The notes beneath the pieces were generated by a model. The model did no database searches, had not been told where the DNA came from, and saw only the letters and a list, made by a program, of their open reading frames with translations. The position numbers were made by a program, and so were the translations under genes. Shown here in pieces: positions 1 to 64,000 of a stretch of DNA of 64,000 nucleotides. The stretch is taken from the IMG/VR virus record IMGVR_UViG_3300045988_174992; one strand, 5' to 3'. The DNA is from a virus. Within the stretch, counting starts at the first letter, position 1. Each line of letters begins with the position of its first letter.

Positions 1-11
1 TTATATATTGA

Positions 12-698
12 CTAATCCCAATATCTTGTACTATAACCATCCCCAAGTTCACCAAAATCTTCTGGTCTAGTACCATCATAAAACATATAGTCATTTTCTT
101 CACTATCAATAATCTTCAAATCAGTTTCTGAAATTCCAAGCTTCTTTGCAATTTCATCAATAGTGAAGATACCATTTGCATGTCGTTCATCAGTTTCCTT
201 CTTCTTTTCCTTTGTATATTCAATGAACAAACTTCTATACTTAATAGCATCTTCATACTGAGTGAAGATTATTGCATTATCAAGATTGTCATTTTCTTCA
301 AACACAGGAAAATCATTCTCATCAGTCAAAGTAAAATCAGCAATACCATGCTTACCAATTACATAGGCCATATACTTTGCATCCTTAACGCGATACATAT
401 CCTTGAGGAATGGATAATAAATAGGAGTCATTCTATATCCATACTTTACCTTGCTTACAAATACAGGAATGATATTATCTGTAACAATTCTGTTATTCTT
501 AGCAGAAATGTTCACAACCCATAAGATATTGTACTTCTTCTGAAACAATACCTTTGTCTTGAATAGACCAGACAATGCATTATGAACAGTTTCTTCTTCA
601 GTACAATAGAGATCCATAATATATCTAGTATACTTACTCTTTTCCTTAAGAGTTGATAACTTGGCTAATGTACTTGATAATGTTGCTGTATATGTCAT
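12..698 (-). CDS. hypothetical protein (228 aa)
   Basis: Long ORF in minus-strand array; consensus promoter 727-756 directly upstream; no motif recognised. Confidence 0.6.
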   Translation of the reverse strand: MTYTATLSSTLAKLSTLKEKSKYTRYIMDLYCTEEETVHNALSGLFKTKVLFQKKYNILWVVNISAKNNRIVTDNIIPVFVSKVKYGYRMTPIYYPFLKDMYRVKDAKYMAYVIGKHGIADFTLTDENDFPVFEENDNLDNAIIFTQYEDAIKYRSLFIEYTKEKKKETDERHANGIFTIDEIAKKLGISETDLKIIDSEENDYMFYDGTRPEDFGELGDGYSTRYWD

Positions 699-726
699 AA
701 TCTTTATTTTAATATTTAACAGATAA

Positions 727-756
727 AATATAGAATAAAATTCTAAAATTTCAAAA
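727..756 (-). promoter_or_regulatory. phage consensus promoter (TTTGAAATTT-N12-TTCTATATT type)
   Basis: Minus-sense TTTTGAAATTTTAGAATTTTATTCTATATT upstream of 12-698. Confidence 0.6.
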
Positions 757-758
757 TT

Positions 759-1115
759 TTATTCATCTTCATTCCAAGAAATTTCTGTTGTATGATAATG
801 TTCTCTCTGCCCAGAATAAGGGTCCCATTCAGAATCAACTTCAACATTAAGATTCTTCATTACATCATTCTTAATTGTATCTTTTACATACTTTGCAACT
901 GCCTTTCCTAAGATATAAGAAGGATCATTCTTAATATTGAATTTGTCATTCTCAATAGTTTTATTCAATGATTCATTTCTTGCCTTCAAGTCAATTACTT
1001 CAGCTCTCAATCTTTCAATTTCTCGTTGCATATCAAGAACATCATTTGACAAAGAATCAACATAATTTTTCTTTATCATCTTTACCAATTCATCAAATCT
1101 ATAATCTCTTTTCAT
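759..1115 (-). CDS. hypothetical coiled-coil protein (118 aa)
   Basis: ORF with heptad-like charged segment (QREIERLRAEVIDLKARNESLNK); tightly packed with neighbours. Confidence 0.55.
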   Translation of the reverse strand: MKRDYRFDELVKMIKKNYVDSLSNDVLDMQREIERLRAEVIDLKARNESLNKTIENDKFNIKNDPSYILGKAVAKYVKDTIKNDVMKNLNVEVDSEWDPYSGQREHYHTTEISWNEDE

Positions 1116-1121
1116 CTTCTT

Positions 1122-1247
1122 TTAATATTTAGTTTCAATAACTACTAATCTTGGATCTATTTCTAAAGTTTTACCAATGATATCCTGTACTTCTTGTACA
1201 CTAAACACATAGTAATGTCCTTCTCTTCTTACTTTTGATATATCCAT
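1122..1247 (-). CDS. small hypothetical protein (41 aa)
   Basis: Own translation: MDISKVRREGHYYVFSVQEVQDIIGKTLEIDPRLVVIETKY; below the ORF-track cutoff; exactly fills the gap between 1115 and 1253. Confidence 0.35.
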   Translation of the reverse strand: MDISKVRREGHYYVFSVQEVQDIIGKTLEIDPRLVVIETKY

Positions 1248-1252
1248 ATATA

Positions 1253-1780
1253 TTATAGCTTAATACAAATGTTTTCTGCTAATAATTCAAATTTTTCTGC
1301 AAGAGCTTCTTTAGCTTGCTTTAATGTAAATTCAAACTTATTAGCTTTATTAGTTGTCTTCTTTTCTTCTTTCTGAACTGCTAAGGCCTTGTACTCTTCA
1401 TATCTGTATCTGTTTATATATTCGTAAGAAGTAGAAGCATGTACATTAACAGGTAGAACAAAGAAACCCATTGAATTTTCAAATTCATATTCCTTGAATT
1501 TTACTTCATAAGGAGCATAAGTATCTGCATTAGTAAGGTTTCTTAAATAATATTTATTGCCAACCTTTACAACTACATAAGGACAGATATGATTATGAGA
1601 TATTTCATTATTTTCTGTAAGTTGAATTTCTGTAACCCAAATAGTTTCCCGTATTGTATATAAAATATCCAATGTTTCACCATCAACCATATTCAGGTCA
1701 ATATATTCGGTTTCATTGTGATCATTGTAATCATTGAGGTTCATCATTGGAGCATCATTATAATCAATATTTGTATTCAT
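1253..1780 (-). CDS. hypothetical protein (175 aa)
   Basis: ORF preceded by consensus promoter 1815-1844; no motif recognised. Confidence 0.6.
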   Translation of the reverse strand: MNTNIDYNDAPMMNLNDYNDHNETEYIDLNMVDGETLDILYTIRETIWVTEIQLTENNEISHNHICPYVVVKVGNKYYLRNLTNADTYAPYEVKFKEYEFENSMGFFVLPVNVHASTSYEYINRYRYEEYKALAVQKEEKKTTNKANKFEFTLKQAKEALAEKFELLAENICIKL

Positions 1781-1814
1781 ATTTTTAATATTTTACTTAA
1801 TTATTTACGCTTAA

Positions 1815-1844
1815 AATATAGAATAAACAAAATAAATTTCAAAA
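1815..1844 (-). promoter_or_regulatory. phage consensus promoter
   Basis: Plus strand reads AATATAGAATAAACAAAATAAATTTCAAAA; divergent partner of 1863-1894. Confidence 0.6.
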
Positions 1845-1862
1845 TAAATTCAAATAAAATGT

Positions 1863-1894
1863 TTTGAAATTGCAATTATTTTGTTTCTATTTTA
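1863..1894 (+). promoter_or_regulatory. phage consensus promoter (plus orientation)
   Basis: TTTGAAATTGCAATTATTTTGTTTCTATTTT upstream of the Mre11-like gene. Confidence 0.5.
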
Positions 1895-1915
1895 ATTTAG
1901 TATAAACATTATTTT

Positions 1916-2941
1916 ATGGAAGAAAAGGATACTTTAGTGATAGGTGATTTCCATTTTGGAACAAAGACAAATTCTGTACAATGGCTTGAAGAAATGGAAA
2001 ACTATTTTGTGGAAATTGAAAGTTTGATAGAGGCAGCAAGTGTGCAGAAAGTAATTTTCTTAGGTGACTTGTTTGATGTAAGATATTCTATAAATACTTT
2101 GGTTGGCATCAAGGTGAAAGATATGGTTAGAGAAATGATAGAAAGAAACCCAGTAAAGAGTTTCAATTTTCTTGCCGGTAATCATGACTATTATTCTCCT
2201 AAGAAAGAAGATATGCATTACAACGCTTATGAAATGGTTTTTGGTTCTGAATTTATGAAAGAACATGACAATGTACACTTCTATACAGAAAGTCCATATC
2301 TTGATGAAGATGGTGACTTATATTTGCCTTGGTTTTTTACAGAAGATAAAGAATTGTTTGGGCAAACAGTAGAACATTTTAAAGGAGAATTAATAAAGAG
2401 AATATTCTGTCATTCTGATTTATGTACTTGGGATATAGATATGATAAAGAATATGAATGGAAATCCAGTATATAGTGGACACATTCATACACCTTGGACT
2501 GATGAAGAACATAAGTTATATAACCTTGGTGCAGCATTACCATTGAACTTCAATGATGTAAACGACAAGAGATATGTATATTTGCTACGAGGTACAGAAA
2601 TAGTACGTAAGTTTGAAAATGAAGAAACTTATCAGTTCTACAGATATTTTAACGAAGAAATATTCAATCTTACAAAATTTGACAATTGCTTTGTTCAACT
2701 ATACATTGATAAAGACTTAATCAATAAAGCCAAATATATCGAGAAAGTAAAAGAACTGAAACTTAATAATCCTGGAATATCTATAAGAGTAGTAGCAATA
2801 GATAAGACAATGATAAATGATGATGAAGTTGGAATTGATATGAACCAAGATATAAAGAAATATATTGACAGCAACATTCCAAAGAATCTATATAATAAGT
2901 ATGAAACAATTAAAGAAAAGATAGAAGAAAGAGGAAAATGA
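1916..2941 (+). CDS. Mre11/SbcD-like recombination nuclease (T4 gp47-like)
   Basis: Calcineurin-like phosphoesterase motifs GDFHFG, GDLFD, GNHD, GHIH; 4-nt overlap with the following Rad50-like gene. Confidence 0.8.
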   Translation: MEEKDTLVIGDFHFGTKTNSVQWLEEMENYFVEIESLIEAASVQKVIFLGDLFDVRYSINTLVGIKVKDMVREMIERNPVKSFNFLAGNHDYYSPKKEDMHYNAYEMVFGSEFMKEHDNVHFYTESPYLDEDGDLYLPWFFTEDKELFGQTVEHFKGELIKRIFCHSDLCTWDIDMIKNMNGNPVYSGHIHTPWTDEEHKLYNLGAALPLNFNDVNDKRYVYLLRGTEIVRKFENEETYQFYRYFNEEIFNLTKFDNCFVQLYIDKDLINKAKYIEKVKELKLNNPGISIRVVAIDKTMINDDEVGIDMNQDIKKYIDSNIPKNLYNKYETIKEKIEERGK

Positions 2942-4647
2942 AAATAAATAAGATTAAGATAACAAACTTCAAATCAATTTATGGTACTCAAGAATTTGAC
3001 TTTAATGAGTTGAATGGTATGATAAAGCTATCTGGACCTATTGGGAGTGGAAAAACCAGCCTGCTGGAAGCTATTCTGTTTGGTCTTTATGGTACTATAA
3101 AAGATCATAAGAATCCAAATTTGATTGCTTGGAATACTAAAGATTATAAAGTTGAATTATGGCTTACTTCTGGAAAGCATGATATTTATATTTCTAGATC
3201 TTGCTATTCTGAAATGGTAGCAAAAATAGATGGAAAGGATTTGCAAGCACCATCTAAGAATGATTATCAGAAAATTCTAGAAGAATATTATGATGTACCA
3301 AGAATTGCAATAGAAAGAATGTGCATCATATCATTCAACCAATTTATGTCATTAGCAAGCATGAACCCATTTCAGACAAAATGTTTTCTTGATGATGTAT
3401 TTGGGTTCAAGACTTTTACTACTTATAATGATGAAGTAGTGGAAGAAAAAAGAGATGTAGTAAAGAGGGGAACTGAATTGCAAGCATTGATACAAGAAAC
3501 TTCTAATCAGATAGAAGCTTTAAAAAAGAAGAAGGAAAATCAGCAACAGAAACTTGCCACATCAATAGATATAACAGGTTTAGACAAGCGAAGAAATGAT
3601 TTGATTGAACAAGGAAAATCTGTTAAGCAAGAACATAAGCAAAAAGTTGATACCATAGTAGAACAGAGAAGAGAATTAGAAAAAAAGAAATCTGAATTTG
3701 TCGATAAGAGAACCGAAGCGGCTACTTTAGGTAAGCAACAGAAACAAATGTATGAGAAATTCAAATCAGGCAAATGCCCTACATGTGGTCATGATATTGA
3801 GAAATCAAAAATAGATGAATATCTAAATAAGATGAATGATTATGCTAAAGTTTGGCATGATTGGAATGATAAGATAGAAGAAGTATCTAAAGAAATTCTA
3901 TCTATAAATGATAAGATAGATGTGGTAAACAAGAAATATGATACATTGATTTCTGATATCAAATCTGAAATTCACAATATTGATACTAAAGTATCAACTT
4001 ACAATTCTAATCTTAAGCTAATGAAAGACAATTTTGACAACTTGATATCAGAAGCTAAAGAGAAGTTAGAAAGGTTGCAACAAGAATCTTTAGATAATGA
4101 ATTAGAACAAGGTGAGTGGAATGATTTGTCAGAATTATTCACCAAGTCATTACGATACAAGTTGCTTGATTCTATGATACCACATATCAACAATTCAATA
4201 TCTAAGTATCTCAATAAGCTTGAACAAAACTATTCTGTCAAGTTTGACCAAGAATTCAAGTGTCATATATTCATAGACAATAATGAAAAAGAAATTTCAT
4301 ATAAAGACTTATCAACTGGACAGAAGAAGACTTTAGATATTTGTATCATTTTTGGAATTCTTCAGAATGTTATTGCAAATGTAAATTTTAATGTAATAGG
4401 ACTTGATGAACTTTTTTCTAACATGGATGACAACATGAAAGATATGATGTTGGAAATGCTTCAAACTTCCATGGCAAACAACAGAACTATCATAATTATA
4501 AATCATGGTCCTATGCCAGATGATAGGTTTGACCACAAGATAAGAGTAAGTGTAAAGAATAAGAAAATCAATAAAGAAAACATTAAGAAAAGCTTATGTT
4601 CAGGTCAAGTAATAGTACATGCATCTGAATATGAACAAATCTTTTAA
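2938..4647 (+). CDS. Rad50/SbcC-like ATPase (T4 gp46-like)
   Basis: Walker A GPIGSGKTS; long coiled coil with CPTCGH zinc hook; ABC signature LSTGQKK; Walker B IGLDELF. Confidence 0.85.
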   Translation: MKINKIKITNFKSIYGTQEFDFNELNGMIKLSGPIGSGKTSLLEAILFGLYGTIKDHKNPNLIAWNTKDYKVELWLTSGKHDIYISRSCYSEMVAKIDGKDLQAPSKNDYQKILEEYYDVPRIAIERMCIISFNQFMSLASMNPFQTKCFLDDVFGFKTFTTYNDEVVEEKRDVVKRGTELQALIQETSNQIEALKKKKENQQQKLATSIDITGLDKRRNDLIEQGKSVKQEHKQKVDTIVEQRRELEKKKSEFVDKRTEAATLGKQQKQMYEKFKSGKCPTCGHDIEKSKIDEYLNKMNDYAKVWHDWNDKIEEVSKEILSINDKIDVVNKKYDTLISDIKSEIHNIDTKVSTYNSNLKLMKDNFDNLISEAKEKLERLQQESLDNELEQGEWNDLSELFTKSLRYKLLDSMIPHINNSISKYLNKLEQNYSVKFDQEFKCHIFIDNNEKEISYKDLSTGQKKTLDICIIFGILQNVIANVNFNVIGLDELFSNMDDNMKDMMLEMLQTSMANNRTIIIINHGPMPDDRFDHKIRVSVKNKKINKENIKKSLCSGQVIVHASEYEQIF

Positions 4648-4707
4648 CTAAAACAAATAACTTTATTTTTTAAGTGAGGAAATAAAAATCAAATTTGATT
4701 AATAAAT

Positions 4708-5847
4708 ATGGCAATACGTAGAAAGCAAACACAAGAAGAAACAGAACAAACATTAGCTTCTCAAATTGGAGATCTTGGTAATGATTTGAATATGGAAGCA
4801 GATGGAGGAGTACAGCAAGAAGTATATGATGATGTAGCTGAAGAAGCTCCTTCTACCAATATGGCTAGTCAAATGATAGGAAAGAAGCTGAACAGACTTC
4901 CTGGAGCTATGTCAAATGAAGAGAGAGAACGTGATAAAGAATTCATCAAATCACAGAATCTTTCAAGAATTGGCCAGAAAATTGGAGAAACAACAAGAGT
5001 TCGTGAAGGATGGCTCCCAGTAGATAGAGCATTGTTAGGTGAACGTGATATTTTCTATCCATCAGATTGGTCATTCTATATTCGTCCAGCAACAGTAGAA
5101 GCTATTCGTAACTGGTCTATGATTGATGATCAGAATGGTAATTCTATTGATGAGGTATTTAATGAAGTATTGAAGACTTGTTTGCAGATTAAGGATAGTA
5201 CAGATCGCCCTATTCCTTGGCACAACATCTGCTCTTGGGACAGATTCTTCTTCTTACTTCTTATAAGAGAATATACATTCCAGGATGGTGAGTCAAATAT
5301 TTCATATTATGAGGATTGTCCAGAATGTGAAACTCCGGTAGAATTCAATTTGACTTCTAATGCATTGATGTATGATATGCCAGACGAAGAAGTAATTTCT
5401 TATTACGATCAGACTTCTCGTACTTGGGCAATTGATCCATCAGAATATGAAGTAGAAGGTGACCCTATTACTTTATATGTACCAACTTTGGAAAAAGATG
5501 CAAACATCAAAGCTTGGATGATCCGTAAGCTTCAAGAAAACAGAAATACAAAGATAGATCCTGTATTTATTCGTTTTGTTTCTTGGATGACACCTAAAAT
5601 TTCTAAGGATGATGAAATCAGTAAGAGACAAATGAAACAGCTTAAGATGGCATTTGATTCTCTTTCTATTGACCAGTTTGAATTTATGGATGAAGTTCTT
5701 AAGAACATTATTGTTACTCCTAAGACTAAATTGATTGCTAAATGTCCAAGTTGTGGAGAGGAGGTAACTTCAGATATAAGATTTCCCAATGGAGTCAGCG
5801 GTTTATTCCATATACAAAGTAAGCGTCGTAAATTCGGTAAGAAATAG
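4708..5847 (+). CDS. hypothetical zinc-ribbon protein (379 aa)
   Basis: Two CxxC pairs (CPECETP, CPSCGEE); lies between the nuclease genes and the head genes. Confidence 0.6.
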   Translation: MAIRRKQTQEETEQTLASQIGDLGNDLNMEADGGVQQEVYDDVAEEAPSTNMASQMIGKKLNRLPGAMSNEERERDKEFIKSQNLSRIGQKIGETTRVREGWLPVDRALLGERDIFYPSDWSFYIRPATVEAIRNWSMIDDQNGNSIDEVFNEVLKTCLQIKDSTDRPIPWHNICSWDRFFFLLLIREYTFQDGESNISYYEDCPECETPVEFNLTSNALMYDMPDEEVISYYDQTSRTWAIDPSEYEVEGDPITLYVPTLEKDANIKAWMIRKLQENRNTKIDPVFIRFVSWMTPKISKDDEISKRQMKQLKMAFDSLSIDQFEFMDEVLKNIIVTPKTKLIAKCPSCGEEVTSDIRFPNGVSGLFHIQSKRRKFGKK

Positions 5848-5896
5848 TTTATTTATTTGTAGAGAATATCACATACAACCTAGTGAGATACTTAGA

Positions 5897-6070
5897 ATGC
5901 CTTATTGGATATATGAAGAGTATCTTGCTAACATAAAAGATATTCAAAAGAAAGAAGAAAAAGAACAGAAAGATCAGGATAAGAGATATAATAGCATGAT
6001 GCCTAAGATGCCTAGCATGCCTAAGATGTCAACACCAGCTATGCCTAAAATTTCTATTCCTAAATTCTAA
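5897..6070 (+). CDS. small hypothetical protein with MPK-rich C-terminus
   Basis: Track ORF 5789-6070 overlaps the upstream gene by 59 nt in the +1 frame; first non-overlapping ATG is 5897; C-terminus MMPKMPSMPKMSTPAMPKISIPKF; terminator follows. Confidence 0.4.
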   Translation: MPYWIYEEYLANIKDIQKKEEKEQKDQDKRYNSMMPKMPSMPKMSTPAMPKISIPKF

Positions 6071-6072
6071 AC

Positions 6073-6102
6073 AAAAGGACAGTACAACTACTGTCCTTTT
6101 TT
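6073..6102 (+). terminator. rho-independent terminator
   Basis: GGACAGTA-CAAC-TACTGTCC followed by TTTTTT. Confidence 0.75.
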
Positions 6103-6225
6103 ATTTTTATCTATTATTAATTAAACGTAATTTGATAGAGGCTTTTTACTTACTTCTGTTATTTTTAAAAAGTAACATTAACCTAATTTAATATATAGGT
6201 CAAAATTTATCCTATCAAATACGAA

Positions 6226-7803
6226 ATGGCAAAGAAATGTCTAGTATATGAGACACTTGGCAACATAACTGCAATGAAGGTTAAGGAGTCTCTTGACAAT
6301 AATGAAATTCGCCTTTCTGGTGTATTCGGTGTTTGTGGTATTAAGAATGGCAATAATCGAATCTACAGTAAAGAGAATTACGGCCGGATGGTAGAAAGTT
6401 TGCAAAAGACAATAGCAACAGAAGGTTGTCTTGGTGAACTTGAACATCCAAATTCAATGAATATTAATCTAAATAATGTTTCACACAAAATTGAAAGTGT
6501 TCAAATGCATGAAGATGGTACCATAACAGGTACTGTTGTATTGCTTGATACCGAGAAGGGTCGTAATGCTAAGGCTATTGTAGAAGCTGGTGTACCTTTG
6601 TATATCAGTTCTCGTGCACTTGGTTCTATCGATGAATCTGGTAATGTAACACTTACCATGCTTAAGACTTATGACTTAGTTGGTACACCTGGTTTCTCAC
6701 AAGCAAGTTTACACCTAGATGAAAATCAGAAGTTTGAATCATTAAATGAATCTATGTGTGCAGTAATTCTTGAAGGTGAAGATGACAACGATGATGATTC
6801 AAATAAAGACAAAGATAAAGACAAAGATAAAACAAATATGAAAGACTTGAAAGAAGCAGTTGATAAGCTTAGTGAAAAGGTAGAAAGCCTCGAGGCTGAA
6901 CTCCATGTAGCTAAGGAATCTATCAATGAAAAGGATGAGCAAATCCAAGCTCTTACTGAACAAGTTTCTGAATTCAAGCCTACTAACTATGATGCTATTG
7001 AATCTTGGATTAAGGAAGAATTCAAGCCTGAATTCAGCCAAGAAATGGCAAATGGTGTACAGAAATGGGTAAGTGAAGAGTTTGCTCCAGTTGTTCAGAA
7101 TTGGGTATGTGAACAGTTTGCTCCTGAAGTACAGAAGTGGGTAGTAGAGCAGTATTCACCAGAAGTTCAGAAATGGATAGTGGAGAATTATTCACCAGAA
7201 GTTCAGAAGTGGGTAGTAGAGCAGTATTCACCTGAAGTACAAAAGTGGATTGTTGAAAATTACTCTGATGAATTACAGAAGTGGATTGTAGAGCAGTACT
7301 CTCCTGAAGTTCAGAATTGGATTGTTGAAAATTACTCTGATGAATTACAGAATTGGATTACCGAGCAATTCGGTAAGGAATTGACTAACAAGATTAATGA
7401 GAATGTTTCTGAATATCTCGAATCTAAGTCTAATGACAAGTTCGAGAATATTGATAGAATGCTTGAGATGCTTGAAAGTGGTCAAGGTTCTAAGGAAAAT
7501 GAGATTCAGATGTTGAAGGAACAGCAAGAGAAGAATCTTGGTAAGTATGCAAATTGCTATGCTATTGTAAACATGCCAAATGAGTATCGCCCAATGTTTG
7601 AAGGTTTGAGTGAGCAAAAGAAGGATGAGATAGCTCTACAGTCTCGTGCTTATGACTTTACTAAGACTGGTGTAATGGAAAGCTTCTGGGCTGGTATTGA
7701 CTTCAATGAGAAGCCTGTACAGAATATCAATGAAAACCATAATCAAAATCCAGTAGATAACTATATGGCTAGTATCGCTGCTCAGATGATGGCTTTACGT
7801 TAA
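6226..7803 (+). CDS. prohead protease fused to scaffold-like repeat domain (T4 gp21/gp22-like)
   Basis: N-terminal ~170 aa resemble gp21-type prohead protease (GELEHP, ISSRALGS regions). An acidic KDKDKD linker, a coiled coil and 9 x 12-aa repeats follow. Directly upstream of the capsid gene. Confidence 0.7.
   Translation: MAKKCLVYETLGNITAMKVKESLDNNEIRLSGVFGVCGIKNGNNRIYSKENYGRMVESLQKTIATEGCLGELEHPNSMNINLNNVSHKIESVQMHEDGTITGTVVLLDTEKGRNAKAIVEAGVPLYISSRALGSIDESGNVTLTMLKTYDLVGTPGFSQASLHLDENQKFESLNESMCAVILEGEDDNDDDSNKDKDKDKDKTNMKDLKEAVDKLSEKVESLEAELHVAKESINEKDEQIQALTEQVSEFKPTNYDAIESWIKEEFKPEFSQEMANGVQKWVSEEFAPVVQNWVCEQFAPEVQKWVVEQYSPEVQKWIVENYSPEVQKWVVEQYSPEVQKWIVENYSDELQKWIVEQYSPEVQNWIVENYSDELQNWITEQFGKELTNKINENVSEYLESKSNDKFENIDRMLEMLESGQGSKENEIQMLKEQQEKNLGKYANCYAIVNMPNEYRPMFEGLSEQKKDEIALQSRAYDFTKTGVMESFWAGIDFNEKPVQNINENHNQNPVDNYMASIAAQMMALR
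7057..7380 (+). repeat. nine in-frame 36-nt tandem repeats inside the protease/scaffold gene
   Basis: Encodes VQKW(I/V)VE(Q/N)YSPE-type 12-mers x 9. Confidence 0.9.
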
Positions 7804-7889
7804 ATGTCTAAAAAGTGGAGGAACAATTTATTTTTACTAAATTCTAAAAGAAAAAGAATTATAACAAAATCATATTTCTAGTAATAAAC

Positions 7890-9710
7890 ATGTTGATTAC
7901 AGAAAATCAGAACAAAGCAATGTGGACTAAGATGCTTACTGAGCAGTTCCATGTTGAAGATAATGAAAAGTTGAATTGGGTATCTGATTATGCCCAAACA
8001 CATGCAATGTTTGAAGCTAACCTTGGTGCTCATGCAGTAGCAACACCAACAGGTGTTCAGCCTGTAACAGTTCCAGCTGGTGCTCCTGGTGGTGGTCCTG
8101 GTGTTGGCCCTATGTATGCTACTCCAGCTAATACTCTTGGTATGGGTAACATTGCTGCTCCTAGTGGTCCTCACGGTGCTGATGGTCGTGGTAGCTCTAC
8201 AGCTGGTATCAATCCTGGTGCATTCTTCAATCAGACTCCTGGTAGTGGTGATATTCCAGTTTCTACACTTCCTATGGCTTTGAACGTAGCTTTGATGACT
8301 ATTGGTCTTGAGCTTGTTCCAACTATTCCTACTAAGGGTCCTTGGGCTCTCTTGAGTTATATGGACTTCCCTTATGCTGGTGGTAAGATGGGTCGTAGAA
8401 ATGAAATTGCTCATCTTGATGGTGTTGGTGAAGGTCGTGAGAACAAGCCAATGTACTTCAAGGTATTGCTCCCTGGTACTGCAATTGCTAAGCTCCGTAA
8501 AGTTGAGAAGCTTGTTGAAGATGCTCAGGTAGAATTCACAACAGCTGCTGGTACTGTAAGAGGTATTTTCAAGGGCTTCGGTCGTATGGATGGTGGTCTT
8601 CTTGTACAGGTTATCGATTCAAAAAATGCCGCTGCAGATAAGGATATCTCAATTAATGAGGCATTCTCTGGCGCCGATGGTCTTACCGCATTAAAGGTAG
8701 CAGGTGAGGATGTTATTGCTAAACTTGACGGAGATGGTGAAAAACTAGCTAAGCCAGATTTCGCTCAGACAATGGTTGACTTCATCGATGGTTTCGCTAA
8801 CTTCGCTACTGGTAAGAAGGAACCTATGACACGTGCTGAGAATGAAACTGGTACTGGTAACACTATCGGTCTTCGTCTATTCTCTAAGTGGATTACAGTA
8901 GGTAGTTATGAAGTAACAGGTGCCGTAACTCGTCAGCAACTTCAGGATCTTCCATTGTACGGTGTTAATGCTGTTTCTAAGATTATGGAAGCAATGCAGA
9001 ACGAAATCACCCAGTCTATCAACGCTCGTATTCTTGAGCATGTATTCCGACTTGGTGTTACTAACGCATTGAATTTGAAGAACTATCAAGGTGTTGACTT
9101 GAACCTCTACATGGGTACAGCTGATAAGGACTTCGCTCAGCTTCCTATGAATATCAAGGAGTACAAAGATATCTTCGGTACCGATCTTCGTGCTACTTGG
9201 GGTAATGTCAAGAATTCAGAAGTAAACACTTCTGCTGAGAATCTTCACACTCGTCAACGTCGTATTGCTTCTCGTGTACTTGCAGCATCTAATCTCATCC
9301 AGGTAACTAACAGACGTGGTCCAGCTACTTGGGTTGTTACAAATACTCAGATTGTTACAGCACTTCAAGATTGCGCTCAGTATGTAGTTGCTCCAATGCA
9401 GAATACATTTACACAGTCTGTAACTGCTAACCTCTACAAAGCTGGTACACTTGCAGGTCTTCAGGTTTATGTAGATCCTTACATGGATTGGGATGATACT
9501 CGTATTTGTGTTGGTCGTAAGGGTTCTGGTAACGAACCAGGTGTAGTATTCATGCCTTATATCCTTGCAGACCAAATGCAGCTCATCGCTGAAGGTACAA
9601 TGGCACCTAAGATGCTCGTAAATAGCCGTTACGCTATTGCTGATATCGGTTTCTTCCCAGAAAAAAGTTATTACACTTTCACTGTTTCTTCAGAATTCGG
9701 TTTGCTCTAA
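7890..9710 (+). CDS. major capsid protein, T4 gp23-like
   Basis: 606 aa; blocks resembling gp23 (ATWVVTNTQIVTALQD, LQVYVDPYM, VVFMPYIL); Gly/Pro-rich N-terminal propeptide; strong terminator downstream. Confidence 0.85.
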   Translation: MLITENQNKAMWTKMLTEQFHVEDNEKLNWVSDYAQTHAMFEANLGAHAVATPTGVQPVTVPAGAPGGGPGVGPMYATPANTLGMGNIAAPSGPHGADGRGSSTAGINPGAFFNQTPGSGDIPVSTLPMALNVALMTIGLELVPTIPTKGPWALLSYMDFPYAGGKMGRRNEIAHLDGVGEGRENKPMYFKVLLPGTAIAKLRKVEKLVEDAQVEFTTAAGTVRGIFKGFGRMDGGLLVQVIDSKNAAADKDISINEAFSGADGLTALKVAGEDVIAKLDGDGEKLAKPDFAQTMVDFIDGFANFATGKKEPMTRAENETGTGNTIGLRLFSKWITVGSYEVTGAVTRQQLQDLPLYGVNAVSKIMEAMQNEITQSINARILEHVFRLGVTNALNLKNYQGVDLNLYMGTADKDFAQLPMNIKEYKDIFGTDLRATWGNVKNSEVNTSAENLHTRQRRIASRVLAASNLIQVTNRRGPATWVVTNTQIVTALQDCAQYVVAPMQNTFTQSVTANLYKAGTLAGLQVYVDPYMDWDDTRICVGRKGSGNEPGVVFMPYILADQMQLIAEGTMAPKMLVNSRYAIADIGFFPEKSYYTFTVSSEFGLL

Positions 9711-9733
9711 TAGTAAAAATGTAATAAACATAG

Positions 9734-9766
9734 AAAAAAGAGATTCCTTAAGGAATCTCTTTTTTT
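9734..9766 (+). terminator. rho-independent terminator after the capsid gene
   Basis: AGAGATTCC-TTAA-GGAATCTCT followed by TTTTTT. Confidence 0.8.
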
Positions 9767-9906
9767 GTATTTATATCCTATAAAATATTAATAGTCAAAT
9801 ATTAAAAATAATTCAAATTTATATTTGACTATATCCAATTTACATAAATTATTTTTAATCAACAAATTGATAAATTTGACAAATACATTTTAAGTAAAAT
9901 ATAAAC

Positions 9907-12900
9907 ATGGCAATTCCAGTATATTTGCAGAACTTTAAGCATGCTGGCCTGTACAGAGTTGTTTTTGACAAATCAACCGTATTGAGTCAGGATACAAATG
10001 TTCTTCGTTTACTTGTTGGATATTCTGATAAGGGCCCATTCAACATTCCTACTTATATCCAAAGTGCTGCTGATTTTATCGCTATGTACGGTAATATCAA
10101 CAAGACACAAGAGCGTCGTGGTAATTTCTTCCACCGTACTGCTTTACAGATGTTGAGTGTATCTCCTATTCTTTGTTTGAACTTGAAGAAGTTTGATACA
10201 GAAAATGTTACAGGTGCTCAAATCAACACTAACTTCAATGCTAAGGATACTATTGATACTGTACAGATTCCAGTAGCAGATGTTTACGATACTACTCGTT
10301 TCTGGTCATTGGATCCAGAAAAGCTTAATGAAGTACGTGGATCAGAATATATCAATATCGCTACTACTGATGTAAAAGCTAATTCTGGTACTTTCTTCAT
10401 TCGTAAGGCTTCTGGTAGCAAAGTAAGTTCTTACAATGTTACAGTAAGTGATTGGTATAAGGATGCAGGTGAAGCTGTTCCTGAATTCCTTGAAGGTTAT
10501 GAAAATGAACTTATGTCAGCATTCTTTGCTGAAGTTTATGTATTCAGTGGTAAGTTTACTGCTGATCAAGTTCTTGCTTCTGAAACTTTAAAGAATTACT
10601 TTATTGTAGATAAGAACGGTAAATTGAAGCTTCGTCAATATGTAAAGGACAGCTTTGGTGACTATAACGATACTCTTGACTATCTCTTCGAAGATGAGAC
10701 AAGTGGTGCTATTGGTCATTATGTTGGTTGTTTGATCCCATATTTCAAGGATAAGAATGGCAACTATGCTTCTCTTGATATCATATTCAATCTTGATTCT
10801 GATGCACACCACATGATGATGAGCTTCAATGAAGATATGCTTTATGAATATGGTACGGCTAACATTGACATGTCAGGTGCTCGTTGGATCTCTACTTCAG
10901 ATTCTACTCCCGACGACAATACACATATAGAAATCGATGGTTCTGATGTTGGTCATAAACGTGCTAATATTTACAAGCAGTATGGTACTAGCATTGTTTG
11001 TATTGACAGACTTTGGAAGGGTACTGCTTTAACATCACTCCTTGGTAATGTTGATGCTCCGGTTGTTTCTGCCAAGACACATTTCCGTACAAACATCTGG
11101 TCAGATGAAGATACTATCAAGCATCCTCTTTCTTATAAGAAATCTAAGAAGATCAGTGGTAATATGTATGTTCAGTCTTGGACTAATACAACTATTACTT
11201 TAGGAGCTATTGGTAAATCCACTAAGGGTGAAACTCAACGTATCACTATTGATTTAAGCATGGTTTCTAATCCAAATGTAAACTATATCCTTTACGAACT
11301 TGGTGCTGCTTATAAGAAGACAGTTGGAGGTGTAACTTCGTATGTTCCATTTGAGTCAGGTCTTGGTACAGTTTACAAATCAACTGATGCTTATGACAAA
11401 CCAGAGAATACCAATGGTCCTAAGAAGGTAATTACTTCACTTTCTAGAGATTTGGATAGTGCAGATGATGATAAAGTTATCTTAAGTTCTGAAGTTGTTA
11501 AGTGTGATATTGAAGATGTTTACATTACTACAAAGACAGAATACCTCAATCCAGATACTTTAATTGATACAAATAATAAGTATGCTTCTTGGAATGTATA
11601 TGGTCCATCTGTTACATTCATCCCGTTGAATGAAAACTGGACACTTACAGCTGATGTATATGATGAAACAGATGAAGATGCGGTACATACCTATCATTTG
11701 ACAGCTCCTGCTACAGCTGATACTACTATTCTTGCTATGCTTCAGAAGGGTGATCAGTTCTTAGCTGTAGATGGTAAGATTGATATGGATGGTGATGGCG
11801 ACTATTCTGATGAGGTAAATAATGGTTACTATGACCTTTGCTATGTTCAGGAAACAGAAACTATTACAGATGAATATGGTAATCCAAAAGAGTATTCTAT
11901 AAAGTTCACTGGCAATATAGCTACTTATGAAGGTGCTAGTAAGTCAGATAAAGATGTAACTATTTCCAATAGTGAATATAACCTTCTTGATGCAACAGAT
12001 CAAGCAAAATATTCTCCTAAGAACTGGTTGGTTAGCTATAAGAAAACAGGTCCTAGAACTTTGACAGCTGAAGCTTATGATGCAGCAACAGATAAAACAG
12101 GATTTGTCGCATCTGCCATTGTATTCTCTAAGCAAGTTACAGCTTTAGAATATAATACAATCTTAAATGATACTGCACGTAGCATGTGTACTAAAAACTA
12201 TCATTATCATAAGATTGCAACATCAGATTCAAATAACGATAATATAACAGGTGCACGATATAAAACACTTTCTGAAACGGAAAAGAAAGAATATAAGTAT
12301 GTAGAACTTGATACTTGGACATTTGTCTATAATGATATCAAACAGTTACATGCATCAGACGCCGGCCTTAAGAAACCTATTCAAGTAACAACTTCTGATG
12401 GAGGACAATTCTATGTTGATGGTTTTGCTAATGATGATTTGAATGTAGGTAAGACTATCACTACAAATACTATTGGTTTGAAATATGATGGTACTGATAA
12501 AATCGGTTATTATGTTGCAACGTATACAAATCCAGCATTTAAGTTTGGTTCACAATTAGAAATACTTACCGATGCAGAATATCAGAATATCAAGCCAATT
12601 TCTGCAGAGAAATATAATGGTCTTACCGAAACAGAAAAAACAGCTTATAATAGTACTACAGCTAATTATACTGAAAATCGTGGTATTAAAAGTTCTGAAA
12701 CTCCAGGTCATTATTTGATTGGTTATTCTGAATTAGTAGCTAATACTAATGAATGGATCAAGACAGCAGCACAAAATGAAACAACTTATGGTAAGTATCT
12801 TGTTCGTATTGAAAATGGTTTGAACCAAGAGATTGGTACAATGGAACCTGTATACTTGAAGGGTTATACTTATGAACATCCAAAGCCAGATGGGGTTGGA

Positions 12901-13890
12901 CAACGTGCTAAGCTTGAATGGCAGAACTTCCAATTGTCAGCATTGACTGAATATAAAGGTCTTCGTACAGGTCTTTTGAATAAGTCAGAAATCGATTTCA
13001 GATATGTTATCGATGGTTTTGAAACTTATGTTGATGCTGGTGCTAAGAAGGTACTTTCTTATCTTGCTAAGCAGAAGCAAAATGCATTCGCCATTCTTAA
13101 CTTCCCTTCTGTTAAGACATTTGTAAAGTGCCCATACAGTTCATTTACTGATGCTAAGGGAGTATTCAATGTACAATATGTAATTGATGGATTCAATAAG
13201 AAGAAAGCTCATACAACGGCATTCTCTCTTCCATCAAATGATGAAGGCGCTAGCTTTGCAGCTTTCTATACTCCATTGAAGCTTTCTGATGGTACTATTG
13301 ATTCTGTTGTTCCATCTGCAGGTCTTGTATCTAACTTGTTCATGGAGAAGTACAATTCACGTCTTCCTTATGAAATTGTAGCTGGTCCTAACTACGGTGC
13401 AATGTCAGTATCTGGTCTTGTTGGTCCTGATTATAATTATAGTAGTGATGAACTCAACATAATTGAGCCTTTTGGTGTAAACTGTATGGTATACCGCCCA
13501 AGCTTTGGAACATTCATCAATGCTAACCAAACTGCTAAGCAGACACCTAAGTCAGCATTGAGTTCTGTTAACGTTCGTGAGTTGGTTATCTACATAATGG
13601 ATGAAGTTGAAAAGATTCTTCAGTCTTATCAGTGGGAGTTCAACAACCAGACTGTACGTAATAAGATTAAGGATCGTGCTGATTCTATCTGTGCTAGAGT
13701 TCAGGCTAATGGAGGTATTCAAGCTTACTTGAATGTCATGGATGACTCTAACAACACACCTGATATTATTGATAATGAGATGGCTATCTTGTCTACTCAT
13801 ATTGAACCAGGTCGTGGTATGGGTAAGATGGTACATGAGTTGACTCTGTATCGTACAGGTCAGATGAATTCTACTATTCTTGGAGAATAA
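9907..13890 (+). CDS. tail sheath protein with very large central insertion (1327 aa)
   Basis: Sheath-like N-terminus (AGLYRVVFD) and C-terminal domain (GVNCMVYRPSFGTFINANQT...LTLYRTGQ); lies between capsid and tube genes. Confidence 0.7.
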   Translation: MAIPVYLQNFKHAGLYRVVFDKSTVLSQDTNVLRLLVGYSDKGPFNIPTYIQSAADFIAMYGNINKTQERRGNFFHRTALQMLSVSPILCLNLKKFDTENVTGAQINTNFNAKDTIDTVQIPVADVYDTTRFWSLDPEKLNEVRGSEYINIATTDVKANSGTFFIRKASGSKVSSYNVTVSDWYKDAGEAVPEFLEGYENELMSAFFAEVYVFSGKFTADQVLASETLKNYFIVDKNGKLKLRQYVKDSFGDYNDTLDYLFEDETSGAIGHYVGCLIPYFKDKNGNYASLDIIFNLDSDAHHMMMSFNEDMLYEYGTANIDMSGARWISTSDSTPDDNTHIEIDGSDVGHKRANIYKQYGTSIVCIDRLWKGTALTSLLGNVDAPVVSAKTHFRTNIWSDEDTIKHPLSYKKSKKISGNMYVQSWTNTTITLGAIGKSTKGETQRITIDLSMVSNPNVNYILYELGAAYKKTVGGVTSYVPFESGLGTVYKSTDAYDKPENTNGPKKVITSLSRDLDSADDDKVILSSEVVKCDIEDVYITTKTEYLNPDTLIDTNNKYASWNVYGPSVTFIPLNENWTLTADVYDETDEDAVHTYHLTAPATADTTILAMLQKGDQFLAVDGKIDMDGDGDYSDEVNNGYYDLCYVQETETITDEYGNPKEYSIKFTGNIATYEGASKSDKDVTISNSEYNLLDATDQAKYSPKNWLVSYKKTGPRTLTAEAYDAATDKTGFVASAIVFSKQVTALEYNTILNDTARSMCTKNYHYHKIATSDSNNDNITGARYKTLSETEKKEYKYVELDTWTFVYNDIKQLHASDAGLKKPIQVTTSDGGQFYVDGFANDDLNVGKTITTNTIGLKYDGTDKIGYYVATYTNPAFKFGSQLEILTDAEYQNIKPISAEKYNGLTETEKTAYNSTTANYTENRGIKSSETPGHYLIGYSELVANTNEWIKTAAQNETTYGKYLVRIENGLNQEIGTMEPVYLKGYTYEHPKPDGVGQRAKLEWQNFQLSALTEYKGLRTGLLNKSEIDFRYVIDGFETYVDAGAKKVLSYLAKQKQNAFAILNFPSVKTFVKCPYSSFTDAKGVFNVQYVIDGFNKKKAHTTAFSLPSNDEGASFAAFYTPLKLSDGTIDSVVPSAGLVSNLFMEKYNSRLPYEIVAGPNYGAMSVSGLVGPDYNYSSDELNIIEPFGVNCMVYRPSFGTFINANQTAKQTPKSALSSVNVRELVIYIMDEVEKILQSYQWEFNNQTVRNKIKDRADSICARVQANGGIQAYLNVMDDSNNTPDIIDNEMAILSTHIEPGRGMGKMVHELTLYRTGQMNSTILGE

Positions 13891-13898
13891 AATACATT

Positions 13899-13922
13899 GA
13901 GGAAGTCCTTAAGGACTTCCTC
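13899..13922 (+). terminator. hairpin after the sheath gene (weak U-tail)
   Basis: GAGGAAGTCC-TTAA-GGACTTCCTC. Confidence 0.5.
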
Positions 13923-13964
13923 ATTCTAAGGAAAATAACAAAATCTTATATATAAGAAAGTTTT

Positions 13965-14648
13965 ATGCAGAAAATAACAGAAAATAAGCCTAACATTTAT
14001 TGGGGTGGATCAGTTGCTGCAACTACAGGTGATTTTGCTTCTCGTGGCCATGATGGCAAGACACATCTTCCTCATTTAATGAATACCAAGGCTGGTGCTA
14101 ATCGTCATGATCCAATGAACCGTGCTGTGTTTGAGGTATCATTCACACTTCCTACACAGTTGCAAGGTATGTTTGGTGCTGATGCTGCTACCATGACAGA
14201 ACAAGTTACAGATGTTGCTGGTTTGGATGCATTACAGAAGACAGTACAAGCTGGTTCACAGAAATTCTTTGGTGTTGATGTGAGCTTCTTGAACCCAACA
14301 TTAGATAACACTTATGCCGAAGTTACAGTAAACTTCAATTTGAACATTCGTTCTAAGTCAGATGCTTGGTTGCTTCGTATCTTCAAGGCTTGGGAAAAAC
14401 TTGGTTATGACCTTGCTGATGGTACTCGTACATTGAAGGCTGACTATGTTGCCGATGTAATGAGAATTGCAGAAGCTAATCGTGATGGTACTATTTACCG
14501 TGCTTATGTATTCCATGACACAATGATTACAAATGTAACAGGTCTTGATACATTAAACTATACTGATAATGAACCTGCAAAATTAAGTGTCACATTTAGA
14601 AGTGACTTCTGGGATGAGGACATGAGCACTGGTGAATCAAGCAACTAG
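13965..14648 (+). CDS. tail tube protein (gp19-like, by position)
   Basis: 227-aa ORF immediately after the sheath gene; ends at a bidirectional terminator; call is positional. Confidence 0.5.
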   Translation: MQKITENKPNIYWGGSVAATTGDFASRGHDGKTHLPHLMNTKAGANRHDPMNRAVFEVSFTLPTQLQGMFGADAATMTEQVTDVAGLDALQKTVQAGSQKFFGVDVSFLNPTLDNTYAEVTVNFNLNIRSKSDAWLLRIFKAWEKLGYDLADGTRTLKADYVADVMRIAEANRDGTIYRAYVFHDTMITNVTGLDTLNYTDNEPAKLSVTFRSDFWDEDMSTGESSN

Positions 14649-14673
14649 AAAAATCAATCCTGAAACAATAAAA

Positions 14674-14710
14674 ATGGTCGAGAGATATAATTTATCATCC
14701 CGACCATTTT
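14674..14710. terminator. bidirectional terminator between convergent tube and VWA genes
   Basis: ATGGTCG...CGACCAT stem flanked by AAAAA and TTTT. Confidence 0.55.
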
Positions 14711-14742
14711 CCGTTTCCTGTGTGACCCAGGCGCCATCCTGG
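14709..14742 (+). repeat. GC-rich hairpin repeat family, copy A (partial: core only)
   Basis: TTCCGTTTCCTGTGTGACCCAGGCGCCATCCTGG; 11 nt from the stop of the VWA gene. Confidence 0.8.
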
Positions 14743-14753
14743 TAAATTATAAT

Positions 14754-16604
14754 TTATTTTAACTTATCATAATTTTTTCTAACAATATTAGAAAATTTAA
14801 TCAATGCTTCTTTCATTCCTGATTTTGTATCAGATACACCTACCCAATTATCTCCATATAACTGATAATTGATTGATTTATATTCTTTTTCATTATTTTT
14901 GTACTGATAATCTGTTGAATTGATGCAAAGCAATCCAAATAATACATTTTGGGCTTTCCAATCATTGATAACTCTGATTAATGATGTTTTACTACTCAAA
15001 TACAAACTATCTGTAATATTCAAAAAGAATATTTTCTTATTTGTTTGTAGTTTAACATCTTTCAATATAGTATCATAAGACTTTGCATCATTTTGACTCA
15101 TTTGATGTAATCTATTTCCTAACTTATAAGGATTCTTATCTTTAGGTGTAATATATTTTACAATATTTTCACCATGTCCATAGATATATAAATCAATTCC
15201 ATCATAATTCTTCATTGCTTCATAAAAAATACAAGCAAGTTTTGATGCAACATTTCTAGCAGAATATTCACAGTTTTGAGGAAAACTCATTGATGCGGAT
15301 TCATCTATTGATATTACAAATGTATATTTAGGATCTGGGCTTTCTGATTTCTTCATAACCTTTCTATGATATACACAGTTTACTCCTTGGATTGCTTGTA
15401 CAAGATGTGAAGATATAAGTTGTCCGTTTCTATGGAATTTATCATCTTCTAATTCAATTTTCTTATTGTTAGGAATGATTATTTTCTTAGCAATATTTAT
15501 TTCTTCTGTTAGTTTAGAAACCATTTTCTTGTAAGCAACTACATCAGAACTATTTGGTTTTACAGCACCTATCTCTTTTGTTGCTCCTTTAAACAATTCA
15601 TCTAGCTTATTATCTGGTTTACCAAGAGTATCATTTTCTTGATTTACTGATTCTTTTGCCTTGTTGAATTTTTGTGATATCACATTATTTGATTTATTTC
15701 TTCCTTCACTTGTATTAGGAGAAAACAATCCATTTTGACCACAATTCTTGTCTTGGTTTGGATTACCTTCAGTTGATGAATTTCCTATCATACCAAGATT
15801 TGGCTTAGATAATTTTGAATTGAGATCATCTAACTTTACATATTTCTTGATTATTTCCATGGTATCAAGACATGCAACAACAGTATTTTTTGTAGGACTA
15901 TATTTGAATTGGCTTGGATCTTCAATCTTTACAATAACATTTTCATATATCTCATCTAGCATTGGACCAAATTCATCAATCCATTCTTTAGGAAATCTAT
16001 TTGAAAGATTTGAATTTCTAACCATATACAATACCATGAATTGCACAATATCTATCTTACTGTTAGAAAGAACAAGCTTCTTTACAGAATTGATGAATTT
16101 ATCTTCAGAAAAGTAATGTGACAACACATGGTTCAAGAAATACATCCATTGTGGTTTTCTGACACCTAACATTTCTTCAATACATTCATCTTCATATAAA
16201 TTATGAAGCCAATGAGCAATAGGATATTTTACCATTTTCAAATCATAGTTTTTGAAATCAGTAAAAGCACAATGGCATGCTTCATGACAAGCTAATCCCA
16301 TTTCAATATCCATACCATCATAAGCATCTTTATGCTCCTTCATTGGATTCATTCCAACAACAATATGTTTACCATCTGTATATGATGAATCAGAATTTTC
16401 TTTAGCAACTAACTGTGCGGAATTTTCTGTTACTTGATTGGAAACATAAAGTAAAGCTTGTGACATCAATGCTGCTGATGTCTTATAAGCTTCAATTTCC
16501 ATCTCTTTATATATGAACTTTGAAGATGGATTTATGCCAAACCTGTTAATAGTATAAGTTGGTCGGTTAGAAAACCATTTTGTATGTTTGAGAGTATATG
16601 TCAT
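14754..16604 (-). CDS. metallopeptidase-like + von Willebrand A domain protein (CobT/DUF2201-like)
   Basis: HExxH (HEACH) in the N-terminal half; MIDAS DxSxS (IDESASMS) in the C-terminal half; 616 aa. Confidence 0.6.
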   Translation of the reverse strand: MTYTLKHTKWFSNRPTYTINRFGINPSSKFIYKEMEIEAYKTSAALMSQALLYVSNQVTENSAQLVAKENSDSSYTDGKHIVVGMNPMKEHKDAYDGMDIEMGLACHEACHCAFTDFKNYDLKMVKYPIAHWLHNLYEDECIEEMLGVRKPQWMYFLNHVLSHYFSEDKFINSVKKLVLSNSKIDIVQFMVLYMVRNSNLSNRFPKEWIDEFGPMLDEIYENVIVKIEDPSQFKYSPTKNTVVACLDTMEIIKKYVKLDDLNSKLSKPNLGMIGNSSTEGNPNQDKNCGQNGLFSPNTSEGRNKSNNVISQKFNKAKESVNQENDTLGKPDNKLDELFKGATKEIGAVKPNSSDVVAYKKMVSKLTEEINIAKKIIIPNNKKIELEDDKFHRNGQLISSHLVQAIQGVNCVYHRKVMKKSESPDPKYTFVISIDESASMSFPQNCEYSARNVASKLACIFYEAMKNYDGIDLYIYGHGENIVKYITPKDKNPYKLGNRLHQMSQNDAKSYDTILKDVKLQTNKKIFFLNITDSLYLSSKTSLIRVINDWKAQNVLFGLLCINSTDYQYKNNEKEYKSINYQLYGDNWVGVSDTKSGMKEALIKFSNIVRKNYDKLK

Positions 16605-16635
16605 AACTTCAGTTCTTCTTAAAATTTACACCATA

Positions 16636-16664
16636 AATATAGAACAATCTTGATTTATTTCAAA
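16636..16664 (-). promoter_or_regulatory. phage consensus promoter
   Basis: AATATAGAACAATCTTGATTTATTTCAAA upstream of the VWA gene. Confidence 0.6.
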
Positions 16665-16692
16665 CTTGTTGGAAATGAATTTAGTACAAACA

Positions 16693-16726
16693 AAGGGAAT
16701 TTCAAACAAAAGTTCAAAATTCCCTT
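16693..16726 (-). terminator. hairpin terminator
   Basis: AAGGGAATT...AATTCCCTT 9-bp stem downstream of 16744-17049. Confidence 0.5.
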
Positions 16727-16743
16727 ATATTTATACTTATATT

Positions 16744-17049
16744 TTACATGCAACAAATATATCCATCTTCTGGACCAAACCAACAACTAGGGCTTTCCCA
16801 ATCATCTCTTCCATAATCAGAAACTCTTCTAAAGTAATCTGATTCTGCTATTTCTAATTCAGTTTCATTCAACTCGTCCTTAAAACCATCAATATTATCT
16901 AGACACCATTCAATATAACCATTCTTGTTTCTTGATGTGTTGTAATCATACACTTCTTTTATAGTATGTCCTTTAAACTTACCAAAAGTAAGTACTCGTT
17001 TAGGTTCATCAAATGGATTGTCACTTATTTCTAACTTAAGATATTTCAT
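16744..17049 (-). CDS. hypothetical protein, DUF3820-like
   Basis: FGKFKGHTIKEVYD...YIEWCL pattern; 101 aa. Confidence 0.45.
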   Translation of the reverse strand: MKYLKLEISDNPFDEPKRVLTFGKFKGHTIKEVYDYNTSRNKNGYIEWCLDNIDGFKDELNETELEIAESDYFRRVSDYGRDDWESPSCWFGPEDGYICCM

Positions 17050-17052
17050 AAT

Positions 17053-17697
17053 TTACATAGGTTTAGGATCATCATCCCAACTCATATTCTGATAAACTGC
17101 TGGTAAACATTCTTTATTTACATAAGCACCTCTACTTCCACCAGAAACCCAATATTTGTTAAATTGTCCATTCCATACATAGGGATGATGTTCTTTACCA
17201 TAATAGTCTTCTTCAAATCTAGTAGTATCTTCAACAAATACTTTTTCTGTATGACGATATGGATATCCTTCAAAAACACGATACTCTCCATTCTCATTTA
17301 CAGCAATATATGCTTGGTTATATCTATGTTGTACTACTTTATCATCATCTGATGGTTTGTTCAAATACTTATCAATATCAAATGCATTAGGACAATTGAT
17401 ATCTGAAAGGTATTTAATCAAATTAGGATCAATCTTGATAGTCTTCAAGTTATTGAAGTAATTTTCATTCAATTTGCTTGGTACCCCCATCTGCCATATC
17501 TTCAACTTACTAGCACTCTTAAGAAGATATTCATATTCTTCTTCATAACCGGGTGGTAATGTATCAGCATCCTTATACATTCTAGATAAGAAATGAAACA
17601 ATCTGCTTGCAAATGTATAATCAATTACAAAACCATAATTACTAATATATGGACATTGCAATTGTTCTTCTGGTATATTCTTTTCTTTATTGAACAT
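17053..17697 (-). CDS. hypothetical protein (214 aa)
   Basis: ORF only, tightly packed in operon. Confidence 0.6.
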   Translation of the reverse strand: MFNKEKNIPEEQLQCPYISNYGFVIDYTFASRLFHFLSRMYKDADTLPPGYEEEYEYLLKSASKLKIWQMGVPSKLNENYFNNLKTIKIDPNLIKYLSDINCPNAFDIDKYLNKPSDDDKVVQHRYNQAYIAVNENGEYRVFEGYPYRHTEKVFVEDTTRFEEDYYGKEHHPYVWNGQFNKYWVSGGSRGAYVNKECLPAVYQNMSWDDDPKPM

Positions 17698-17708
17698 GGA
17701 TAATTAAA

Positions 17709-18230
17709 TTAAACAGTTAAATATGCATAATAGTCTTTATATAGAGTTCCTACTTCTTTATCAAAAGTATATTCAATCAATTTCTTATGTAAAGTATCAA
17801 GCATCTGTACTTCAATACCACCTTTCAACAATAGAATCAATGGAGTAACATCTCTATACTCTTCTCTAAATACTACTCTCTTAATACCTGATTGAATAAT
17901 AAGCTTTGAACACTGCAAGCAAGGGCTCAATGAAACATAAGCTGTAGCACCTTTACACTGACCTTCTGAACACTTGGCACATTTAGCAATAGCATTAGAT
18001 TCAGCATGCAATACTTCATCATTTGTTACAAGATTGCCATTTTCGTCAAGATGTTCACATTCATTTGGAAATCCCTTTGGCATGCCATTATATCCTTGTG
18101 CAATAATCTGGTCATCGGAACTTACAATAATGCAACCAACCTTACTTCTTGTTGCAAAACTCAAATCCTTCAAACATGAAGCCATATTCATGTAAACGAT
18201 ATCATATTCTAGTCTTCTATTTTCTGTCAT
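17709..18230 (-). CDS. dCMP deaminase
   Basis: Cytidine/deoxycytidylate deaminase zinc motifs HAESNAI and PCLQCSKLI. Confidence 0.85.
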   Translation of the reverse strand: MTENRRLEYDIVYMNMASCLKDLSFATRSKVGCIIVSSDDQIIAQGYNGMPKGFPNECEHLDENGNLVTNDEVLHAESNAIAKCAKCSEGQCKGATAYVSLSPCLQCSKLIIQSGIKRVVFREEYRDVTPLILLLKGGIEVQMLDTLHKKLIEYTFDKEVGTLYKDYYAYLTV

Positions 18231-18245
18231 TGGATATTAAGTTAT

Positions 18246-18755
18246 TTAGTTTAACAATTTAACATATAATGATTCTTTTGTTTTCAATACCTTGTTAGGT
18301 TCTCTTGTCTTAGACATTTGACGTCTAAATTTGCTAGTTCCAGTATCATTAGTAATTTTTGTCCAACCATTACATTCCGGAAAACCTTCATCTCCTGCGG
18401 TACCACCATCAAAACTAACTAGCATATTGCAATCATTTGATGTTTCATTACACCAATTATAGAAATTTTTAAGGTTAAATTCATCAGAATTATAAATACC
18501 AGAAGCATTTTCATTAAGGAACATCTTATAAGGAGGATCCAAATAAATAGTAGAATTAGTTGGAATATATAATGAGTCATAAGAAGCATTGTTAAATTGA
18601 ACATTATATTTCTTAACCAATTCATTACACTTCATAATGATTTCTTTCTTGTTATCTGGGTGCATTCCAGGAACAACAGGCATACAAGCTGCATTGAATC
18701 CTTTCTTACCATATCTGACTAGTCCATTAAAATTAAATGCAAGCAATGTCATCAA
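18246..18755 (-). CDS. Dam-type (D12 class) N6-adenine DNA methyltransferase, N-terminally truncated fragment
   Basis: FNGLVRYGKKGFNA block and DPPY motif IV present. AdoMet-binding FxGxG region (~100 aa) missing. Frame is closed 15 codons upstream. Track start is TTG. Confidence 0.65.
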   Translation of the reverse strand: MMTLLAFNFNGLVRYGKKGFNAACMPVVPGMHPDNKKEIIMKCNELVKKYNVQFNNASYDSLYIPTNSTIYLDPPYKMFLNENASGIYNSDEFNLKNFYNWCNETSNDCNMLVSFDGGTAGDEGFPECNGWTKITNDTGTSKFRRQMSKTREPNKVLKTKESLYVKLLN

Positions 18756-18840
18756 TATCTGTAAATTTGATATCTGAATATTTTCTACTGTTCTTATATA
18801 TTACAAATCTTGCCATAATTATATTATTTTGTTCAGATAT

Positions 18841-18870
18841 AATATAGTATCAATTCTAAAAATTTCAAAA
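18841..18870 (-). promoter_or_regulatory. phage consensus promoter
   Basis: AATATAGTATCAATTCTAAAAATTTCAAAA upstream of the Dam fragment operon. Confidence 0.55.
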
Positions 18871-18937
18871 CAAATTTAAAAAATTTCTATGAAATAATGA
18901 ACATCTATTTCAGTTCTGTTCAAGAACTAAAGTTATG

Positions 18938-19031
18938 CACATAGGGAGCGGAAAATTTTCTCAGGTTATTAATTATACTCCTAAGTATTCTTCCGCTCCC
19001 TGTGTGACCCAGGCACATTCCTGGAGAATCC
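18938..19031 (+). repeat. GC-rich hairpin repeat family, copy B (complete)
   Basis: CACATAGGGAGCGGAA-37 nt-TTCCGCTCCCTGTGTG (16-bp stem), then ACCCAGGCACATTCCTGGAGAATCC; 14 nt from the stop of the gp52-like gene. Confidence 0.85.
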
Positions 19032-19045
19032 TATTTTATATTATC

Positions 19046-20476
19046 TTATTTTACATAATTTTTAAATAATTGAAAATCATCTTTTATTAAAGATCGTTTC
19101 AATAATTCCAAGTCATTGATATACATTTGCTTTTCTGTTGTATTTTTGATATATTCAAGATGCTTCTTTATCTCTTCATTCTGCTTCAAAAGTTCATCTC
19201 TTTCTTCTATAGTTACTTTTGACATGGGTGTTGCAAGCAATGCCATTGGCAAGTGTTGTGCATCCATATCAGGTTTGATATCCACTTTACTTCTGTTACG
19301 AATCTTAAGCTTACCTTTACATACAAGTTCAATGAACTTTACTAATTCTGAATTGTTCTTGTATTTATCTTCAAGTATCTTTACAAGCTTCTTCTTTCTC
19401 TCAACATAAACAGTCAATCTCCAATTTACAAAATATTTGATAACCTCATATCTGTCTTTGAAATATTTGAGCTTGCCATTCTCATCAAGCAACCAAAGCA
19501 AATCATCTGGAAGTTTCTTAATGAGCTTGAACTTATTAGCTAATCTCTTACCTGACCTATCTGATTTGATTTCTTTTGCAAGTTGACCTTTGAAGAATTG
19601 TACTTCATAATGCACATTACCATCCTCTGACAAATCTTTATAGTCTTTGATTTCTTGTTTGTCACAAAGTCTATTCAGTAATTTTTCAAATTCAACATAA
19701 GTAGTATCAGATGGCAAATTAGTGATTGTCATCAAGTCTTTTGCTTGATTTGTCTTCCATTCTCCATAGCAATACCATTGGCCAGATTCTAACTTCCAAT
19801 TGTCTTGTGGAATATCTCTCAAATAAGGCCTTACAACTGTCTTAAACTGTTCTATACCTTTCTTACTTTTGAGAATCTCTAAACAGCAATCAAGTACATC
19901 TACTGGATTCCAAGCATTGCTATGGAAAGAATATCCATTAGCAATACCCATAGTTGTATTAGAAAGAACTGTAGGTACAATAGGAAGGTAATGTTCTGGC
20001 TCAACATAGTCACCTTCTTCAAATACATATTTCAACAGGTCATAATCTGCCTTGTATACTAAGTCTGCATACTTTGACTTTCTGATATATAGGTATCGAG
20101 GTGCTCCAGCTTCTGGACTGCGGAGATATCCTCCTTGGCCTTCAATTTCTAGTGGGTTGTAAAAATTATAAAAAGCTTTAGCCAATGTACATGTGGTACC
20201 AACAAGGGAAGCGTCACCATGTGCATAGAGAGATATCTTCATTGTGTCACCAACAAGAGCAAGCAACTTCGATGTTGATCCATTCTTCAATGAACCTTCA
20301 AACATTGCATGTACAATCTTTCTTGCACCTGGCTTAAACCCATCGCATATAGAGGGGATAGCACGATCCCCTACTGTTGCAAGTGAATAATTCAAATATT
20401 CTACATTGAGAAAGTCAGTAATTGACTTGTTGATATCTTTCTTTACAACTACTTTATTTTCTGATTTCTTTACCAT
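19046..20476 (-). CDS. type II DNA topoisomerase, GyrA-like cleavage subunit (T4 gp52-like)
   Basis: 476 aa; active-site region EAGAPRYLYI; directly downstream of the GyrB-like subunit gene. Confidence 0.8.
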   Translation of the reverse strand: MVKKSENKVVVKKDINKSITDFLNVEYLNYSLATVGDRAIPSICDGFKPGARKIVHAMFEGSLKNGSTSKLLALVGDTMKISLYAHGDASLVGTTCTLAKAFYNFYNPLEIEGQGGYLRSPEAGAPRYLYIRKSKYADLVYKADYDLLKYVFEEGDYVEPEHYLPIVPTVLSNTTMGIANGYSFHSNAWNPVDVLDCCLEILKSKKGIEQFKTVVRPYLRDIPQDNWKLESGQWYCYGEWKTNQAKDLMTITNLPSDTTYVEFEKLLNRLCDKQEIKDYKDLSEDGNVHYEVQFFKGQLAKEIKSDRSGKRLANKFKLIKKLPDDLLWLLDENGKLKYFKDRYEVIKYFVNWRLTVYVERKKKLVKILEDKYKNNSELVKFIELVCKGKLKIRNRSKVDIKPDMDAQHLPMALLATPMSKVTIEERDELLKQNEEIKKHLEYIKNTTEKQMYINDLELLKRSLIKDDFQLFKNYVK

Positions 20477-20481
20477 ATTCT

Positions 20482-22365
20482 TTAAACTAAATCTCCCATC
20501 ATTTCTTTTCGATCATTACTATTCTTACCAAACCATTTCTTGAACATTGACTTTGTCAAATCATCAATCTTGAAATGCATGAAGATAGGGTTTCTCATTG
20601 ATTCTTTTGTTTCGGATGCATCAAGACCAGAAAGACCTTTGACGTACTTAATCATATATCCTTTAAGCTTTCTTGCATCTTTATCAAATTCTTCTTGGCT
20701 ATAATACTTCTTTACTTCTTTACCCTTCTTTGCAATAATGATAGGAGTAATGCTTCTGCATACTATACCCTTCTCAAAAAGAATTGGCCATCTAGAAAAA
20801 AGAAGAAGCAACAATGCGGCAATCTTATCTCCATCAATATCGGCATCAGTAGATATTACAATCTTATCAAATTTCAAATCATTGATATTGAAGTCATCAC
20901 CAAACTTAAGACCCAAAATAGTAATAATATCATTGAACACATCATTTTTCATAATCTGCAATGGTGACATATCTAATGAATTAGGTGGTACACCTCTCAT
21001 TACATAACCAGCTTGAGTTTCTGGATCTCTACCAATACGAAGACCTCTTGCTGCAGAATCACCTTCATAAATCCAAAGCTGCTTACCTTGTTTCTTTTTT
21101 GATGAACAAGTCACATACTTATCTGAACGACGAAGACCTTTACTTGCTTCTTTATTGAGCTTACGAAGAGTGCGTTGATCTTCTGCTTCACATTTCTTCT
21201 TATACCAATCTCTTACATTATCTATGATTTCAGACTTTACAACGGAATCAAGAAACTTGTTTGGAAGTTCAAACTTTACATTTTCATCTTTATAGAATTT
21301 CTCTACAGGTGTAGTCAAACATTCCTTAGTCTGTGAATCATAAGATGGATTAGAAATAGTCAAGTCACAGAACATGCTATAGTTGCCATCAACTTGTCGT
21401 GGAAGCAAATCAATCTTATCTTTCTTCTTAAGAAAATCACATACTGTAGTATTGATGATTTGGTGCAATGCCTTAACATGAGTACCTTTATTGCAAATAC
21501 CTCCATTAACGAATCCAATATTGATAGCACCATCAGGATATACATAGACATGCTTATGTTCATCTTTCATCTCTATGCAATCCTTTAAAGTAACATAATT
21601 TCTGTACAAGTCAATATAGTCTTTGAAATTGTCATATCTGTACTCACCACATAGATCTTCATCTTTATATGTTACCTTCAATCCTGGATTAGCAGCTGCT
21701 GCATTGATGCAACGTGTCAATATGATATCCTTGAATGTTCTGTCAAGCTTATCTATTCCTTCAAATCTAGAAAAGTCTAGATGAAATGTGATCCTAGTTC
21801 CATGATTTTTCTTAGAAGATTTTTCTATCTCCTCATCATAGAATTCTGACATGTTGTTTTTCCAGTTACCAACCCATCGCTTCTTTCCATCATCTGTCAT
21901 TACACCAAAATAAGATGAAAAAATATTTGTAAGGCTGGAACCAACTCCATTAGTACCAAGGCCTGATCTATCTTCATCATCATTATAGTTTGATGATGTT
22001 CTCATTCTTCCAAAGATTAGTTGTGGTACCATAATACCAGCTTCTTTATGTTTGACAACTGGAATTCCACCATTATCTTCTATTACTATGGTATTGTCTT
22101 TCATTACAGTAACAGAAATTTGTGTTAACCCTATATTGTCTGGTCTACGATATTCATCAGTAGAATTTGATATGATTTCATCTATCAATTTCAGTATAGC
22201 TGGAACATATTCTACTTCTTTCTGTACCATCATCTGTTCTTTATAATCAAAAACAAACTGAGTAGAAAGTTCTGGTTTTACTGAACCAACATACATGCCA
22301 GGACGGAGGAGTACATGCTCTTGTTCTGATAATTCTTTATATTTTTGCTCTATTGTCTTTGCCAT
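20482..22365 (-). CDS. type II DNA topoisomerase, ATPase + Toprim subunit (T4 gp39-like)
   Basis: GHKL ATPase N-terminus (EHVLLRPGMYVGS), Toprim EGDSA, DADIDG. Confidence 0.85.
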   Translation of the reverse strand: MAKTIEQKYKELSEQEHVLLRPGMYVGSVKPELSTQFVFDYKEQMMVQKEVEYVPAILKLIDEIISNSTDEYRRPDNIGLTQISVTVMKDNTIVIEDNGGIPVVKHKEAGIMVPQLIFGRMRTSSNYNDDEDRSGLGTNGVGSSLTNIFSSYFGVMTDDGKKRWVGNWKNNMSEFYDEEIEKSSKKNHGTRITFHLDFSRFEGIDKLDRTFKDIILTRCINAAAANPGLKVTYKDEDLCGEYRYDNFKDYIDLYRNYVTLKDCIEMKDEHKHVYVYPDGAINIGFVNGGICNKGTHVKALHQIINTTVCDFLKKKDKIDLLPRQVDGNYSMFCDLTISNPSYDSQTKECLTTPVEKFYKDENVKFELPNKFLDSVVKSEIIDNVRDWYKKKCEAEDQRTLRKLNKEASKGLRRSDKYVTCSSKKKQGKQLWIYEGDSAARGLRIGRDPETQAGYVMRGVPPNSLDMSPLQIMKNDVFNDIITILGLKFGDDFNINDLKFDKIVISTDADIDGDKIAALLLLLFSRWPILFEKGIVCRSITPIIIAKKGKEVKKYYSQEEFDKDARKLKGYMIKYVKGLSGLDASETKESMRNPIFMHFKIDDLTKSMFKKWFGKNSNDRKEMMGDLV

Positions 22366-22370
22366 ATAAT

Positions 22371-22670
22371 TTACAACACCTTAATATAAGCATCATTCAA
22401 TGTAAGCCATTCTTTCTTAGCATCTTTATTGAGAATTCTCAATTCACATTTATATACTGGATATTTGACATTCTTAGGTGCCACCAATGTTACTCTTGAA
22501 TTCAACACTTTACCAATATGTTCTACTCGTTCAATACTAGCACCAAATCCTCTTGAAGATGGTACTACTTCTGGAACAGCAATAGAAACATTCTGATCTA
22601 TCATTGTATCAAGTTCATTTTTTAACCAATCTTGAAAATGATCTAAATAATATTCTGTTTTATAATACAT
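22371..22670 (-). CDS. hypothetical protein (99 aa)
   Basis: ORF only. Confidence 0.55.
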   Translation of the reverse strand: MYYKTEYYLDHFQDWLKNELDTMIDQNVSIAVPEVVPSSRGFGASIERVEHIGKVLNSRVTLVAPKNVKYPVYKCELRILNKDAKKEWLTLNDAYIKVL

Positions 22671-23007
22671 TTATCTTTCCTTTCTTATATAATCTGTTTA
22701 TTGTATTGTTTACATAATTGTAATTCTTCTTAAATTCATCGGTCATGAATTCCCAACTCCAAAGATAGAGCTGTTCTGGTTCTCCATTCTCTTTTATTTC
22801 GAAGAATTTCATATTGTGTGGTGTACAACTTGCAATAAGTTCATTATCTTTTTTACCTGGCAATACTTCTACAAGACATAAGATGTTTCTATGTACAGTA
22901 TTGTCTTTCTCATTAAGAATATAGCTTACTGTATACATAGTACCACCAAATACTGGTTTTACATCTGACTTGATAACTGATTGCAAATTTCTACTTACTC
23001 TTTTCAT
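22660..23007 (-). CDS. hypothetical protein (115 aa)
   Basis: ORF; consensus promoter 23037-23065 upstream. Confidence 0.55.
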   Translation of the reverse strand: MKRVSRNLQSVIKSDVKPVFGGTMYTVSYILNEKDNTVHRNILCLVEVLPGKKDNELIASCTPHNMKFFEIKENGEPEQLYLWSWEFMTDEFKKNYNYVNNTINRLYKKGKINVL

Positions 23008-23036
23008 ATTCTAAGAATTTTAATATTTACTTTTAT

Positions 23037-23065
23037 AATATAGATAAATTGTATAGAATTTCAAA
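23037..23065 (-). promoter_or_regulatory. phage consensus promoter
   Basis: AATATAGATAAATTGTATAGAATTTCAAA upstream of the topoisomerase operon. Confidence 0.55.
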
Positions 23066-23081
23066 AATATCATAAACAAAT

Positions 23082-23110
23082 AAAAGGTACTCTATATTAG
23101 GGTACCTTTT
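23082..23110 (-). terminator. terminator after the PolB N-part
   Basis: AAAAGGTAC...GTACCTTTT. Confidence 0.6.
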
Positions 23111-23117
23111 GTATTTA

Positions 23118-24671
23118 TTATGATTTACTATTCTCTTCCTCTTCTCTTATCTTTATAAGTCTATCAATTTCCATCATTACTGGTCCTTGTAATGACCAAT
23201 TCAAATATTTGTAATGGTCTCGACGTTCCTTTTGAATTCTTTGCATTTTCGCGAACATGTATTCTTTATCATTTTTGTATACAGTTCCTTGCAATGATAC
23301 AAAATAATTAGGGTCTTTTCTGAACTTATCAAGCTCTTCTTCTGTCCATGGAATTTCTGTATATCTTCCAAAACTGTCTGGACCTACTTTATTTGTAACA
23401 ATAGATTCCATTGATATGTTGCAAGTTCGAACTACTGATGGATAAAGTGAAGCAAAATCATCACATACACTATATTCCCAACGTCCTGGAACACATCCAC
23501 AAAAAGCACCTTCATAATTTACTTTTGTTCTTTCAACAGCATCATAATCCCATACTACATGTCGATCTTCATCATAAAAACATCTGAACAAATTAGCTGT
23601 TGTCAAAGCCACCTGACCCAATGCTTTCTGAGCTGGAATTCCTGTTACTGTTGCCATAGAACAAGGACTTTCAATACATTTGAAACGATAATGAATCAAA
23701 GCATTCAAGCAAGAGTCGATAGCATTATAGTAAACAAACAATGGGAAATCCTTTTCATAACATTCCTTCATTGTTCCTTCATATTTTACTTTATGAGCAT
23801 TAACTCCATGACTACCAACCCAATCTAACGAATATGATTCATAAGGTCTCATTGAATACTCATAAGATTTGATGAGCTCCATATAATCCCATATCATGCA
23901 ACCTTGTGGTGCTGGAATACTATATTTTGTACCATCCATCTCTGACCAAGAAATCTTATTGATTTCTCCAACAACACTTGCGGATCTCATCAATTGCATT
24001 GCTTTGAACTTTCCAAACAACTTTACTGTTCTATTCCAAATATAGTTCCAATCAAATCGATAATAGTTCCATCCAGCAAGACATCCGATCTTTGGCATTA
24101 TTCTAGTAAACCAATGCTCAATCATTGATTCCTCAGTTTCAAAATATTGATAATATACTTTTGGTGTAAAACCTTTTTTCTTTAATAGGTTTTTCGCAAA
24201 GTCATTATCTTCTATATATTTAAGGTATCTTTCCTTCAATTCTTCTTGTTCATCAGAATTCAATGGTTTGATACCTAATACCATTACAGACAAATCTGGA
24301 CCAACAAGACTTATCAACTGAATTCTTTGTTCTGCCTTTTCTGGTTCTGGGAATTCATCAGAAATTTCGGTTTCTATATCACTAAAGTAAATTCTTGGAA
24401 ATCTCATCGCCATTACTTCCTTATAGATATCTTCTGGCAAATTGTACAAGAATTCCAACTGGTCAAACTCATTTGGTTGATATTTAGATGCATCCTTAGA
24501 TACTACATCACATTTCTTACCATCCCATGTATACTTCTTTCCATTTGGATTGTACTCATAAGTCTTCCAGTGATGCATCTGTTTTGAATAGCATTTTCTA
24601 TTACCATTTTCATCCAAATAGAAAATATAATACGTCTGATTCTTTCTTAACCAAAATCTGTCAATTATCAT
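23118..24671 (-). CDS. family B DNA polymerase, N-terminal part (exonuclease domain through motif A)
   Basis: Exo I FSDIETE, Exo II NYYRFDWNY, Exo III YYNAIDS, pol motif A DFASLYPS; ends before motif B; own terminator 23082-23110. Confidence 0.9.
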   Translation of the reverse strand: MIIDRFWLRKNQTYYIFYLDENGNRKCYSKQMHHWKTYEYNPNGKKYTWDGKKCDVVSKDASKYQPNEFDQLEFLYNLPEDIYKEVMAMRFPRIYFSDIETEISDEFPEPEKAEQRIQLISLVGPDLSVMVLGIKPLNSDEQEELKERYLKYIEDNDFAKNLLKKKGFTPKVYYQYFETEESMIEHWFTRIMPKIGCLAGWNYYRFDWNYIWNRTVKLFGKFKAMQLMRSASVVGEINKISWSEMDGTKYSIPAPQGCMIWDYMELIKSYEYSMRPYESYSLDWVGSHGVNAHKVKYEGTMKECYEKDFPLFVYYNAIDSCLNALIHYRFKCIESPCSMATVTGIPAQKALGQVALTTANLFRCFYDEDRHVVWDYDAVERTKVNYEGAFCGCVPGRWEYSVCDDFASLYPSVVRTCNISMESIVTNKVGPDSFGRYTEIPWTEEELDKFRKDPNYFVSLQGTVYKNDKEYMFAKMQRIQKERRDHYKYLNWSLQGPVMMEIDRLIKIREEEENSKS

Positions 24672-24707
24672 AGCCTTTAAAATTGTTTATTATACTTTAT
24701 CTTATCT

Positions 24708-24737
24708 AATATAGTTAATTAAGTTTTCCAAGTTCAA
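24708..24737 (-). promoter_or_regulatory. weaker promoter-like motif
   Basis: AATATAGTTAATTAAGTTTTCCAAGTTCAA upstream of the PolB N-part (TTGAAC in place of TTGAAA). Confidence 0.4.
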
Positions 24738-24748
24738 TGTTAACAATT

Positions 24749-24783
24749 AAAAAATGGAACTCTTGATTAATCAAGAGTTCCAT
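24749..24783 (-). terminator. rho-independent terminator
   Basis: Perfect 30-nt palindrome ATGGAACTCTTGATT/AATCAAGAGTTCCAT with a U5 tail in minus sense. Confidence 0.75.
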
Positions 24784-24860
24784 TCAATATTTTATATATA
24801 ATATTGTTCAACATAAAGAACGTGTTCAATTATATTGAACATCATCAATTCATTGAACAC

Positions 24861-25457
24861 TTATTCATATTTGAAATCATCCATCTTATCTGTAACCTTG
24901 TATACAACACCAACATCTGTTGTCTTTACACTTAGCAATCCTAATAATATCAATGTGTTTATGATGACTCCAGTATATTCTGATGTGTAATAATATTTTA
25001 GATATGTATCATAAGCATTCAATGGCTTATCTGGTTTAGTGAATCTGGCGCATTCCCAATCTACTACTGCCTCTGTCCATTCTACTTCATCTTTAGGTTT
25101 GTAAGCTTTATTTCCATCTAAATCCTTATAGCATGGATGATGATCTTGCCATAATGTATGAATATGGTTGATGCATTCAACTCCTAACCATGGAAACAAT
25201 GCATACATTACAATCTTGTCAACATCATGGTATTTATGAATTACTCTACCTGTCAAATAAGCTTCTACTTTCTTGAAGCATACATGATGCTTATAAGAAT
25301 ATAGAAGATGTGAATAGCTTTCTGTTACATTTCTTAAAATCAAAGATAGAAGTCCAAAGAAGTCAAATATCTTATATTGGACTGAATAATCTTTAAAAGT
25401 TTCTCTTACATAATGCAAAACATACTTAAGCTTTTCTTTACAACAAATCATAGTCAT
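24861..25457 (-). CDS. hypothetical protein (198 aa), possible HD-type motif
   Basis: ORF; H...HD pattern (YKHH...KYHDVDK), not diagnostic. Confidence 0.5.
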   Translation of the reverse strand: MTMICCKEKLKYVLHYVRETFKDYSVQYKIFDFFGLLSLILRNVTESYSHLLYSYKHHVCFKKVEAYLTGRVIHKYHDVDKIVMYALFPWLGVECINHIHTLWQDHHPCYKDLDGNKAYKPKDEVEWTEAVVDWECARFTKPDKPLNAYDTYLKYYYTSEYTGVIINTLILLGLLSVKTTDVGVVYKVTDKMDDFKYE

Positions 25458-25540
25458 TTTCGTTAGTTTTTTCTTCTTTTGAATCTGCTAAGTCACCATA
25501 AGGTGTATATGGGAGATTAGAACAATTTCTGTACAATTGA

Positions 25541-25912
25541 TTATATATATATATGTGCTGCAGATTGACCTACTTCAATAGTTTCATAAGCATTATCTTT
25601 ATCATAACAAAGCTTTTTTGTTCTTCCATCATAACAATTGTCAATTTCCAATCCATTGCCAATAGGTGTCTTAAGCACTATCTTAGTTGGTATTGTACAG
25701 ATAATTTCATGAATTCTATCAATAGGAATCATTTTGTCAGTATACCACCTTACATACAACTTCTTTTCTTTTTCCACATATTCATAAGTCTTATCCGTTA
25801 TTACACTTACTAGCAAGAATCTAGGAACATAAGACAAATCTACATCATTCATCTTCTTCCTAGTCTTTATAGAATAATCAAATGCTTTGTAATTTTTAAA
25901 ATTTTGTTCCAT
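25541..25912 (-). CDS. hypothetical protein (123 aa)
   Basis: ORF only. Confidence 0.55.
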   Translation of the reverse strand: MEQNFKNYKAFDYSIKTRKKMNDVDLSYVPRFLLVSVITDKTYEYVEKEKKLYVRWYTDKMIPIDRIHEIICTIPTKIVLKTPIGNGLEIDNCYDGRTKKLCYDKDNAYETIEVGQSAAHIYI

Positions 25913-25913
25913 G

Positions 25914-26180
25914 TTATAAATCCCAATCTTCTATTTCACTATCAACAAACCATCTTCCAACATATTCATAAGTAAACAACTTAGTACTTGTATACTTTCC
26001 AAGTCTACCATAGAATGCATGTGGTGACCACAATTCATCTGTATAATGATACTTCATCCAAAACAATGGATCGGCATAATTCTTATTTGGATTTGTATCT
26101 CTCCACTTTGTCTTGTATATGTTACCTATAATACCATAGCATATAAGGTAACCTCTAAATACATAAATTAACTTTTTCAT
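25914..26180 (-). CDS. hypothetical protein (88 aa)
   Basis: ORF; preceded by GC-hairpin repeat copy C. Confidence 0.5.
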   Translation of the reverse strand: MKKLIYVFRGYLICYGIIGNIYKTKWRDTNPNKNYADPLFWMKYHYTDELWSPHAFYGRLGKYTSTKLFTYEYVGRWFVDSEIEDWDL

Positions 26181-26200
26181 AATTTCTTATAATATTCTCT

Positions 26201-26297
26201 AGATTCCTCTGTTAAGCGCCTGGGTCACACAGGGAGCGGAAAAATATACTTCAGTATGTTCTATAAGCTAAGACATTTTTAACGTTCCTGTGTGAAT
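26201..26297 (-). repeat. GC-rich hairpin repeat family, copy C (inverted relative to A/B)
   Basis: Plus strand GCGCCTGGGTCACACAGGGAGCGGAAAAATATACTTCAGTATGTTCTATAA...CCTGTGTG; 8 nt from the stop of the AAA ATPase gene. Confidence 0.85.
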
Positions 26298-26302
26298 GTT
26301 TT

Positions 26303-27526
26303 TTAGTTCAATGTCATCATAAGTTGTTTTACAGGTTTGACATCATCATCATTGAATTTGTTGCAAACCACAAAATTCACCGCATCTAATATATCAAATC
26401 CATCAGCAATCATTTCACCAATAGCAATATTCTCTCTTGTAGAAACAGGAAAATTCACTACACCTTTCTTATTTTCTTGCCTCATTGCATTTGCAAACTT
26501 TACAATGATAGCAGCATCATCTTCTGATATCTTACATCTGTTCTTCAATACTTCTATCTCATTTCTGACTGGCATGTAATCCACTTTCAATGGTAGAAAT
26601 CTGTTCATCAAAGCAGCATCAATTTCTTGAGTACCACTATATTCCGAACCAATATTAGCAGTAGCAATGAATACACAATCTGGATGTACTTTTACTGAGC
26701 GTGGACCTTCTGAATCTGCTATAGCTAATGGTAGTTCTCTACGAGAATCTAAACAAGGAAACAGAATATTGTTTGTCATCAATGGAGCTCTTGAAAGCTC
26801 ATCAAGCAATATTACACCCGGTTTCTGAACATCATAAACAAACTTTGCATAATCAAATGTAGAACTACCATCCTTAATACGATGGCATCCGAGCAAGTCA
26901 GTTAATGGATCTTGCATAGCACCCATATCATGTACTTCACAATTTATTCCAAGTTGCTTACAAGCCATCAATATCAATTCTGTTTTACCAGTACCGGTAG
27001 GTCCAATCAATAATGTTGGTTTCTTTCTCATGATGTTTCTTACAAGATATTTCCAGTTCTTGCTTTCAACATAGAAACCAGTATTTTCTATATTTGGACA
27101 ATCAGGCAATGAATCAATAAAATTTTCAGAATTTATAATCTTCTTTATTGTTCCATCTTCTGATTTTGTTGTTACAACTTCTGCTTGTTCATCATTAAGA
27201 TCATAATCCACAGTTGGATCAAACTGACATTTCTTACTGAACAAATCATTCAAATCATCATCAGAAGCAATATTTGGAATTCCTTGAAAACCAAAAGTAA
27301 ACTTTTTAGAATCAAAAATATATTTATCAGTATAATATATTACTGCTTTATTTTTGTTTCTTTCTATGAAATCTATTTGCTTCTTATTATATCCTTTCTT
27401 ATTCTCTTCAATCAATTTCGTATTTCCACGAAATTTTGCATCCAATACAGAATTCTGTCCTCGATAAGGATAAAATATTCCTAATTCAATTGTAAAGTAT
27501 AATCTTGGATTTCTCATTTCTTTCAA
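26303..27526 (-). CDS. MoxR/CobS-like AAA+ ATPase
   Basis: Walker A GPTGTGKTE, Walker B ILLDELSRA; 407 aa. Confidence 0.75.
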   Translation of the reverse strand: MKEMRNPRLYFTIELGIFYPYRGQNSVLDAKFRGNTKLIEENKKGYNKKQIDFIERNKNKAVIYYTDKYIFDSKKFTFGFQGIPNIASDDDLNDLFSKKCQFDPTVDYDLNDEQAEVVTTKSEDGTIKKIINSENFIDSLPDCPNIENTGFYVESKNWKYLVRNIMRKKPTLLIGPTGTGKTELILMACKQLGINCEVHDMGAMQDPLTDLLGCHRIKDGSSTFDYAKFVYDVQKPGVILLDELSRAPLMTNNILFPCLDSRRELPLAIADSEGPRSVKVHPDCVFIATANIGSEYSGTQEIDAALMNRFLPLKVDYMPVRNEIEVLKNRCKISEDDAAIIVKFANAMRQENKKGVVNFPVSTRENIAIGEMIADGFDILDAVNFVVCNKFNDDDVKPVKQLMMTLN

Positions 27527-27540
27527 ATTTTAATTCTTAT

Positions 27541-27572
27541 ATAAATTAGAAAAAGGGAGAAAAATTTCAAAA
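27541..27572 (-). promoter_or_regulatory. promoter-like motif overlapping a terminator hairpin
   Basis: Minus-sense TTTTGAAATTTTTCTCCCTTTTTCTAATTTAT; the -33 box lies in the hairpin loop and the -7 box after the U-run; upstream of the AAA ATPase. Confidence 0.4.
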
Positions 27573-27591
27573 TGATGAAAAATTTCTCCCT
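27550..27591 (-). terminator. rho-independent terminator
   Basis: AGGGAGA...TCTCCCT stem with U-run in minus sense. Confidence 0.6.
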
Positions 27592-27601
27592 GTTGATTAC
27601 T

Positions 27602-27880
27602 TCAGGCAGCAATCATCAAATCCAAGTTGTGAATAAGGTTCTTATAACGAGAACCATCCAAATTGAATTTATATTGGCGGTCTTCGTATGAAACTTTACC
27701 GAAGACTGTTGCTAAAATCTTATCGCGACTAACACAGATGAATTTTACTTTTCTTCCATCTCGTGTTACTAACTTAGCACCTTTCTTTGCTTCATCAAGG
27801 TTGAACTCCTTGAAATTATTGTTTAATATTGAATTATTTACTGATGCAGCTACTGACTTATTCATATTGTTCATAATCAT
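27602..27880 (-). CDS. hypothetical protein (92 aa), MIM-start family
   Basis: ORF begins ATGATTATGAAC right after promoter 27916-27945; terminator 27550-27591. Confidence 0.55.
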   Translation of the reverse strand: MIMNNMNKSVAASVNNSILNNNFKEFNLDEAKKGAKLVTRDGRKVKFICVSRDKILATVFGKVSYEDRQYKFNLDGSRYKNLIHNLDLMIAA

Positions 27881-27915
27881 AATATTTTAAAATTAAACAT
27901 TTGTTTGACATGAAT

Positions 27916-27945
27916 AAAATAGAAACTATTCAGAAAATTTCAAAA
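27916..27945 (-). promoter_or_regulatory. phage consensus promoter
   Basis: AAAATAGAAACTATTCAGAAAATTTCAAAA. Confidence 0.55.
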
Positions 27946-27946
27946 T

Positions 27947-28303
27947 TTATTCAACTTTTTCTTCAATTTTTATTGTTTTGAAGTCGTCAAAAGTATTGAT
28001 GCCATCAATTAATGGGTTTAAGCATTTCATGGCCCAACTTGTCCTATCACTATATACAATTCTTTCTGTTTGCATGATAGAAATTCTAAATGTTTTGTTT
28101 CTGTCTCTCAAGTCATCATACAAATCACTATCATAATTGTCTTTAATACTATTTCTAGAACAAAGAAATAAATCGTATGCTTCTCCACTTCCTTTACCAC
28201 CCTTTACAATAAATGTATCTAATGCAAAGCTAGGTCTTTCTATTCCATCTGAACATTCAAATACTGTTTTCCACATGATACAAATATTAAATTGAAACTT
28301 CAT
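27947..28303 (-). CDS. hypothetical protein (118 aa)
   Basis: ORF only. Confidence 0.5.
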   Translation of the reverse strand: MKFQFNICIMWKTVFECSDGIERPSFALDTFIVKGGKGSGEAYDLFLCSRNSIKDNYDSDLYDDLRDRNKTFRISIMQTERIVYSDRTSWAMKCLNPLIDGINTFDDFKTIKIEEKVE

Positions 28304-28553
28304 ATATACCTATACCTACTTTACCATGTACATCAATTACAACATTATCAACATACAATACTTCTACCAAATCAAAGTCACCTAACTTTTCTAACTCCTC
28401 TTTTATTATATTATTGAACATGTTTCTACCAGTAGACCAATCTCTAGAATCTAGTACAGCTATCAACTGAAAAGCAAATAACTGTATTCTAGATTCTATA
28501 GATGATTTTCTTACTATAGGTCTATATTTTCTCTTATAGATCAAGTTTTTCAT
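28287..28553 (-). CDS. hypothetical protein (88 aa)
   Basis: ORF only; short overlaps with neighbours. Confidence 0.5.
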   Translation of the reverse strand: MKNLIYKRKYRPIVRKSSIESRIQLFAFQLIAVLDSRDWSTGRNMFNNIIKEELEKLGDFDLVEVLYVDNVVIDVHGKVGIGIYEVSI

Positions 28554-28836
28554 ATACTATAGCTGCTATCTTCTTTATAGACTTTTCAAAATCATTTATT
28601 CTTGATGGAATACAACAACAAGAACATGAACATCTCTTATCTTGATAGATAACATATCTCACATCATCATTCAAATGCAACCTTATATATTCTTTAATGC
28701 AAGCTAGTTTAGTTGGTGATGCATCTACTATTAATGGAAAATTGTCAAGTTGCTTAAGAAAGAATTCTCCTGGCAATGTATGTTCATCACATTCTGCTTT
28801 GTTGTAGTTTTCACTTATCAATAGATAGTTTACCAT
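28534..28836 (-). CDS. hypothetical Cys-rich protein (100 aa)
   Basis: ORF; CSCSCCC cluster. Confidence 0.5.
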   Translation of the reverse strand: MVNYLLISENYNKAECDEHTLPGEFFLKQLDNFPLIVDASPTKLACIKEYIRLHLNDDVRYVIYQDKRCSCSCCCIPSRINDFEKSIKKIAAIVYEKLDL

Positions 28837-28841
28837 TTTCT

Positions 28842-30887
28842 CTAATACAATTTAATTTCAATATTCTTTTCTCTAGCGCGCTTCATCTTACCAGTATTTG
28901 ATTCTAATGAATTAGTGAATACGATCTTCACTTCTTTCCAAGAACCAGTCATTCTATATTCTGGATGACACTTCAAGAATTCTGCTTTGCTAGAATAGTT
29001 ATTTGGTTCGCCTGTCAATATCACAGGAATCTTGTCATTTTCTTTCTTAGTATCTGCTAACTCTTTCTCTGATAGCTTGAAGGAATCTAATGACCATCCA
29101 TTGAAATCAAGAATCTTTTTGAATCTCTTCCAATTTGATGATTCTTTATCATCAACCCAATCATAAGCAATATGTGACATGCTTGTAAAGTCATAAGGCA
29201 ATCCAATCAGCTTATTCTCTATCTGTTGAGCTACTTTATCTCCGCACAACCTAAAGTTGCAAGACAAAATAATATCCTTCAATTTGATATTCTTAAGAAG
29301 CTTGGTATATGCTTTATTTACATTAGAACCTGTCTTACCACCTATGGCATTCTCAATTTCTGTTGGTGTACATAGAAGAATATTCCATGGCATTTCTTTT
29401 GCTTCAATACCAAAGAATTCATCTGGTTCGCAATCCTTCTTCTTCCATTTGATAAAATCTTGTACCGTTGATGTTCCAAATCCAGGAATCTTGAAACTCA
29501 ATGCAGAATTCAACAATTCAAATTCATTATCAATCTTAGAAGCCATTACATGACAACCATCAATATAGCTATCTGATGATGGAAAGCTTTCTCCTAATTT
29601 AGCGGGATCAAAATTTGTATAATCATAAACTTTGTATATATAAGGAATAATATCACCAGCTAATGAAAGTACAACCTTGGTTCCAACACTGATTTTTCTG
29701 TCCATCAGATAACCTGCGTTGAATGCAGATGCCCTTGTAATCTTCTTACCATCCATATATACGGGATCAGTAATGATAGTAGGAATATATTCACCTGACT
29801 TACCAAGATTCCATTCAATATCAATTACTGTTGTTGGCTCAGTCATAGGAATGTACTTGATAGCAACACAATCTGCTGGTCGACGTTCAGTCAAGTTGTT
29901 CTGCCTTTCTGATTCTACTGGTTTGATGACAATGCCATCCTGAGAATATTCTGACATATTTCTGTATTCTTCATACTTCTTATATATGCTAATCAAGTCA
30001 TCTACAGTATTCAGTTCAATACCTTCATCATAGAAGCTTGGGAAGAATGTATTGTATTCAAATTGATTATCAGTAAGAAGACGAGTCCAATCTAAATCTT
30101 TCCATTCACCATTCTTCTTTATTCTGTAATCATAGATAACAGGGAACAGATATACATATTCTGGAACATCCTTATCAATTCTATTTAGCATACCGGAAAC
30201 AAAAGCTCTAGTATTTGCGAACTTATCTGCAAATCTCTGCTTGAATGTTGACTTGCTTACAAGTACTTCACCTCGTAATGTTACCTCTGAAACATAACCG
30301 GATCTTTCCATTACAAAATCAAAGAAACCACCTTTGCAATCAAAGATAGGCTTAATCTGATTAGAAATATCCTTACCATATTCTCCATCACCACGGCCAG
30401 AGTATGTTATATCTAAAGTACCATCTGACTTCTTTGTAATATGAATTTCAAATGAGCAACCATCATATTTTGGCGTAACTATTACTTTACATACTTTCTC
30501 TTTATCATTGTATATATAACTGAAAATAGAATTCAAGTAAGTAGCCCAATCAATACTACCATCTGCCTTCTCATGAATCTGTACTTTAGATAAGCTACCC
30601 ATCATGAATGGATGCTTTACAGTATAATTGTCAGAATGCTTTGAACCGACATAGGACTTATTTTCTTGACCTAATGACTTCTCCAAAGTATCATATTCAT
30701 TATCATTAAGAATTTCCTTACCGGTATTGTAATAAGCACCTTTTGCTTTGTCAAGAAGAAATCTAGCTTCATCATCTGTCAAATTGTTGTAATCTCTAAA
30801 TTTCATTACGAGAATATCAACATCTTTTGACATATCATAAGATGGGTTACGTTCACAATTTAAATTTTCCAATATTTTTGTATTCAT
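28842..30887 (-). CDS. ligA: NAD-dependent DNA ligase
   Basis: N-terminal Ia-like region (YYNTGKEILNDNEYDTLEKSL); adenylation motif KYDGCS; 681 aa. Confidence 0.75.
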   Translation of the reverse strand: MNTKILENLNCERNPSYDMSKDVDILVMKFRDYNNLTDDEARFLLDKAKGAYYNTGKEILNDNEYDTLEKSLGQENKSYVGSKHSDNYTVKHPFMMGSLSKVQIHEKADGSIDWATYLNSIFSYIYNDKEKVCKVIVTPKYDGCSFEIHITKKSDGTLDITYSGRGDGEYGKDISNQIKPIFDCKGGFFDFVMERSGYVSEVTLRGEVLVSKSTFKQRFADKFANTRAFVSGMLNRIDKDVPEYVYLFPVIYDYRIKKNGEWKDLDWTRLLTDNQFEYNTFFPSFYDEGIELNTVDDLISIYKKYEEYRNMSEYSQDGIVIKPVESERQNNLTERRPADCVAIKYIPMTEPTTVIDIEWNLGKSGEYIPTIITDPVYMDGKKITRASAFNAGYLMDRKISVGTKVVLSLAGDIIPYIYKVYDYTNFDPAKLGESFPSSDSYIDGCHVMASKIDNEFELLNSALSFKIPGFGTSTVQDFIKWKKKDCEPDEFFGIEAKEMPWNILLCTPTEIENAIGGKTGSNVNKAYTKLLKNIKLKDIILSCNFRLCGDKVAQQIENKLIGLPYDFTSMSHIAYDWVDDKESSNWKRFKKILDFNGWSLDSFKLSEKELADTKKENDKIPVILTGEPNNYSSKAEFLKCHPEYRMTGSWKEVKIVFTNSLESNTGKMKRAREKNIEIKLY

Positions 30888-30902
30888 AAATTAATTCGAT
30901 TT

Positions 30903-31418
30903 CTATTTAAGTTTAGCAATATATTCTTTTGAACAGTTACTATCAGAATAAGCATCTTCAAGATGTTTAGTAATCCAATCTGTAATATACTTATCATATT
31001 TCTGCTTACGCTTAGAAGAATAATAGCTAATGAATGGCATGCTATCATATTTGATATAGAATCTGCTACGCTCAGATGTTTCCATTCCATTATTATGAAG
31101 ACAACATCCACCATACAATTCATTAATCATGATAATTCCACCTTCGTTGAGTGGATAAACTACAACTGGATAATCTTCACCCAAGAAATAAACTCTCCAA
31201 GTAGAAGTATGCTTGCCTTTAACTACTACTTTATATAGCAATGGAGCATCAGTATACTCATTTTCTTTTTCTGCAAGCTCATCATAGAACTCAAACTGAT
31301 CTAGATCATGTTCAATCAAATCATTCATCTTCTTATAATAGCATTCTGCATCATAAGATTCTTTACCTGATAACAATCTGTACAGCAAACTAAGTTTTGT
31401 CTTTCTCAACATAAGCAT
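30903..31418 (-). CDS. hypothetical protein (171 aa)
   Basis: ORF only. Confidence 0.55.
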   Translation of the reverse strand: MLMLRKTKLSLLYRLLSGKESYDAECYYKKMNDLIEHDLDQFEFYDELAEKENEYTDAPLLYKVVVKGKHTSTWRVYFLGEDYPVVVYPLNEGGIIMINELYGGCCLHNNGMETSERSRFYIKYDSMPFISYYSSKRKQKYDKYITDWITKHLEDAYSDSNCSKEYIAKLK

Positions 31419-31427
31419 AAAAATATT

Positions 31428-31871
31428 TTAATTATACAAATTAACAATCATTCTAATGAACATCTTCTCAATATCATCAAAGATAGTAGCAAACTTAGAT
31501 TTGATACTATCACCATCATATCTTGTTGGATCTGGTTCAGTATCAACATCTTCTGGAAAGTCACATTTGCTAAGTATTTCTACCCATCCAGTTGCTCTAT
31601 TGAATACTTCTACTTTATATACACTTCCATAAGAATTAAGTGTAATCTTAAATGTTTGACCTACCATCTTAATGATTCTGATAGACTTGCAAGTCCATCT
31701 TACTCCATTATGATATTCTCTGAAGAAATACAACTGGGTAATGTTGATTATATCCATCTTAGGTTCCCACCCAGACAAACAATTGACATCTAATTTTGAT
31801 GGAAGAGTATTCTCTTCAGGAGTTATGTTCCAAAGTTCTTTATAATACATAGTTATTTTATTTTTTAACAT
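31428..31871 (-). CDS. hypothetical protein (147 aa)
   Basis: ORF; promoter 31874-31905 upstream. Confidence 0.55.
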   Translation of the reverse strand: MLKNKITMYYKELWNITPEENTLPSKLDVNCLSGWEPKMDIINITQLYFFREYHNGVRWTCKSIRIIKMVGQTFKITLNSYGSVYKVEVFNRATGWVEILSKCDFPEDVDTEPDPTRYDGDSIKSKFATIFDDIEKMFIRMIVNLYN

Positions 31872-31873
31872 TT

Positions 31874-31905
31874 AAAATATAGAACAATATTCTTAAATTT
31901 CAAAA
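31874..31905 (-). promoter_or_regulatory. phage consensus promoter
   Basis: AAAATATAGAACAATATTCTTAAATTTCAAAA; divergent partner of 31915-31944. Confidence 0.6.
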
Positions 31906-31914
31906 TATTTTTGA

Positions 31915-31944
31915 TTGAAATCAATACCATTTATGTTCTATTTT
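31915..31944 (+). promoter_or_regulatory. phage consensus promoter (plus orientation)
   Basis: TTGAAATCAATACCATTTATGTTCTATTTT upstream of the plus-strand nuclease/thyX operon. Confidence 0.5.
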
Positions 31945-31973
31945 ATAGATAATATTTAATCCTTAAATTATAA

Positions 31974-32909
31974 ATGAACATGATAGAAAAGCTAAGAAAT
32001 TTAGATAATAAGTTTGTAGATAAGAATATTCCATACGTTACAATTAGTGCTGTAAATGGATATATAAGTCCTAAGTTTGACCAAGAAGCCATAGCAAAGA
32101 AATGCGAAGAAAAAGGTAAAACAATAAACTGCAAATGGACTGGATTGTCATATAAAGAGATATTAGACTTATGGGAACAGAAAGCTAATGTTTCTAGAAC
32201 TTATGGAAAGAAACTAGATGCTTATACTGAATGCAAGCTTGAAGGAGATGAAAACAGTATAGAAGAATTCATGCTTGATAATGATGTTGATACTGATGAA
32301 AGAATGAAGGCACACATCAAGGCATTTGATCAGTTCTATGAAAGAATCATGAAGTCAGGTGATGTTGAATTTGTTGGCAGAGAAATAGAAGTTTGGAATA
32401 GAATTACTATCAATGACAATGATTTCTATGTGAAAGGAAGATTGGATGCATTATTTTACAACAAACGTACTGATACTTGGATCATCATAGATTGGAAGTC
32501 AAATGAATGCATATCAACCAAAAGTAACAAATGGACACCAACATTGCTTGGACCTGCTCAAACACTTCCTAATCTTGATTGGTATACTTACACTATGCAA
32601 GTATTCAACTATAAAGAAGCATTGTTGCAGAATTATTTGCCTGAAGGTACAGAAGCTAGTCATGTTCAATGTATGATAGTGAATTTACCTAAAGCAGAAT
32701 ATGAGAATACAGATGCAGTTCTTGGTAAGAACAAAGGAGAAATCTATAAAGCATATATGCCAGCATTCAAATATGACGAGAATTTCTTGAATAGGGTATT
32801 TGAGTTTGCTTATAAGAAAGATAAGCTAGAAAGAAGCATGAGAAAGTTGAAAGAGAAAGAAGAATCGGAAACCAAAGTAGAGAAGCAAGAGGAATTTGAT
32901 TTGTTTTAA
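31974..32909 (+). CDS. PD-(D/E)xK (RecB/Cas4-like) exonuclease
   Basis: GRLDALF...IIDWKS core and downstream YTMQVFNY tyrosine/glutamine motif. Confidence 0.5.
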   Translation: MNMIEKLRNLDNKFVDKNIPYVTISAVNGYISPKFDQEAIAKKCEEKGKTINCKWTGLSYKEILDLWEQKANVSRTYGKKLDAYTECKLEGDENSIEEFMLDNDVDTDERMKAHIKAFDQFYERIMKSGDVEFVGREIEVWNRITINDNDFYVKGRLDALFYNKRTDTWIIIDWKSNECISTKSNKWTPTLLGPAQTLPNLDWYTYTMQVFNYKEALLQNYLPEGTEASHVQCMIVNLPKAEYENTDAVLGKNKGEIYKAYMPAFKYDENFLNRVFEFAYKKDKLERSMRKLKEKEESETKVEKQEEFDLF

Positions 32910-32931
32910 ACAATATTAATAAAATAACAAC

Positions 32932-33762
32932 ATGAAAGTAATTGATAGTCAAACAGCAGAGATTTTAAGTTTAGGTGAAGCAACACTTGAGGAAGGTAAG
33001 AAGATTGTAGAGATTGCAGGTAGAACTTGCTATAAATCATTGAATCTTATAACAGAAGGTAGTGCGGAAAAGTTTGTAAATAGAATGATTGAATCAGAAC
33101 ATCTGTCAACATTGGAACATTGTACTATCTATCTTAAGTTACCAAGAGAAAAGAGAGATGATGCATTGTTCTTTTCATACAACAAATATAGCGAAGTAAA
33201 TAGTGATGGCAATTATTGTTATGTTACTACCAACTATAGAGTAATTATTGAAAACGAAATGGAAGATGTACTTAAGTATCAGTGTGCTTATGAACCAATA
33301 AATCATGTCAGACGAATTACAGTACGAATGATAACCAATCGCCAGATTGCAAATGAGTTTGAACGACACCGTGTATTCAGTTTCAACCAGGAATCATCTC
33401 GTTACTGCAATTATGGTAAAGATAAGTTTGACAATGAACTTAAGTTCTTGAAACCATCATTTGGAAATTTCTTGATTTCAAATGAAATATATGATGAATG
33501 GGTAAAGCAAATGGAACGTGCTGAATACTCATACCTTAAGTTATGTAGGATGGGTTGTAATGCACAAGAAGCAGCTACAGTACTTCCAAACTCTACAGCA
33601 ACAGAGTTGGTGATGAGTGGTACAACAAAAGATTGGGAGCATTTCTTTGATCTACGTATGAAAGGTCTTACTGGTAAACCACACCCATTAGCTTATGATT
33701 TGGCAAATAAGATATATTTGTTGTTCAAAGAGCAAGGTGTCAAGATCTATCCAGAAGATTAA
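32932..33762 (+). CDS. thyX: FAD-dependent thymidylate synthase ThyX
   Basis: ThyX signature RHRVFSFNQESSRY. Confidence 0.85.
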   Translation: MKVIDSQTAEILSLGEATLEEGKKIVEIAGRTCYKSLNLITEGSAEKFVNRMIESEHLSTLEHCTIYLKLPREKRDDALFFSYNKYSEVNSDGNYCYVTTNYRVIIENEMEDVLKYQCAYEPINHVRRITVRMITNRQIANEFERHRVFSFNQESSRYCNYGKDKFDNELKFLKPSFGNFLISNEIYDEWVKQMERAEYSYLKLCRMGCNAQEAATVLPNSTATELVMSGTTKDWEHFFDLRMKGLTGKPHPLAYDLANKIYLLFKEQGVKIYPED

Positions 33763-33777
33763 ATTTTATATAAAGAA

Positions 33778-34587
33778 ATGATAAGTTTAAAAGAATATAT
33801 AGAAAGTCATAACAACTTACACAATAAGTTGTTCTGTCAAAATAGATTGAATGAGCTAGCTACTTATTTTGGTGAATCTATAGAAGACATACCAAAAGAT
33901 ATACAAGAATCATACATTAATCATACATTTGAACTTAATTCTTATCTATATGAGACATTAAAATCTCATGATGTAGATAGTTTGATTAATCATATAGAAA
34001 AAGAATATAAAGACAATATATATGAGATTTGCCCTATAAATAGATCTAATAAACATGGATTAGTAGGTGTAAAGTTCAACAACAAACAATTATATTATGT
34101 TAATTCAAGTAAGTTCTTGGATATATGTACATTCTTCAATTATGTGAAAACTGATACATGGAATGGATATACTATTTTAGAACCTGAATATCCTGATAAA
34201 TGTAATAATGAAACAATGAAATTGTTTAAGAACAAATTCATACATGTTACTACTAAGAAAAATTATGAAAAGATAAAGGTTACTGGACTTAGAATGAGAG
34301 GTTACGATGGAAAGGATGGATACAGAAAATATAGTTCTAGAATACAATTAAAAGGAAAAGAAAGTAAAGAAAGTATATTGAAATTTGCTAGAGAGTTTAA
34401 GCAAGCAAGAAAAGAATCAGATGATGAGAATCATTTAGATTGGGAAAATACAATAGTGTTGTTAGTAGACTTGTATACTGTAAACTTTGATATCTGGAGA
34501 GATCACATGTATGATAAAGAAGATCATTGTTATTTTGTAAAGAATAACATACCTGCTAAATATATAAAGAAATTATACGAAATTTAA
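33778..34587 (+). CDS. hypothetical protein (269 aa) with CTS-like leader
   Basis: N-terminus MISLKEYIES. The segment FIHVTTKKNYEKIKVTGLRMRG faintly resembles the H-x-T...GL region of Tpt1/ADP-ribosyltransferase folds; this is not diagnostic. Confidence 0.55.
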   Translation: MISLKEYIESHNNLHNKLFCQNRLNELATYFGESIEDIPKDIQESYINHTFELNSYLYETLKSHDVDSLINHIEKEYKDNIYEICPINRSNKHGLVGVKFNNKQLYYVNSSKFLDICTFFNYVKTDTWNGYTILEPEYPDKCNNETMKLFKNKFIHVTTKKNYEKIKVTGLRMRGYDGKDGYRKYSSRIQLKGKESKESILKFAREFKQARKESDDENHLDWENTIVLLVDLYTVNFDIWRDHMYDKEDHCYFVKNNIPAKYIKKLYEI

Positions 34588-34592
34588 AAGAA

Positions 34593-35117
34593 ATGAAAGA
34601 TAATAAAAACATTGGTCACATATTTTGTGGATATCCTGCTATAGGAAAGACAAGCATAGGAGGTAACAGTATTCAAATGGAAGATGGACGATGGGTTTCC
34701 ATAGTAGATTTGGAAACAAGCTTGATGAAAGGAAATGATGGTAGACCAACCAACTGGGTAGAAATCTATGTAAACTATGTACAAGATTTAATAATGCAAG
34801 GTATCAATGTGATGTGTAGTACTCATCGATTGGTTAGAGATGAACTAGAAAAGAGAAATCTAATTTATACAAATGTGATGCCTAATCTGAATATCAAAGA
34901 ATATTGGTTGTGTAAGTTACGTCAAAGATGGAAAGATAGTGGATTAGAGAAAGATAGTCTTGCTTATGAGAGAGCTATGGAACATTATGATAAGGATATT
35001 AAAGACTTGATGGACCATGATAGATATTGTATGATAGGTGTGGAAAGAAAATATGATTTGCAAGAAGTGCTTTGTAATTATATTAGGTACGGAAAATTAC
35101 AATGGACTTTTAATTGA
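34593..35117 (+). CDS. P-loop NTPase / kinase-like protein
   Basis: Walker A-like GYPAIGKTS near the N-terminus; 174 aa. Confidence 0.45.
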   Translation: MKDNKNIGHIFCGYPAIGKTSIGGNSIQMEDGRWVSIVDLETSLMKGNDGRPTNWVEIYVNYVQDLIMQGINVMCSTHRLVRDELEKRNLIYTNVMPNLNIKEYWLCKLRQRWKDSGLEKDSLAYERAMEHYDKDIKDLMDHDRYCMIGVERKYDLQEVLCNYIRYGKLQWTFN

Positions 35118-35149
35118 TTATTTTAAATAAAATAAATTGAATACTTTAA

Positions 35150-35511
35150 ATGAAGAATTTATCTAATTTCATATTAGAATCATTAAATAAAATGATTATA
35201 AGAAAATTTCAGATAAGATCATCAAGCAATTTAACATATCTTCTGTAAATGACAAAGGTTTTGTAGATGATTATGTAGAATATGTTGGAGACAATCTTAT
35301 CAGTAATGGAGAATGGCAAGATATTGATGATGATTTTGACAATTTTGTTGAAGAGATAATTAATGACATTAAGAAAGATGGAAATGATTCTGAATATGAT
35401 AAGTTCTCTGATTCCAATGACTACACATCAGAAGAATTCATAAAATCCAATAAGACTAATTTCTTGGATATATTTAGAAGCATTTATAACGGCTTTAAGA
35501 GTTTTGCATAG
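35150..35511 (+). pseudogene. frameshifted acidic protein gene with CTS-like leader
   Basis: ORF1 35150-35248 (MKNLSNFILESLNKM...). It continues only in the -1 frame, from 35191 to 35511: 106 sense codons, no ATG/GTG, a single TTG only near the 3' end, D/E-rich. The junction is at TTAAATAAAATG. Confidence 0.45.
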
Positions 35512-35515
35512 AAAA

Positions 35516-35541
35516 TTGGCTCGATCTTAAGATCGAGCCAA
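35516..35541. terminator. bidirectional terminator between convergent genes
   Basis: TTGGCTCGATC-TTAA-GATCGAGCCAA flanked by A- and T-runs. Confidence 0.75.
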
Positions 35542-35548
35542 TATTGTT

Positions 35549-36361
35549 TTAAGTAGTATAATAATTAACATTATATATACAATTATTATATGTAGATGTA
35601 ATAGTTTTATTTTTTGTGCCTGGGCCATCTATACTACAACCGTCTGGAATACTATAATTTCCGTAATTTGTTGTATATTTAAAATTAGGGGTTTCGTATC
35701 CATTCCATGTTAAACTGGTTAGTTCAAAATCAATTATAACAGAAGAATTATTGTCAATATATACTTTAATATGTGTATTTATAACATCTTGTCTTAATAA
35801 ATCATATACAGGAATTGGCATTTGGGCGTCATGGCTTTCTATCTGTCCACATACAGAAATATCATGACCATCTCCTGTTACCCAAATTCCACAATTAATA
35901 TTATAAGTACCAGTATTATCTACATAAGTATATTTATAATATGCAGGATTTAATCCTAATTTAGGATAATATGATGCTATAATTAAAGCATAGGAAATGT
36001 TACTTATTTGTGATTCATCTATTTTTTCCCAAGTATAACAAGAATCAGTATCTCCCTTTAAGTAATAATTTTCATAATTATTTCCATTTGATTCACTTGT
36101 TAAATGATGACTAATATATGAAGAATAAGGAGTAGACAATATTATACCACCAGGATCAGAAATATAAGTTGAATCTTGAATAAAGAAAGATGTCAATATT
36201 AATCCTGTTACATTTTTTGAATTTACATCTGAAACACTAATTGAATTATCAATATGTGGTGTTGTAAGAAATCTTCTAACATATATACTATTATTAGTAC
36301 CAGTATCGCTTTCATATTTCTTCATACTACCACTCTGAGTGTAGCATATTCCTGTAGCCAT
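35549..36361 (-). CDS. hypothetical N/Y/S/T-rich protein (270 aa)
   Basis: ORF bounded by the inverted-repeat element upstream and bidirectional terminator 35516-35541 downstream. Confidence 0.55.
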   Translation of the reverse strand: MATGICYTQSGSMKKYESDTGTNNSIYVRRFLTTPHIDNSISVSDVNSKNVTGLILTSFFIQDSTYISDPGGIILSTPYSSYISHHLTSESNGNNYENYYLKGDTDSCYTWEKIDESQISNISYALIIASYYPKLGLNPAYYKYTYVDNTGTYNINCGIWVTGDGHDISVCGQIESHDAQMPIPVYDLLRQDVINTHIKVYIDNNSSVIIDFELTSLTWNGYETPNFKYTTNYGNYSIPDGCSIDGPGTKNKTITSTYNNCIYNVNYYTT

Positions 36362-36434
36362 AAATTCTCTTTCAAATATATTTTATAGAATATAAGTGAC
36401 TAAGAGAAATTATGAATATATCAAAAACTAACAC

Positions 36435-36695
36435 CCAATACCATCTCCACTTGAGATGAATTGGTAAGTGTTAAGTTGTTCATGACTAATTCATTATTTC
36501 TTTTTTAAAGAAAGCGTCAGAGTGATATAATGAAATAGCTACAAATCAATTATCGTGTACTCTGACGCTTTTAAGTCACCACTATGATATATTTTGTAAA
36601 CATCATTAATTTCTTACTGAATATTATTAATTACATATAAATTTTTATATCTAATTATTTTACTACCAATTCATCTCAAGTGGAGATGGTATTGG
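36435..36695. repeat. perfect 32-bp inverted repeat flanking a 197-nt spacer that contains an 11-bp hairpin
   Basis: CCAATACCATCTCCACTTGAGATGAATTGGTA at 36435-36466 and its exact reverse complement at 36664-36695; inner stem AGCGTCAGAGT (36513-36523) / ACTCTGACGCT (36559-36569). Confidence 0.9.
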
Positions 36696-36788
36696 TGACT
36701 TAAATTTGAAGAAACATGATGTTCATTTCTAATATCTTATATATAAAAATAAGATAATTTATAAGTAGAATTTCAAGCCTGACAGTCA

Positions 36789-37991
36789 TTATTTAATTCT
36801 ATATTTAGCACCTATGATAGCATTAGCTGCAGCAAATGAACCAGTCATCTTCATCATTCTATCTTTCCAAGTGAATACAATACCTTCTGTAGAATTCAAC
36901 TTGTTTCCAAGTTTTTGAAGTCTTAACAATTGATCCTTAAGCTTATCTTTGTCTTCTTGAGTACCTTTCTCATCAACAAGCTTCTTAGTGGCTTCTATCT
37001 CATTCTTCAAATTGATTATTGCTTTGTCTTTGACTCCATCATTAATCAAACCAGATGTAAGTTCAATTACTTTATTTGACATATCTAAGAACAGGTCATC
37101 AATTGGTTCGATAACATCTTTAACATATTTCTTATAATCTTTCTTATCTATAGAAACAATTTCATCAGCATGTTCAGGGTAGCTCTTCTTCAATATTCTT
37201 ATATTTACACTCTTATCTGAATTGAACCATCGGTTGAAGAATGCATCCTTTTCAGTCATCCATTCTGGTGCTATAATTTCAAAACGTTTCTTTTTCCAAT
37301 CTTCTATAGTAGCATCTTTTCCTAAACCTTCAGATTTGAATAAGTCAATAACTTTCTTTTTATATTCATTAGCAAACTTATTGCTGTCTTTAGTAACTTG
37401 AATAATTATATTAGGTGTAAGCTTGGCTTTGTCATCCTTTTCTATAGCCTTTTGAATAATACCAAGTCCATCTTTGGTAACACTATCCTTTTTCCATTCA
37501 TCACCTTCTTTCTTATATACCCAAATATTATGGAAGTCAACCTGATCATCATCATAATACATGATATTAGTAGTACCTGATACTATACATTCACAGTTTA
37601 CTAACAATCTTGTATTAGGATCAGGATTGAAGAATTTGCTACCAATTCTTTTGAATATCTTTTCAAGTGTATTACCAGCAGATACAAATGCTTTTTGAAC
37701 GGTTGGTTTGTCTTTCCATTTTTCAATCATATCTTGGATAGTCATACCTCCACGTTCTGAATTCAAGTCACCTTTGTTTCTTATAAAAACTACTTCATCC
37801 TGATTATTCATAGATGCTTGTATGTTAGTACCATCTAATTTCTCTGTAGCATTAGATATCTTACCTCCAAACAAATCATCTATCAAATCAAGTAAATCTT
37901 GGCAGGTGAAGTCAGTTTCATCAATTACATGCATCATGTGACCACTAGCTCCACCTTCAAAGATTTGTACATATTGAGTTAAATTAATCAT
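36789..37991 (-). CDS. ligase-like nucleotidyltransferase (KxDG) with CTS-like leader
   Basis: N-terminus MINLTQYVQIFEGG; motif I-like EKLDGTN; C-terminal EGIVF / KMTG (motif IV/V-like) at unusual spacing. Confidence 0.5.
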   Translation of the reverse strand: MINLTQYVQIFEGGASGHMMHVIDETDFTCQDLLDLIDDLFGGKISNATEKLDGTNIQASMNNQDEVVFIRNKGDLNSERGGMTIQDMIEKWKDKPTVQKAFVSAGNTLEKIFKRIGSKFFNPDPNTRLLVNCECIVSGTTNIMYYDDDQVDFHNIWVYKKEGDEWKKDSVTKDGLGIIQKAIEKDDKAKLTPNIIIQVTKDSNKFANEYKKKVIDLFKSEGLGKDATIEDWKKKRFEIIAPEWMTEKDAFFNRWFNSDKSVNIRILKKSYPEHADEIVSIDKKDYKKYVKDVIEPIDDLFLDMSNKVIELTSGLINDGVKDKAIINLKNEIEATKKLVDEKGTQEDKDKLKDQLLRLQKLGNKLNSTEGIVFTWKDRMMKMTGSFAAANAIIGAKYRIK

Positions 37992-39538
37992 TTCTTAGAT
38001 TTGTTGTGTTTTAATTTTATAGACAAACTAGCATTTAATGGATTAGGAATAGATAATCCACCAACATCAAATGTCCATTTACTTACACCAGAGCTTACAA
38101 CTTCTAGAATCATTTTATTCTTTCTGATTCCAAAGTATACTTGTTTCATATCTACTGCTTTATGAATAATTGATGAAATAACATCCTCATTTTCAGACCC
38201 GTATTCTTCATTTATTTCTTTTATGCATATAGCCCATAATGGATATATAAAGAAACCATATTTAAGCTTAGGTTGATTTTCAGTATTAATTTTATCCCAA
38301 TCATACTTATTCAATAAATGAGATGTATCATTGTATCCTATTGCTTTGTATACTTCTTCAAAAAATTCTTTTGGGTTATCACCAACTATAGAATCTAAAA
38401 TTTCATTTATTTTAGAAAAATCTACTTTTGAATGCTTTTCATTTGCAAGATTTTTAAATTTCTTAAATGCTTCATTATTAGAAAGATATTTATCTACAAC
38501 ATATTTCTGTATTAGTGAATTTTTTTGATCGAATACAGACATACTATATGAGATAGCAATATTATTGATAAACTCTATTTCTTTATAGTCATACATTGCT
38601 TTTTTCTCTTTCTTATTCATCTGATCTTTTTCTTTCTTAAGATCATCAAGTTCATTTTCAACATTCTTTTTTAAGTTTGCAACAGTTTTAAGCATCAAAT
38701 CTTTACCAGCTGGTTTACCACCACCACCAAGTTGTTTAGCAGATACTTTATAACCATTAATATAGTAATCTATCAAAGGTTCATTAGAAACTGTAGGAAA
38801 AACTACCTTACAATCATTAAACAATCTAAAGAACAGGAATGGACCTAAAATTTCACCAAAGTCCTTTTCAATACAAGCAATGTCACCATTTTCTATGGGT
38901 TCAATATATTTCTTAATACTTGATAAATCTAATTCAATTCTGCCTTCAGAAGAAGTGTTGAAGAAATCATCTACAGTTCCTTCTTTAAATGATCCTTCTC
39001 TCTTTAAACTTCCATCATTCAATATATCAATTAACTTATCACAACATTTAACTATTTCTGGATGTTTTTCTTTTAATGAAGCTAAACCTCTATTTACCGC
39101 ATCCTTTAATTGTTTTCTATTATCAAAAGTATTTGATGATTCTGTTAGAACAAGAACTTTGTCAGGAGACAAATCTTTATTATGTAAAGTTTGTTTATCT
39201 TGTGTCTTATTAGCCACATAATAAACTTCATCGTTATAAGTAATTTTATAAGATTTATAAGTACCAGATGCTCCTTTTGATCTACCTACTACTTCAGAAT
39301 CATCATCTGATATAGATACACCTCTTGTGTCTTTAAATGCATCTTTCAAAAATTCTTTATTGGCATCTTCATCTGTACCCATTTCAAAACGCCCAACCTC
39401 CATAGGATCTTTATCCGCTGTTTTAAAATCAATATTATGTGAAACACAATATTTCTTTAAAATAGCTCTAAGATACGACTTATCTTTATTCGAAGACTTT
39501 CCTTCAAATATATCTACATAGTTTTCTAATGACTGCAT
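37988..39538 (-). CDS. hypothetical 516-aa protein with CTS-like leader, possible PD-(D/E)xK segment
   Basis: N-terminus MQSLENYVDIFEGK; IEKDFGEILGP...LIDYYINGYKVSAKQLGGGG resembles a D...(D/E)xK nuclease core (weak). Confidence 0.5.
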   Translation of the reverse strand: MQSLENYVDIFEGKSSNKDKSYLRAILKKYCVSHNIDFKTADKDPMEVGRFEMGTDEDANKEFLKDAFKDTRGVSISDDDSEVVGRSKGASGTYKSYKITYNDEVYYVANKTQDKQTLHNKDLSPDKVLVLTESSNTFDNRKQLKDAVNRGLASLKEKHPEIVKCCDKLIDILNDGSLKREGSFKEGTVDDFFNTSSEGRIELDLSSIKKYIEPIENGDIACIEKDFGEILGPFLFFRLFNDCKVVFPTVSNEPLIDYYINGYKVSAKQLGGGGKPAGKDLMLKTVANLKKNVENELDDLKKEKDQMNKKEKKAMYDYKEIEFINNIAISYSMSVFDQKNSLIQKYVVDKYLSNNEAFKKFKNLANEKHSKVDFSKINEILDSIVGDNPKEFFEEVYKAIGYNDTSHLLNKYDWDKINTENQPKLKYGFFIYPLWAICIKEINEEYGSENEDVISSIIHKAVDMKQVYFGIRKNKMILEVVSSGVSKWTFDVGGLSIPNPLNASLSIKLKHNKSKK

Positions 39539-39541
39539 AAA

Positions 39542-40150
39542 TCAATCAATATCAAATAAATTATCATTTTCTACATAACTTCCAAGTGAACAAAATGCAT
39601 CTTCATTCACTTTACTAAGTTCTTCTTTAAATTCATTAAACAACTTCTGTGCACCATCAGGCATCATCTTAACAAAAGCTGCCTTATCATCATCTTTGAT
39701 AGCTTGTCTAACTTTAGTAGCTGATATACCATCTACGGCAGAACTTGTTTCATCTCTTTCAATAACAAATACTTTGAAATCATCAGGAAAGTCCTTCAAA
39801 TATTTCTTATTGCTGGCCATTGATTTATACATCTTTTCTCTATCAGTACCACAACCCCAAAGATGGGCAGAATATCCTTTTTTAGCTAATTCTTCTCCTA
39901 TCTTATCTATAGCAGCATTTTTTACCCAAATAATATCTTGATAGAAATCTTTACTTCTCAGACAAGTATCTATTTCTTTCTTTATTAAATCATCAGAAAA
40001 TGGGTGTTTAGAATCAAATTTAGTGTTATGAATAAGACATAACACTGTTGGGTACCCATTTTCTTTATATAATGCTTCAAGAATTGATTGGTGACCTAAA
40101 GTAAATGGTTGGGTACGTCCAACCATTATATTGACATCTTTCTTCTCCAT
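39542..40150 (-). CDS. cytidylyltransferase-family nucleotidyltransferase (NMN adenylyltransferase-like)
   Basis: (H/T)xGH motif GRTQPFTLGH and ISxTxxR-like ISATKVR. Confidence 0.55.
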   Translation of the reverse strand: MEKKDVNIMVGRTQPFTLGHQSILEALYKENGYPTVLCLIHNTKFDSKHPFSDDLIKKEIDTCLRSKDFYQDIIWVKNAAIDKIGEELAKKGYSAHLWGCGTDREKMYKSMASNKKYLKDFPDDFKVFVIERDETSSAVDGISATKVRQAIKDDDKAAFVKMMPDGAQKLFNEFKEELSKVNEDAFCSLGSYVENDNLFDID

Positions 40151-40152
40151 AA

Positions 40153-40521
40153 TTATCTGAATAATCTATGAAATTCTTGATTATTTTCAATGAAGTCAGG
40201 ATGCCACATTTCAGTACCTCTACCAGTTGCTGCAAATTGTACAAAGTCATTTTCATCCTGATCCCATGCAAGTATCTCACACCATTTAGCTTTTGGGTTG
40301 TAAGCTTTGATTGTAGCATCACAATCGGCAAGGAATTGATCTTTTGACTTTCTTGCCAAATTTGTCACCATTTCTATATAGATAGGACCAAAGCTTTCTC
40401 TCATCCACTTTCCTTCATGTCCAATAAGCTGAATTCTATCTTTGAACTTTGAAGGATCATTGTTTTTAGCCTCTTCATACCTCTTCATATTTATAAACCT
40501 CACCTTTAGCTTTAGCTTCAT
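40153..40521 (-). CDS. hypothetical protein (122 aa; alternative start 40488)
   Basis: ORF; a 35-aa ORF upstream overlaps its 5' end, so Met12 (40488) may be the true start. Confidence 0.5.
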   Translation of the reverse strand: MKLKLKVRFINMKRYEEAKNNDPSKFKDRIQLIGHEGKWMRESFGPIYIEMVTNLARKSKDQFLADCDATIKAYNPKAKWCEILAWDQDENDFVQFAATGRGTEMWHPDFIENNQEFHRLFR

Positions 40522-40607
40522 CTATCATATATGATGTTATCTGTTGACAACTTTCATCAACACATTTTGTTAAGATCTTCATAACTTTATAATATTAAAT
40601 TCTTTAT

Positions 40608-41015
40608 TTAAAAATCTGGATTTGTACGTATACTGAATGATAGCGATTGAACTGGCATACTATCAGCTGGAATTCCCATGGTCTTTGCAAGTTCTTTGTT
40701 TAATTCTAGACAAGAATTCCATTGATTCTTATCTATTTCCTTTCTTCTATCAATATCCTTTTGCTTATATTCCTGACCGGTTTCATCATACATCCTGCAT
40801 AATGCATCATAGAATTTGTCAATTTCTTCTTTCTTAGAAATTTCACAACGATACATATAGTCAAAATATTTCTTATAGTTCTTCTGCCTCTTTATAGGAA
40901 ATGCCGCAGAAATAGTAAAATCAGTAAAATACTTATTGATAATCTCTCTATTCTTTGATATTTGGGCATTAGAATCAAATCCTGCTTCAGTAATATATTC
41001 AGTTAAGTTTTTCAT
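40608..41015 (-). CDS. hypothetical protein (135 aa) with CTS-like leader
   Basis: N-terminus MKNLTEYITEAG. Confidence 0.55.
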   Translation of the reverse strand: MKNLTEYITEAGFDSNAQISKNREIINKYFTDFTISAAFPIKRQKNYKKYFDYMYRCEISKKEEIDKFYDALCRMYDETGQEYKQKDIDRRKEIDKNQWNSCLELNKELAKTMGIPADSMPVQSLSFSIRTNPDF

Positions 41016-41059
41016 TCTTTTTTATTCAAATCGATTTAAGTAAAAATAGATTTTATGAG

Positions 41060-41092
41060 AATTGGACAACTATCAAAGATTGTTGTCCAATT
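41060..41092 (-). terminator. hairpin overlapping the end of 41073-41336
   Basis: AATTGGACAAC...GTTGTCCAATT 11-bp stem. Confidence 0.4.
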
Positions 41093-41336
41093 CATAGAAT
41101 GCTCGATATCCACATAACAAAAATATTCCTATATAATAGATATAGAAGAATCCAATCCAAATATCAAACAAAATCAAAAATGGTAATGATATTATCAAAA
41201 TGAATGGAAAGAATTCAATAAATATTTTTGTTGCCCATATAAACAAGAAGGTTATCCCAATTACCCATCCAAAAATATTTGATGACAACCTGTCAAATTT
41301 CTTAAGTTTGCTATTTATCAGTGATTTCCAATCCAT
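41073..41336 (-). CDS. small membrane protein (87 aa)
   Basis: Two to three hydrophobic helices (GWVIGITFLFIWATKIF..., ILIISLPFLILF...). Confidence 0.5.
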   Translation of the reverse strand: MDWKSLINSKLKKFDRLSSNIFGWVIGITFLFIWATKIFIEFFPFILIISLPFLILFDIWIGFFYIYYIGIFLLCGYRAFYELDNNL

Positions 41337-41547
41337 CTTTCTTCTCTTTCTTTTTCTTTTCTCTCAATTCTAGATACTTAATTACATAAAACAACCAACT
41401 TACAACAAAGAACATAAAAATATATGCTGTATATTGTATTGGTAATATTACAGAGTAAAATAATAAAATGACAATATTGACAATCATCAAATTATACCAT
41501 TTTGTACTCCAATATGTTTTTTGGCCAAAATACTGTGAATCATCCAT
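41311..41547 (-). CDS. small membrane protein (78 aa)
   Basis: Two hydrophobic helices, Lys/Glu-rich tail. Confidence 0.5.
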   Translation of the reverse strand: MDDSQYFGQKTYWSTKWYNLMIVNIVILLFYSVILPIQYTAYIFMFFVVSWLFYVIKYLELREKKKKEKKDGLEITDK

Positions 41548-42007
41548 GTTTTGTCTTCAATTTATTTACTTCATTACCGTAATCAAATGCATTCAAAAGC
41601 TTATTTATAGTTAATTTCAGCTGTTCTGGTGTAGTAGTATCATCTATGGCATCTACTCCAGACCAAGCAATACTTGAATACTCTGATCTTTCATACATAC
41701 AAATACTGTTACCAATAGCTGTAGAATTAGAGAAACAGATTTCAATAGACTTACCATAGAATCGTGGACCTTTGTACAATCTTTCTACTCTATCAACGAT
41801 CATATAATTAGTAGAAACATATACTGCACCTATCATCTTCTTTGTAATGATGATCTTTCCAACAAAACGTTCAACATCATATTTTTGAATTTCAATTTCA
41901 TCTATCTGCTTCTGAATATTCTGTTGTTCATCAGCTAGCTTGTTTCTTTTTAGACGTAGATCATCTTGCTTTTTCTGCAATTCATCGAATTTTTCTTTCT
42001 CGATCAT
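41540..42007 (-). CDS. hypothetical protein with N-terminal coiled coil (155 aa)
   Basis: ORF only. Confidence 0.55.
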   Translation of the reverse strand: MIEKEKFDELQKKQDDLRLKRNKLADEQQNIQKQIDEIEIQKYDVERFVGKIIITKKMIGAVYVSTNYMIVDRVERLYKGPRFYGKSIEICFSNSTAIGNSICMYERSEYSSIAWSGVDAIDDTTTPEQLKLTINKLLNAFDYGNEVNKLKTKHG

Positions 42008-42032
42008 TTTCTTTCCTTTATATATTTATATT

Positions 42033-42554
42033 TTAATCATGTGGTTCGTATGTATTAGTATGCTTGTAATGTTCATACTCCATACTGAACAAGTACCATC
42101 TCTTATATTTTGTCAACCAACTGATTGGGCATACTTTATGAATATCTTCATTACCAAAGAAGATACCATTTTCAGCACAATAGTATTCACGTTTCTTACC
42201 TGTTCTAGGATCAACCAATACAATGAACTTCTCACCAGTATTTTCATCTACATAATACTTTTCTACTTCATCTTCATTTGTGTATACTAGAACTTTCTCA
42301 TAATATTCTGTATCATATAGAACGAATGCAGCTAATCTTGGCAATGTTTCTTTCTTTGTCTTAGCATAACCAAGCTCATGAAAACTTACCATTGTTGCAG
42401 TATTTCCATGTTCCTTAGTCTTAGCTTCTTCAAAAGCTTCAACATCTTCTTGAGTCATCATAGATTCTGTCTCATAGATGGCTGTATACTCAAGATAAGG
42501 AATTGTTGATGTAGCAGATATGTCTACACGATAGTTTACTAAATACTTTCTCAT
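42033..42554 (-). CDS. hypothetical protein (173 aa)
   Basis: ORF; promoter 42585-42614. Confidence 0.55.
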   Translation of the reverse strand: MRKYLVNYRVDISATSTIPYLEYTAIYETESMMTQEDVEAFEEAKTKEHGNTATMVSFHELGYAKTKKETLPRLAAFVLYDTEYYEKVLVYTNEDEVEKYYVDENTGEKFIVLVDPRTGKKREYYCAENGIFFGNEDIHKVCPISWLTKYKRWYLFSMEYEHYKHTNTYEPHD

Positions 42555-42584
42555 TTTAATTATATTTTAATTATTAACAATTAT

Positions 42585-42614
42585 AATATAGAACTTTTTA
42601 AGTAAATTTCAAAA
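42585..42614 (-). promoter_or_regulatory. phage consensus promoter
   Basis: AATATAGAACTTTTTAAGTAAATTTCAAAA. Confidence 0.6.
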
Positions 42615-42620
42615 TAATGC

Positions 42621-42650
42621 AAAAAAGGATGATCTTAAGATCATCCTTTC
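42621..42650 (-). terminator. rho-independent terminator
   Basis: GGATGATC-TTAA-GATCATCC with U6 in minus sense. Confidence 0.75.
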
Positions 42651-42658
42651 TACATATT

Positions 42659-42979
42659 TTAGTTTATCATCTTCGAAATTCTGTCATAATAAACATTTGA
42701 CATGATTTTACAAAATGTACCTTGGTCAATAACAAACTTATCAACAACATGTCCTCCATTAGAAATTGTCACTTTAATATTCAATGAGTTAGGTGAATTC
42801 CATCCCACATTCATCGGTCTCATATTGGTGTAAGCAACTATTTTATTTCCAGGAAACATTTTATGATCTACCATGAACTGGGTAATATGGCTCTTTTCAC
42901 CAATATAGCATTCAAATGAAAATCCATATTCATTCTTCCAGTTTACTTTTCTATTTATATATCTCATAGTCTTATCCAA
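42659..42979 (-). CDS. hypothetical protein (106 aa)
   Basis: ORF; terminator 42621-42650 downstream. Confidence 0.55.
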   Translation of the reverse strand: MDKTMRYINRKVNWKNEYGFSFECYIGEKSHITQFMVDHKMFPGNKIVAYTNMRPMNVGWNSPNSLNIKVTISNGGHVVDKFVIDQGTFCKIMSNVYYDRISKMIN

Positions 42980-42990
42980 TATTGAGTTAT

Positions 42991-43749
42991 TTATTTGAAG
43001 TTCTTATACTTGTCAATGTACTCCTGTGGAGAAAGAATATTGGTATCATCAGGAACATCAGTTACCTTAGCTTCTGCAATCTCATCAATCTTGCTTGTTC
43101 TTTCCATAACAGTCATCTCATTAGTATAGTCGCCCATCAAATCACTCAAGTCAATATCAAACTTAACAGCCTTAGAACATGAATTAGCAATATAAGTTGA
43201 AATCAATGTAAGTACCTCTGCTCGTTTCATCTCAATCTTGTTGCTAAGCTTAGCCATTGTTGCATTGACACTCATCACTTGATTCCTCAAATTATCCAAT
43301 GATTTCTGAGATGCAGCAATTGACTTATCAAGCTGTTCTACCTGCATTACCATCTGGCCACCAATATTAGGATCCGAATCAGGATTTTCCTTCATCTTCA
43401 AGATGGATGATACAATATTATGCTTCGCATTTTGCAACTTAGTGATATTGCTGTTGATATTTGATTCAGTATTTGTGAGATTTACAATTACTTTCTTTAC
43501 TTCATCAACCTTAGCGGCTTTATAATCATCCAATGCATCAAGCATTTCTTGCTGGATATCTTCCGGTGTTCGCAACTTACGATTCAAATCATCCATATAA
43601 TGTGAGAACTTCTTCTGAAGAGTACATGCTAGCTTCTCACCAGAACTCTTCTTGTAATTAGCTTTCTTTCGTCCACTAAGATAGCATACTACCAAGAAAG
43701 TTACAACTACGATTACAATACCTAAAATTACATTTGTTACCATTTCCAT
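42991..43749 (-). CDS. membrane-anchored coiled-coil protein (252 aa)
   Basis: N-terminal TM helix VILGIVIVVVTFLVVCYL followed by a long coiled coil. Confidence 0.55.
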   Translation of the reverse strand: MEMVTNVILGIVIVVVTFLVVCYLSGRKKANYKKSSGEKLACTLQKKFSHYMDDLNRKLRTPEDIQQEMLDALDDYKAAKVDEVKKVIVNLTNTESNINSNITKLQNAKHNIVSSILKMKENPDSDPNIGGQMVMQVEQLDKSIAASQKSLDNLRNQVMSVNATMAKLSNKIEMKRAEVLTLISTYIANSCSKAVKFDIDLSDLMGDYTNEMTVMERTSKIDEIAEAKVTDVPDDTNILSPQEYIDKYKNFK

Positions 43750-43751
43750 TT

Positions 43752-44060
43752 TTATTTACTTAATTTTCTAATTAATTTATTAATATCTGATTGCAAATCT
43801 TCTTCTGCATATTTATTCAATTCATTCTGCTTATTTCTGTTTCTTCTTTCATTCTCATTGTAATATTGATTAAACTTACTATAAGAAATGAATGGGGCAC
43901 AATAGAAGTTTTCAGTTATTGAATTTCCTGTTATATCTTCATAATTATATCTGTTTTCTGACTTGAATACCCATCTGAATGCATTTACAATAAAATAGAA
44001 TACTACGCAGATATTTGTACATCTATAGAATGCCCACCAGAATCTTTCTGTTTCACACAT
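43752..44060 (-). CDS. small membrane protein (102 aa)
   Basis: One hydrophobic helix; overlaps the upstream ORF by 58 nt. Confidence 0.45.
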   Translation of the reverse strand: MCETERFWWAFYRCTNICVVFYFIVNAFRWVFKSENRYNYEDITGNSITENFYCAPFISYSKFNQYYNENERRNRNKQNELNKYAEEDLQSDINKLIRKLSK

Positions 44061-44263
44061 CTTTCTAGACTAGGTATATTGCTATGACAGATAATAGTTG
44101 TGAAGAAAATTACTGTTGTAATAGCAACAACTGTATAGATAACTAAAAATGATATGTCACATACCACCAAATTATATTTTGCATCTTTCTTTGGAAGATA
44201 CATGCATCCAAAAATTCCAAGCAAATTTGCTCTAATCCATTGTAATAATTTATTATTCATCAT
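44003..44263 (-). CDS. small membrane protein (86 aa)
   Basis: Two hydrophobic helices. Confidence 0.45.
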   Translation of the reverse strand: MMNNKLLQWIRANLLGIFGCMYLPKKDAKYNLVVCDISFLVIYTVVAITTVIFFTTIICHSNIPSLERCVKQKDSGGHSIDVQISA

Positions 44264-44272
44264 ATTTTTAAC

Positions 44273-44560
44273 TTATTTCTGTATAGACAACTGAGTATAC
44301 AAATCACCAATAAATGAATCAAGATTCCATCTTCCTGTAGTAGTACCGTGAAAACGATATCTTGTACCACATTTAGGACATTCATTTACCATCATCAATC
44401 CAAGATCTCCACTATCACACCAACCAATTACATGATTAGTATCTTGTGTATTGCATTCTGGACATCTGAAATCTTTTACATAAGGATCTGTTGATTCTCT
44501 TTTCAGTTTCAACAACTTATCCCATCTAGAACCTAATAGTTCTTTCCAAGTCTTTTCCAT
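44273..44560 (-). CDS. zinc-ribbon protein (95 aa)
   Basis: CPECNT...CPKCGT; promoter 44608-44636. Confidence 0.55.
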   Translation of the reverse strand: MEKTWKELLGSRWDKLLKLKRESTDPYVKDFRCPECNTQDTNHVIGWCDSGDLGLMMVNECPKCGTRYRFHGTTTGRWNLDSFIGDLYTQLSIQK

Positions 44561-44607
44561 TTATTTCTTAATTGATGTTACAATGTTGTTAATTTTTATA
44601 CATAATA

Positions 44608-44636
44608 AATATAGAATACATATCAGGAATTTCAAA
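44608..44636 (-). promoter_or_regulatory. phage consensus promoter
   Basis: AATATAGAATACATATCAGGAATTTCAAA. Confidence 0.6.
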
Positions 44637-44640
44637 TAGA

Positions 44641-44877
44641 ATGAATCAAAATTATAAAAAAATACAAGGGCTACCTCTTTCAGCATTACAACCTATGATA
44701 TTAGGAAAGAATGTTGAAATGGTAGCCACATGTTATCTATTTCCAGATTTTCATGTTGTTGGAATAGTATATAAAATTGAACAACCATCAAATACTTGTA
44801 TCATATATGTAAAAGAAAAGAACAGAATAGTAAAAGTTGATGGTGGAATGAATGGTTTGTCATTTATTTACCAATAA
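44641..44877 (+). CDS. hypothetical protein (78 aa), uncertain
   Basis: Only ORF filling a 300-nt gap between minus-strand genes; no plus-orientation promoter motif seen. Confidence 0.35.
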   Translation: MNQNYKKIQGLPLSALQPMILGKNVEMVATCYLFPDFHVVGIVYKIEQPSNTCIIYVKEKNRIVKVDGGMNGLSFIYQ

Positions 44878-45440
44878 CCACTATTCAATGTTCCATTCTT
44901 TCTTGCTTCTTTTACTTGTGCTTCTCTTATCTTTATATCTAATATAAGTTTACCTAATGGTTTCAAGAATGGCTTAATAGTTTTTTGTACTGGATATTCT
45001 TTATTTTCTTTATTACAATGGCTAACCCATTGATTTTCTACATAAGAATCATATAATGCATCTTCTTCTGGCTTCTTCAATTCTCCTGTTATGCTATTTA
45101 CATTATTCATCATTGAAAGAATACCTTCCCAATAGCAAACATCAAATGCTTCTTCATCATATTTTGGTGCTATAAAATCAATATGAAGAGAAATATATCT
45201 GAATAAAGTAATTTCTATATATGGATCTTCTTCATATTCAAGCATCCCATATTTGCTTTTCCAACCTAATCCAACCCCATATATTTCTAATATATTCATT
45301 GGATCTACACCATGATACTTTCTCTTCAAAAATCTAAATTTCATCTTTGGTTTCATGAAGTACCTTCTTCCATACTTCTCCCATATTTCTAATGGATTTT
45401 CCCAATCGATTTTAAATAAATTATAAAACTTCCAATACAT
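44868..45440 (-). CDS. hypothetical protein (190 aa)
   Basis: ORF only. Confidence 0.55.
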   Translation of the reverse strand: MYWKFYNLFKIDWENPLEIWEKYGRRYFMKPKMKFRFLKRKYHGVDPMNILEIYGVGLGWKSKYGMLEYEEDPYIEITLFRYISLHIDFIAPKYDEEAFDVCYWEGILSMMNNVNSITGELKKPEEDALYDSYVENQWVSHCNKENKEYPVQKTIKPFLKPLGKLILDIKIREAQVKEARKNGTLNSGYW

Positions 45441-45457
45441 TATTTTATATGAATTAT

Positions 45458-46711
45458 TTAGTTACTGCCATTCATCATATTCATGATGATTTCTTTCTTT
45501 TTTGGAGTCATATTTTCTAATATCTTATCAGTTGCATCTTTCAAAGTCATCTTTACTGTTGATAGAGAAACACCTTCATTTTCCGCTAATTCTGATACTG
45601 ACATGCTGTAAGGCATGCCAACACCATATCGTTTCTTCATCATTCTCTTTGCAGTAGGTGACAATGGTTCTAACAATTCATCTATAGCATTCCTCAAGCT
45701 AGATATACGTTCTTCTTCATCTAACTTATTGTCTTCAATGATGAATTCATCATTAGCCATCTTGCTTATATCATTATCATGATAGCAATCATCTGTATAA
45801 GGATTGATTCCATCTAATCTTATTATATCAGCTAATTTTGTTCCTTTACCAGCATTAGGTACTCTTACAACTTGACCTTGTCTTGATATATCTACTAATA
45901 TGCTTGCACGAATCCATTGAAATGCAACAGAAGCAAATACTGCAGTCTTTACATTCTTATCAACCCAAGCATAGAATTCTGATGTATTGTTGAATCCATC
46001 GACAGGTAATTTGCTCAATGTTTCATCAAGAAGCTTATCATAAGTAAATCCTTCTTTTATTATGCTCTTAGCTTTTTCATAGCATATAGGACTATCCTCA
46101 TCACATTCTAGCTTTATCTTTTGCTTGATAGAATTTCTCAGATTTGCTTTAGATGTATCAAATCTGTCGAATGCCGCTATCAATCCTTCATTACCAGATT
46201 GAATCAAATCATCAAATGGCATACCAAGATTCTGATAACGTTTAGCACAGTTTACAACTAATTTAAGATTGTTCTTTAAGAATATATCTCTATTTTCATC
46301 ACAGAATACTAAATCATCACATTCATTTTGTGGATGCTCTATATATTGCTTCTTTACTTCATTGAAGTATCTGTCTATATTGTTGTCAAAAGTCTTATCA
46401 GTATACTGCTTTACTAAACTTGCTCTTGCTTTTTTCTTAGCGGCAAGATATAATGTAGTTGCATCTGTTCTAGAAATAAATGGAGCTACTCTCATAGCTT
46501 CATCTATATAAGTACAAATGATATCCTTTTCATGACAATCCCTTATAGATCTTATTTCATCCTTCATTAACTGAATCCAATCTGCGAGGAAATTATCTTC
46601 TTCTATACCTAACCAAGGGCCAAATACAGGATATTTCTTTTTCAATGCTTTTACAAAGTCAACAATACGCTTTGTATTTGTTTTATTTATAGTTACTTTA
46701 ATACGTGGCAC
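45458..46711 (-). CDS. sigma-70 family RNA polymerase sigma factor
   Basis: Region 2 [35 protein letters not shown]; region 4 [21 protein letters not shown]; long N-terminal extension. Confidence 0.8.
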
Positions 46712-46745
46712 TTTTTACTTTTTACATGTATTTTCAATACAATTA

Positions 46746-46775
46746 AAATAGTAAAAATACCACGTATTATTCAAA
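46746..46775 (-). promoter_or_regulatory. promoter-like motif upstream of the sigma factor gene
   Basis: AAATAGTAAAAATACCACGTATTATTCAAA (variant -33 TTTGAAT). Confidence 0.45.
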
Positions 46776-46802
46776 CATACAAATGTTAAATATTATTAAA
46801 AT

Positions 46803-47387
46803 TTAAGATAGAGCCTTTTTAATCTCATCTAGCTTTTCTTTATGTTCTTTTATTTCTTCTACAGTTGCCAATCTGATAGTAGTATGAAGCAATTTGTTAT
46901 TTTCTTGGACATGAAATTCTTCAGTATCATGATCTTTAACTAATGGAATAAATCCAACTCCTGCATCTATACCACCAGCTAAGATTTGACAACCACGATG
47001 CCAACTTTTATCAATATTGATACCAAACTTTGGAATCTTATCATTCCAAGAAAATCCAGTAACTTCAAACCCTTTATAATATCCAATACTTACAGGGGCA
47101 TTAGCACTTATCTTAAATTCTTTCGTCTTAGTATCATATTCCATATTAGGTGAAACAGCAACCATATCACCTTTCTTGATACCTAAACTAGTAATATACT
47201 TGTCTTCAAATTCTTTTTCAACAAACTTTCTAAGATTGTTTGCCCAATATACTGCTTTGTTGAATGCATAATAAGTATCAGCATCATCTACCAATCTTTC
47301 TGTACCATCTATATCGTTAATTGCAAATCTGTCTTCCTCTATAGTGACATTACATCTCTTGGAAACTTTTACTTTCTTGAACTCCAT
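46803..47387 (-). CDS. hypothetical protein (194 aa)
   Basis: ORF only. Confidence 0.55.
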   Translation of the reverse strand: MEFKKVKVSKRCNVTIEEDRFAINDIDGTERLVDDADTYYAFNKAVYWANNLRKFVEKEFEDKYITSLGIKKGDMVAVSPNMEYDTKTKEFKISANAPVSIGYYKGFEVTGFSWNDKIPKFGINIDKSWHRGCQILAGGIDAGVGFIPLVKDHDTEEFHVQENNKLLHTTIRLATVEEIKEHKEKLDEIKKALS

Positions 47388-47393
47388 AGCATC

Positions 47394-47732
47394 TTACTTA
47401 ACTGTAATAGCAATATGATAATTGCCATTCTTTATTGTAGTGGAAAACATATAAGCGTATTTTACTGGTTTATTGAGAATATGAATAGGAATCTTCTTCA
47501 ATTCAGTATCAGAAATAATACCTCCTACATACTTTACTTCTACAATAGGTTCATCATACAACTCTTTAGCATTATATATCTGAACAGTACCTACACTATG
47601 GCATTTTCCATTCTGTTCTAACTCTTGAATATCATTCAACATTGACTGCAATGATGTACCAGAATCAAAATCTATAGAATAAAGGGCAACCATGGTCTCT
47701 TCATCTAATTGCTGAAAATTTAAGCTAATCAT
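47394..47732 (-). CDS. hypothetical protein (112 aa)
   Basis: ORF only. Confidence 0.55.
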   Translation of the reverse strand: MISLNFQQLDEETMVALYSIDFDSGTSLQSMLNDIQELEQNGKCHSVGTVQIYNAKELYDEPIVEVKYVGGIISDTELKKIPIHILNKPVKYAYMFSTTIKNGNYHIAITVK

Positions 47733-47738
47733 AATAAT

Positions 47739-47972
47739 TTACAATCTAGAACCATAAACAAAACCTACTACTCTCATCTTATCACCAAACTTATCTTTAA
47801 TTGATACATTTGAATAACCTTTCTCTTCAACATCATCAACAATGACAACTTGATTTTGCGATACTCCAGTCATATCACAAACATATTCATTGACTTCATC
47901 AAGTGAATCAAAATTTATTGTTTGTCTAGTTGAATCAACATAAAGTGTATATGAATTAAATTTACTCTTCAT
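47739..47972 (-). CDS. hypothetical protein (77 aa)
   Basis: ORF only. Confidence 0.5.
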   Translation of the reverse strand: MKSKFNSYTLYVDSTRQTINFDSLDEVNEYVCDMTGVSQNQVVIVDDVEEKGYSNVSIKDKFGDKMRVVGFVYGSRL

Positions 47973-48549
47973 TTCTCAATTTTGTTAGAATTTTTTCTAA
48001 TGTATATAAATCTGAATTTTCAATATTAACAGTAAATAAAGTATCTGTATTCAACATCAAACTCAATTCAGCAATATCTTTCTTCAGTTGCTTTTCTTTT
48101 CTGACTTTCTCTTTATATTCATCAAGAGCTTTAACAATACGCTTGTAATACTCGTCATTACTTTCATACTTCTTTTTAATGATATTTACATTAACATCAT
48201 AAGAAGTATTGCAGTTATATGCTTTGTATTCGTGTTCATCAAACTTTACTTCTGCATCTGAACCATACTTTTCTATTGCTTCATCTATAATAGATTTCAA
48301 ATCACCTAAAGTAGTATGCCCAAACGTAGAATCTGATGTTTTGAATCTCTCATCTGGAGTTCCAAATACTTCACCTTTACAATTTCTATCGTCACAATCC
48401 CAAGAATATTCATCTTTTTCTCTTGAATACTCTATCATTGGTACATTTACTGGCCAATATCCTCTATCTGGAACAACAAACCCTGGATATTCTCGTACAA
48501 TATCCTTTACAAGATCATCCAGGGTTTTTGCATTCATTTCTTTTTCCAT
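47962..48549 (-). CDS. hypothetical protein (195 aa)
   Basis: ORF only. Confidence 0.55.
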   Translation of the reverse strand: MEKEMNAKTLDDLVKDIVREYPGFVVPDRGYWPVNVPMIEYSREKDEYSWDCDDRNCKGEVFGTPDERFKTSDSTFGHTTLGDLKSIIDEAIEKYGSDAEVKFDEHEYKAYNCNTSYDVNVNIIKKKYESNDEYYKRIVKALDEYKEKVRKEKQLKKDIAELSLMLNTDTLFTVNIENSDLYTLEKILTKLRNEE

Positions 48550-48561
48550 GAATATTTTATA

Positions 48562-48948
48562 TTAAAGAGTTTCTACAGGATCAGAAGTATTGAATGTGAA
48601 ATTGTCGCTAATAAACTGACTATAATCAGACTTATTGATTTTGTAATACTGTGGTGTTGTAGTATGTACATAATACTCATCATCTTTATCAGTTGGCTGA
48701 ATACCAATTACATAGTCATTCTTTACTACCAAGCCACTAACAAATGTATAGAACTCTGAACTAGAAAGACACTTCTTAAGGTATTCATAATCATTTTTAT
48801 TGATTTTGTAATACTGAGATGTTACTGTATGTACATAAAACTCATCCTTATCAAATGTGTTAGGCTGAATTCCTACAATATTTGAAAACTTAATAATCAA
48901 ACCATTTGAAAGTACTGCAAACTGTGAATTACTTGACTGTGTCATCAT
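48562..48948 (-). CDS. hypothetical protein with internally duplicated ~55-aa domain
   Basis: Two copies of GL(I/V)...V(I)GIQP...(E/D)(F/Y)YVHT.T.QYYKINK.DY; a third copy is ORF 53965-54180. Confidence 0.55.
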   Translation of the reverse strand: MMTQSSNSQFAVLSNGLIIKFSNIVGIQPNTFDKDEFYVHTVTSQYYKINKNDYEYLKKCLSSSEFYTFVSGLVVKNDYVIGIQPTDKDDEYYVHTTTPQYYKINKSDYSQFISDNFTFNTSDPVETL

Positions 48949-48993
48949 ATTATTTATAATTTAATTTTATATTTGTATTTATATTTTAATTTT

Positions 48994-49383
48994 TTAATCA
49001 AACAAACTTACTAGATAATCTTCAAGTTCACCATCGATATCTAAGCGACCACCTTGCCATGCTTTATCAACATCCATGCTGAACCATCCACCATCTACTG
49101 TTCTAGCAAACCAGATTAGATTCTTATCATAATCTTTGATATCACAAGCAATGATATAATCAGTTGTCTTATTCCAAATCCAATCATAAGCTTTAGATTC
49201 ACGTTCAAAAGCCTTCTTAACTTTATCAGGTGCATCATCATATACCATTACTTGCTTTACTGTTGCTTGATACATTCTGTTATATGAAATCTTACCATCA
49301 TCAAAGAACATGCAAGTCTGATTTACCTTTGGAATAGGCTTTTCATCAAATTTCATCTGCTTGCTATTAATTGTCTTACCCAT
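48994..49383 (-). CDS. hypothetical protein (129 aa)
   Basis: ORF only. Confidence 0.55.
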   Translation of the reverse strand: MGKTINSKQMKFDEKPIPKVNQTCMFFDDGKISYNRMYQATVKQVMVYDDAPDKVKKAFERESKAYDWIWNKTTDYIIACDIKDYDKNLIWFARTVDGGWFSMDVDKAWQGGRLDIDGELEDYLVSLFD

Positions 49384-49402
49384 ATCTTATAATCATTTTA
49401 AA

Positions 49403-49756
49403 TTAATATACTTCTTCACAATCCAAATCTTCAAGATATGCATTATCTGTATCATAGTTGAAGAACTCATTTACACCGTCATCGTAAACATCAATGATAC
49501 GTTCTACATCATCAAAGTCAAATATAGGAGTACCTTCAACACCAAAGATTGATACTTCTTTGTTACCAAGAATCTTATATTCACCATTCTCATCTTTCTT
49601 TGAAAATGCAAGATTAATAGTAAGAGTATCATCATCCATAGTGAAAACAGTTGAAGTATCATCAAACTTGCAATTGAAAAGATAAGTATCTCCATTCAAA
49701 AGATTTACAACTGCTTTATCGAAAGAAATTTTATTTGTATTCATAATCATAATCAT
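49403..49756 (-). CDS. hypothetical acidic protein (117 aa), MIM-start family
   Basis: Starts ATGATTATGATTATG after promoter 49775-49803; paralogue of 54220-54576. Confidence 0.55.
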   Translation of the reverse strand: MIMIMNTNKISFDKAVVNLLNGDTYLFNCKFDDTSTVFTMDDDTLTINLAFSKKDENGEYKILGNKEVSIFGVEGTPIFDFDDVERIIDVYDDGVNEFFNYDTDNAYLEDLDCEEVY

Positions 49757-49774
49757 TAATGTTTTAACAATTAT

Positions 49775-49803
49775 AATATAGAAATTACAAATAAAATTTC
49801 AAA
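49775..49803 (-). promoter_or_regulatory. phage consensus promoter
   Basis: AATATAGAAATTACAAATAAAATTTCAAA. Confidence 0.6.
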
Positions 49804-49812
49804 CTTTTTATA

Positions 49813-50799
49813 CTATTTATTTCGTCTCCAATGGCAATCTTTCAGATAGTCAAAACATGACTGACCACCATCGTCTTTATCTTTATTGTATTCTGCTAAT
49901 GTATCTACAATCTTTTCAATAGACTTGTCATTTACAGTATCAGGTACTTCATATCCAAGGAGCCAATCTACTTCTTTCATGATATTGTACCATTCATCGT
50001 CTGTTTGATATATAGGAGTAACAGACTTTGTTGCTGTATATGGAAACTTGTCAAAACAAGCATAAACAAGACCTACCATCAACTTTGCAACATCAAGCTC
50101 CTTGTCTGTCAAAACGTTAAATACTGGACTAAAAGACATTCTATATACAAACTTGCTTGCAAGTTTCATGTATGTTTTAGTTCTGTTATCTGCCTTCTTC
50201 TTCTGAGAATGTTCAATCTCATCCTTCAATCCATCAATATACTTGTCAATAGAATATTCAGACATCATGAATGTATAGTAGTCCTTTGAAATCTTTGGCA
50301 TCTTAGGTCCACAAACCTTAATCTTAAGCTTATCAAGCAAATCCATATTGCTATCCATATCTTCAAAGTAATACTGGATAGGACAATACTTTCTTCCACC
50401 GACCTTGATTACATTATTGAAGAATCTTGGCTTTGGAATCAAGTCATACATCATATTAGGATCTGATGTATCATTCACAATATACTTACATCCATTCTTC
50501 TTCAATGAATAGATAATAGTAATATGATATTCTCTTGCAATCTTTGCAGCACACTCCCAGAAATAATGTACAGGGTTGAAGTAACTATCTTCATTAATAG
50601 GCTTGCAAATAAGACATCTTACTTTACTGATATCTGAATATTTATCATCTAACCATTCGTTCAACATCTTGTTTGTATGCTTTTCAGCTAATACATTCAT
50701 GCTATCCATGTACTCACCACAAGTTCCATGTTCCATATCTTTGTAGATGAAGATATCAATATCAAACACACTCGCACACTTTCTAAGTTCTTCAGTCAT
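49813..50799 (-). CDS. hypothetical protein (328 aa)
   Basis: ORF only. Confidence 0.6.
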   Translation of the reverse strand: MTEELRKCASVFDIDIFIYKDMEHGTCGEYMDSMNVLAEKHTNKMLNEWLDDKYSDISKVRCLICKPINEDSYFNPVHYFWECAAKIAREYHITIIYSLKKNGCKYIVNDTSDPNMMYDLIPKPRFFNNVIKVGGRKYCPIQYYFEDMDSNMDLLDKLKIKVCGPKMPKISKDYYTFMMSEYSIDKYIDGLKDEIEHSQKKKADNRTKTYMKLASKFVYRMSFSPVFNVLTDKELDVAKLMVGLVYACFDKFPYTATKSVTPIYQTDDEWYNIMKEVDWLLGYEVPDTVNDKSIEKIVDTLAEYNKDKDDGGQSCFDYLKDCHWRRNK

Positions 50800-50832
50800 A
50801 ATCTATCTATATTAATATTATTTTAATTCTGT

Positions 50833-51738
50833 TTACAAGTAAGAAGGTGACCAATTACATACATAATTAACCAAAGCCATGATATTTGAATATCCTACTT
50901 CTTCATTCTTACCATATACTTTATATACATGTTTCTTCATGATGCTTCCACATTCATTAAGTACATCCATCTTTCTCATTTCATTAGAGAAATTGACACA
51001 ATGCTCAATATATGTATCTAGATAATGCTCACGAATCTGGTCATCATTAAATCTTTCTTTTCTACCACCAGGTACCAGACAAGAAGTTGGTAAATCATTA
51101 TAGTAGAAATACTTTTTCTTATTGTTTTTACAAAGACCTATAATGAATCTGTATAATGAACGAACATACATCCTTACAGTATTAGAAGTTCCATTTGGAA
51201 ATTCATTTTTCTGTACTTCATCTTCAATATCTGATGCAAATGTGTAGTAGATAAGCTGTGCTTTCTCCCTATGCATCTTCTTCAGTTCTTCTGTATAATT
51301 CTTGATAGTCTCATTATATGAATTCAGATGATGGAAATTGTACAGAACTCTATTTGATGGATAATTGCAATTGCCAGGTGCATCAGGACCAAACTTATGA
51401 AGATAATTCTTCTGCAATGATTCATGATAAAGCTTTACCAACTGTGGTACACTAGATGGCTTAGCTATATATGTGATAGCTCTATATCGACAGACACAAG
51501 TGCAATTCAAACTCTTTGCAACTTTACAAACGGTTTCCCAGATAGCAATATCATACTTATCTTTGTCATGATTCTCATAAACATAGTCAAGAACAACAGT
51601 ACGAATCTTATTATATTCATACTTATTCTTATGAAGAATCAGTTCAGTAACACTTAAACCATCCTTCTTCAAATTCTTCTTTGACAAACCAATACAATGT
51701 TCATCACTCTTAAACTGGAAACCTTTTACTGTAATCAT
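50833..51738 (-). CDS. hypothetical protein (301 aa)
   Basis: ORF only. Confidence 0.6.
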   Translation of the reverse strand: MITVKGFQFKSDEHCIGLSKKNLKKDGLSVTELILHKNKYEYNKIRTVVLDYVYENHDKDKYDIAIWETVCKVAKSLNCTCVCRYRAITYIAKPSSVPQLVKLYHESLQKNYLHKFGPDAPGNCNYPSNRVLYNFHHLNSYNETIKNYTEELKKMHREKAQLIYYTFASDIEDEVQKNEFPNGTSNTVRMYVRSLYRFIIGLCKNNKKKYFYYNDLPTSCLVPGGRKERFNDDQIREHYLDTYIEHCVNFSNEMRKMDVLNECGSIMKKHVYKVYGKNEEVGYSNIMALVNYVCNWSPSYL

Positions 51739-51760
51739 AATTGAAATAAAATTTTTAAAA

Positions 51761-52105
51761 TTAAATACAACCTGAAATTAAGTTTGCTTGATCTAATCTA
51801 GTCAAGAAATCAAACTTTGAATCTGGAGAACTTGAAAATGGATAAAAATCCTTCATCAATTCACATTCACCGAACTTCAATCCATTTAAGATATCAGTAT
51901 CATTTTCAATGTTGAATTCCCATCCAGACCAAACTTCTGTTTTATTTTTGCTATTGAACAATATCTTCATTGTAACAATATTATTCTCAATCTTGATAGC
52001 AATTACAGAAAAACCAAATGGCTTCATCCAAAGTGACTTATTAGGTTCCACCTTTCGGTAACCCATTGATATTAATGCCTTATTCAAATTGTTCATCATA
52101 ATCAT
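51761..52105 (-). CDS. hypothetical protein (114 aa), MIM-start family
   Basis: Starts ATGATTATGATG after promoter 52141-52169. Confidence 0.55.
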   Translation of the reverse strand: MIMMNNLNKALISMGYRKVEPNKSLWMKPFGFSVIAIKIENNIVTMKILFNSKNKTEVWSGWEFNIENDTDILNGLKFGECELMKDFYPFSSSPDSKFDFLTRLDQANLISGCI

Positions 52106-52140
52106 AATAATTTAATATTCTACATTTATTTAACATAATT

Positions 52141-52169
52141 AATATAGAAAAGTTGAATTAAAATTCAAA
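52141..52169 (-). promoter_or_regulatory. phage consensus promoter
   Basis: AATATAGAAAAGTTGAATTAAAATTCAAA. Confidence 0.55.
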
Positions 52170-52197
52170 CTTTTATTTCCTGTTAACTTTAGTTAAC

Positions 52198-52225
52198 ATA
52201 TAGAACAATCTTCTAAAATTTCAAA
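52198..52225 (-). promoter_or_regulatory. phage consensus promoter (second of a tandem pair)
   Basis: ATATAGAACAATCTTCTAAAATTTCAAA. Confidence 0.5.
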
Positions 52226-52250
52226 CTATAATTTCTTAATTTCAATATTT

Positions 52251-52505
52251 CTAATATGTTCCTAACTTGCAAAATGAAAGAATAGAATACTTAAGAATTG
52301 TAAAAGTAGATTCATAATCAACTCGTTCTTTTCTACAGATTCTATCAGCCCACATCATAAGTACTTTCTCATCAACAACATTTTTGAATTCAATAGGATG
52401 TTCTGCTGTACTTCTTGTATCTAATACTAAAGAATCAATGTTCTCTACTATCTTATTTGTCTGTATACACCGTTTTACAACTTTATAGCTTACTAGAAAC
52501 TTCAT
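52251..52505 (-). CDS. hypothetical protein (84 aa), tandem paralogue 1
   Basis: Same length as, and alignable end-to-end with, 52518-52772 (FLVSYKV.KR...VENI..LVLDT.ST..H.IE..NVVD...ISFCKLG.Y). Confidence 0.55.
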   Translation of the reverse strand: MKFLVSYKVVKRCIQTNKIVENIDSLVLDTRSTAEHPIEFKNVVDEKVLMMWADRICRKERVDYESTFTILKYSILSFCKLGTY

Positions 52506-52517
52506 GACTTATTTGTT

Positions 52518-52772
52518 TTAATATGGTCCTAACTTACAGAATGAAATAATAGAGCAATTCAATATTGTATATTCATATCCATCAATAAATCTTTCTGTAT
52601 TGCAAATTTCAAAACTCCACTTATCTAATACATTTCTGTCAACAACATTCCCATATTCAATATGATGCTTATCAGTACTATCAGTATCTAATACTAAAGC
52701 ATTGATATTTTCTACAACAATGTCATTTATGTCATTACGTTTAGTTACCTTATAGCTTACTAGAAATTCCAT
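52518..52772 (-). CDS. hypothetical protein (84 aa), tandem paralogue 2
   Basis: See 52251-52505. Confidence 0.55.
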   Translation of the reverse strand: MEFLVSYKVTKRNDINDIVVENINALVLDTDSTDKHHIEYGNVVDRNVLDKWSFEICNTERFIDGYEYTILNCSIISFCKLGPY

Positions 52773-52776
52773 AGTC

Positions 52777-53109
52777 TCAATCTCTTTTCTTGTAACGTTT
52801 AACTACTTTATATCTCTTACCATCTCTATATAGAAGCCAATCTCTAATATCAGAAATATCTTCAAATTCAGAAATGGTACCATATTCATCTTCAAATACA
52901 ACAGTTTGCCATTTGCGACTTAACCAACCAGATGGTACAATCTCTTCAACTTGATAATAGACTTCATCCACCCATTTGAATGTACCATCATCTTGCTTCT
53001 TTCTCTTATGTTGACTTACTTCAACAATACGATACTTCAATTCAACACCTTGATTGAGTTCACCTAATTCTTCTGTTGCATCGACATCAACAATTCTCTT
53101 CTGTTCCAT
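52777..53109 (-). CDS. hypothetical protein (track ORF extends to 53178)
   Basis: Track start overlaps the upstream ORF by 92 nt; Met24 (53109) reduces the overlap. Confidence 0.5.
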   Translation of the reverse strand: MEQKRIVDVDATEELGELNQGVELKYRIVEVSQHKRKKQDDGTFKWVDEVYYQVEEIVPSGWLSRKWQTVVFEDEYGTISEFEDISDIRDWLLYRDGKRYKVVKRYKKRD

Positions 53110-53566
53110 GCTTATATAGTTTATTCCAATAGCTCTCAAGAATATCACACTGAATGTTGTGGCTGAATGTCTCATCAAAAATCAGCTTATGCTGAAAATC
53201 AATAGCGACTGCAAATGGATAATCATGAAAATACATGCTTGGCATTTCTCTATTAGGATTTGAAGAAGTCAAATCCAGAAAATCTGTTTCCATCTGTTCT
53301 GTTGACAAACTACTCTTCAATGGTACCATCTTGAATAATGTAGTATCAGAATCAACAGGAATTCCAAAAAACATAAACTTTACATTATGCCTAGAATTAG
53401 TACCAAGGTTGAAGAATGAAACACAAATTTCCCAACCTATCAAATTATCAAGCTTAGATACGTAAACTTTATGTTCGCATAACGAAGTGTTCTTGAAACC
53501 ATAATATTTCAAGCATTCTTCAATATCTTTCTTAATCTCATTTTCTACAAAAACAACATCCATCAT
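53087..53566 (-). CDS. hypothetical protein (159 aa)
   Basis: ORF only. Confidence 0.55.
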   Translation of the reverse strand: MMDVVFVENEIKKDIEECLKYYGFKNTSLCEHKVYVSKLDNLIGWEICVSFFNLGTNSRHNVKFMFFGIPVDSDTTLFKMVPLKSSLSTEQMETDFLDLTSSNPNREMPSMYFHDYPFAVAIDFQHKLIFDETFSHNIQCDILESYWNKLYKHGTEENC

Positions 53567-53581
53567 AATAATTAATTTTAT

Positions 53582-53968
53582 TTATTTTCGATTCTTTGAT
53601 TTGAACAACTGAAACAACAAGTTATGAAACCAACCATATTCCCATACATTGATATTCAATTGACTTATGAAATGTAGAGCAGAATCAAAAGCAGTACATT
53701 TATTGCAGATACTTACATCATCTCTCTTAGGACAAAGATCAGTATCTCTGTTGCAGTAAACTTCTACTTCTTTCTTATCTGGATTATATATACAATGTAA
53801 GCTTACTGTATAGTAGTCGTTTCTGTTATACTTTTCTGTAAAGAAAAACTTAATATCAGCAATACAAGTACCTAAGTAGTTACATTCTATAGCATGAATG
53901 ACATCAGAATTAGAATATCCTTTATCTAGCCATTCTTTTACTTTTCTTTCAAATTCTCTTTCACTCAT
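53582..53968 (-). CDS. hypothetical Cys-rich protein (track ORF extends to 54001)
   Basis: Met12 at 53968 gives an ATGA start/stop overlap with the upstream ORF. Confidence 0.5.
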   Translation of the reverse strand: MSEREFERKVKEWLDKGYSNSDVIHAIECNYLGTCIADIKFFFTEKYNRNDYYTVSLHCIYNPDKKEVEVYCNRDTDLCPKRDDVSICNKCTAFDSALHFISQLNINVWEYGWFHNLLFQLFKSKNRK

Positions 53969-54180
53969 ACAATCTCCTTTACATCCAATCCAAATCCACA
54001 AGTAATGAGATACTTGTAATCTTCTTTAGATACTTTATAATACTGTGATGTAATAGTATGAATGAAGAACTCATTCTCATTGTCAGGGTTTGGTTGTACT
54101 CCGATAACCTTATCCATATCAACAACCAAACCAGTTGACAAAATAACATACTTCATGTTTGCTTCGTTCTGTACTTTCAT
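53965..54180 (-). CDS. hypothetical protein (71 aa), single copy of the QYYK(I/V) domain
   Basis: GLVVDMDKVIGVQPNPDNENEFFIHTITSQYYKVSKEDYKYL matches the repeats in 48562-48948. Confidence 0.5.
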   Translation of the reverse strand: MKVQNEANMKYVILSTGLVVDMDKVIGVQPNPDNENEFFIHTITSQYYKVSKEDYKYLITCGFGLDVKEIV

Positions 54181-54219
54181 ATTCTTTCTATATTTATAAT
54201 CTATCTTTTATAAATTAAA

Positions 54220-54576
54220 TTAATATTCCAAACAGTTAGAATTCTTCCACTTGGTAATTCCAATAGGAGCAATTCCAAAATCTTCATTCAACAAATCTTC
54301 AAGCTTCTCAAGGAGGAAGTCAATATCATCCTGAATAGTATTGCCATTCATCAAATCTTCATCATACTCAATAAGATGAACTTTATTAGATACTACCTTC
54401 AAACCAGTATCTTCATCCTTAGTAGTGGTTTCGAAAATAAGGTTAACAGTACCATCTACCTCATTCATTGAGAATACTGCTTTAGTATATTCTGTAATCT
54501 TCAACTTAATACCGTTAGAATCACCAAGAAGAAGATTTTCAAAAGCGTCATTTGTGTTGTTTGTAATCATAATCAT
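54220..54576 (-). CDS. hypothetical acidic protein (118 aa), MIM-start family
   Basis: Starts ATGATTATGATT after promoter 54628-54657; paralogue of 49403-49756. Confidence 0.55.
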   Translation of the reverse strand: MIMITNNTNDAFENLLLGDSNGIKLKITEYTKAVFSMNEVDGTVNLIFETTTKDEDTGLKVVSNKVHLIEYDEDLMNGNTIQDDIDFLLEKLEDLLNEDFGIAPIGITKWKNSNCLEY

Positions 54577-54627
54577 TAAAAATTAAATTGTTCTACATTC
54601 AGTTTGTCAATATTTATTTGACATACT

Positions 54628-54657
54628 AAATATAGAACAATCTTTCAGGATTTCAAA
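54628..54657 (-). promoter_or_regulatory. phage consensus promoter
   Basis: AAATATAGAACAATCTTTCAGGATTTCAAA. Confidence 0.6.
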
Positions 54658-54671
54658 ATATATTCAAAAAT

Positions 54672-55979
54672 TTATTCAGCTGCCTTAATATTTATTCGTT
54701 CTTTTATTCTCTTCAGAATCTGAACTGTTGGTTCAATCTGCTCAATAATCTCATCCATAGGCTTGTATGCCATAGGAGACTCATCTAATGTTGACTTGTT
54801 GACAGAAGTTGAACAAACATCCTTCATTTCTTCGACAAATTCATCCATAGAAAGATTTGCCTTAGCAGCAGAACGTGACATCAATCGACCGGCACCATGA
54901 GGAGCAGTACAATTCCATTCAGCATTTCCTTTACCTACACAAATCAATACACCATCTCGCATATTGATAGGAATCACAAGTTCACGTCCATAAGCGGCAT
55001 TGACAGATCCTTTACGAATAATCATATCGTCAAAGTCAATGTAGTTATGCATTGTATTGATGACACGTGCCATAGAAGCACCTTTGACAATCTTAGTATA
55101 GATTTCTGTCATCTTATCCGAAATAAGCAAATGATTGTACTTGGCATAAGTCTGTGCAATTACCATATCAGTAAGATAGCCAATCAGATTCTTACCATTC
55201 AGATAGCCTGTTGGAACAGATGATACAAAGTCTTCCTTTGCATTCTTAATTCGCTCATTCCATTCTGACTTAGGATACATATCCTTTATCTTTTCAATAT
55301 GCTTTGCCCATTCAGAACTATCAACATGATAAGGCTTGTTTGCAACATTCATCCAGTACTTTGCTACCTTCAAACCAAAGTTGCGAGAACCACAATGTAT
55401 CATTATATATCCATTACCTTCGTCATCAGTATCATAAGACAAGAAATGATTGCCACCACCAGTAGTACCTAATGACTTCCAAAAAGTACCTTCATCCATA
55501 CCAATTCGGTTCAGCATATCGGAAATGTACTTTTCATTTACATTTACATTGTTTACAAAATTGGTTGTAGCAACAGCTCTGTCAATAGCAGTATTGCACA
55601 TCTTGTAAAACATCTTCTCATCAGCAATCTTCTTATCATAAATAGTGAATCCAGTAGGAATATCCTTCTTCCATCGATGTTCAAGCAATGCATAAGATTC
55701 CTCTGGACATGGCTTTGACATCTTGATGCAAGTTACCTGACAACCAATATCAACACCTACATGGCTTGGATTTACCATTGGATTATCCTTATCAATAGTA
55801 GAAGAGAAGCCAATTGTTATCGACTGCCCCAAGTGGATATCCGGCATTATTCGTATTTTCTGATCCTTGAATGCAGGACAGTCACAGATACTGTAAACCA
55901 TCTTCAATGCATCTTCTTCAACTGTCTTTGCAAAAATCTTGCAATCCTTATTGTACTTTCCAATTATATTGTATTCCAT
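54672..55979 (-). CDS. rtcB: RtcB-type RNA ligase (3'-phosphate/5'-OH)
   Basis: Motifs MPDIHLGQS, GGGNHFLS, APHGAGR; 435 aa. Confidence 0.85.
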   Translation of the reverse strand: MEYNIIGKYNKDCKIFAKTVEEDALKMVYSICDCPAFKDQKIRIMPDIHLGQSITIGFSSTIDKDNPMVNPSHVGVDIGCQVTCIKMSKPCPEESYALLEHRWKKDIPTGFTIYDKKIADEKMFYKMCNTAIDRAVATTNFVNNVNVNEKYISDMLNRIGMDEGTFWKSLGTTGGGNHFLSYDTDDEGNGYIMIHCGSRNFGLKVAKYWMNVANKPYHVDSSEWAKHIEKIKDMYPKSEWNERIKNAKEDFVSSVPTGYLNGKNLIGYLTDMVIAQTYAKYNHLLISDKMTEIYTKIVKGASMARVINTMHNYIDFDDMIIRKGSVNAAYGRELVIPINMRDGVLICVGKGNAEWNCTAPHGAGRLMSRSAAKANLSMDEFVEEMKDVCSTSVNKSTLDESPMAYKPMDEIIEQIEPTVQILKRIKERINIKAAE

Positions 55980-55980
55980 G

Positions 55981-56256
55981 TTAATTCAAATCTAATTTTG
56001 TGAAACCTGTAATGACAACATGCAATTCTGCTACTTTACCTTCATTTTCTTGTCCATGTGAATAGGTTCGTTCATTCAACTTCTTGGTTTCTTCATCTTC
56101 TAATACATCTGTCCAAGTATCTAATGTATTTTCAGTAACATTACCAAACATGTTACACCACATCAGTTTTGTACCTTCATAAAAACCAGAAATTCCAAAC
56201 ATCGTGGTATAGCTAACTTTATAGTTGACTAATGCTTTTCTTCTCAATAATGACAT
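55981..56256 (-). CDS. hypothetical protein (91 aa)
   Basis: ORF immediately upstream of rtcB and downstream of GC-hairpin repeat copy D. Confidence 0.5.
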   Translation of the reverse strand: MSLLRRKALVNYKVSYTTMFGISGFYEGTKLMWCNMFGNVTENTLDTWTDVLEDEETKKLNERTYSHGQENEGKVAELHVVITGFTKLDLN

Positions 56257-56282
56257 ATCTATTTACTAATTATTAATTAATT

Positions 56283-56380
56283 CTAGGATTCACCTGCTAA
56301 GCGCCTGGATCACACAGGAAGCGGAAAAATATACTTCAGTATGTTCTATAAAAGGGACTCATTTGAGAGTCCCTGTGTGA
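56283..56380 (-). repeat. GC-rich hairpin repeat family, copy D (inverted relative to A/B)
   Basis: Plus strand GCGCCTGGATCACACAGGAAGCGGAAAAATATACTTCAGTATGTTCTATAA...CCCTGTGTG; 3 nt from the stop of 56383-57180. Confidence 0.85.
56350..56373 (-). terminator. terminator-like hairpin inside GC-hairpin repeat copy D
   Basis: GGGACTC-ATTTGA-GAGTCCC with U4 in minus sense. Confidence 0.5.
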
Positions 56381-56382
56381 AT

Positions 56383-57180
56383 TTATTCCTCATTCAACTT
56401 GATGAATCTGATCTGGGTGAGGATAAACTTACCTTCATTTGTCTTTGCAATCTCCTTAAGCTTCTTGTCTACTTCTGGACGAGTTTCAGGAGTATTAGGA
56501 AGAGGTTCTGTCATCACCTTGATGAATTCACCTTTGCGAACTCCATCGGCTTCATCTTCTGAAACATTCTTCTTAATTACAACCAACTGAGTCTTGTCCT
56601 TTGTATCCATAACTGAAGTAAGAATCTTACCGTAAGCTGCTTCCTTGATGAGATTGTTACGGAGAATTCTGAGCTGCTGTTCTTCTGAAGAAAATGAATA
56701 CTCCTTATTGATTCTATAAAGGTTATCAACATTCTTGTGGCATGTATCTTCAAGTTCCTTAGCAAATTCCTTGTTGTTGATAATCATTGCAACAAACTCA
56801 TAGTACTTGAGAACTTTAGTACTTCTTTCATCAAGGTTGTTGATTCTTACATCACCATAAGAACTGATGTTCAAACGGAAATCCCACACCTTTTTATTGG
56901 TATCCCAATTGTATTCATAAGAAGGATAGATATCTAATTCATAGAAGCTGTTGTTATCTTCTGGTTTGAAAGTTACATGTCGATCAGTAGCAAGGTCAAC
57001 ATGGTACTCATCAATGTTGAACTTCTTCAAAATATCATTCACATCATTGATGTAGTTAGTAACAGCACTTGTATATTTCTCTGCTCCAACCTTGGTCAAT
57101 TCATTAATTTCATTCAAACGATTGTCAATTGACTCAACTGTTGTATACTTAGCTTTAACTTCTGCGTAGTTCATAATCAT
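56383..57180 (-). CDS. hypothetical protein (265 aa), MIM-start
   Basis: Starts ATGATTATGAAC after promoter 57225-57254. Confidence 0.6.
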   Translation of the reverse strand: MIMNYAEVKAKYTTVESIDNRLNEINELTKVGAEKYTSAVTNYINDVNDILKKFNIDEYHVDLATDRHVTFKPEDNNSFYELDIYPSYEYNWDTNKKVWDFRLNISSYGDVRINNLDERSTKVLKYYEFVAMIINNKEFAKELEDTCHKNVDNLYRINKEYSFSSEEQQLRILRNNLIKEAAYGKILTSVMDTKDKTQLVVIKKNVSEDEADGVRKGEFIKVMTEPLPNTPETRPEVDKKLKEIAKTNEGKFILTQIRFIKLNEE

Positions 57181-57224
57181 TCAAATTTTAAAAATTAAAC
57201 AACTTATTTATTTATTACGCATTA

Positions 57225-57254
57225 AATATAGAACAAAACATGTTTTTTTCAAAA
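57225..57254 (-). promoter_or_regulatory. phage consensus promoter
   Basis: AATATAGAACAAAACATGTTTTTTTCAAAA. Confidence 0.55.
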
Positions 57255-57272
57255 TATATTCAAAAAAATTTC

Positions 57273-57310
57273 AAAAAAAAAAAAAATGGAACAATCAATT
57301 GATTGTTCCA
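57273..57310 (-). terminator. rho-independent terminator with 14-nt U tract
   Basis: TGGAACAATC-AATT-GATTGTTCCA next to A14 on the plus strand. Confidence 0.8.
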
Positions 57311-57317
57311 CTTCTAT

Positions 57318-57899
57318 TTAGATATATTGCTTTACATTTTCTATAGATTTACTGAATGTATTCAAGAACATGTTTGCTTGACTATCTTCTGCAAAAGACA
57401 GCAATCTTGACCACCCAGTAACTTTCCTTACATCTAATTCACCATTATGAACAGCTACAGCCCAACAAGGTGTTCCGTCATCTGATGGTTCCCATCCTCT
57501 TCTGTAGATATCTCTCAATATGATAATCTTACCAAGTTCATATAAGTCATCTTTCAAAGCTGAATTGTCATCATCTTCATAAGAACGAGCTTCATAAAAT
57601 GAATCTACTGCTTCTTCCCATGATTCCGGAAAGCTTTCTATTTCATTCAATGGTGGCAATTCTTTCCAAACTTTCTTCAAAGATTCCCACAACATGGTAT
57701 CATCTTCCATATAGACGATCTTGTTGTTGTCATGAAAATCAATGTAGAATACATGGTGAGGATTAGCCAATTCAATACTTTTGAAATCTTCTCCTACAAC
57801 ACCACCACAAGCCATCAATCGATTCATGACACCTAGTGGATTTGATGGGCAACCCAACACATATATAAACTGATGATCTTTGTGTTCTTTATATTTCAT
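57318..57899 (-). CDS. hypothetical protein (193 aa)
   Basis: ORF; strong terminator 57273-57310 downstream. Confidence 0.6.
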   Translation of the reverse strand: MKYKEHKDHQFIYVLGCPSNPLGVMNRLMACGGVVGEDFKSIELANPHHVFYIDFHDNNKIVYMEDDTMLWESLKKVWKELPPLNEIESFPESWEEAVDSFYEARSYEDDDNSALKDDLYELGKIIILRDIYRRGWEPSDDGTPCWAVAVHNGELDVRKVTGWSRLLSFAEDSQANMFLNTFSKSIENVKQYI

Positions 57900-57900
57900 T

Positions 57901-58152
57901 TTACAGCTTTACAGTCATCCTATATGCTAGTCCATCTTTTCTGTTTATCAAATCTGCTGTAACTTTCTTAACTTCTGTATTGAAAGTATAATCAATAGAT
58001 TTGTCAGAATTCTTGACAAACGTATAGTCACTATCTATATTTGTCATGTCTAATGACATGTATATTGGTTTTCCTTGGTCATCAATACCAGGGAAAAAGA
58101 AGAGATGACTCTTGCCATCTCTCTTGTATAATGATACAAATCCTGGAAACAT
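57901..58152 (-). CDS. hypothetical protein (83 aa)
   Basis: ORF only. Confidence 0.5.
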   Translation of the reverse strand: MFPGFVSLYKRDGKSHLFFFPGIDDQGKPIYMSLDMTNIDSDYTFVKNSDKSIDYTFNTEVKKVTADLINRKDGLAYRMTVKL

Positions 58153-58203
58153 ATTTATATTCTTTTCAATTAAAATTAATACTTATATGATATTTACTTA
58201 TAG

Positions 58204-58234
58204 AATATAGAATATGAGTATAGATTATTTCAAA
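58204..58234 (-). promoter_or_regulatory. promoter-like motif, -33 box overlapping the upstream stop codon
   Basis: AATATAGAATATGAGTATAGATTATTTCAAA; spacing 2 nt longer than consensus. Confidence 0.4.
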
Positions 58235-58908
58235 GCCTTGAGAGCTTCAACAATTTTTGCTTTATGATGCACTTTAATGCTCTTAGGTCCACCTGTAGGA
58301 ATATGCCAAGCAATCTTATCAATAACAGCATCTTTATCTGTTGCAGTTGCTATTTCATCTAACCACATCTTTACAACATCATAAGTTACACCACAATGCA
58401 AACGAAGTTCACGTTCCAAACCTGTGTGTCCATCAGCATCTTTTAGAAGTTCATCATGGGCCCAAGGTTCTTCTACTTCTGGACCACAGTCATTTGATGG
58501 TATTTGGTCTGGATCTTCCGTACTACCTCCTGGCTTAGATGGATCTGGATTTGGCTTAGATGGATCTGGATCCTTAGGTGGTTCTGGTACCTTATAGTTA
58601 GGATTTGCCTTACGATGATCTGCATCCTCTTTCTTGATAGTTTCATCATCACTATCATAATGGTACAAATATTGATCTTTTTCAGTACCTTCTGTCCAAT
58701 AATGACCTGACTTACAATTTTTGTTAGGACAATGACCAGGTTTGCAAGTACATACATGGGCAGGATTTGAACAATCACCGGCATTAATTGGTGTAGGAGT
58801 ATTTTCTACTACATCCTGAATAGTTGTATCCTGTATTGGATTTACTTCATCATTCAAAACAACTGTTGATTGCTTTGTTTCTTCTGTATTAGTTGATTTC
58901 TTTGCCAT
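58225..58908 (-). CDS. hypothetical protein with Cys/His cluster and PDPSKP repeats (227 aa)
   Basis: CSNPAHVCTCKPGHCPNKNCKSGH; KDPDPSKPNPDPSKP encoded by an 18-nt tandem duplication. Confidence 0.55.
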   Translation of the reverse strand: MAKKSTNTEETKQSTVVLNDEVNPIQDTTIQDVVENTPTPINAGDCSNPAHVCTCKPGHCPNKNCKSGHYWTEGTEKDQYLYHYDSDDETIKKEDADHRKANPNYKVPEPPKDPDPSKPNPDPSKPGGSTEDPDQIPSNDCGPEVEEPWAHDELLKDADGHTGLERELRLHCGVTYDVVKMWLDEIATATDKDAVIDKIAWHIPTGGPKSIKVHHKAKIVEALKALK

Positions 58909-58968
58909 TTTTCAATTCAATTTTAATGGATTTAGTTAAAAATAAATTCAAGTACAATGAAGAATATT

Positions 58969-58997
58969 AAAAAGAGATGCTTGTTTTAAGCATCTCC
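58969..58997 (-). terminator. terminator enclosing the PolB C-part stop codon
   Basis: GAGATGCTT-loop-AAGCATCTC, U5 in minus sense; the TAA stop lies in the loop. Confidence 0.6.
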
Positions 58998-60278
58998 AAA
59001 TAAGTCAAATTGTACTGTACCATTGCTATTCAACAATGGGAATTTCATTACTTCAAGAAATCTGTTCAATGGATCAAGAACATTCTTTTGCCATTGAACC
59101 GCTTTATCACATGGTGGTGCCCAAGATGGAAGCTCACCAGATGGATATCCAAAGTAATCTGTTTCAGCCTTCTTTGTACTTCCTAATCTTATATTGTAAT
59201 ACTTTACTTTCTGTCCTTGTACAATACGAAGATTTCTCTGATTGTTCTTCTTTGCCAAATAGTTATATCTTGCTGCACATTTTACTGATACTGGAGTCTG
59301 TTTTGCAAACATCAAATCTTCTTCATCACACAATACATATTTCTTGTAATTACCAACATTAATTGACTGTGAAATATCTTCAATAGGAGCAGCCCAGAAT
59401 TTCTTCTTCCATTTATCCAATTTACTGTTGAAATAGAGAATATATTCTTCTTTTGACATTTTACCAGTATCATAAACCAATGACCTTGTCATATCAGTAA
59501 TGATTTCCTTTGCAAGCTTAGGAGAAGTTGTCTTAATAAGTTCAATTCCAACACCAGTAATCTTTGAAGGTGTAAACCATTTGCCTTTTGAATAAGACAT
59601 GGCCTTCAAATATTTCTTTTTCTTCAATGTAATTGTTGCTTCAGAAACAGTTTCCAATTCAAACTCATGAATTGAATGACAATGACGTGGATTGTACATA
59701 TCATTCATCCATTCTGTATTCTGCTTATCAAGAAACTCCTTATTGAATTTCAATATCCATTTGATCTTGTCATCTCGTTCTGGAATACTTGCTAAAGTTT
59801 CTGGTGTCCAACATCTGAAGAAATCACCATATTGGGTATACACAGAATCTGTATCTGAGTATTCACTAATATGCTGTTGCCTAAACCAATCATGCTTTGA
59901 CTCATCAAGTTCAAATCCAAATTTTTCCCACAAATCCTTTCTTTGCCAAATATCTTCATGGAAAAACTCTTCAAGTCTATTCCACATGAATTTTGTCAAA
60001 TTTCTTGCCTCGCAGGTAATATCGGAAGCGCACCTCATGTCGTAGAAATAGAAGAATCTGTTTGCACATGCACCGTACGCCGAGTTATTTAAAAGCTTAC
60101 TGCATAATTCCAACATTGAATTCTCTTCAATAAGATGTTCCAAGTCCTCTTTATATGCTTTAAGCTCTTCCAATGAAAGTGAATATATGTCCCTTCCATC
60201 AAGCTTATCTTTCATAAATTGCTGACACTGCTCAGAGAAAACTTTTTTTTCTCCATATTTCTCTACATTATATTCCAT
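58986..60278 (-). CDS. family B DNA polymerase, C-terminal part (motifs B and C, thumb)
   Basis: Motif B KLLNNSAYGACAN, motif C YSDTDSVY, KKKKYL; starts 2 nt after the stop of the upstream endonuclease-like gene; own terminator. Confidence 0.9.
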   Translation of the reverse strand: MEYNVEKYGEKKVFSEQCQQFMKDKLDGRDIYSLSLEELKAYKEDLEHLIEENSMLELCSKLLNNSAYGACANRFFYFYDMRCASDITCEARNLTKFMWNRLEEFFHEDIWQRKDLWEKFGFELDESKHDWFRQQHISEYSDTDSVYTQYGDFFRCWTPETLASIPERDDKIKWILKFNKEFLDKQNTEWMNDMYNPRHCHSIHEFELETVSEATITLKKKKYLKAMSYSKGKWFTPSKITGVGIELIKTTSPKLAKEIITDMTRSLVYDTGKMSKEEYILYFNSKLDKWKKKFWAAPIEDISQSINVGNYKKYVLCDEEDLMFAKQTPVSVKCAARYNYLAKKNNQRNLRIVQGQKVKYYNIRLGSTKKAETDYFGYPSGELPSWAPPCDKAVQWQKNVLDPLNRFLEVMKFPLLNSNGTVQFDLFGDA

Positions 60279-60280
60279 TA

Positions 60281-61348
60281 TTAAATTCTATTTATATATT
60301 CTTTTACTTGATTAATAGTAAAAAATTCAAGATAATTCAAATTATTTCTTTTTGCACATTCTCTTTTCTCAACATCTTTAATAGTCCATGTTGTTATAAT
60401 TTGTGGTAATTTCTTCCAATGTTTATATTTCCTTTTAAGCCTTTCTAATATTACTTGATCTTTAACTGAATTTTTATCATAGGGATTACTACCATGTGTG
60501 TAAAATCCTTGATATTCTATAAACAAATCTTTTGATGGTATGTAAAAGTCACATTTATATGGGTACCTGATCTTATCATAATATTGCCTTATTATATCAG
60601 GATATATTTCTTTCAATAAATTATAACATTCATTTTCTGATTTAGAATTTCTTTTATCCAAAGTACCATTCTTCCTCATTGTAAGATATCCCTTTTTTTG
60701 TACTTCTTTAGATATAGAACTTGCAAACTTTTTGTATTCTTCTGTTTTAGCATAATTATCTACACCATAATGTTTCAAAAAAGTTTGTTTTTTCTTTTCT
60801 GTTATCTTGTTTCTATCTTCTTTAGAAATATATGACCATCTTTCTTTTTGAATATCCGATAAATATGTTTCTCCATATTTATTTTTTATCAATTCAGGAA
60901 TTTTCTTTCTAAACTCTTTGTTACCTAATATAGAATTTGAACCATATTTCTTTTTACAAGTTTCTTTTCTCTTATCTATAAACTCTTTTACACTTAATGT
61001 AGATTTGACCCCATATTTATCTATAATGGATTGCCTCATGTTTTGCAATTTTTCTGGGTCATGTTGTTGACAATAAGATGAACAATATTTTTTCAGACCA
61101 TCTCTATTCCCATAAGACTTTATTTCATTTATGAAAGGAATTCTCTTTCCACAAAGTTTGCAAGTTAATGGTTTATCCAAACCATGCTTTATCAAATAAA
61201 ATGCCTCATATATATTATCTACATTTTCAAATCTAGTTTTAAGATATTCTATTTCTTCTGGAAGTACTTTGCCATATTTTGCTTTTCTATATAGCATGTT
61301 AGTATTCTTCCAGTATTTTGATATCAATACTTCATCTGTTACCTCCAT
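60281..61348 (-). CDS. putative homing endonuclease-like protein (zinc finger, KYG repeats, PD-(D/E)xK-like C-terminus)
   Basis: CKLCGK...YCSSYCQQH; four (K)KYG(V/S/E) repeat modules; C-terminal CDFYIPSKDLFIEYQG resembles a D...ExQ/K nuclease core; abuts the split polymerase gene. Confidence 0.45.
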   Translation of the reverse strand: MEVTDEVLISKYWKNTNMLYRKAKYGKVLPEEIEYLKTRFENVDNIYEAFYLIKHGLDKPLTCKLCGKRIPFINEIKSYGNRDGLKKYCSSYCQQHDPEKLQNMRQSIIDKYGVKSTLSVKEFIDKRKETCKKKYGSNSILGNKEFRKKIPELIKNKYGETYLSDIQKERWSYISKEDRNKITEKKKQTFLKHYGVDNYAKTEEYKKFASSISKEVQKKGYLTMRKNGTLDKRNSKSENECYNLLKEIYPDIIRQYYDKIRYPYKCDFYIPSKDLFIEYQGFYTHGSNPYDKNSVKDQVILERLKRKYKHWKKLPQIITTWTIKDVEKRECAKRNNLNYLEFFTINQVKEYINRI

Positions 61349-61364
61349 ATATTAGAATATAGAA

Positions 61365-61398
61365 AATGGACACTACTTTGTTCAAAGCAATGTCCATT
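61365..61398 (-). terminator. hairpin between 61418-61792 and the endonuclease-like gene
   Basis: AATGGACA...TGTCCATT, followed in minus sense by TTTCTATATT. Confidence 0.45.
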
Positions 61399-61417
61399 TC
61401 ATTTACAAATAAAGGAC

Positions 61418-61792
61418 TTAGATGCAGTCCTTCAAGAAGTCAAGCTCATCATCTGTCAAACCTGTTACCTTAGCATTAGGGAACAATGTGTTGTGGATCT
61501 TGACTGCAATCTTGATCTTTCGAGCTAGAACAGCCATAGACTGAGCTGTGGTATTCACCTTATTGAGAATCTTGACTGGATCAATTGCTTTCAAATTAGT
61601 AGCAACATCTGTGGTATTTGTGATACCCAAGTCAAGTGAATTCTCGAGATCATTCTGCATATTACGATAGTCCTGTACCATCTTAGCTACATCCATCTCA
61701 GACTGTGTCTGAATTGATCGTGTTGCGTTCTTTACACGAATATCCTTTACTTGCTTTGCACTTCCACCAATAATTGACTCAAAACTCTGCAT
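61418..61792 (-). CDS. hypothetical protein (124 aa)
   Basis: ORF; promoter 61855-61883; N-terminus MQSFESIIGG is weakly CTS-like. Confidence 0.55.
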   Translation of the reverse strand: MQSFESIIGGSAKQVKDIRVKNATRSIQTQSEMDVAKMVQDYRNMQNDLENSLDLGITNTTDVATNLKAIDPVKILNKVNTTAQSMAVLARKIKIAVKIHNTLFPNAKVTGLTDDELDFLKDCI

Positions 61793-61854
61793 AATTCTTT
61801 CTTAATTTAAATTGTTAAAAATATTTGTTTGTTGTATATATTAAATACGTTTAT

Positions 61855-61883
61855 AATATAGAAAAGCTTCAAAAAATTTCAAA
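61855..61883 (-). promoter_or_regulatory. phage consensus promoter
   Basis: AATATAGAAAAGCTTCAAAAAATTTCAAA. Confidence 0.6.
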
Positions 61884-61903
61884 CTATTTATATAAAACTA
61901 TTT

Positions 61904-62293
61904 CTACAAAAGAAGCATATCAACATTATCAGAACTTGCATAGGGTATAGAATAAGAAACTTCATTCTTTGTATCTGGTTTATTTTTCTTAAGTTTCCTA
62001 GGAATAGTTGTCAATTCTTTAAGTAACTCATCTTGCTTAGTATACTTATTGTTTCTCAACTCCGTATGCATCTTTTCCAACATTTCAATCTTATACTGAA
62101 GATATTCAATATGTTTTCTTAGAATCATCTTACAAGAAAGACCAATGTCATAATCATCAGTACTGAAATTCCTAGTATCATTCAAAAAACTTCTTATTAC
62201 ATTGAGTTCTACTTTGGAATCCATCAATTTGTTGCTAATAGTATCGCCATTTGGTGATGCAATAATATCCTTAATTAATTCAATTTCTTCCAT
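61904..62293 (-). CDS. hypothetical protein (129 aa)
   Basis: ORF only. Confidence 0.55.
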   Translation of the reverse strand: MEEIELIKDIIASPNGDTISNKLMDSKVELNVIRSFLNDTRNFSTDDYDIGLSCKMILRKHIEYLQYKIEMLEKMHTELRNNKYTKQDELLKELTTIPRKLKKNKPDTKNEVSYSIPYASSDNVDMLLL

Positions 62294-62365
62294 ATTTATT
62301 CTTTCTGTTATTCATAATCAATTCAGCTCTAGTATATATAACATAGCCATTATCATCAATTTACA

Positions 62366-62680
62366 TCATAACAATACCTCACTTTCTTTATTTGCAAATA
62401 CATTATCTTCTTTACTCTTGCCAAGTTCATAAGGTCTCATAGATCCACAGATGAATGTCCAACCTTTCTTCAGATAAGGCTTGTCAGAAATATAAGACAA
62501 GATTCTCTCTCGTTGGCTAGGACTAGTCCATTCCTTTTCCATGTTATTGTCTGGGTTGGTACAATACATAGCCATGTCATCATCATTGAACCAATCATCT
62601 GGGTCTGGATCTGGCACGATAGCATGGTACTTGCACTTCAGACACTTCTTATCACAAAACTTCTTTTCACTCATAAGCAT
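62366..62680 (-). CDS. hypothetical Cys-rich protein (104 aa)
   Basis: CDKKCLKCKYH cluster; promoter 62699-62729. Confidence 0.55.
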   Translation of the reverse strand: MLMSEKKFCDKKCLKCKYHAIVPDPDPDDWFNDDDMAMYCTNPDNNMEKEWTSPSQRERILSYISDKPYLKKGWTFICGSMRPYELGKSKEDNVFANKESEVLL

Positions 62681-62698
62681 AATATTTATTTAACATAT

Positions 62699-62729
62699 AA
62701 AAGATAGAATATTTTGTAGAAATTTCAAA
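62699..62729 (-). promoter_or_regulatory. phage consensus promoter
   Basis: AAAAGATAGAATATTTTGTAGAAATTTCAAA. Confidence 0.5.
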
Positions 62730-62782
62730 CAAATAATCTAACTTTTAGAAAATTTTTATGATATTTCTATTTTTATAAATAA

Positions 62783-62812
62783 TTGAAATTAATTTATATA
62801 AAATACTATATT
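62783..62812 (+). promoter_or_regulatory. phage consensus promoter (plus orientation) upstream of tnpB
   Basis: TTGAAATTAATTTATATAAAATACTATATT, 32 nt before the tnpB ATG. Confidence 0.5.
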
Positions 62813-62843
62813 AAATTATAAGATATAAATTTATTCCTAATAT

Positions 62844-64000
62844 ATGAAACTTAAGCTAACACAACAAATTATCATAGGGCAGAAGCATAAGAATTATGCT
62901 TCACTTGATATACTGTGTTGGCTTTCTAAGAATCTTTATAACCAAGCTTTGTATCAGATAAGACAGCAATATAGTAAAGACAAGACTTATCTTGGTTATT
63001 CTAAGCTATATAGACTATTATATGATACAAAGCAACCAGATTATTTTGCTTTACCATATACTCAATGTAGCCAGCAAATACTACGTTTAGTTGATAAAAC
63101 ATATACTTCATTCTTTAAAGGAATAAAGTCAGCTAAGAATAAAGGAAAGAAAGTCAGACTTCCTAAGTATAAAGATAAAGAAAATGGAAGGTATGTATTT
63201 GTATATACCAGTCAATGTATCAAGGTAAAGGATGGCATTCTAAGACTTAAAGTGAACAAGACTGATTTCATTTACTTTAATTGTGACAAGGAAGATGTAT
63301 GCCAAGTAAGAATAGTACCTAAAGGAAATCATATAGTAGTAGAAATAATATATCAAGTAGAATATGAACTGAAGAAAGATAATGGAAATTATGCTAGCAT
63401 AGATCTTGGAATTGACAATATAGTTACTTTAGCTTCTAACTCAGCTCAATCCGTTCTTTATAATGGAAGACCATTGAAAGCAATAAATCACTTTTACAAC
63501 AAGAGAAAAGCTGAGTTGCAATCTAAGGTAAAGACTAAGTCAACTAAGAGAATAAAGCGTTTGAATGGTAAGAGAAACAGAAAGGTAAAAGACTTCATGC
63601 ATAAGCTAAGTCATGCCATAGTATGTTACATGGAATCAAACAACATAAATACATTGATTGTAGGAAAGAATGTTGGTTGGAAAGACAGTATCAAGCTAGG
63701 GCATGTTGTAAATCAAAACTTTGTTTCAATACCATACAATATGCTAATACAGATGCTAGAGTATAAGTGTAAGCTAAAAGGTATCACATTCATTGTGGTA
63801 AATGAAGCATATACTTCAAAGTGTAGTTTCATGGACAATGAAAATATTTGCAAGCACAAAGTATATGCTGGATCTAGAATAAGAAGAGGATTGTTTGTAA
63901 CAAAGAATGGACTTAGACTAAATGCAGATATAAATGGAGCTTTGAATATAATGGTACTAGGTTGTACTAAGATAAATGTAAAACGTGATGCTCTAGTAAT
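62844..64000 (+). CDS. tnpB: TnpB-type (IS200/IS605 OrfB) RNA-guided endonuclease, 3' end outside window
   Basis: Own translation; open frame from ATG 62844 to the window edge (absent from the track because it is unterminated). RuvC triad contexts IDLGIDN, VNEAYTSKCS, NADINGALNI. No tnpA nearby. Confidence 0.85.
   Translation, partial: MKLKLTQQIIIGQKHKNYASLDILCWLSKNLYNQALYQIRQQYSKDKTYLGYSKLYRLLYDTKQPDYFALPYTQCSQQILRLVDKTYTSFFKGIKSAKNKGKKVRLPKYKDKENGRYVFVYTSQCIKVKDGILRLKVNKTDFIYFNCDKEDVCQVRIVPKGNHIVVEIIYQVEYELKKDNGNYASIDLGIDNIVTLASNSAQSVLYNGRPLKAINHFYNKRKAELQSKVKTKSTKRIKRLNGKRNRKVKDFMHKLSHAIVCYMESNNINTLIVGKNVGWKDSIKLGHVVNQNFVSIPYNMLIQMLEYKCKLKGITFIVVNEAYTSKCSFMDNENICKHKVYAGSRIRRGLFVTKNGLRLNADINGALNIMVLGCTKINVKRDALV

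What the first reader, a model, noticed from the sequence alone, without database searches (positions are those of the whole stretch)
18938..19031. Family of GC-rich hairpin repeats, four copies, each abutting a minus-strand stop codon in either orientation
The core TTCCGCYYCCTGTGTGAYCCAGGCRC is about 65 percent GC in a very AT-rich genome. It occurs at 14709-14734 and 18991-19016 on the plus strand, and as its reverse complement at 26216-26241 and 56301-56326. In copies B, C and D the core pairs with an upstream CACA(C/T)AGG(G/A)... arm to form a long hairpin; copy B has a 16-bp stem and a 37-nt loop. The core is followed by CCAGG-N6-CCTGG or a related sequence, then G(A/T/G)GAATC(C)T. All four copies lie 3-14 nt from the stop codon of a minus-strand gene: the VWA protein, topoisomerase gp52-like, the AAA ATPase and ORF 56383-57180. 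A and B face one way and C and D the other, so the conserved unit behaves as a DNA-level element or an orientation-independent structure. Copy B has a U-G wobble only if read from the plus strand. Several explanations fit. The copies could be REP/PATE-like miniature elements derived from IS200/IS605 ends, given that a tnpB gene sits at 62844. They could be RNA processing or stability hairpins like the T7 RNase III sites. They could be binding sites for a phage protein, or a novel small RNA.
Basis: seen in the sequence. Interest (0 to 1): 0.7.

Follow-up and report, generated by a model that had tools for sequence, protein, structure and literature searches.

The report
Conserved GC-rich gene-end hairpins, gut phage
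The four GC-rich repeats are real members of a roughly 100-base hairpin family that sits just after stop codons at about 11 places per genome in a group of uncultured human-gut jumbo phages; they most likely act as transcription-terminator modules, and one arm is unexplainedly invariant.

Summary
All four copies are at the stated coordinates; none are expected by chance. They are the only non-coding GC-rich islands in the 64-kb window.

Each copy is about 104 nt, and the family has over 100 distinct copies. They lie at about 11 orthologous loci per genome in a clade of 170-295 kb, 30%-GC, T4-like gut phages. No Rfam family matches.

The element is never found between divergent genes and always abuts a stop codon. 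In a complete 294-kb genome, 9 of 11 copies have the invariant arm on the mRNA strand of the gene that ends there.
- the hairpin is followed by a U-rich tract;
- about 80% of copies fold better;
- at 5 loci a near-consensus TTGAAA-N16/17-TATATT promoter follows.

A related phage carries a sequence-unrelated GC hairpin family at the orthologous site. A distant relative has an ordinary terminator there.

My best reading is terminator, or terminator-promoter, stem-loop cassettes akin to the PeSLs of T4-type phages. The IS200/IS605 and tnpB idea is not supported.

Still unexplained are the 26-nt invariant arm, the fixed length, and an attenuator-like set of alternative pairings.

The parts
14652..14756 (+). 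Copy A, a divergent subtype. The core is at 14709-14734 and the CCAGG-N6-CCTGG mini-hairpin at 14727-14742. The usual AT-rich loop is replaced by a strong hairpin flanked by A- and T-runs (14670-14710), which looks like a bidirectional terminator. The copy lies between convergent genes 13965-14648 (+) and 14754-16604 (-).
   Evidence: The covariance model scores it 42.6 bits. GAAAC/GTTTC pairing gives compensatory changes relative to the main type.
18935..19038 (+). Copy B. The 5' arm is at 18938-18953, a 37-nt loop follows, the invariant core is at 18991-19016, and CCAGG-N6-CCTGG is at 19009-19024. Its 3' side lies 14-16 nt from the stop of the gp52-like topoisomerase gene (19046-20476, -). 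The gene's mRNA therefore reads the reverse complement of the element.
   Evidence: -40.8 kcal/mol on +, -41.8 on -; z about -6.3 to -6.6. One search scores it 100.3 bits; context is.
26194..26297 (-). Copy C, with its core at 26216-26241. It lies in the same sense as the flanking genes: 5-9 nt after the AAA-ATPase stop (26303) and 13-22 nt before the start of the 88-aa ORF (26180).
   Evidence: 109.7 bits. It is orthologous in 8 genomes.
56279..56382 (-). Copy D, with its core at 56301-56326 (one C-to-T change) and an inner hairpin GGGACTC-N6-GAGTCCC. It lies in the same sense as the flanking genes, 3-4 nt after the stop of ORF 56383-57180 and about 30 nt before ORF 55981-56256. The RtcB gene follows.
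   Evidence: 93.2 bits. It is orthologous in 6 genomes, and the core has decayed in two of them.
18841..18868 (-). A sigma-70-like promoter, TTGAAA-16-TATATT, on the gene strand downstream of copy B. Together with B it forms a stem-loop plus promoter cassette ahead of ORF 18246-18755.
   Evidence: 10 of 12 matches to the TTGACA/TATAAT consensus; 0 mismatches to TTGAAA/TATATT, 67 nt after the hairpin.
18896..18936 (+). A 39-40 nt accessory repeat, here called the H-unit, containing the hairpin AGTTCT-GTTCA-AGAACT. It abuts the 5' end of copy B. Its copy number varies from 0 to 3 between genomes at this and other loci.

Best explanation
The repeats are the stem-loop part of a family of gene-end regulatory cassettes in a T4-like jumbo phage. 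Each is about 100 nt.
1. stop codon;
2. 0-15 nt;
3. a small GC hairpin (CCAGG-N6-CCUGG or CAGG-UUCU-CCUG);
4. a long GC-rich hairpin whose first arm is the invariant sequence GYGCCUGGGUCACACAGGGAGCGGAA, closing a loop of about 40 nt that is AT-rich;
5. a U-rich tract;
6. at several loci, an early-type TTGAAA-N16/17-TATATT promoter for the next gene.

They most likely stop or attenuate transcription, and leave a protective 3' hairpin, at operon boundaries and convergent junctions. As dispersed 100-nt homologies they also mark places where small indels occur. This is the same concept as the PeSL terminator/promoter cassettes of T4-type phages.

Shown here: family membership, positions, strand asymmetries, the U-tract, the promoters, and replacement at the orthologous site. 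Inferred: terminator activity itself, and any role in recombination.
For: Distribution and novelty:
- More than 100 distinct copies occur at about 11 orthologous loci per genome in 8 UViGs and in many human-gut contigs.
- Rfam gives no hit even at E<=10.

Position:
- In about 150 placements the element is essentially never between divergent genes (the single such hit is a doubtful family member) and always lies next to a stop codon.
- The 3' side meets a converging stop at 0-60 nt in about 119 of 150 placements.
- 9 of 11 copies in the complete genome OBAD01000001.1 have the invariant arm first in the sense of the gene that ends there.

Strand asymmetry:
- The 5' flank is 56-90% A at positions -62 to -56, which gives a U-tract 1 nt after the hairpin on the reverse strand.
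- The reverse strand folds better in 93 of 117 copies for the hairpin and 92 of 117 for the tail.
- A.C mismatches on the forward strand, which are G.U on the reverse strand, outnumber forward wobbles 20 to 9.
- CCTAG tail variants pair only on the reverse strand.

Promoters: a TTGAAA-N16/17-TAT(A/C/T)(A/T)T promoter with 0-1 mismatch lies 13-67 nt after the hairpin at 5 loci.

Stem support: compensatory changes at stem pairs 12-65 and 14-63 (and the A-type).

Replacement at the orthologous topoisomerase locus:
- A phage with 88% topoisomerase identity carries a sequence-unrelated 26-bp GC hairpin family. It has the same architecture and a following promoter, and is found at 5 loci, all with the conserved arm first in gene sense.
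- A relative with 53% identity has an ordinary intrinsic terminator there.

Phage type: Gp23-like capsid, gp21-like protease and T4 baseplate domains.

Indels lie at the element boundary. The PeSL definition comes from PMC2839356 and PMC4122927.
Against: - A 40-nt loop is atypical for an intrinsic terminator, and the terminator scan does not call these sites.
- Copy B, which is correctly oriented for its gene, lacks a clean U-run because an H-unit abuts it.
- Copies C and D face the wrong way, so their U-tract would act on antisense transcripts.
- With only about 13 independent loci, the orientation bias (10 to 3) is not statistically robust.
- Only 5 loci have the promoter. At two loci the next gene starts 33-57 nt after the hairpin, so some read-through is required.
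- Covariation is weak, because one arm is invariant.
- A plain terminator does not explain a 26-nt invariant arm plus tail and an almost indel-free length across old paralogues.
- Ordinary short terminators are plentiful in the same genome.
Confidence: 0.5

Rival explanations
1. Conditional terminator or attenuator. The invariant arm would be a recognition site on the RNA, analogous to a RAT sequence, or part of a translation-coupled switch. On the reverse strand three mutually exclusive hairpins follow the stop codon:
- 1:2, CCAGG with CCUGG;
- 2:3, the invariant GC-g-CCUG-GGUCACA-CAGG-ga-GC;
- 3:4, the long terminator stem.
A phage protein that binds 2:3, or a ribosome at the stop codon covering region 1, would favour the 2:3 hairpin, which ties up part of the terminator stem's first arm, and allow read-through into the next gene.
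For: - RNAalifold picks the invariant mini-hairpin on both strands.
- The only variable core position (Y24) stays paired with G43 as C-G or U-G on the reverse strand.
- The divergent copy in L046 keeps CCTG-N7-CAGG with a different loop.
- Without the second arm, 81% of copies pair the first arm with upstream sequence.
- Region 1 lies 6-13 nt from the stop codon at most loci.
- The asymmetry of an invariant first arm and a variable second arm is what a RAT/terminator overlap predicts, and it recurs in family 2.
- Some downstream genes start only 33-57 nt after the hairpin, so read-through is needed.
Against: - Everything decisive lies in invariant columns, so covariation cannot test it.
- Shuffling the upstream tail gives z of about 0.
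- No CAT_RBD, ANTAR or other RNA-binding antiterminator domain was found among the 79 window ORFs.
- The modules follow full-length genes rather than promoters.
- C and D are inverted.
- The convergent loci make regulated read-through pointless.
Confidence: 0.17
2. RNA processing and stability sites. The long, imperfect hairpins would be cut by RNase III or by a phage endoribonuclease, as at the T7 R sites. Cutting would leave a stable 3' hairpin on the upstream message and separate polycistronic mRNAs.
For: - Stems are 11-18 bp plus an inner stem in family 1, and 26 bp and perfect in family 2 (-70.8 kcal/mol).
- There are about 11 conserved sites between genes, comparable with the roughly 10 T7 sites (own knowledge).
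- The hairpin works as a structure in either orientation.
- C and D sit within co-directional gene runs with no U-tract on the sense strand.
- RtcB and RNA-ligase genes are present.
Against: - No RNase III or Cas6-like gene was found in the window.
- The conserved U-tract and following promoters point to termination rather than cleavage.
- The sequence invariance of one arm is not a known RNase III requirement.
- There are no transcript data.
Confidence: 0.13
3. A DNA-level site. The invariant 26 bp, with a partner half-site at a fixed distance, would be bound or cut by a phage protein. Candidate roles include a recombination or shuffling hotspot, a nick site as in T5 or phiKMV, a primosome or replication signal, or a nucleoid-organising site.
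For: - The core is invariant whichever way it faces relative to genes.
- There is almost no length change: one indel in 49 distinct copies.
- In copy A the inner terminator would end transcripts in both directions before the outer stem is complete, so the outer pairing is hard to use as RNA.
- Indels cluster at the element's 5' edge: H-units at 0-3 copies, a 116-aa cassette, and the tnpB cassette beside one copy.
- The PeSL authors also speculated about a DNA-binding protein for their stem-loops.
Against: - G.U-type asymmetries favour an RNA fold on one strand.
- Placement is strictly next to stop codons.
- There is no two-domain polarity along the genome, which argues against a Ter-like fork trap.
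- No candidate protein was identified.
Confidence: 0.1
4. Miniature mobile DNA: REP, REPIN, PATE or MITE-like elements derived from IS200/IS605 ends or mobilised by a Y1 transposase. A variant of this idea treats them as stand-alone TnpB guide (omega) RNAs.
For: - Two inverted arms around a spacer resemble a REPIN (PMC3337134).
- The sequence is lineage-specific, with family 1 and family 2 differing.
- A tnpB gene lies in the window.
- One divergent copy lies about 110 nt downstream of tnpB in a single genome.
Against: - tnpB is absent from 5 of 8 repeat-bearing genomes, and its flanks share nothing with the core.
- The covariance model finds no hit at the other tnpB loci.
- No Y1_Tnp domain was found in the window.
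- Every locus examined is orthologous across genomes, with no empty sites, no target duplications and no recent identical copies.
- Only about 11 copies occur per genome.
- No copies occur in bacterial genomes other than contigs that look like mis-binned phage.
Confidence: 0.05

Closest known systems
PeSL (promoter-early stem-loop) cassettes of T4-type phages (Arbiol et al. 2010, PMC2839356; Comeau et al. 2014, PMC4122927)
   Same: - Both are dispersed, lineage-specific intergenic cassettes in T4-like myoviruses.
- Both have a GC-rich stem-loop after the upstream stop codon, an AT/U-rich stretch, then a sigma-70-like promoter for the next gene.
- Both are associated with small indels.
   Different: - The stem-loop here is far larger: about 100 nt with a 40-nt loop and an extra small hairpin.
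- One arm plus 10 nt is invariant over 26 nt.
- Only 5 of about 13 loci carry the promoter.
- There are about 11 copies spread over the whole genome rather than dense arrays in hyperplastic regions.
- Two loci are inverted.
- Mini-circles and recombination were not tested.
Intrinsic (Rho-independent) transcription terminators
   Same: A GC-rich hairpin is followed by a U-rich tract on the strand of the gene that ends there. The elements sit at operon ends and convergent junctions. A distant relative has an ordinary terminator at the orthologous site.
   Different: - The loop is about 40 nt against the usual 3-8.
- Paralogues share a conserved sequence.
- An additional upstream hairpin is conserved.
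- Some copies lack the U-run or face the other way.
REP/REPIN elements with RAYT transposases
   Same: Both are extragenic and both consist of two inverted conserved arms around a spacer, forming a long hairpin. Both are lineage-specific, long-lived and mostly vertically inherited.
   Different: - No RAYT gene was found.
- The copy number is very low.
- Only one arm is conserved.
- Placement is strictly next to stop codons.
- No GTAG tag is seen, and a CGTC only inconsistently.
- The elements are in a phage genome.
RAT/terminator modules of BglG/LicT-type antiterminators, and classical attenuators
   Same: A conserved RNA of about 26-30 nt overlaps the first arm of a terminator. It can form a small alternative hairpin that is mutually exclusive with the terminator. 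There are several copies per genome.
   Different: - These modules lie after full-length genes, not in promoter-proximal leaders.
- No cognate protein is known.
- The alternative fold is unsupported by covariation.
RNase III processing sites of phage T7 (R sites)
   Same: Both comprise about ten related hairpins between genes of one phage. Both leave a 3' hairpin on the messages.
   Different: The T7 sites all share one orientation, have a characteristic internal bubble and have no U-tract. No cleavage evidence exists here.

Membership tests
PeSL-like terminator/promoter cassette | Intergenic position, between an upstream stop codon and the next gene, in a T4-type phage | tested here: met
   All loci abut a stop codon. 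Gp23, gp21-like protease and T4 baseplate domains are present.
PeSL-like terminator/promoter cassette | GC-rich stem-loop followed by a sigma-70-like early promoter | tested here: inconclusive
   The stem-loop is always present. A TTGAAA-N16/17-TATATT promoter with 0-1 mismatch lies 13-67 nt downstream at 5 of about 13 loci only.
PeSL-like terminator/promoter cassette | Demonstrated terminator and promoter activity, and recombination between copies (mini-circles) | not testable with these tools
   Only indirect evidence exists: indels at element edges.
Intrinsic terminator | Stable GC-rich hairpin immediately followed by a U-tract on the transcribed strand | tested here: met
   On the reverse strand, U frequency is 0.56-0.90 over 7 nt starting 1 nt after the stem. 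Hairpin energies are -21 to -42 kcal/mol. This strand is the gene strand at 9 of 11 loci. The loop length is atypical.
IS200/IS605-derived element (PATE) or TnpB omega RNA | Sequence similarity to the ends or 3' flank of the resident tnpB element, and co-occurrence with it | tested here: not met
   There is no similarity. The covariance model finds nothing at 6 of 7 tnpB loci. tnpB is present in 3 of 8 genomes.
REP/REPIN | Cognate RAYT (Y1 transposase) gene in the genome | tested here: inconclusive
   No Y1_Tnp hit was found among the 79 window ORFs. About 78% of the genome was not scanned.
REP/REPIN | High copy number, with evidence of dissemination (non-orthologous or polymorphic insertions) | tested here: not met
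   There are about 11 copies per 294 kb. Loci are orthologous in all genomes compared.
Known RNA families (Rfam 15) | Covariance-model match | tested here: not met
   There were no hits at gathering score in the window. Nothing overlapped the elements at E<=10 in 10 loci.
RAT/antiterminator module | Conserved RNA hairpin overlapping the terminator's first arm, plus a cognate RNA-binding antiterminator | tested here: inconclusive
   The overlapping mini-hairpin exists but is invariant. No CAT_RBD or ANTAR domain was found in the window.
Replication fork-trap (Ter-like) sites | Two opposed orientation domains along the genome | tested here: not met
   The orientation order along OBAD01000001.1 is - - - - - + + - - - -.

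The most novel reading that the evidence does not exclude
The elements would be a new class of conditional phage terminators. The 26-nt invariant arm, with its built-in mini-hairpin, would be the binding site of an unidentified phage RNA-binding regulator, or a sensor of ribosome occupancy at the adjacent stop codon. It would switch about 11 gene-end terminators on or off together, giving genome-wide temporal control. Lineage-specific families (family 1 and family 2) would co-evolve with their factor.
Probability: 0.15. Interest if true: 0.7.

Novelty: new variant of a known kind. Interest (0 to 1): 0.42.

Why it matters
Gene regulation in uncultured gut jumbo phages is essentially unknown. 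A conserved set of about 11 gene-end modules per genome would give a direct handle on their operon boundaries. It would also provide a covariance model for annotating related metagenomic phages.

If the invariant arm proves to be a protein or ribosome sensor, it would be an example of coordinated, sequence-specific control of termination.

If the elements are simply strong terminators kept alike by gene conversion, they still extend the PeSL concept to a distant, AT-rich branch of T4-like phages.

Tried and rejected
- **Known RNA families.** Rfam at gathering score and at E<=10, and a tRNA/tmRNA scan, found nothing.
- **Known phage.** Megablast of 13 kb against INPHARED found no near relative.
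- **tnpB link.** I fetched seven tnpB loci, aligned both flanks and searched them with the covariance model. Only one coincidental neighbouring copy turned up.
- **Promoter inside the loop (TTAAAA-18-TATACT).** The scan does not call it. It would fire antisense into the converging gene at most loci, and the element is essentially never in divergent regions. Rejected.
- **Inversion between B and C.** The shared 5' flank in L021 first suggested it. That flank turned out to be the separate H-unit repeat, and gene order is collinear.
- **Modular shuffling inferred from mixed flanks (L001 versus L035).** The difference is only in H-unit copy number, so I make no strong recombination claim.
- **Ter-like polarity.** Rejected.
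- **Hammerhead, ANTAR, tRNA-like, CsrA-site and CRESS-Rep nonanucleotide resemblances.** I considered these from memory. None fits the defining spacing or motifs, and none was pursued.
- **Viral-contig scan with the family-2 arm.** It was swamped by GC-rich phages, though it still yielded four loci of the right genome.
- **Covariation test of the long stem.** It is weak because one arm is invariant.
- **Antiterminator test by shuffling the upstream tail.** No signal.

Full report
**1. Observation**

The 26-nt core occurs exactly where stated: 14709 (+), 18991 (+), 26216 (-) and 56301 (-). No match occurred in 100 shuffles. Reading the four regions and aligning them confirms the following:
- the upstream CACA(C/T)AGG arm in B, C and D;
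- the 16-bp stem and 37-nt loop of B;
- the CCAGG-N6-CCTGG or related tail;
- the GAAT(C) motif.

All four fold far better than shuffles on either strand, except C. They are the only non-coding GC-rich islands in a window of about 30% GC. Ordinary terminators in the same window are short-loop hairpins of a different kind. A covariance model built later finds these four copies and no others in the window.

**2. The family**

The core pattern recovers 47 copies in eight 167-294 kb viral contigs from one IMG metagenome. Relaxed patterns recover further copies there, in human-gut assemblies, and in contigs binned as "uncultured Romboutsia" MAGs.

The window's own genome is not among them. Its closest relative is UViG 167932, with 99% topoisomerase identity.

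The phage is T4-like. It has a Gp23-type capsid protein, a gp21-type protease, a T4 baseplate domain, a topoisomerase II pair, an NAD ligase, RtcB and a sigma-70 region-2 protein. Its capsid protein is closest, at 31-38% identity, to Sphingomonas phage PAU and the Lak megaphages.

Forty-nine distinct copies align over 105 columns with a single indel. The alignment shows:
- the 26-nt core, a GAA nine bases further on, and TATAC in the loop are invariant or nearly so;
- the partner arm and the loop differ by 30-40% between paralogues;
- orthologous copies differ by only 1-3 bases.

Rfam has nothing, even at E<=10.

**3. Context**

With a simple ORF caller, about 150 placements fall into three classes:
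- antisense to both neighbours, 65 placements;
- between convergent genes, 40;
- in the same sense as both neighbours, 26. These are only loci C and D and a variant of C.

Essentially none lie between divergent genes, which argues against a promoter. The element always sits hard against a stop codon, and the remaining 13-116 nt of spacer lies on its other side.

In the complete 294-kb genome the 11 copies read - - - - - + + - - - -, while the gene on their left is always on the + strand. Nine copies therefore present the invariant arm first to the mRNA of the gene that ends there. C and D are the two exceptions. This order also rules out a Ter-like fork trap.

Because orthologues are not independent, only about 13 loci count. 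The 10-to-3 bias is suggestive rather than significant.

**4. Which strand**

- **U-tract.** Positions -62 to -56 on the 5' side are 56-90% A. On the reverse strand this is a U-tract starting one base after the stem.
- **Folding.** The reverse strand folds better in 93 of 117 copies for the hairpin and 92 of 117 for the tail.
- **Wobble pattern.** Forward A.C mismatches, which are G.U on the reverse strand, outnumber forward wobbles 20 to 9. The common CCTAG tail variant pairs with CCAGG only on the reverse strand.
- **Promoters.** At five loci a near-perfect TTGAAA-N16/17-TATATT promoter lies 13-67 nt beyond the U-tract on that strand. The promoter at 18868-18841 next to copy B is one of them.

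The stem itself has limited covariation. Only pair 12-65 changes on both sides in the main type. The divergent A subtype adds compensatory changes at 12-65 and 14-63 (GAAAC with GTTTC).

**5. Relatives at the same site**

- A phage with 88% topoisomerase identity carries a sequence-unrelated GC hairpin downstream of the topoisomerase gene. It has a 26-bp perfect stem (-70.8 kcal/mol), a 35-nt AT-rich loop, an upstream small GC segment and a following TTGAAA-17-TATATT promoter.
- That genome has at least five such "family 2" loci. All have the conserved arm first in gene sense, and the second arm is variably truncated.
- The family-1 model hits them weakly on the minus strand.
- A relative with 53% identity has an ordinary intrinsic terminator at this position.

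The site therefore calls for a terminator-type hairpin, and the sequence is lineage-specific.

**6. Mobility and tnpB**

The tnpB gene (OrfB_IS605 plus a Cas12f-type TNB domain) belongs to a cassette with its own promoter. The evidence against a link to the repeats is:
- the cassette sits in four different contexts;
- it is found in only three of the eight genomes;
- its 3' flank shows no similarity to the core;
- the one model hit near tnpB (L046) is a divergent copy at a neighbouring gene end in a single genome;
- loci D and C are occupied in every genome compared, with slow decay of the core in two genomes;
- no Y1 transposase domain was found in the window.

What does vary is material at the element's 5' edge:
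- a 39-nt H-unit present in 0-3 tandem copies;
- a 116-aa gene cassette at locus C.

An apparent shuffling of flanks turned out to be H-unit copy-number variation, so I do not claim proven recombination between copies.

**7. Interpretation**

The best-supported reading is a family of gene-end stem-loop cassettes that terminate or attenuate transcription. At some loci they are coupled to an early promoter. This is conceptually the PeSLs of T4-type phages. I put this at about 0.5.

Several things do not fit a plain terminator:
- the 40-nt loop;
- the inverted C and D copies;
- the missing U-run at B;
- above all, the 26-nt invariant arm and the fixed length.

The invariant arm contains a mini-hairpin (CCUG-N7-CAGG flanked by GC..GC). 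RNAalifold selects it on both strands. It is mutually exclusive with both the small upstream hairpin and the long stem. On the reverse strand this gives an attenuator-like 1:2, 2:3, 3:4 layout starting 6-13 nt after the stop codon.

This layout suggests conditional termination through a binding protein or through ribosome occupancy. It cannot be tested by covariation, and a shuffle test of the tail was null.

RNase III-type processing, a DNA-level binding or nick site, and REPIN-like mobility remain as lesser rivals. The tnpB-derived origin is effectively excluded.

**8. Verdict**

This is a real and previously undescribed repeat family. It is most simply a large, sequence-constrained variant of phage terminator/promoter cassettes. 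Interest is moderate. It would rise if transcript mapping showed regulated read-through.

Noticed in passing
window 18896-18936; L295 2740-2860; L001/L259/L035 (alignment A9): A separate 39-40 nt repeat, the H-unit AATGAACATCTCTTTCAGTTCTGTTCAAGAACTAAAGTT, carries its own small hairpin. It sits directly against the 5' end of the GC-rich element at several loci. Its tandem copy number varies from 0 to 3 between closely related genomes.
   Followed up: partly
window 62770-64000 (+); L045-L047: The tnpB gene is 404 aa in relatives and has OrfB_IS605 and Cas12f-like TNB domains. It travels as a cassette with its own TTGAAA-N17-TATATT promoter and an outward-facing promoter-like sequence in its 3' flank. 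The cassette occupies four different genomic contexts. No GC-rich structured omega-RNA-like segment is obvious downstream.
   Followed up: partly
L423, L424, L426, L427 versus window 26297-26303: In four of eight related genomes a 116-aa gene cassette is inserted between the AAA-ATPase stop codon and element C. The ATPase C-terminus is altered at the junction.
   Followed up: partly
L294 2607-2720; L311 1260-1370; L349 4460-4560; L405 about 510-610 and about 9190-9290: The related phage UViG_3300001525_000092 has a sequence-unrelated family of very stable GC hairpins. The conserved arm is GGCGCCGCTGGCGGCC and stems reach 26 bp. They sit at gene ends, including the site orthologous to copy B.
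   Followed up: partly
window 54672-55979 (-), just downstream of copy D; another ORF in 1-42000: An RtcB-type RNA ligase gene follows copy D after one small ORF. A second ORF matches the RNA_ligase family. The window also holds ThyX, a dCMP deaminase, a sigma-70 region-2 protein and a second ORF with a DNA_pol_B match, which suggests a split polymerase.
   Followed up: no
L139, L147, L149, L153 etc. (CALFLM01, CALESE01 contigs): Many contigs of two GTDB "uncultured Romboutsia" MAGs carry the element together with the same phage genes. They look like phage contigs binned by their low GC. The capsid protein's nearest isolates infect Bacteroidota or Sphingomonas, so the host is unresolved.
   Followed up: no
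L046 4326-4425: This divergent copy has the core TTCCATTCCCTGACCGCTCCAGGCGC. It keeps the CCTG-N7-CAGG mini-hairpin but has a different loop, and it has an inner terminator like copy A. It is the only natural variant that informs on the mini-hairpin.
   Followed up: partly

Follow-up and report, generated by a model that had tools for sequence, protein, structure and literature searches.

The two open reading frames (ORFs) analyzed here together encode one family B DNA polymerase (PolB) of the T4 gp43 type, split between motifs A and B, and we consider it very probable that their products work as a non-covalent two-subunit enzyme with a composite active site. Both lie in a 64,000-nucleotide stretch of viral DNA, referred to below as the window, which is part of a 276,731-bp human-gut metagenome contig, ERZ919512 k127_125124. 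An earlier sequence-only reading of this stretch had recognized a split polymerase in two ORFs, and their coordinates, their strand and all of the motifs that it quoted were found as described:

23118-24671, minus strand: PolB N-half, 517 aa, with the N-terminal domain, the 3'-5' exonuclease (Exo I-III), palm motif A and the first long finger helix
58986-60278, minus strand: PolB C-half, 430 aa, with a short head, finger-tip helices, the second finger helix with motif B, palm motif C, KKKKY and the thumb

The translated N-half contains FSDIETE, NYYRFDWNY, YYNAIDS and DFASLYPS, and the translated C-half KLLNNSAYG, YSDTDSVY and KKKKYL. Taken across the two ORFs, the set of proofreading and polymerase motifs (Exo I-III, A, B, C and KKxY) is complete; polymerase and proofreading activity are predicted. 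Pfam searches assign the N-half to DNA_pol_B_exo1 (E 8e-14) and the C-half to DNA_pol_B (E 7e-8), and the two match RB69 gp43 at residues 109-489 (E 4e-24) and 556-839 (E 7e-6), respectively.

Alignment to intact PolBs, a check that the earlier reading had proposed, indicates that nothing is missing where the halves meet. We aligned the junction with four contiguous relatives at about 55% identity (P0034, P0184, P0029 and P0049) and with further contiguous genes present as single ORFs of 918-944 aa in L098-L102, L104 and L106. Zero residues are lost between the N-half and the C-half, whose summed length is 947 residues. The N-half closes, after ...EIDRLI, with an 11-residue tail (KIREEEENSKS), and the C-half, past a head of about 10 residues, picks up the next aligned segment (KKVFSEQCQQFMKDKL versus PMKFHDDVINLMNEKF). 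The same end point is found in 111 of the 120 best N-half homolog clusters, at 53-97% identity.

The concatenated halves were modeled with AlphaFold2 from a block alignment of 40 N-half, 40 C-half and 11 contiguous homologs. The fused model (mean pLDDT 87, pTM 0.76) has the complete N-terminal, exonuclease, palm, fingers and thumb fold, and a Foldseek search matches it to full-length RB69 gp43 with a TM score of 0.70-0.75 and E of 2e-43. In this model the N-half ends just past a 43-residue helix (472-514), the C-half contributes short tip helices followed by an antiparallel long helix (553-588) that bears motif B, and low confidence near the break is confined to residues 511-530. Since the N-half ends after helix 472-514 and the model superposes on RB69 gp43, where the break falls between the equivalents of positions 489 and 556, the model locates the break to the tip of the fingers, in the segment that links the two finger helices of a gp43-type PolB. 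The junction alignment and the model thus bear out the earlier placement of the break in the fingers region, between motifs A and B.

Across homologs, the Exo I-III residues D98, E100, D207, Y315 and D319, motif A D405 and R484/K488 on the first finger helix are invariant in the N-half, as are motif B K61/N65/Y68, motif C D142/D144 and KKKY in the C-half. With motif A and the finger R/K on one polypeptide and motifs B and C on the other, the polymerase active site would be composite. We suggest that the exonuclease and motif A come from the N-subunit, along with the first finger helix and its triphosphate-binding R/K, and that the C-subunit brings in the second finger helix, which bears motif B, as well as motif C and the thumb. 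Contacts along the antiparallel finger helices and in the palm would join the subunits non-covalently, probably in a 1:1 ratio, and the active site would form only once both polypeptides have come together. These observations support the earlier proposal that the enzyme assembles from two polypeptides, although we infer the physical assembly itself.

One could imagine instead that the halves have diverged in function and are no longer obligate partners, the N-half acting as a stand-alone 3'-5' exonuclease or with some other partner, and the C-half with a different N-module. The exonuclease domain is complete within the N-half and the halves occupy separate transcription units, both of which suit such a scheme, and an additional split polymerase, a minimal Pol III alpha, has been reported in related jumbo phages (Iyer et al., PMC7824862). 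We nevertheless find functional divergence quite unlikely, because the joint invariance of motif A and R484/K488 in the N-half and of motifs B and C in the C-half is to be expected only if both contribute to one active site. The halves also co-occur one-to-one in sibling and in complete relative genomes, both have the same promoter variant, and the fused model gives a complete gp43 fold.

The earlier reading had noted that an intact polB elsewhere in the genome would make the halves decaying fragments of a disrupted gene, with replication carried out by another polymerase. The window covers 64 kb of a genome of about 280 kb, which leaves some room for this alternative, but several observations make it highly improbable. 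Comparison with siblings gives dN/dS values of 0.048-0.067 for the N-half and 0.073-0.101 for the C-half, a range (0.05-0.10) that reflects strong purifying selection and hence argues that the halves are not decaying, and the lengths and catalytic residues of both are kept across hundreds of homolog clusters. No second PolB and no other polymerase family was found within the 64-kb window, and each complete genome of a relative in the phage collection has exactly one place matching the N-half and one matching the C-half.

The two subunit genes are separated by 34,314 bp with 54 ORFs of 50 aa or longer, almost all on the strand of the two halves, close to the 34 kb and roughly 50 genes estimated earlier. 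In the direction of transcription, along the minus strand, the C-half comes before the N-half, so that the permuted order described in that reading is also correct. The intervening segment includes the essential genes for topoisomerase II, ligase, ThyX and a sigma factor. Four sibling IMG/VR contigs with 95-98% amino-acid identity (172955, 171958, 172530 and 170375) all encode the two halves on a single strand, the C-half upstream. The C-to-N spacing is 35.9, 35.3 and 37.2 kb in three of them; in the fourth, a 282,933-bp contig, the halves wrap the contig ends and would be 34.1 kb apart if the contig is circular.

This comparison of synteny, also suggested by the earlier reading, bears directly on its concern that a misassembly might lie between the halves. 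The source is a metagenome assembly, in which two contigs could have been joined or a segment inverted. However, the retention of the C..34-37 kb..N layout in four siblings argues that it is not a misassembly, the arrangement and spacing being common to five long contigs with the window included. Both local contexts are confirmed by independent short Logan contigs, in which the N-half stop and the genes that follow it recur, as do the C-half start and the genes that precede it, and each ORF has its own start, its own stop and extra terminal residues. An assembly artefact is therefore the least credible of the explanations that we weighed, and we regard it as exceedingly improbable.

Products encoded in the window include a T4-type gp23 capsid protein, a gp21-type prohead protease, a tail sheath protein and SbcC/gp46, together with a two-subunit topoisomerase II, an NAD-dependent ligase, ThyX, dCMP deaminase, RtcB and a sigma factor. 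By this gene content the genome is that of a T4-like jumbo myovirus, corresponding to 'group 2' of Iyer et al. (PMC7824862). A megablast search of 10 kb of the window against the INPHARED phage collection gave no DNA-level match. Comparison of the flanks of intact relatives (53-55% identity) with those of each half detected no shared neighbours.

The expression signals predicted around the two genes, together with a third gene that adjoins the C-half and was overlooked by the earlier reading, are as follows:

23080-23112, minus strand: hairpin and T-rich run right after the N-half stop codon
24708-24737, minus strand: promoter-like site TTGAAC-N18-TATATT upstream of the N-half, a consensus match belonging to the 17-site class described below
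24752-24785, minus strand: predicted terminator hairpin closing the gene upstream of the N-half, which sets the N-half apart as its own unit
58973-58997, minus strand: terminator hairpin overlapping the C-half stop codon
60281-61348, minus strand: free-standing homing-endonuclease-like gene (HEG), 355 aa, Pfam DUF7487, PHROG 'homing endonuclease' (E 6e-17)
61356-61400, minus strand: terminator hairpin (61400-61363) overlapping a promoter-like TTGAAC-N18-TATATT (61385-61356), upstream of the unit formed by the HEG and the C-half

Sequences of the form TTGAA-N16-19-CTATATT occur at 17 sites in the window against 0.31 expected; 16 of the 17 are on the minus strand, and they are intergenic and often right after hairpins (for example at 727-754, 23037-23064, 24708-24737, 61356-61385 and 61855-61882, all minus strand). 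They probably represent the promoter class of an early/replication gene block. The window's only two copies of the TTGAAC-N18-TATATT variant precede the N-half and the HEG/C-half unit, and the hairpin/promoter-like site at 61356-61400 is kept in siblings. Judged from these signals, each half is in its own transcription unit, bracketed by hairpin terminators and served by its own promoter-like site, in keeping with the earlier description of independently transcribed genes, and the terminator that it assigned to the N-half corresponds to the hairpin and T-rich run at 23112-23080. We infer that a single promoter class regulates both halves jointly, and the common promoter variant would serve to co-time expression of the two subunits.

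A further possibility is that the products are covalently rejoined, by split-intein trans-splicing, RNA trans-splicing or programmed DNA rearrangement. Close relatives do use a split intein, as the annotation of PTm1 also indicates, though at motif C and not at the finger tip. In the window, however, no intein domain (PF14890 or other) was found in either half by Pfam search, in accordance with the earlier finding of no intein at the junction, and the 11-residue N tail and C head of about 10 residues are too short to be intein halves. The window contains no match to an Rfam intron or other RNA family, and no tRNA was found there. In siblings just ~36 nt separate the upstream hairpin from the C-half ATG, and the permuted order and the essential genes between the halves also speak against rejoining. 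We consider any of these covalent routes very unlikely.

The HEG sits between the promoter-like site and the start codon of the C-half, with its stop 2 nt before the C-half ATG. PDB and NCBIfam searches gave no match for its product, and similarity to the PTm1 'VSR endonuclease' is weak and lies outside the nuclease region. A segment of about 1.06 kb carrying the HEG is precisely missing from all five of the sibling genomes compared (L013-L017, around 9964-9985; 95-98% identical), in which the promoter-like site is followed by a ~36-nt 5' leader and then the C-half ATG. The HEG in the window is thus a polymorphic insertion into the C-half leader. Because the five siblings have the same split without it, this copy is not read as the cause of the split in the window genome and may have arrived after the break.

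A causal role for this family of endonucleases is for the same reason drawn only from another locus, L169, and from recurrence elsewhere. In L169 (2410-6368), whose lineage is sister to contiguous polymerase genes, the N-half, a DUF7487 HEG and the C-half abut, and the break is at the same residue position; it is as if HEG-mediated fracturing of the finger tip had been caught in the act at this locus. A DUF7487 HEG lies directly upstream of the C-half in L095 and L175. Siblings L010 and L011 have DUF7487 copies immediately before or after the N-half, and the copies flanking that gene (L010 8986-9927 and 11832-12392, L011 11644-12534, L006/L007 12516-13547) are absent from the window, all of which points to very active DUF7487 turnover around both polymerase genes. 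In L173 (6783-9656) and L175 (6989-11005), whose C-half is 75-87% identical to that of the window, a split intein interrupts the C-half once more, at motif C (YSDTDS|...HN|SVYT), and a DUF7487 HEG lies between the two intein parts, giving a three-gene polymerase. An analogous arrangement is annotated in PTm1 (L166 13696-16502), with gp239 as 'intein-containing split DNA polymerase precursor', gp240 as 'VSR endonuclease' and gp241. The DUF7487 ORF was also compared with the two ORFs between the halves in MA9V-1, and no homology was found.

We propose that a free-standing HEG of the DUF7487 family most likely invaded the finger-tip coding region and produced the break, and that the halves, once independent cistrons, would have been moved 34 kb apart by genome rearrangement. 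Among relatives the gene occurs in several arrangements. The polymerase gene is intact in loci within L098-L106 and in L022 and L025. In PAU, MA9V-1/2, PTm1 and most of the environmental loci L026-L084 it is split, with 1-7 kb of genes between the halves, and in L092 and Lak-B5 it is both split and permuted, the C-half being immediately before the N-half in the former and about 6 kb before it in the latter. Dispersed halves characterize the window clade, L021, L096, L097, L105 and L170, as well as LR756500 (about 13 kb apart) and LR756502, LR756504 and LR745206 (100-280 kb apart, on opposite strands). PAU, PTm1 and MA9V-1, all with the same finger-tip break, are cultured, viable phages; the MA9V-1 paper gives the two ORFs as separate polymerases, with no remark on a split (PMC10537231). 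In a crude neighbor-joining tree the window falls in a uniformly split subclade, and in the sister gut clade split genes are intermingled with contiguous ones, which suggests repeated breakage or re-fusion at a hot spot. One relative, P0215 (687 aa), has a glutamine-amidotransferase domain fused to a PolB fragment that extends from N-half residue ~430 on, through an intact junction, and is either a chimeric assembly or an odd fusion.

The closest precedents are the bicistronic gp43 genes (43A/43B) of the T4-related phages 44RR, 25, 31, 65 and 133, as these are presented in later accounts of the original reports (Petrov and Karam, 2006, 2010, via PMC3061061 and PMC2988022). The window pair resembles them in its T4 gp43-like lineage, in the position of the break between the finger helices, in cistrons that each have a start and a stop, and in the association of a free-standing HEG with the break (a seg-like gene in phage 25), although the HEG of the window belongs to a different family, DUF7487. 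Phage 25 gp43A and gp43B co-purify and are active (PMC2988022), and by analogy the products of the window pair would form an active complex as well. In those phages, however, the cistrons are 2 bp to 3 kb apart in N-to-C order, whereas in the window 34.3 kb separates two transcription units with the C-half upstream. Papers describe finger-tip splits of gp43 only with cistrons so spaced, but the novelty implied by the earlier reading is overstated, the dispersal of a split PolB being already documented in Methanobacterium (PMC3061061), in PhiKZ (PMC13648687) and in public genomes of relatives.

In PhiKZ, as in the window, two genes far from each other specify a PolB, the C gene precedes the N gene, and motif A is on the N and motif C on the C polypeptide. 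The PhiKZ proteins gp82 (DNAP-N) and gp50 (DNAP-C) form a stable 1:1 complex that has been solved by cryoEM and has an RB69-like overall architecture (PMC13648687). The PhiKZ break is located in a large palm-insertion domain before the fingers, in contrast to the finger-tip break of the window. The PhiKZ enzyme is a divergent chimallivirus PolB of about 1369 residues with an Rhc accessory subunit, and the window enzyme is a classic gp43-type PolB of 947 residues, the closest solved relatives of which are RB69 and T4 gp43; it does not belong to the PhiKZ type. The split PolB of Methanobacterium thermoautotrophicum, which according to a secondary account is encoded by genes 85 kb apart and assembles into an active enzyme (Kelman et al., 1999, via PMC3061061), likewise has two far-apart PolB genes, but it is archaeal and its break falls within the palm, some 83 residues past the finger tip on the C-terminal side.

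Two other systems are also comparable. When Pfu polymerase is split near the finger tip, its fragments, even if expressed separately, reconstitute a fully active 1:1 complex whose kinetics match the wild type (PMC3061061); this split is artificial and corresponds to about residue 490 of the N-half (RB69 M489), some 27 residues before the natural break in the window. Fractured genes, as described by Dassa et al. (2009, PMC2677866), combine a split intein with a free-standing HEG and are similar to L173 and L175, where an HEG of the DUF7487 family lies between gene pieces broken at motif C. The window has a free-standing HEG beside the break with no Int-N/Int-C pair there; whereas fractured genes use protein splicing, no intein is found at any break in the window, and the finger-tip break would be healed non-covalently. 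In the literature that we searched we found no description of a dispersed finger-tip-split gp43 in T4-like jumbo phages. The combination of a gp43 finger-tip break, dispersal and permuted order sets the window apart from the cases in known papers; public genomes, unannotated or uncommented, already hold comparable or more extreme cases. The link of the DUF7487 HEG family to the break and the graded series of intermediates are arguably new.

These findings imply that a two-piece replicative polymerase is the rule across a large, abundant clade of T4-like jumbo phages from the gut and the environment, with three pieces in some relatives, and that the genes for the pieces can drift anywhere in the genome. 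Annotation pipelines label the pieces 'DNA polymerase II', 'family B' or 'hypothetical', which affects PolB marker-gene phylogenies of jumbo phages as well as completeness checks. The relatives form a graded natural series, from intact genes through abutting HEG-fractured halves, halves a few kb apart and permuted halves to halves separated by tens to hundreds of kb, with a split intein added in some. While the mechanism is not new, one can follow in this series how an essential enzyme encoded as a single chain can be converted by a homing endonuclease into subunits with dispersed genes.

We also considered whether the finger-tip split has been co-opted rather than merely tolerated as a scar of HEG invasion. 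The engineered Pfu split relaxes selectivity toward gamma-phosphate-modified dNTPs, and the natural split might similarly relax nucleotide selectivity and permit replication with modified nucleotides, or it might allow replication to be gated via one subunit. If so, selection for the split itself would account both for how common the split form is in gut jumbo phages and for its retention once the HEG is lost. We view co-option as unlikely, if somewhat less so than functional divergence of the halves.

Other features of the genome merit brief mention. The tail-sheath protein (9907-13890, plus strand) is unusually long at 1327 aa, with a large N-terminal extension; only its C-terminal ~300 residues match sheath families. 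An RNA-ligase-like protein (36789-37991, minus strand), RtcB (54672-55979, minus strand) and an NAD-dependent DNA ligase (28842-30887, minus strand) are encoded in one genome, a combination that suggests a capacity for RNA repair, possibly for countering tRNA-cleaving defences. Just upstream of the C-half region in locus L004, on the opposite strand, lies a predicted 404-aa TnpB/OrfB_IS605 protein (Cas12f1-like_TNB; 6221-7435 of that locus), and the corresponding window position would extend from approximately 62.8 kb to past the right end.

What the first reader, a model, noticed from the sequence alone, without database searches (positions are those of the whole stretch)
33778..41015. Five neighbouring ORFs start with a T4 capsid-targeting-sequence-like leader: candidate virion-packaged, injected enzymes
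The N-termini are MISLKEYIES (33778, +), MKNLSNFILES (35150, +), MINLTQYVQIFEGG (37991, -), MQSLENYVDIFEGK (39538, -) and MKNLTEYITEAG (41015, -). They fit the pattern M-x-x-L-x-[ENQ]-[YF]-[IV]-x(1-3)-E followed by a small residue. Only one other start in the window is even weakly similar (MQSFESIIGG, 61792). In phage T4 the internal proteins IPI/IPII/IPIII carry a ~10-residue N-terminal capsid targeting sequence, MKTYQEFIAE as I recall it. That sequence loads them into the prohead and is removed by the gp21 protease after Glu in (L/I)-x-E. This window encodes a gp21-like protease/scaffold and a gp23-like capsid, and four of the five leaders contain I-x-E at residues 8-12. The payloads are not small basic internal proteins. 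They are a KxDG ligase-like nucleotidyltransferase (400 aa), a 516-aa protein with a nuclease-like segment, a 269-aa protein, a 135-aa protein and an acidic frameshifted ORF. I infer a variable locus of effectors delivered with the DNA, for anti-defence or host takeover. I do not recognise this payload set from described phages.
Basis: partly seen in the sequence, partly recalled or inferred. Interest (0 to 1): 0.85.

Follow-up and report, generated by a model that had tools for sequence, protein, structure and literature searches.

The report
Shared capsid-targeting-like leader on phage proteins
A human-gut jumbo phage puts the same ten-residue N-terminal tag, very like the tag phage T4 uses to load proteins into its head, on many unrelated proteins including enzymes, so these are probably packed into the virion and injected with the DNA, though no virion data exist for this phage.

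Summary
The pattern M..L.[ENQ][YF][IV] matches exactly the five cited starts among 3127 ATG positions; about 0.014 matches are expected among 82 ORF N-termini. Corrections:
- The 35150 leader is an orphan, out of frame with the acidic ORF.
- A sixth leader starts at 40582 and is disrupted by a 10-bp duplication.

In 24 related loci, 116 of 615 ORFs carry the tag (consensus M-K-S-L-x-E/Q-Y-I-x-E-S). They fall into 61 unrelated payload groups.

The best explanation is a T4-type capsid-targeting propeptide cut after Glu by the window's gp21-family protease. Support:
- A matrix built from these leaders ranks T4 IPII and IPIII 3rd and 4th of 1439 T4 starts.
- The scaffold domain has eight W[IV]xE[NQ] sites.
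- In the cultured relative PAU, all four proteins annotated "internal capsid protein" carry the cognate leader.
- Predicted structures leave the leader detached from the fold.

Payloads are a ligase-like nucleotidyltransferase, a weakly supported Tpt1/ADP-ribosyltransferase-like enzyme, a 516-aa protein of unknown fold and small proteins. Packaging and injection are inferred, not shown. Verdict: a new variant of a known kind. Confidence 0.65, interest 0.65.

The parts
33778..34587 (+). 269-aa protein. Leader MISLKEYIE|S, then an ART-fold (Tpt1/KptA/DarT-like) payload. A second leader-like motif, LNSYLYETLKSHD, lies at residues 53-65.
   Evidence: ORF. Leader matrix score 17.1. AF2 residues 1-13 have pLDDT <50. 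Foldseek top hits are KptA (E 0.016 and 0.038). Five of 33 family members hit Pfam PTS_2-RNA; the PDB profile hits DarT at E 0.016. Internal motif.
35150..35248 (+). Orphan leader ORF (32 aa, MKNLSNFILES...), out of frame with the downstream acidic ORF.
   Evidence: The leader DNA resembles that of the 211-aa gene in L018/L023.
35191..35511 (+). Acidic ORF remnant (106 codons; 25 D/E against 12 K/R) that lacks its own start codon in the window. Its L005 orthologue (108 aa) starts MKNDYKK, without a leader.
36789..37991 (-). 400-aa ligase-like covalent nucleotidyltransferase. Leader MINLTQYVQIFE|GG. Motif I is TEKLDGTN, followed by EGIVF and K381.
   Evidence: Pfam RNA_ligase E 1.3e-4, below the cut-off. 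Invariant K51/D53/G54, E369-F373 and K381. The 486 homologues share the leader, a variable linker and [IL]xE-GG.
37988..39538 (-). 516-aa protein of unknown fold with leader MQSLENYVDIFE|GK. Invariant residues: K121, D226, E229, D257, S266, K268, G273.
   Evidence: AF2 pLDDT 82.6, with residues 1-16 below 50. No significant PDB match. Only uncharacterised viral matches.
39542..40150 (-). HIGH-motif nucleotidyltransferase (cytidylyltransferase/NMNAT-like, GRTQPFTLGH) with no leader. It is fused to the ligase-like domain in other phages.
   Evidence: Pfam and PHROG hits. Fusions.
40153..40582 (-). Sixth leader-bearing gene (MKILTKCVDES...), split by a 10-bp tandem duplication at 40470-40489. It is intact and 139 aa in L005.
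40608..41015 (-). 135-aa protein of unknown function with leader MKNLTEYITE|AG. It is preceded by a hairpin and a TATTTTTAC box like the one upstream of the capsid gene.
   Evidence: (score 19.7).
6226..7803 (+). Prohead protease (Peptidase_S77, gp21 family) fused to a scaffold domain. The scaffold has eight 12-residue repeats, each holding W[IV]xE[NQ] (residues 293-381). This is the presumed processing enzyme and the presumed docking core.
   Evidence: Pfam E 6.8e-11 and PHROG_207 E 1.3e-40. Sequence. Repeats.
7890..9710 (+). gp23-type major capsid protein. Its N-terminal propeptide contains ITE|N (residue 3), LTE|Q (16) and MFE|A (40).

Best explanation
**What it is.** The shared N-terminus is a 10-12-residue amphipathic leader. 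Its consensus is M-K-S/N-L-x-E/Q-Y-I-x-E, followed by S, G or A. I read it as this phage clade's version of the T4 capsid targeting sequence.

**How it most likely works.**
1. The tagged proteins are made in the infected cell.
2. The leader docks them onto the scaffold/protease core while the prohead assembles.
3. The gp21-family protease (6226-7803) cuts after the Glu of [I/L/V]-x-E. It makes the same kind of cut in the capsid propeptide and in the eight W[IV]xE[NQ] scaffold repeats.
4. The mature payloads stay inside the head and leave with the DNA at the next infection.

**Payloads in this window.**
- an ART/Tpt1-like NAD-using enzyme (269 aa)
- a ligase-like nucleotidyltransferase (400 aa)
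- a 516-aa enzyme-like protein of unknown fold
- two small proteins (135 aa, and a disrupted ~139 aa)
- one orphan leader

Related phages swap in dozens of other payloads behind the same tag.

**Shown.** The tag exists, is non-random and is modular. It resembles the T4 CTS. The protease and its candidate sites are present. The cognate tag sits on proteins annotated as internal capsid proteins in phage PAU.

**Inferred.** Docking, cleavage, packaging, ejection, and any anti-defence or RNA-repair role.
For: 1. **Enrichment.** 5 of 3127 ATG starts match, against 0.014 expected.
2. **Spread.** In 24 related loci, 116 of 615 ORFs carry the tag. There are 110 distinct leader DNAs and 61 payload clusters with no mutual BLAST similarity.
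3. **Modularity.** The slot upstream of the ligase-like gene holds the 516-aa protein in the window, an unrelated 441-aa protein in L003 and a 368-aa protein in L013/L014, all behind the same leader. Leaderless homologues also exist: the L004 500-aa protein, P0138/P0139 and the L005 acidic ORF. Across the ligase-like family the leader is followed by a linker of 0-14 residues before [IL]-x-E-GG.
4. **T4 control.** A matrix built only from these leaders ranks T4 IPIII and IPII (MKTYQEFIAEA, read from NC_000866) 3rd and 4th of 1439 candidate starts in 150 kb of T4. The T4 CTS is known to load diverse internal proteins and to be removed by gp21 (PMC3012670, PMC5694885).
5. **Protease and sites.** The window has a Peptidase_S77/PHROG_207 protease-scaffold and a gp23-type capsid protein. 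The scaffold has eight W[IV]xE[NQ] sites. The capsid propeptide has ITE|N, LTE|Q and MFE|A. The leaders end YITE|A, ILE|S, IFE|G.
6. **Phage PAU (capsid protein 38% identical).** About 20 ORFs start MKT[LI]xxL[YF]E, and 13 of them lie around the portal, protease and capsid genes. All four proteins annotated 'internal capsid protein' (gp142, gp154, gp199, gp270) have this leader; hypergeometric P about 3e-5. The PAU leader tail EAKLNE|A matches its own capsid propeptide GAKLNE|S. PAU's capsid protein loses 65 residues by N-terminal sequencing (PMC5646251, Table 1), next to ALME64|N.
7. **Structure prediction.** AF2 gives the leader as a detached, low-confidence helix: residues 1-16 of the 516-aa protein and 1-13 of the 269-aa protein have pLDDT below 50.
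8. **Peptide-level selection.** Leu4 uses all six codons, Tyr, Ile, Val and Glu codons vary, and substitutions are conservative.
Against: - No virion proteomics or N-terminal data exist for this phage or its close relatives. The basis of the PAU 'internal capsid protein' notes is not documented in any paper I could read.
- The number of tagged ORFs is very large: 19% of ORFs near the ligase-like gene, and up to 12 of 28 in one locus.
- Many payloads look like cytoplasmic RNA-repair or NAD enzymes. These are not packaged in T4.
- The motif is retained inside cytidylyltransferase/ligase-like fusion proteins.
- In the ART-like family the motif aligns with an internal, nearly invariant segment. 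It could therefore be structural or an interaction helix.
- Leader codons are more A/T-rich than other gene 5' ends, which allows some mRNA-level selection.
- At least one leader gene in a relative sits behind an early-type promoter, and the 269-aa gene follows thyX in an operon.
- T4 gp61.1, not known to be packaged as far as I know, scores higher than IPII/IPIII on the matrix.
Confidence: 0.65

Rival explanations
1. The tag is a shared docking peptide. It recruits functionally linked enzymes (RNA repair and NAD metabolism: ligase-like, Tpt1-like, kinase, HAD phosphatase) and accessory proteins to a common intracellular hub. The hub could be a sliding clamp (PIP-box-like), a repair scaffold or the ribosome. 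No packaging is involved.
For: - The tagged payloads include a ligase-like nucleotidyltransferase, an ART/Tpt1-like enzyme, a HAD hydrolase, P-loop kinases and a weak CPDase hit. Together these resemble a heal-and-seal RNA repair kit.
- The spacing L4-x-x-[YF]7-[ILV]8 recalls a PIP box.
- The motif persists inside fusion proteins.
- It coincides with a conserved internal helix in the ART family.
Against: - The defining PIP residues are not met. Position 1 is the start Met, and position 8 is aromatic in only 4 of 110 leaders.
- The conserved Glu10 followed by a small residue, and the variable linker ending in [IL]xE-GG, are unexplained by docking but are expected for a protease site.
- Most of the 61 payload groups are small unknown proteins, not repair enzymes.
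- In PAU the tag marks head-module genes and annotated internal capsid proteins.
Confidence: 0.13
2. The conserved element acts mainly at RNA level. It would be a 5' coding cassette (AUG AAA AGU UUA ... GAA UAU AUA ... GAA) that boosts translation initiation or serves as the operator of a RegA-like translational repressor. The peptide would be a by-product, and the cassette would spread between genes by recombination.
For: - Leader codons are unusually A/T-ending. Leu4 is TTA in 78% of leaders against 43% in other gene starts. Ile8 is never ATC, against 13% elsewhere. Lys2 is AAA in 85% against 67%.
- All six window leaders use TTA.
- An orphan leader at 35150 suggests a mobile cassette.
Against: - All six Leu codons occur at position 4.
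- Substitutions are conservative at the amino-acid level (L/I/F, Y/F/H, I/L/V).
- Upstream DNA is not conserved.
- The motif is kept inside long ORFs, where no start-site function applies.
- An RNA-level role does not explain the T4 CTS similarity, the PAU annotation, or the Glu plus small-residue junction.
Confidence: 0.07
3. The leader is a propeptide or regulatory tag handled in the cytoplasm. Examples are zymogen activation by the phage protease, or a timed degradation signal. The proteins would not be retained in the capsid.
For: The same [ILV]-x-E motif and the gp21-family protease are present. Some leader genes appear to be early-expressed.
Against: As far as I know, gp21-family proteases act only inside assembled proheads. 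The PAU proteins that carry the tag are annotated as capsid-internal. Tiny tagged ORFs of 60-100 aa are unlikely to be zymogens.
Confidence: 0.08

Closest known systems
T4 capsid targeting sequence (CTS) on internal proteins IPI, IPII, IPIII and on Alt
   Same: - It is an N-terminal ~10-residue leader (T4: MKTYQEFIAE; here: MKNLTEYITE).
- Hydrophobic residues sit at positions 4, 7 and 8, and Glu at position 10, followed by Ala, Gly or Ser.
- The same leader sits on otherwise unrelated proteins.
- Payload loci are hypervariable between relatives.
- The phage has a gp21-family protease and a gp23-type capsid protein.
- One T4 cargo (Alt) is an ADP-ribosyltransferase, like the probable fold of the 269-aa payload.
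   Different: - The host phage is only distantly related to T4 (gp23 is detectable only by profile).
- Position 4 is Leu rather than Tyr.
- The scale is far greater: 61 payload groups, and up to 12 tagged ORFs in 17 kb.
- The cargo includes large enzyme-like proteins (ligase-like, 516 aa) rather than mostly small basic proteins.
- No experimental proof exists here.
Sphingomonas phage PAU 'internal capsid proteins' gp142, gp154, gp199, gp270 (GenBank JQ362498 notes)
   Same: - The two phages belong to the same capsid clade (38% identity).
- A cognate leader, MK[TS][LI]xxLYE(AKLNE), sits on about 20 ORFs, including all four annotated internal capsid proteins and the gene annotated 'scaffolding'.
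- The leader tail matches the phage's own capsid propeptide.
   Different: - In PAU most tagged genes lie inside the head gene module. In the window they form a separate cluster 25-33 kb from the capsid gene, mixed with nucleotide and RNA enzymes.
- No payload homology was found between the two phages.
- The evidence behind the PAU annotation is unpublished, as far as I could find.
Propeptide-bearing ejection and inner-body proteins of giant phages phiKZ, 201phi2-1 and SPN3US
   Same: A homologous prohead protease cuts after Glu. The propeptides are thought to direct incorporation into the prohead. Many head-internal proteins are ejected into the host (PMC5694885).
   Different: Those propeptides are usually over 100 residues long, are not a shared decapeptide, and use A/S-x-E rather than [ILV]-x-E.
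P1 DarB N-terminal packaging signal
   Same: An N-terminal signal is sufficient to load a large anti-restriction enzyme, or a reporter, into the capsid (PMC9024508).
   Different: The signal is 30 residues long, shows no sequence similarity, has no known protease removal, and serves one cargo family.

Membership tests
T4-type capsid targeting sequence / internal head protein propeptide | A short N-terminal leader is conserved among otherwise unrelated proteins of one phage. | tested here: met
   5 of 3127 starts match, against 0.014 expected. In 24 loci, 116 ORFs in 61 payload clusters carry the leader.
T4-type capsid targeting sequence / internal head protein propeptide | Sequence likeness to the T4 CTS MKTYQEFIAE. 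| tested here: met
   The leader matrix ranks IPIII and IPII 3rd and 4th of 1439 T4 starts. Their scores (6.1) are well below the window leaders (12.8-19.7), and IPI scores -0.8.
T4-type capsid targeting sequence / internal head protein propeptide | The leader ends in the prohead protease motif (L/I)-x-E, and the phage encodes a gp21-family protease. | tested here: met
   Position 8 is I/L/V in 105 of 110 leaders and position 10 is E in 80 of 110. Peptidase_S77 E 6.8e-11 and PHROG_207 E 1.3e-40. The same motif occurs in the scaffold repeats and the capsid propeptide.
T4-type capsid targeting sequence / internal head protein propeptide | The leader is actually cleaved, and the mature protein is present in virions. 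| not testable with these tools
   Only indirect evidence exists: PAU proteins with the cognate leader are annotated internal capsid proteins, and the PAU capsid protein is processed near LME|N (PMC5646251).
T4-type capsid targeting sequence / internal head protein propeptide | The leader is sufficient to load a foreign protein into the prohead, and the cargo is ejected with the DNA. | not testable with these tools
   This needs reporter fusions in a cultured phage.
T4-type capsid targeting sequence / internal head protein propeptide | Payload genes are hypervariable between close relatives while the leader is kept. | tested here: met
   Gene maps of L003-L005 compared with the window. More distant loci.
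Covalent nucleotidyltransferase (RNA/DNA ligase) superfamily, for the 400-aa payload | Motif I KxDG, with downstream EG-hydrophobic and Lys motifs. | tested here: met
   K51, D53, G54, E369, G370, V372 and K381 are invariant across 17 sequences (I371 and F373 at 90% or more).
Covalent nucleotidyltransferase (RNA/DNA ligase) superfamily, for the 400-aa payload | A significant match to a curated family profile or to a solved structure. | tested here: inconclusive
   Pfam RNA_ligase E 1.3e-4, 22.6 bits against a cut-off of 27. Some homologues carry a precomputed PF09414 hit. No PDB sequence match with the profile.
Tpt1/KptA / ADP-ribosyltransferase fold, for the 269-aa payload | A profile match to PTS_2-RNA or ART families. 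| tested here: inconclusive
   The window protein itself has no hit. Five of 33 family members hit PF01885 (best E 9.5e-5) and three hit PARP. The PDB profile search gives DarT at E 0.016 and KptA at E 0.24, covering only about 30-37 residues around YH(I/V)T...GL.
Tpt1/KptA / ADP-ribosyltransferase fold, for the 269-aa payload | Structural similarity of the model to solved members. | tested here: inconclusive
   The top two Foldseek hits are KptA (E 0.016 and 0.038), but TM scores are 0.23-0.43 and the model is moderate (pLDDT 70, pTM 0.45).
PIP-box / sliding-clamp-binding motif (Qxx[LIM]xx[FY][FY]) | Gln at position 1 and two aromatic residues at positions 7 and 8. | tested here: not met
   Position 1 is the initiator Met. 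Position 8 is I/L/V in 105 of 110 leaders and aromatic in 4.

The most novel reading that the evidence does not exclude
A roughly 277-kb human-gut jumbo phage, and a wide clade of relatives, use one universal ten-residue tag to load dozens of interchangeable proteins into the capsid. The cargo would include a ready-made RNA-repair/NAD-enzyme kit (ligase-like nucleotidyltransferase, Tpt1/ART-like enzyme, and in relatives kinase and HAD phosphatase). The proteins would be injected as pre-made counter-defence before any phage gene is expressed. The tag would then be an ancient T4-to-PAU-to-gut-phage packaging code, and it could be reused as a programmable protein-delivery signal.
Probability: 0.35. 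Interest if true: 0.8.

Novelty: new variant of a known kind. Interest (0 to 1): 0.65.

Why it matters
If the tag is a packaging signal, reading N-termini alone would list the injected proteome of a large group of uncultured gut jumbo phages. That list is where first-minute anti-defence and host-takeover functions are expected. It would show that the T4 capsid-targeting code is conserved across very distant gp23/gp21 phages. It would also show that cargo can be large enzymes, possibly RNA-repair and NAD-using ones, not only small inhibitors. Finally, it gives a short and testable tag for loading foreign proteins into jumbo-phage heads. PAU is a cultured system in which to test it.

Tried and rejected
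- **Close DNA relatives among published phages:** megablast found none.
- **Repeated promoter or RBS cassette:** rejected. Upstream DNA is not alignable.
- **Paralogy of the payloads:** rejected. There is no BLAST similarity among 61 clusters, and 516 aa against the L002 653-aa protein gives nothing.
- **Nuclease assignment for the 516-aa protein:** no Pfam or PHROG hit and no significant PDB fold match. The best matches, at E 0.5, are Pol-beta-type nucleotidyltransferases and are unreliable. BFVD gave only uncharacterised phage proteins.
- **PDB sequence search with the ligase-like profile:** nothing relevant.
- **Pfam on the close 269-aa family:** nothing. A signal appeared only after the full HMMER search widened the family.
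- **Tenacibaculum phage PTm1:** its record is annotated by homology only, and one 50-kb chunk holds a single moderate leader-like start. I dropped it.
- **Late-promoter argument:** TATTTTTAM is not enriched overall (10 matches against 7.5 expected). The shared box upstream of the capsid gene and of 41015 is therefore only a hint.
- **Sigma-70/terminator scan:** promoter-like sites were below the shuffle expectation; of the four terminator-like hits only the bidirectional hairpin at 35515-35542 is used here.
- **Rfam on 33-42 kb:** no hit.
- **PIP-box reading:** considered, and the defining residues are not met.
- **Literature:** I found no paper describing this leader outside T-even phages.
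- **Not done:** T4 150-169 kb, PAU 45-85 kb and the rest of the 277-kb source contig were not scanned.

Full report
**Source and context**

The window is part of a 276,731-bp contig from a human gut metagenome (ENA ERZ919512). It has about 30% G+C.

It encodes a gp21-family prohead protease fused to a scaffold domain (6226-7803), a gp23-type major capsid protein (7890-9710), and a tail sheath and tube. The capsid protein is 30-38% identical to those of Sphingomonas phage PAU, Tenacibaculum phages pT24 and PTm1, the Lak megaphages and the huge-phage assembly LR756500. No published phage is close at DNA level. This is an uncultured jumbo phage of the PAU/Lak capsid clade.

The five N-termini are present exactly as described. 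From amino-acid composition, 0.014 matches are expected among the 82 ORF N-termini.

The DNA upstream of the five starts does not align. In relatives the same residues are written with different codons. Leu4 appears as TTA, CTA, CTG, CTT, TTG and CTC. Tyr, Ile, Val and Glu codons also vary. The peptide is what is conserved.

Two corrections are needed.

- **The 35150 leader.** It belongs to a 32-codon ORF that is out of frame with the acidic ORF behind it. In the 97%-identical relative L005, that acidic ORF starts MKNDYKK, with no leader. The 35150 leader is an orphan. Its DNA resembles the leader of a 211-aa gene found in L018 and L023.
- **A sixth leader.** It starts at 40582 (-) and reads MKILTKCVDES. 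A 10-bp tandem duplication at 40470-40489 splits that gene. The listed ORF 40153-40521 is its 3' part. L005 has the intact 139-aa form.

**How widespread is the tag?**

The ligase-like gene gave three close relatives (88-97% identity) and twenty more distant loci (42-58% identity). I built a position matrix from 39 leaders. In these 24 loci, 116 of 615 ORFs score 7 or more at their first ATG, and one locus has 12 of 28.

The 110 distinct leader DNAs give the consensus M-K-S-L-x-[EQ]-Y-I-x-E-S-L. After removing the first 15 residues, the tagged proteins fall into 61 BLAST clusters with no similarity to each other.

The tagged genes are the variable ones.

- The slot just upstream of the ligase-like gene holds the 516-aa protein in the window and L005.
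- In L003 that slot holds an unrelated 441-aa protein, and in L013/L014 a 368-aa protein. All have the same leader.
- L004 has a leaderless 24%-identical homologue of the 516-aa protein.
- L004 and L005 carry an extra tagged 184-aa gene that the window lacks.

Within the ligase-like family (486 homologues), stand-alone members start M-x-x-L-x-x-[YF]-[ILV]. A linker of 0-14 residues follows, then [IL]-x-E-GG-x-x-GHM, where homology to leaderless contexts begins. This is the behaviour of a portable tag.

**Does it resemble the T4 capsid targeting sequence?**

I read T4 IPII and IPIII from NC_000866. Both start MKTYQEFIAEA. IPI starts MKTFKEFTST. I scored all 1439 ATG starts that open at least 40 codons in T4 1-150 kb with the matrix built only from this clade. 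IPIII and IPII rank 3rd and 4th, and gp67 (a core protein cut by gp21) ranks 19th.

The scores are modest (6.1, against 12.8-19.7 for the window leaders), mainly because T4 has Tyr at position 4. T4 gp61.1 (MKTFKEFIKEDMVAG) ranks first, and IPI scores below zero. The likeness is therefore real but not exclusive.

The literature states three things. The T4 internal proteins are a diverse set sharing only the CTS. The CTS loads them, and foreign proteins, into the prohead core. gp21 removes it by cutting after Glu (PMC3012670, PMC5694885, PMC9024508).

**Protease sites**

The leaders end with [I/L/V]8-x-E10 followed mostly by S, G, A or K. In the window they read YITE|A, ILE|S, IFE|G, IFE|G, VDE|S and YIE|S.

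The scaffold part of the protease protein carries eight repeats of 12 residues, each with W[IV]xE[NQ] (residues 293-381). This is what one expects of a scaffold that is diced as T4 gp22 is. The capsid propeptide has ITE|N at residue 3, LTE|Q at 16 and MFE|A at 40.

**The PAU relative**

PAU is cultured, and its GenBank record carries structural notes. I scanned 1-45 kb and 85-219 kb. About 20 ORFs start MK[TS][LI]xxL[YF]E. Thirteen of them lie at 100-114 kb, around the portal, protease and capsid genes, and one is the gene annotated 'scaffolding'.

All four proteins annotated 'internal capsid protein' (gp142, gp154, gp199, gp270) carry this leader. If about 20 of 258 genes are tagged, the chance of that is about 3e-5. 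Proteins annotated as vertex or decoration proteins (gp1, gp9, gp10) do not carry it. Only four of about 20 tagged ORFs are annotated this way. That suggests the notes rest on protein evidence rather than on the motif, but I could not find the source.

The PAU leader tail EAKLNE|A matches the PAU capsid propeptide GAKLNE|S. PAU's capsid protein goes from 585 to 520 residues by N-terminal sequencing (PMC5646251, Table 1). That places the cut next to ALME64|NYQ, within one residue of an L-x-E site.

LR756500 has a third leader dialect, MKFLKSYEEFLNE, on four neighbouring ORFs including its ligase-like gene.

**Payloads**

- **400-aa protein.** It has an invariant K51-x-D53-G54 and a conserved EGIVF stretch (residues 369-373) followed by K381. 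Its Pfam RNA_ligase hit is weak (E 1.3e-4, below the cut-off), and it has no PDB sequence match. I call it a ligase-like covalent nucleotidyltransferase.
- **Link to the neighbouring gene.** In Microcystis phage Mel-JY01 and several metagenomic proteins, the ligase-like domain is fused behind a HIGH-motif cytidylyltransferase-like domain. The window encodes that domain separately at 39542-40150, without a leader. The two probably work together.
- **269-aa protein.** The full HMMER search found 265 family representatives. Five of 33 sampled members hit Pfam PTS_2-RNA (Tpt1/KptA), three hit PARP, and one carries a Tad6 anti-Thoeris domain. The family profile touches DarT (E 0.016) and KptA in the PDB. 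The AF2 model's two best Foldseek hits are KptA structures (E 0.016 and 0.038; model pLDDT 70). Each line is weak, but they agree. It is probably an ART-fold NAD-using enzyme, which recalls T4 Alt, a packaged ADP-ribosyltransferase.
- **516-aa protein.** It models well (pLDDT 82.6, pTM 0.73) but has no significant solved relative. Its only structural matches are uncharacterised viral proteins, one of them from the jumbo phage Atu_ph07.
- **Other payloads.** The 135-aa and ~139-aa proteins have no matches. In relatives, tagged payloads include a HAD hydrolase, DUF285, DUF6884, P-loop kinases and a weak CPDase hit. This gives the set an RNA-repair flavour, but most tagged proteins are unknown.
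- **The leader in the models.** In both AF2 models the leader is a short helix with pLDDT below 50, detached from the fold.

**Mechanism I consider most likely (confidence 0.65)**

The tag docks the protein onto the scaffold/protease core during prohead assembly. The gp21-family protease clips it after Glu10/12. The mature protein stays in the head and is ejected with the DNA.

- **Shown:** the tag, its modularity, the T4 likeness, the protease and matching sites, and the PAU correlation.
- **Inferred:** docking, cleavage, packaging and ejection.

**What argues against it**

- There are no virion data for this clade.
- The number of tagged ORFs is very large.
- The tag-like motif is kept inside cytidylyltransferase/ligase-like fusions, sometimes with an internal Met.
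- In the ART family, the N-terminal leader of short members aligns with an internal, nearly invariant motif (LNSYLYETLKSHD, residues 53-65) of long members. This could be a second cleavage site, or it could be part of the fold.
- Leader codons are more A/T-ending than other gene starts.
- Expression timing is unresolved. A strong early-type promoter motif (TTTGAAATT...TTCTATWTT; 9 hits against 0.01 expected) does not directly precede the 36.8-41.1 kb cluster. That cluster starts after a hairpin and a TATTTTTAC box like the one upstream of the capsid gene. The box is not statistically enriched, and one tagged gene in L005 sits behind an early-type promoter.

**Rivals**

- An intracellular docking peptide for a repair hub: confidence 0.13.
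- A cytoplasmic propeptide or regulatory tag: confidence 0.08.
- An RNA-level start-region cassette: confidence 0.07.

The PIP-box version of the docking idea fails its defining residues.

**Novelty**

Capsid targeting leaders with swapping payloads are textbook for T-even phages. Long propeptides on ejection proteins are known in phiKZ-like phages. New here:

- the same short code appears in a very distant, uncultured gut jumbo-phage clade and in PAU;
- the scale is large (61 payload groups);
- the cargo is enzyme-rich.

I rate it a new variant of a known kind, with interest 0.65.

Noticed in passing
window 727-755, 1815-1843, 1863-1893, 27916-27944, 31876-31904, 42585-42613, 44608-44636, 49775-49803, 61855-61883: A strong promoter-like motif, TTTGAAATT-N(8-18)-TTCTATWTT, occurs 9 times against 0.01 expected. 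It usually sits 30-70 nt upstream of gene starts. It resembles the Bacteroidota -33/-7 promoter type, which suggests host-RNA-polymerase early promoters and a Bacteroidota host.
   Followed up: partly
window 27602-27880, 49403-49756, 51761-52105, 54220-54576, 56383-57180 (all - strand): A set of ORFs starts MIM(N/I/M)N... Each lies just downstream of the early-type promoter motif. This is a second family of shared N-termini, distinct from the leader studied here.
   Followed up: no
window 36435-36466 and 36664-36695: A perfect 32-nt inverted repeat encloses 197 nt that contain a 13-bp hairpin (36511-36523 / 36559-36571). It lies in the gap after the ligase-like gene. There is no Rfam match. 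The whole block 35512-36788, including ORF 35549-36361 (MATGICYTQ...), is absent from the 97%-identical relative L005. It may be a small mobile or invertible element.
   Followed up: partly
window 7102-7368 (protease-scaffold residues 293-381): Eight tandem 12-residue repeats (SPEVQKW[IV]VE[NQ]Y) lie in the scaffold domain. Each holds a candidate protease site.
   Followed up: yes
window 39542-40150 and 36789-37991; L001 2296-4215: The HIGH-motif cytidylyltransferase-like gene and the ligase-like gene are separate here. They are fused into one protein in Microcystis phage Mel-JY01 and in several metagenomic proteins (P0099, P0106, P0114, P0119). This points to a shared pathway.
   Followed up: partly
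L008 18966-19130 (T4 gene 61.1): T4 gp61.1 (54 aa) starts MKTFKEFIKEDMVAG. It scores higher on the leader matrix than the known CTS proteins IPII and IPIII. As far as I know it has not been reported as a head protein.
   Followed up: no
protein P0265 (member of the 269-aa family): One distant family member has a C-terminal extension that hits Pfam Tad6 (Type I Thoeris inhibitor) at E 7e-28. This links the family to anti-defence.
   Followed up: no
window 40470-40489: A 10-bp tandem duplication (TATGAAGAGG twice) frameshifts the sixth leader-bearing gene relative to L005. It is either a real inactivating mutation or an assembly error.
   Followed up: yes
window 52251-52505 and 52518-52772 (- strand): Two adjacent 84-aa ORFs with near-identical starts (MKFLVSYKV / MEFLVSYKV) look like a tandem duplication.
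   Followed up: no
L036 (PAU 100-121 kb): The PAU gene annotated 'scaffolding' (gp152) carries the leader but is not coiled-coil-like. The neighbouring leaderless gp155 is acidic and coiled-coil-like, and looks more like a scaffold.
   Followed up: no
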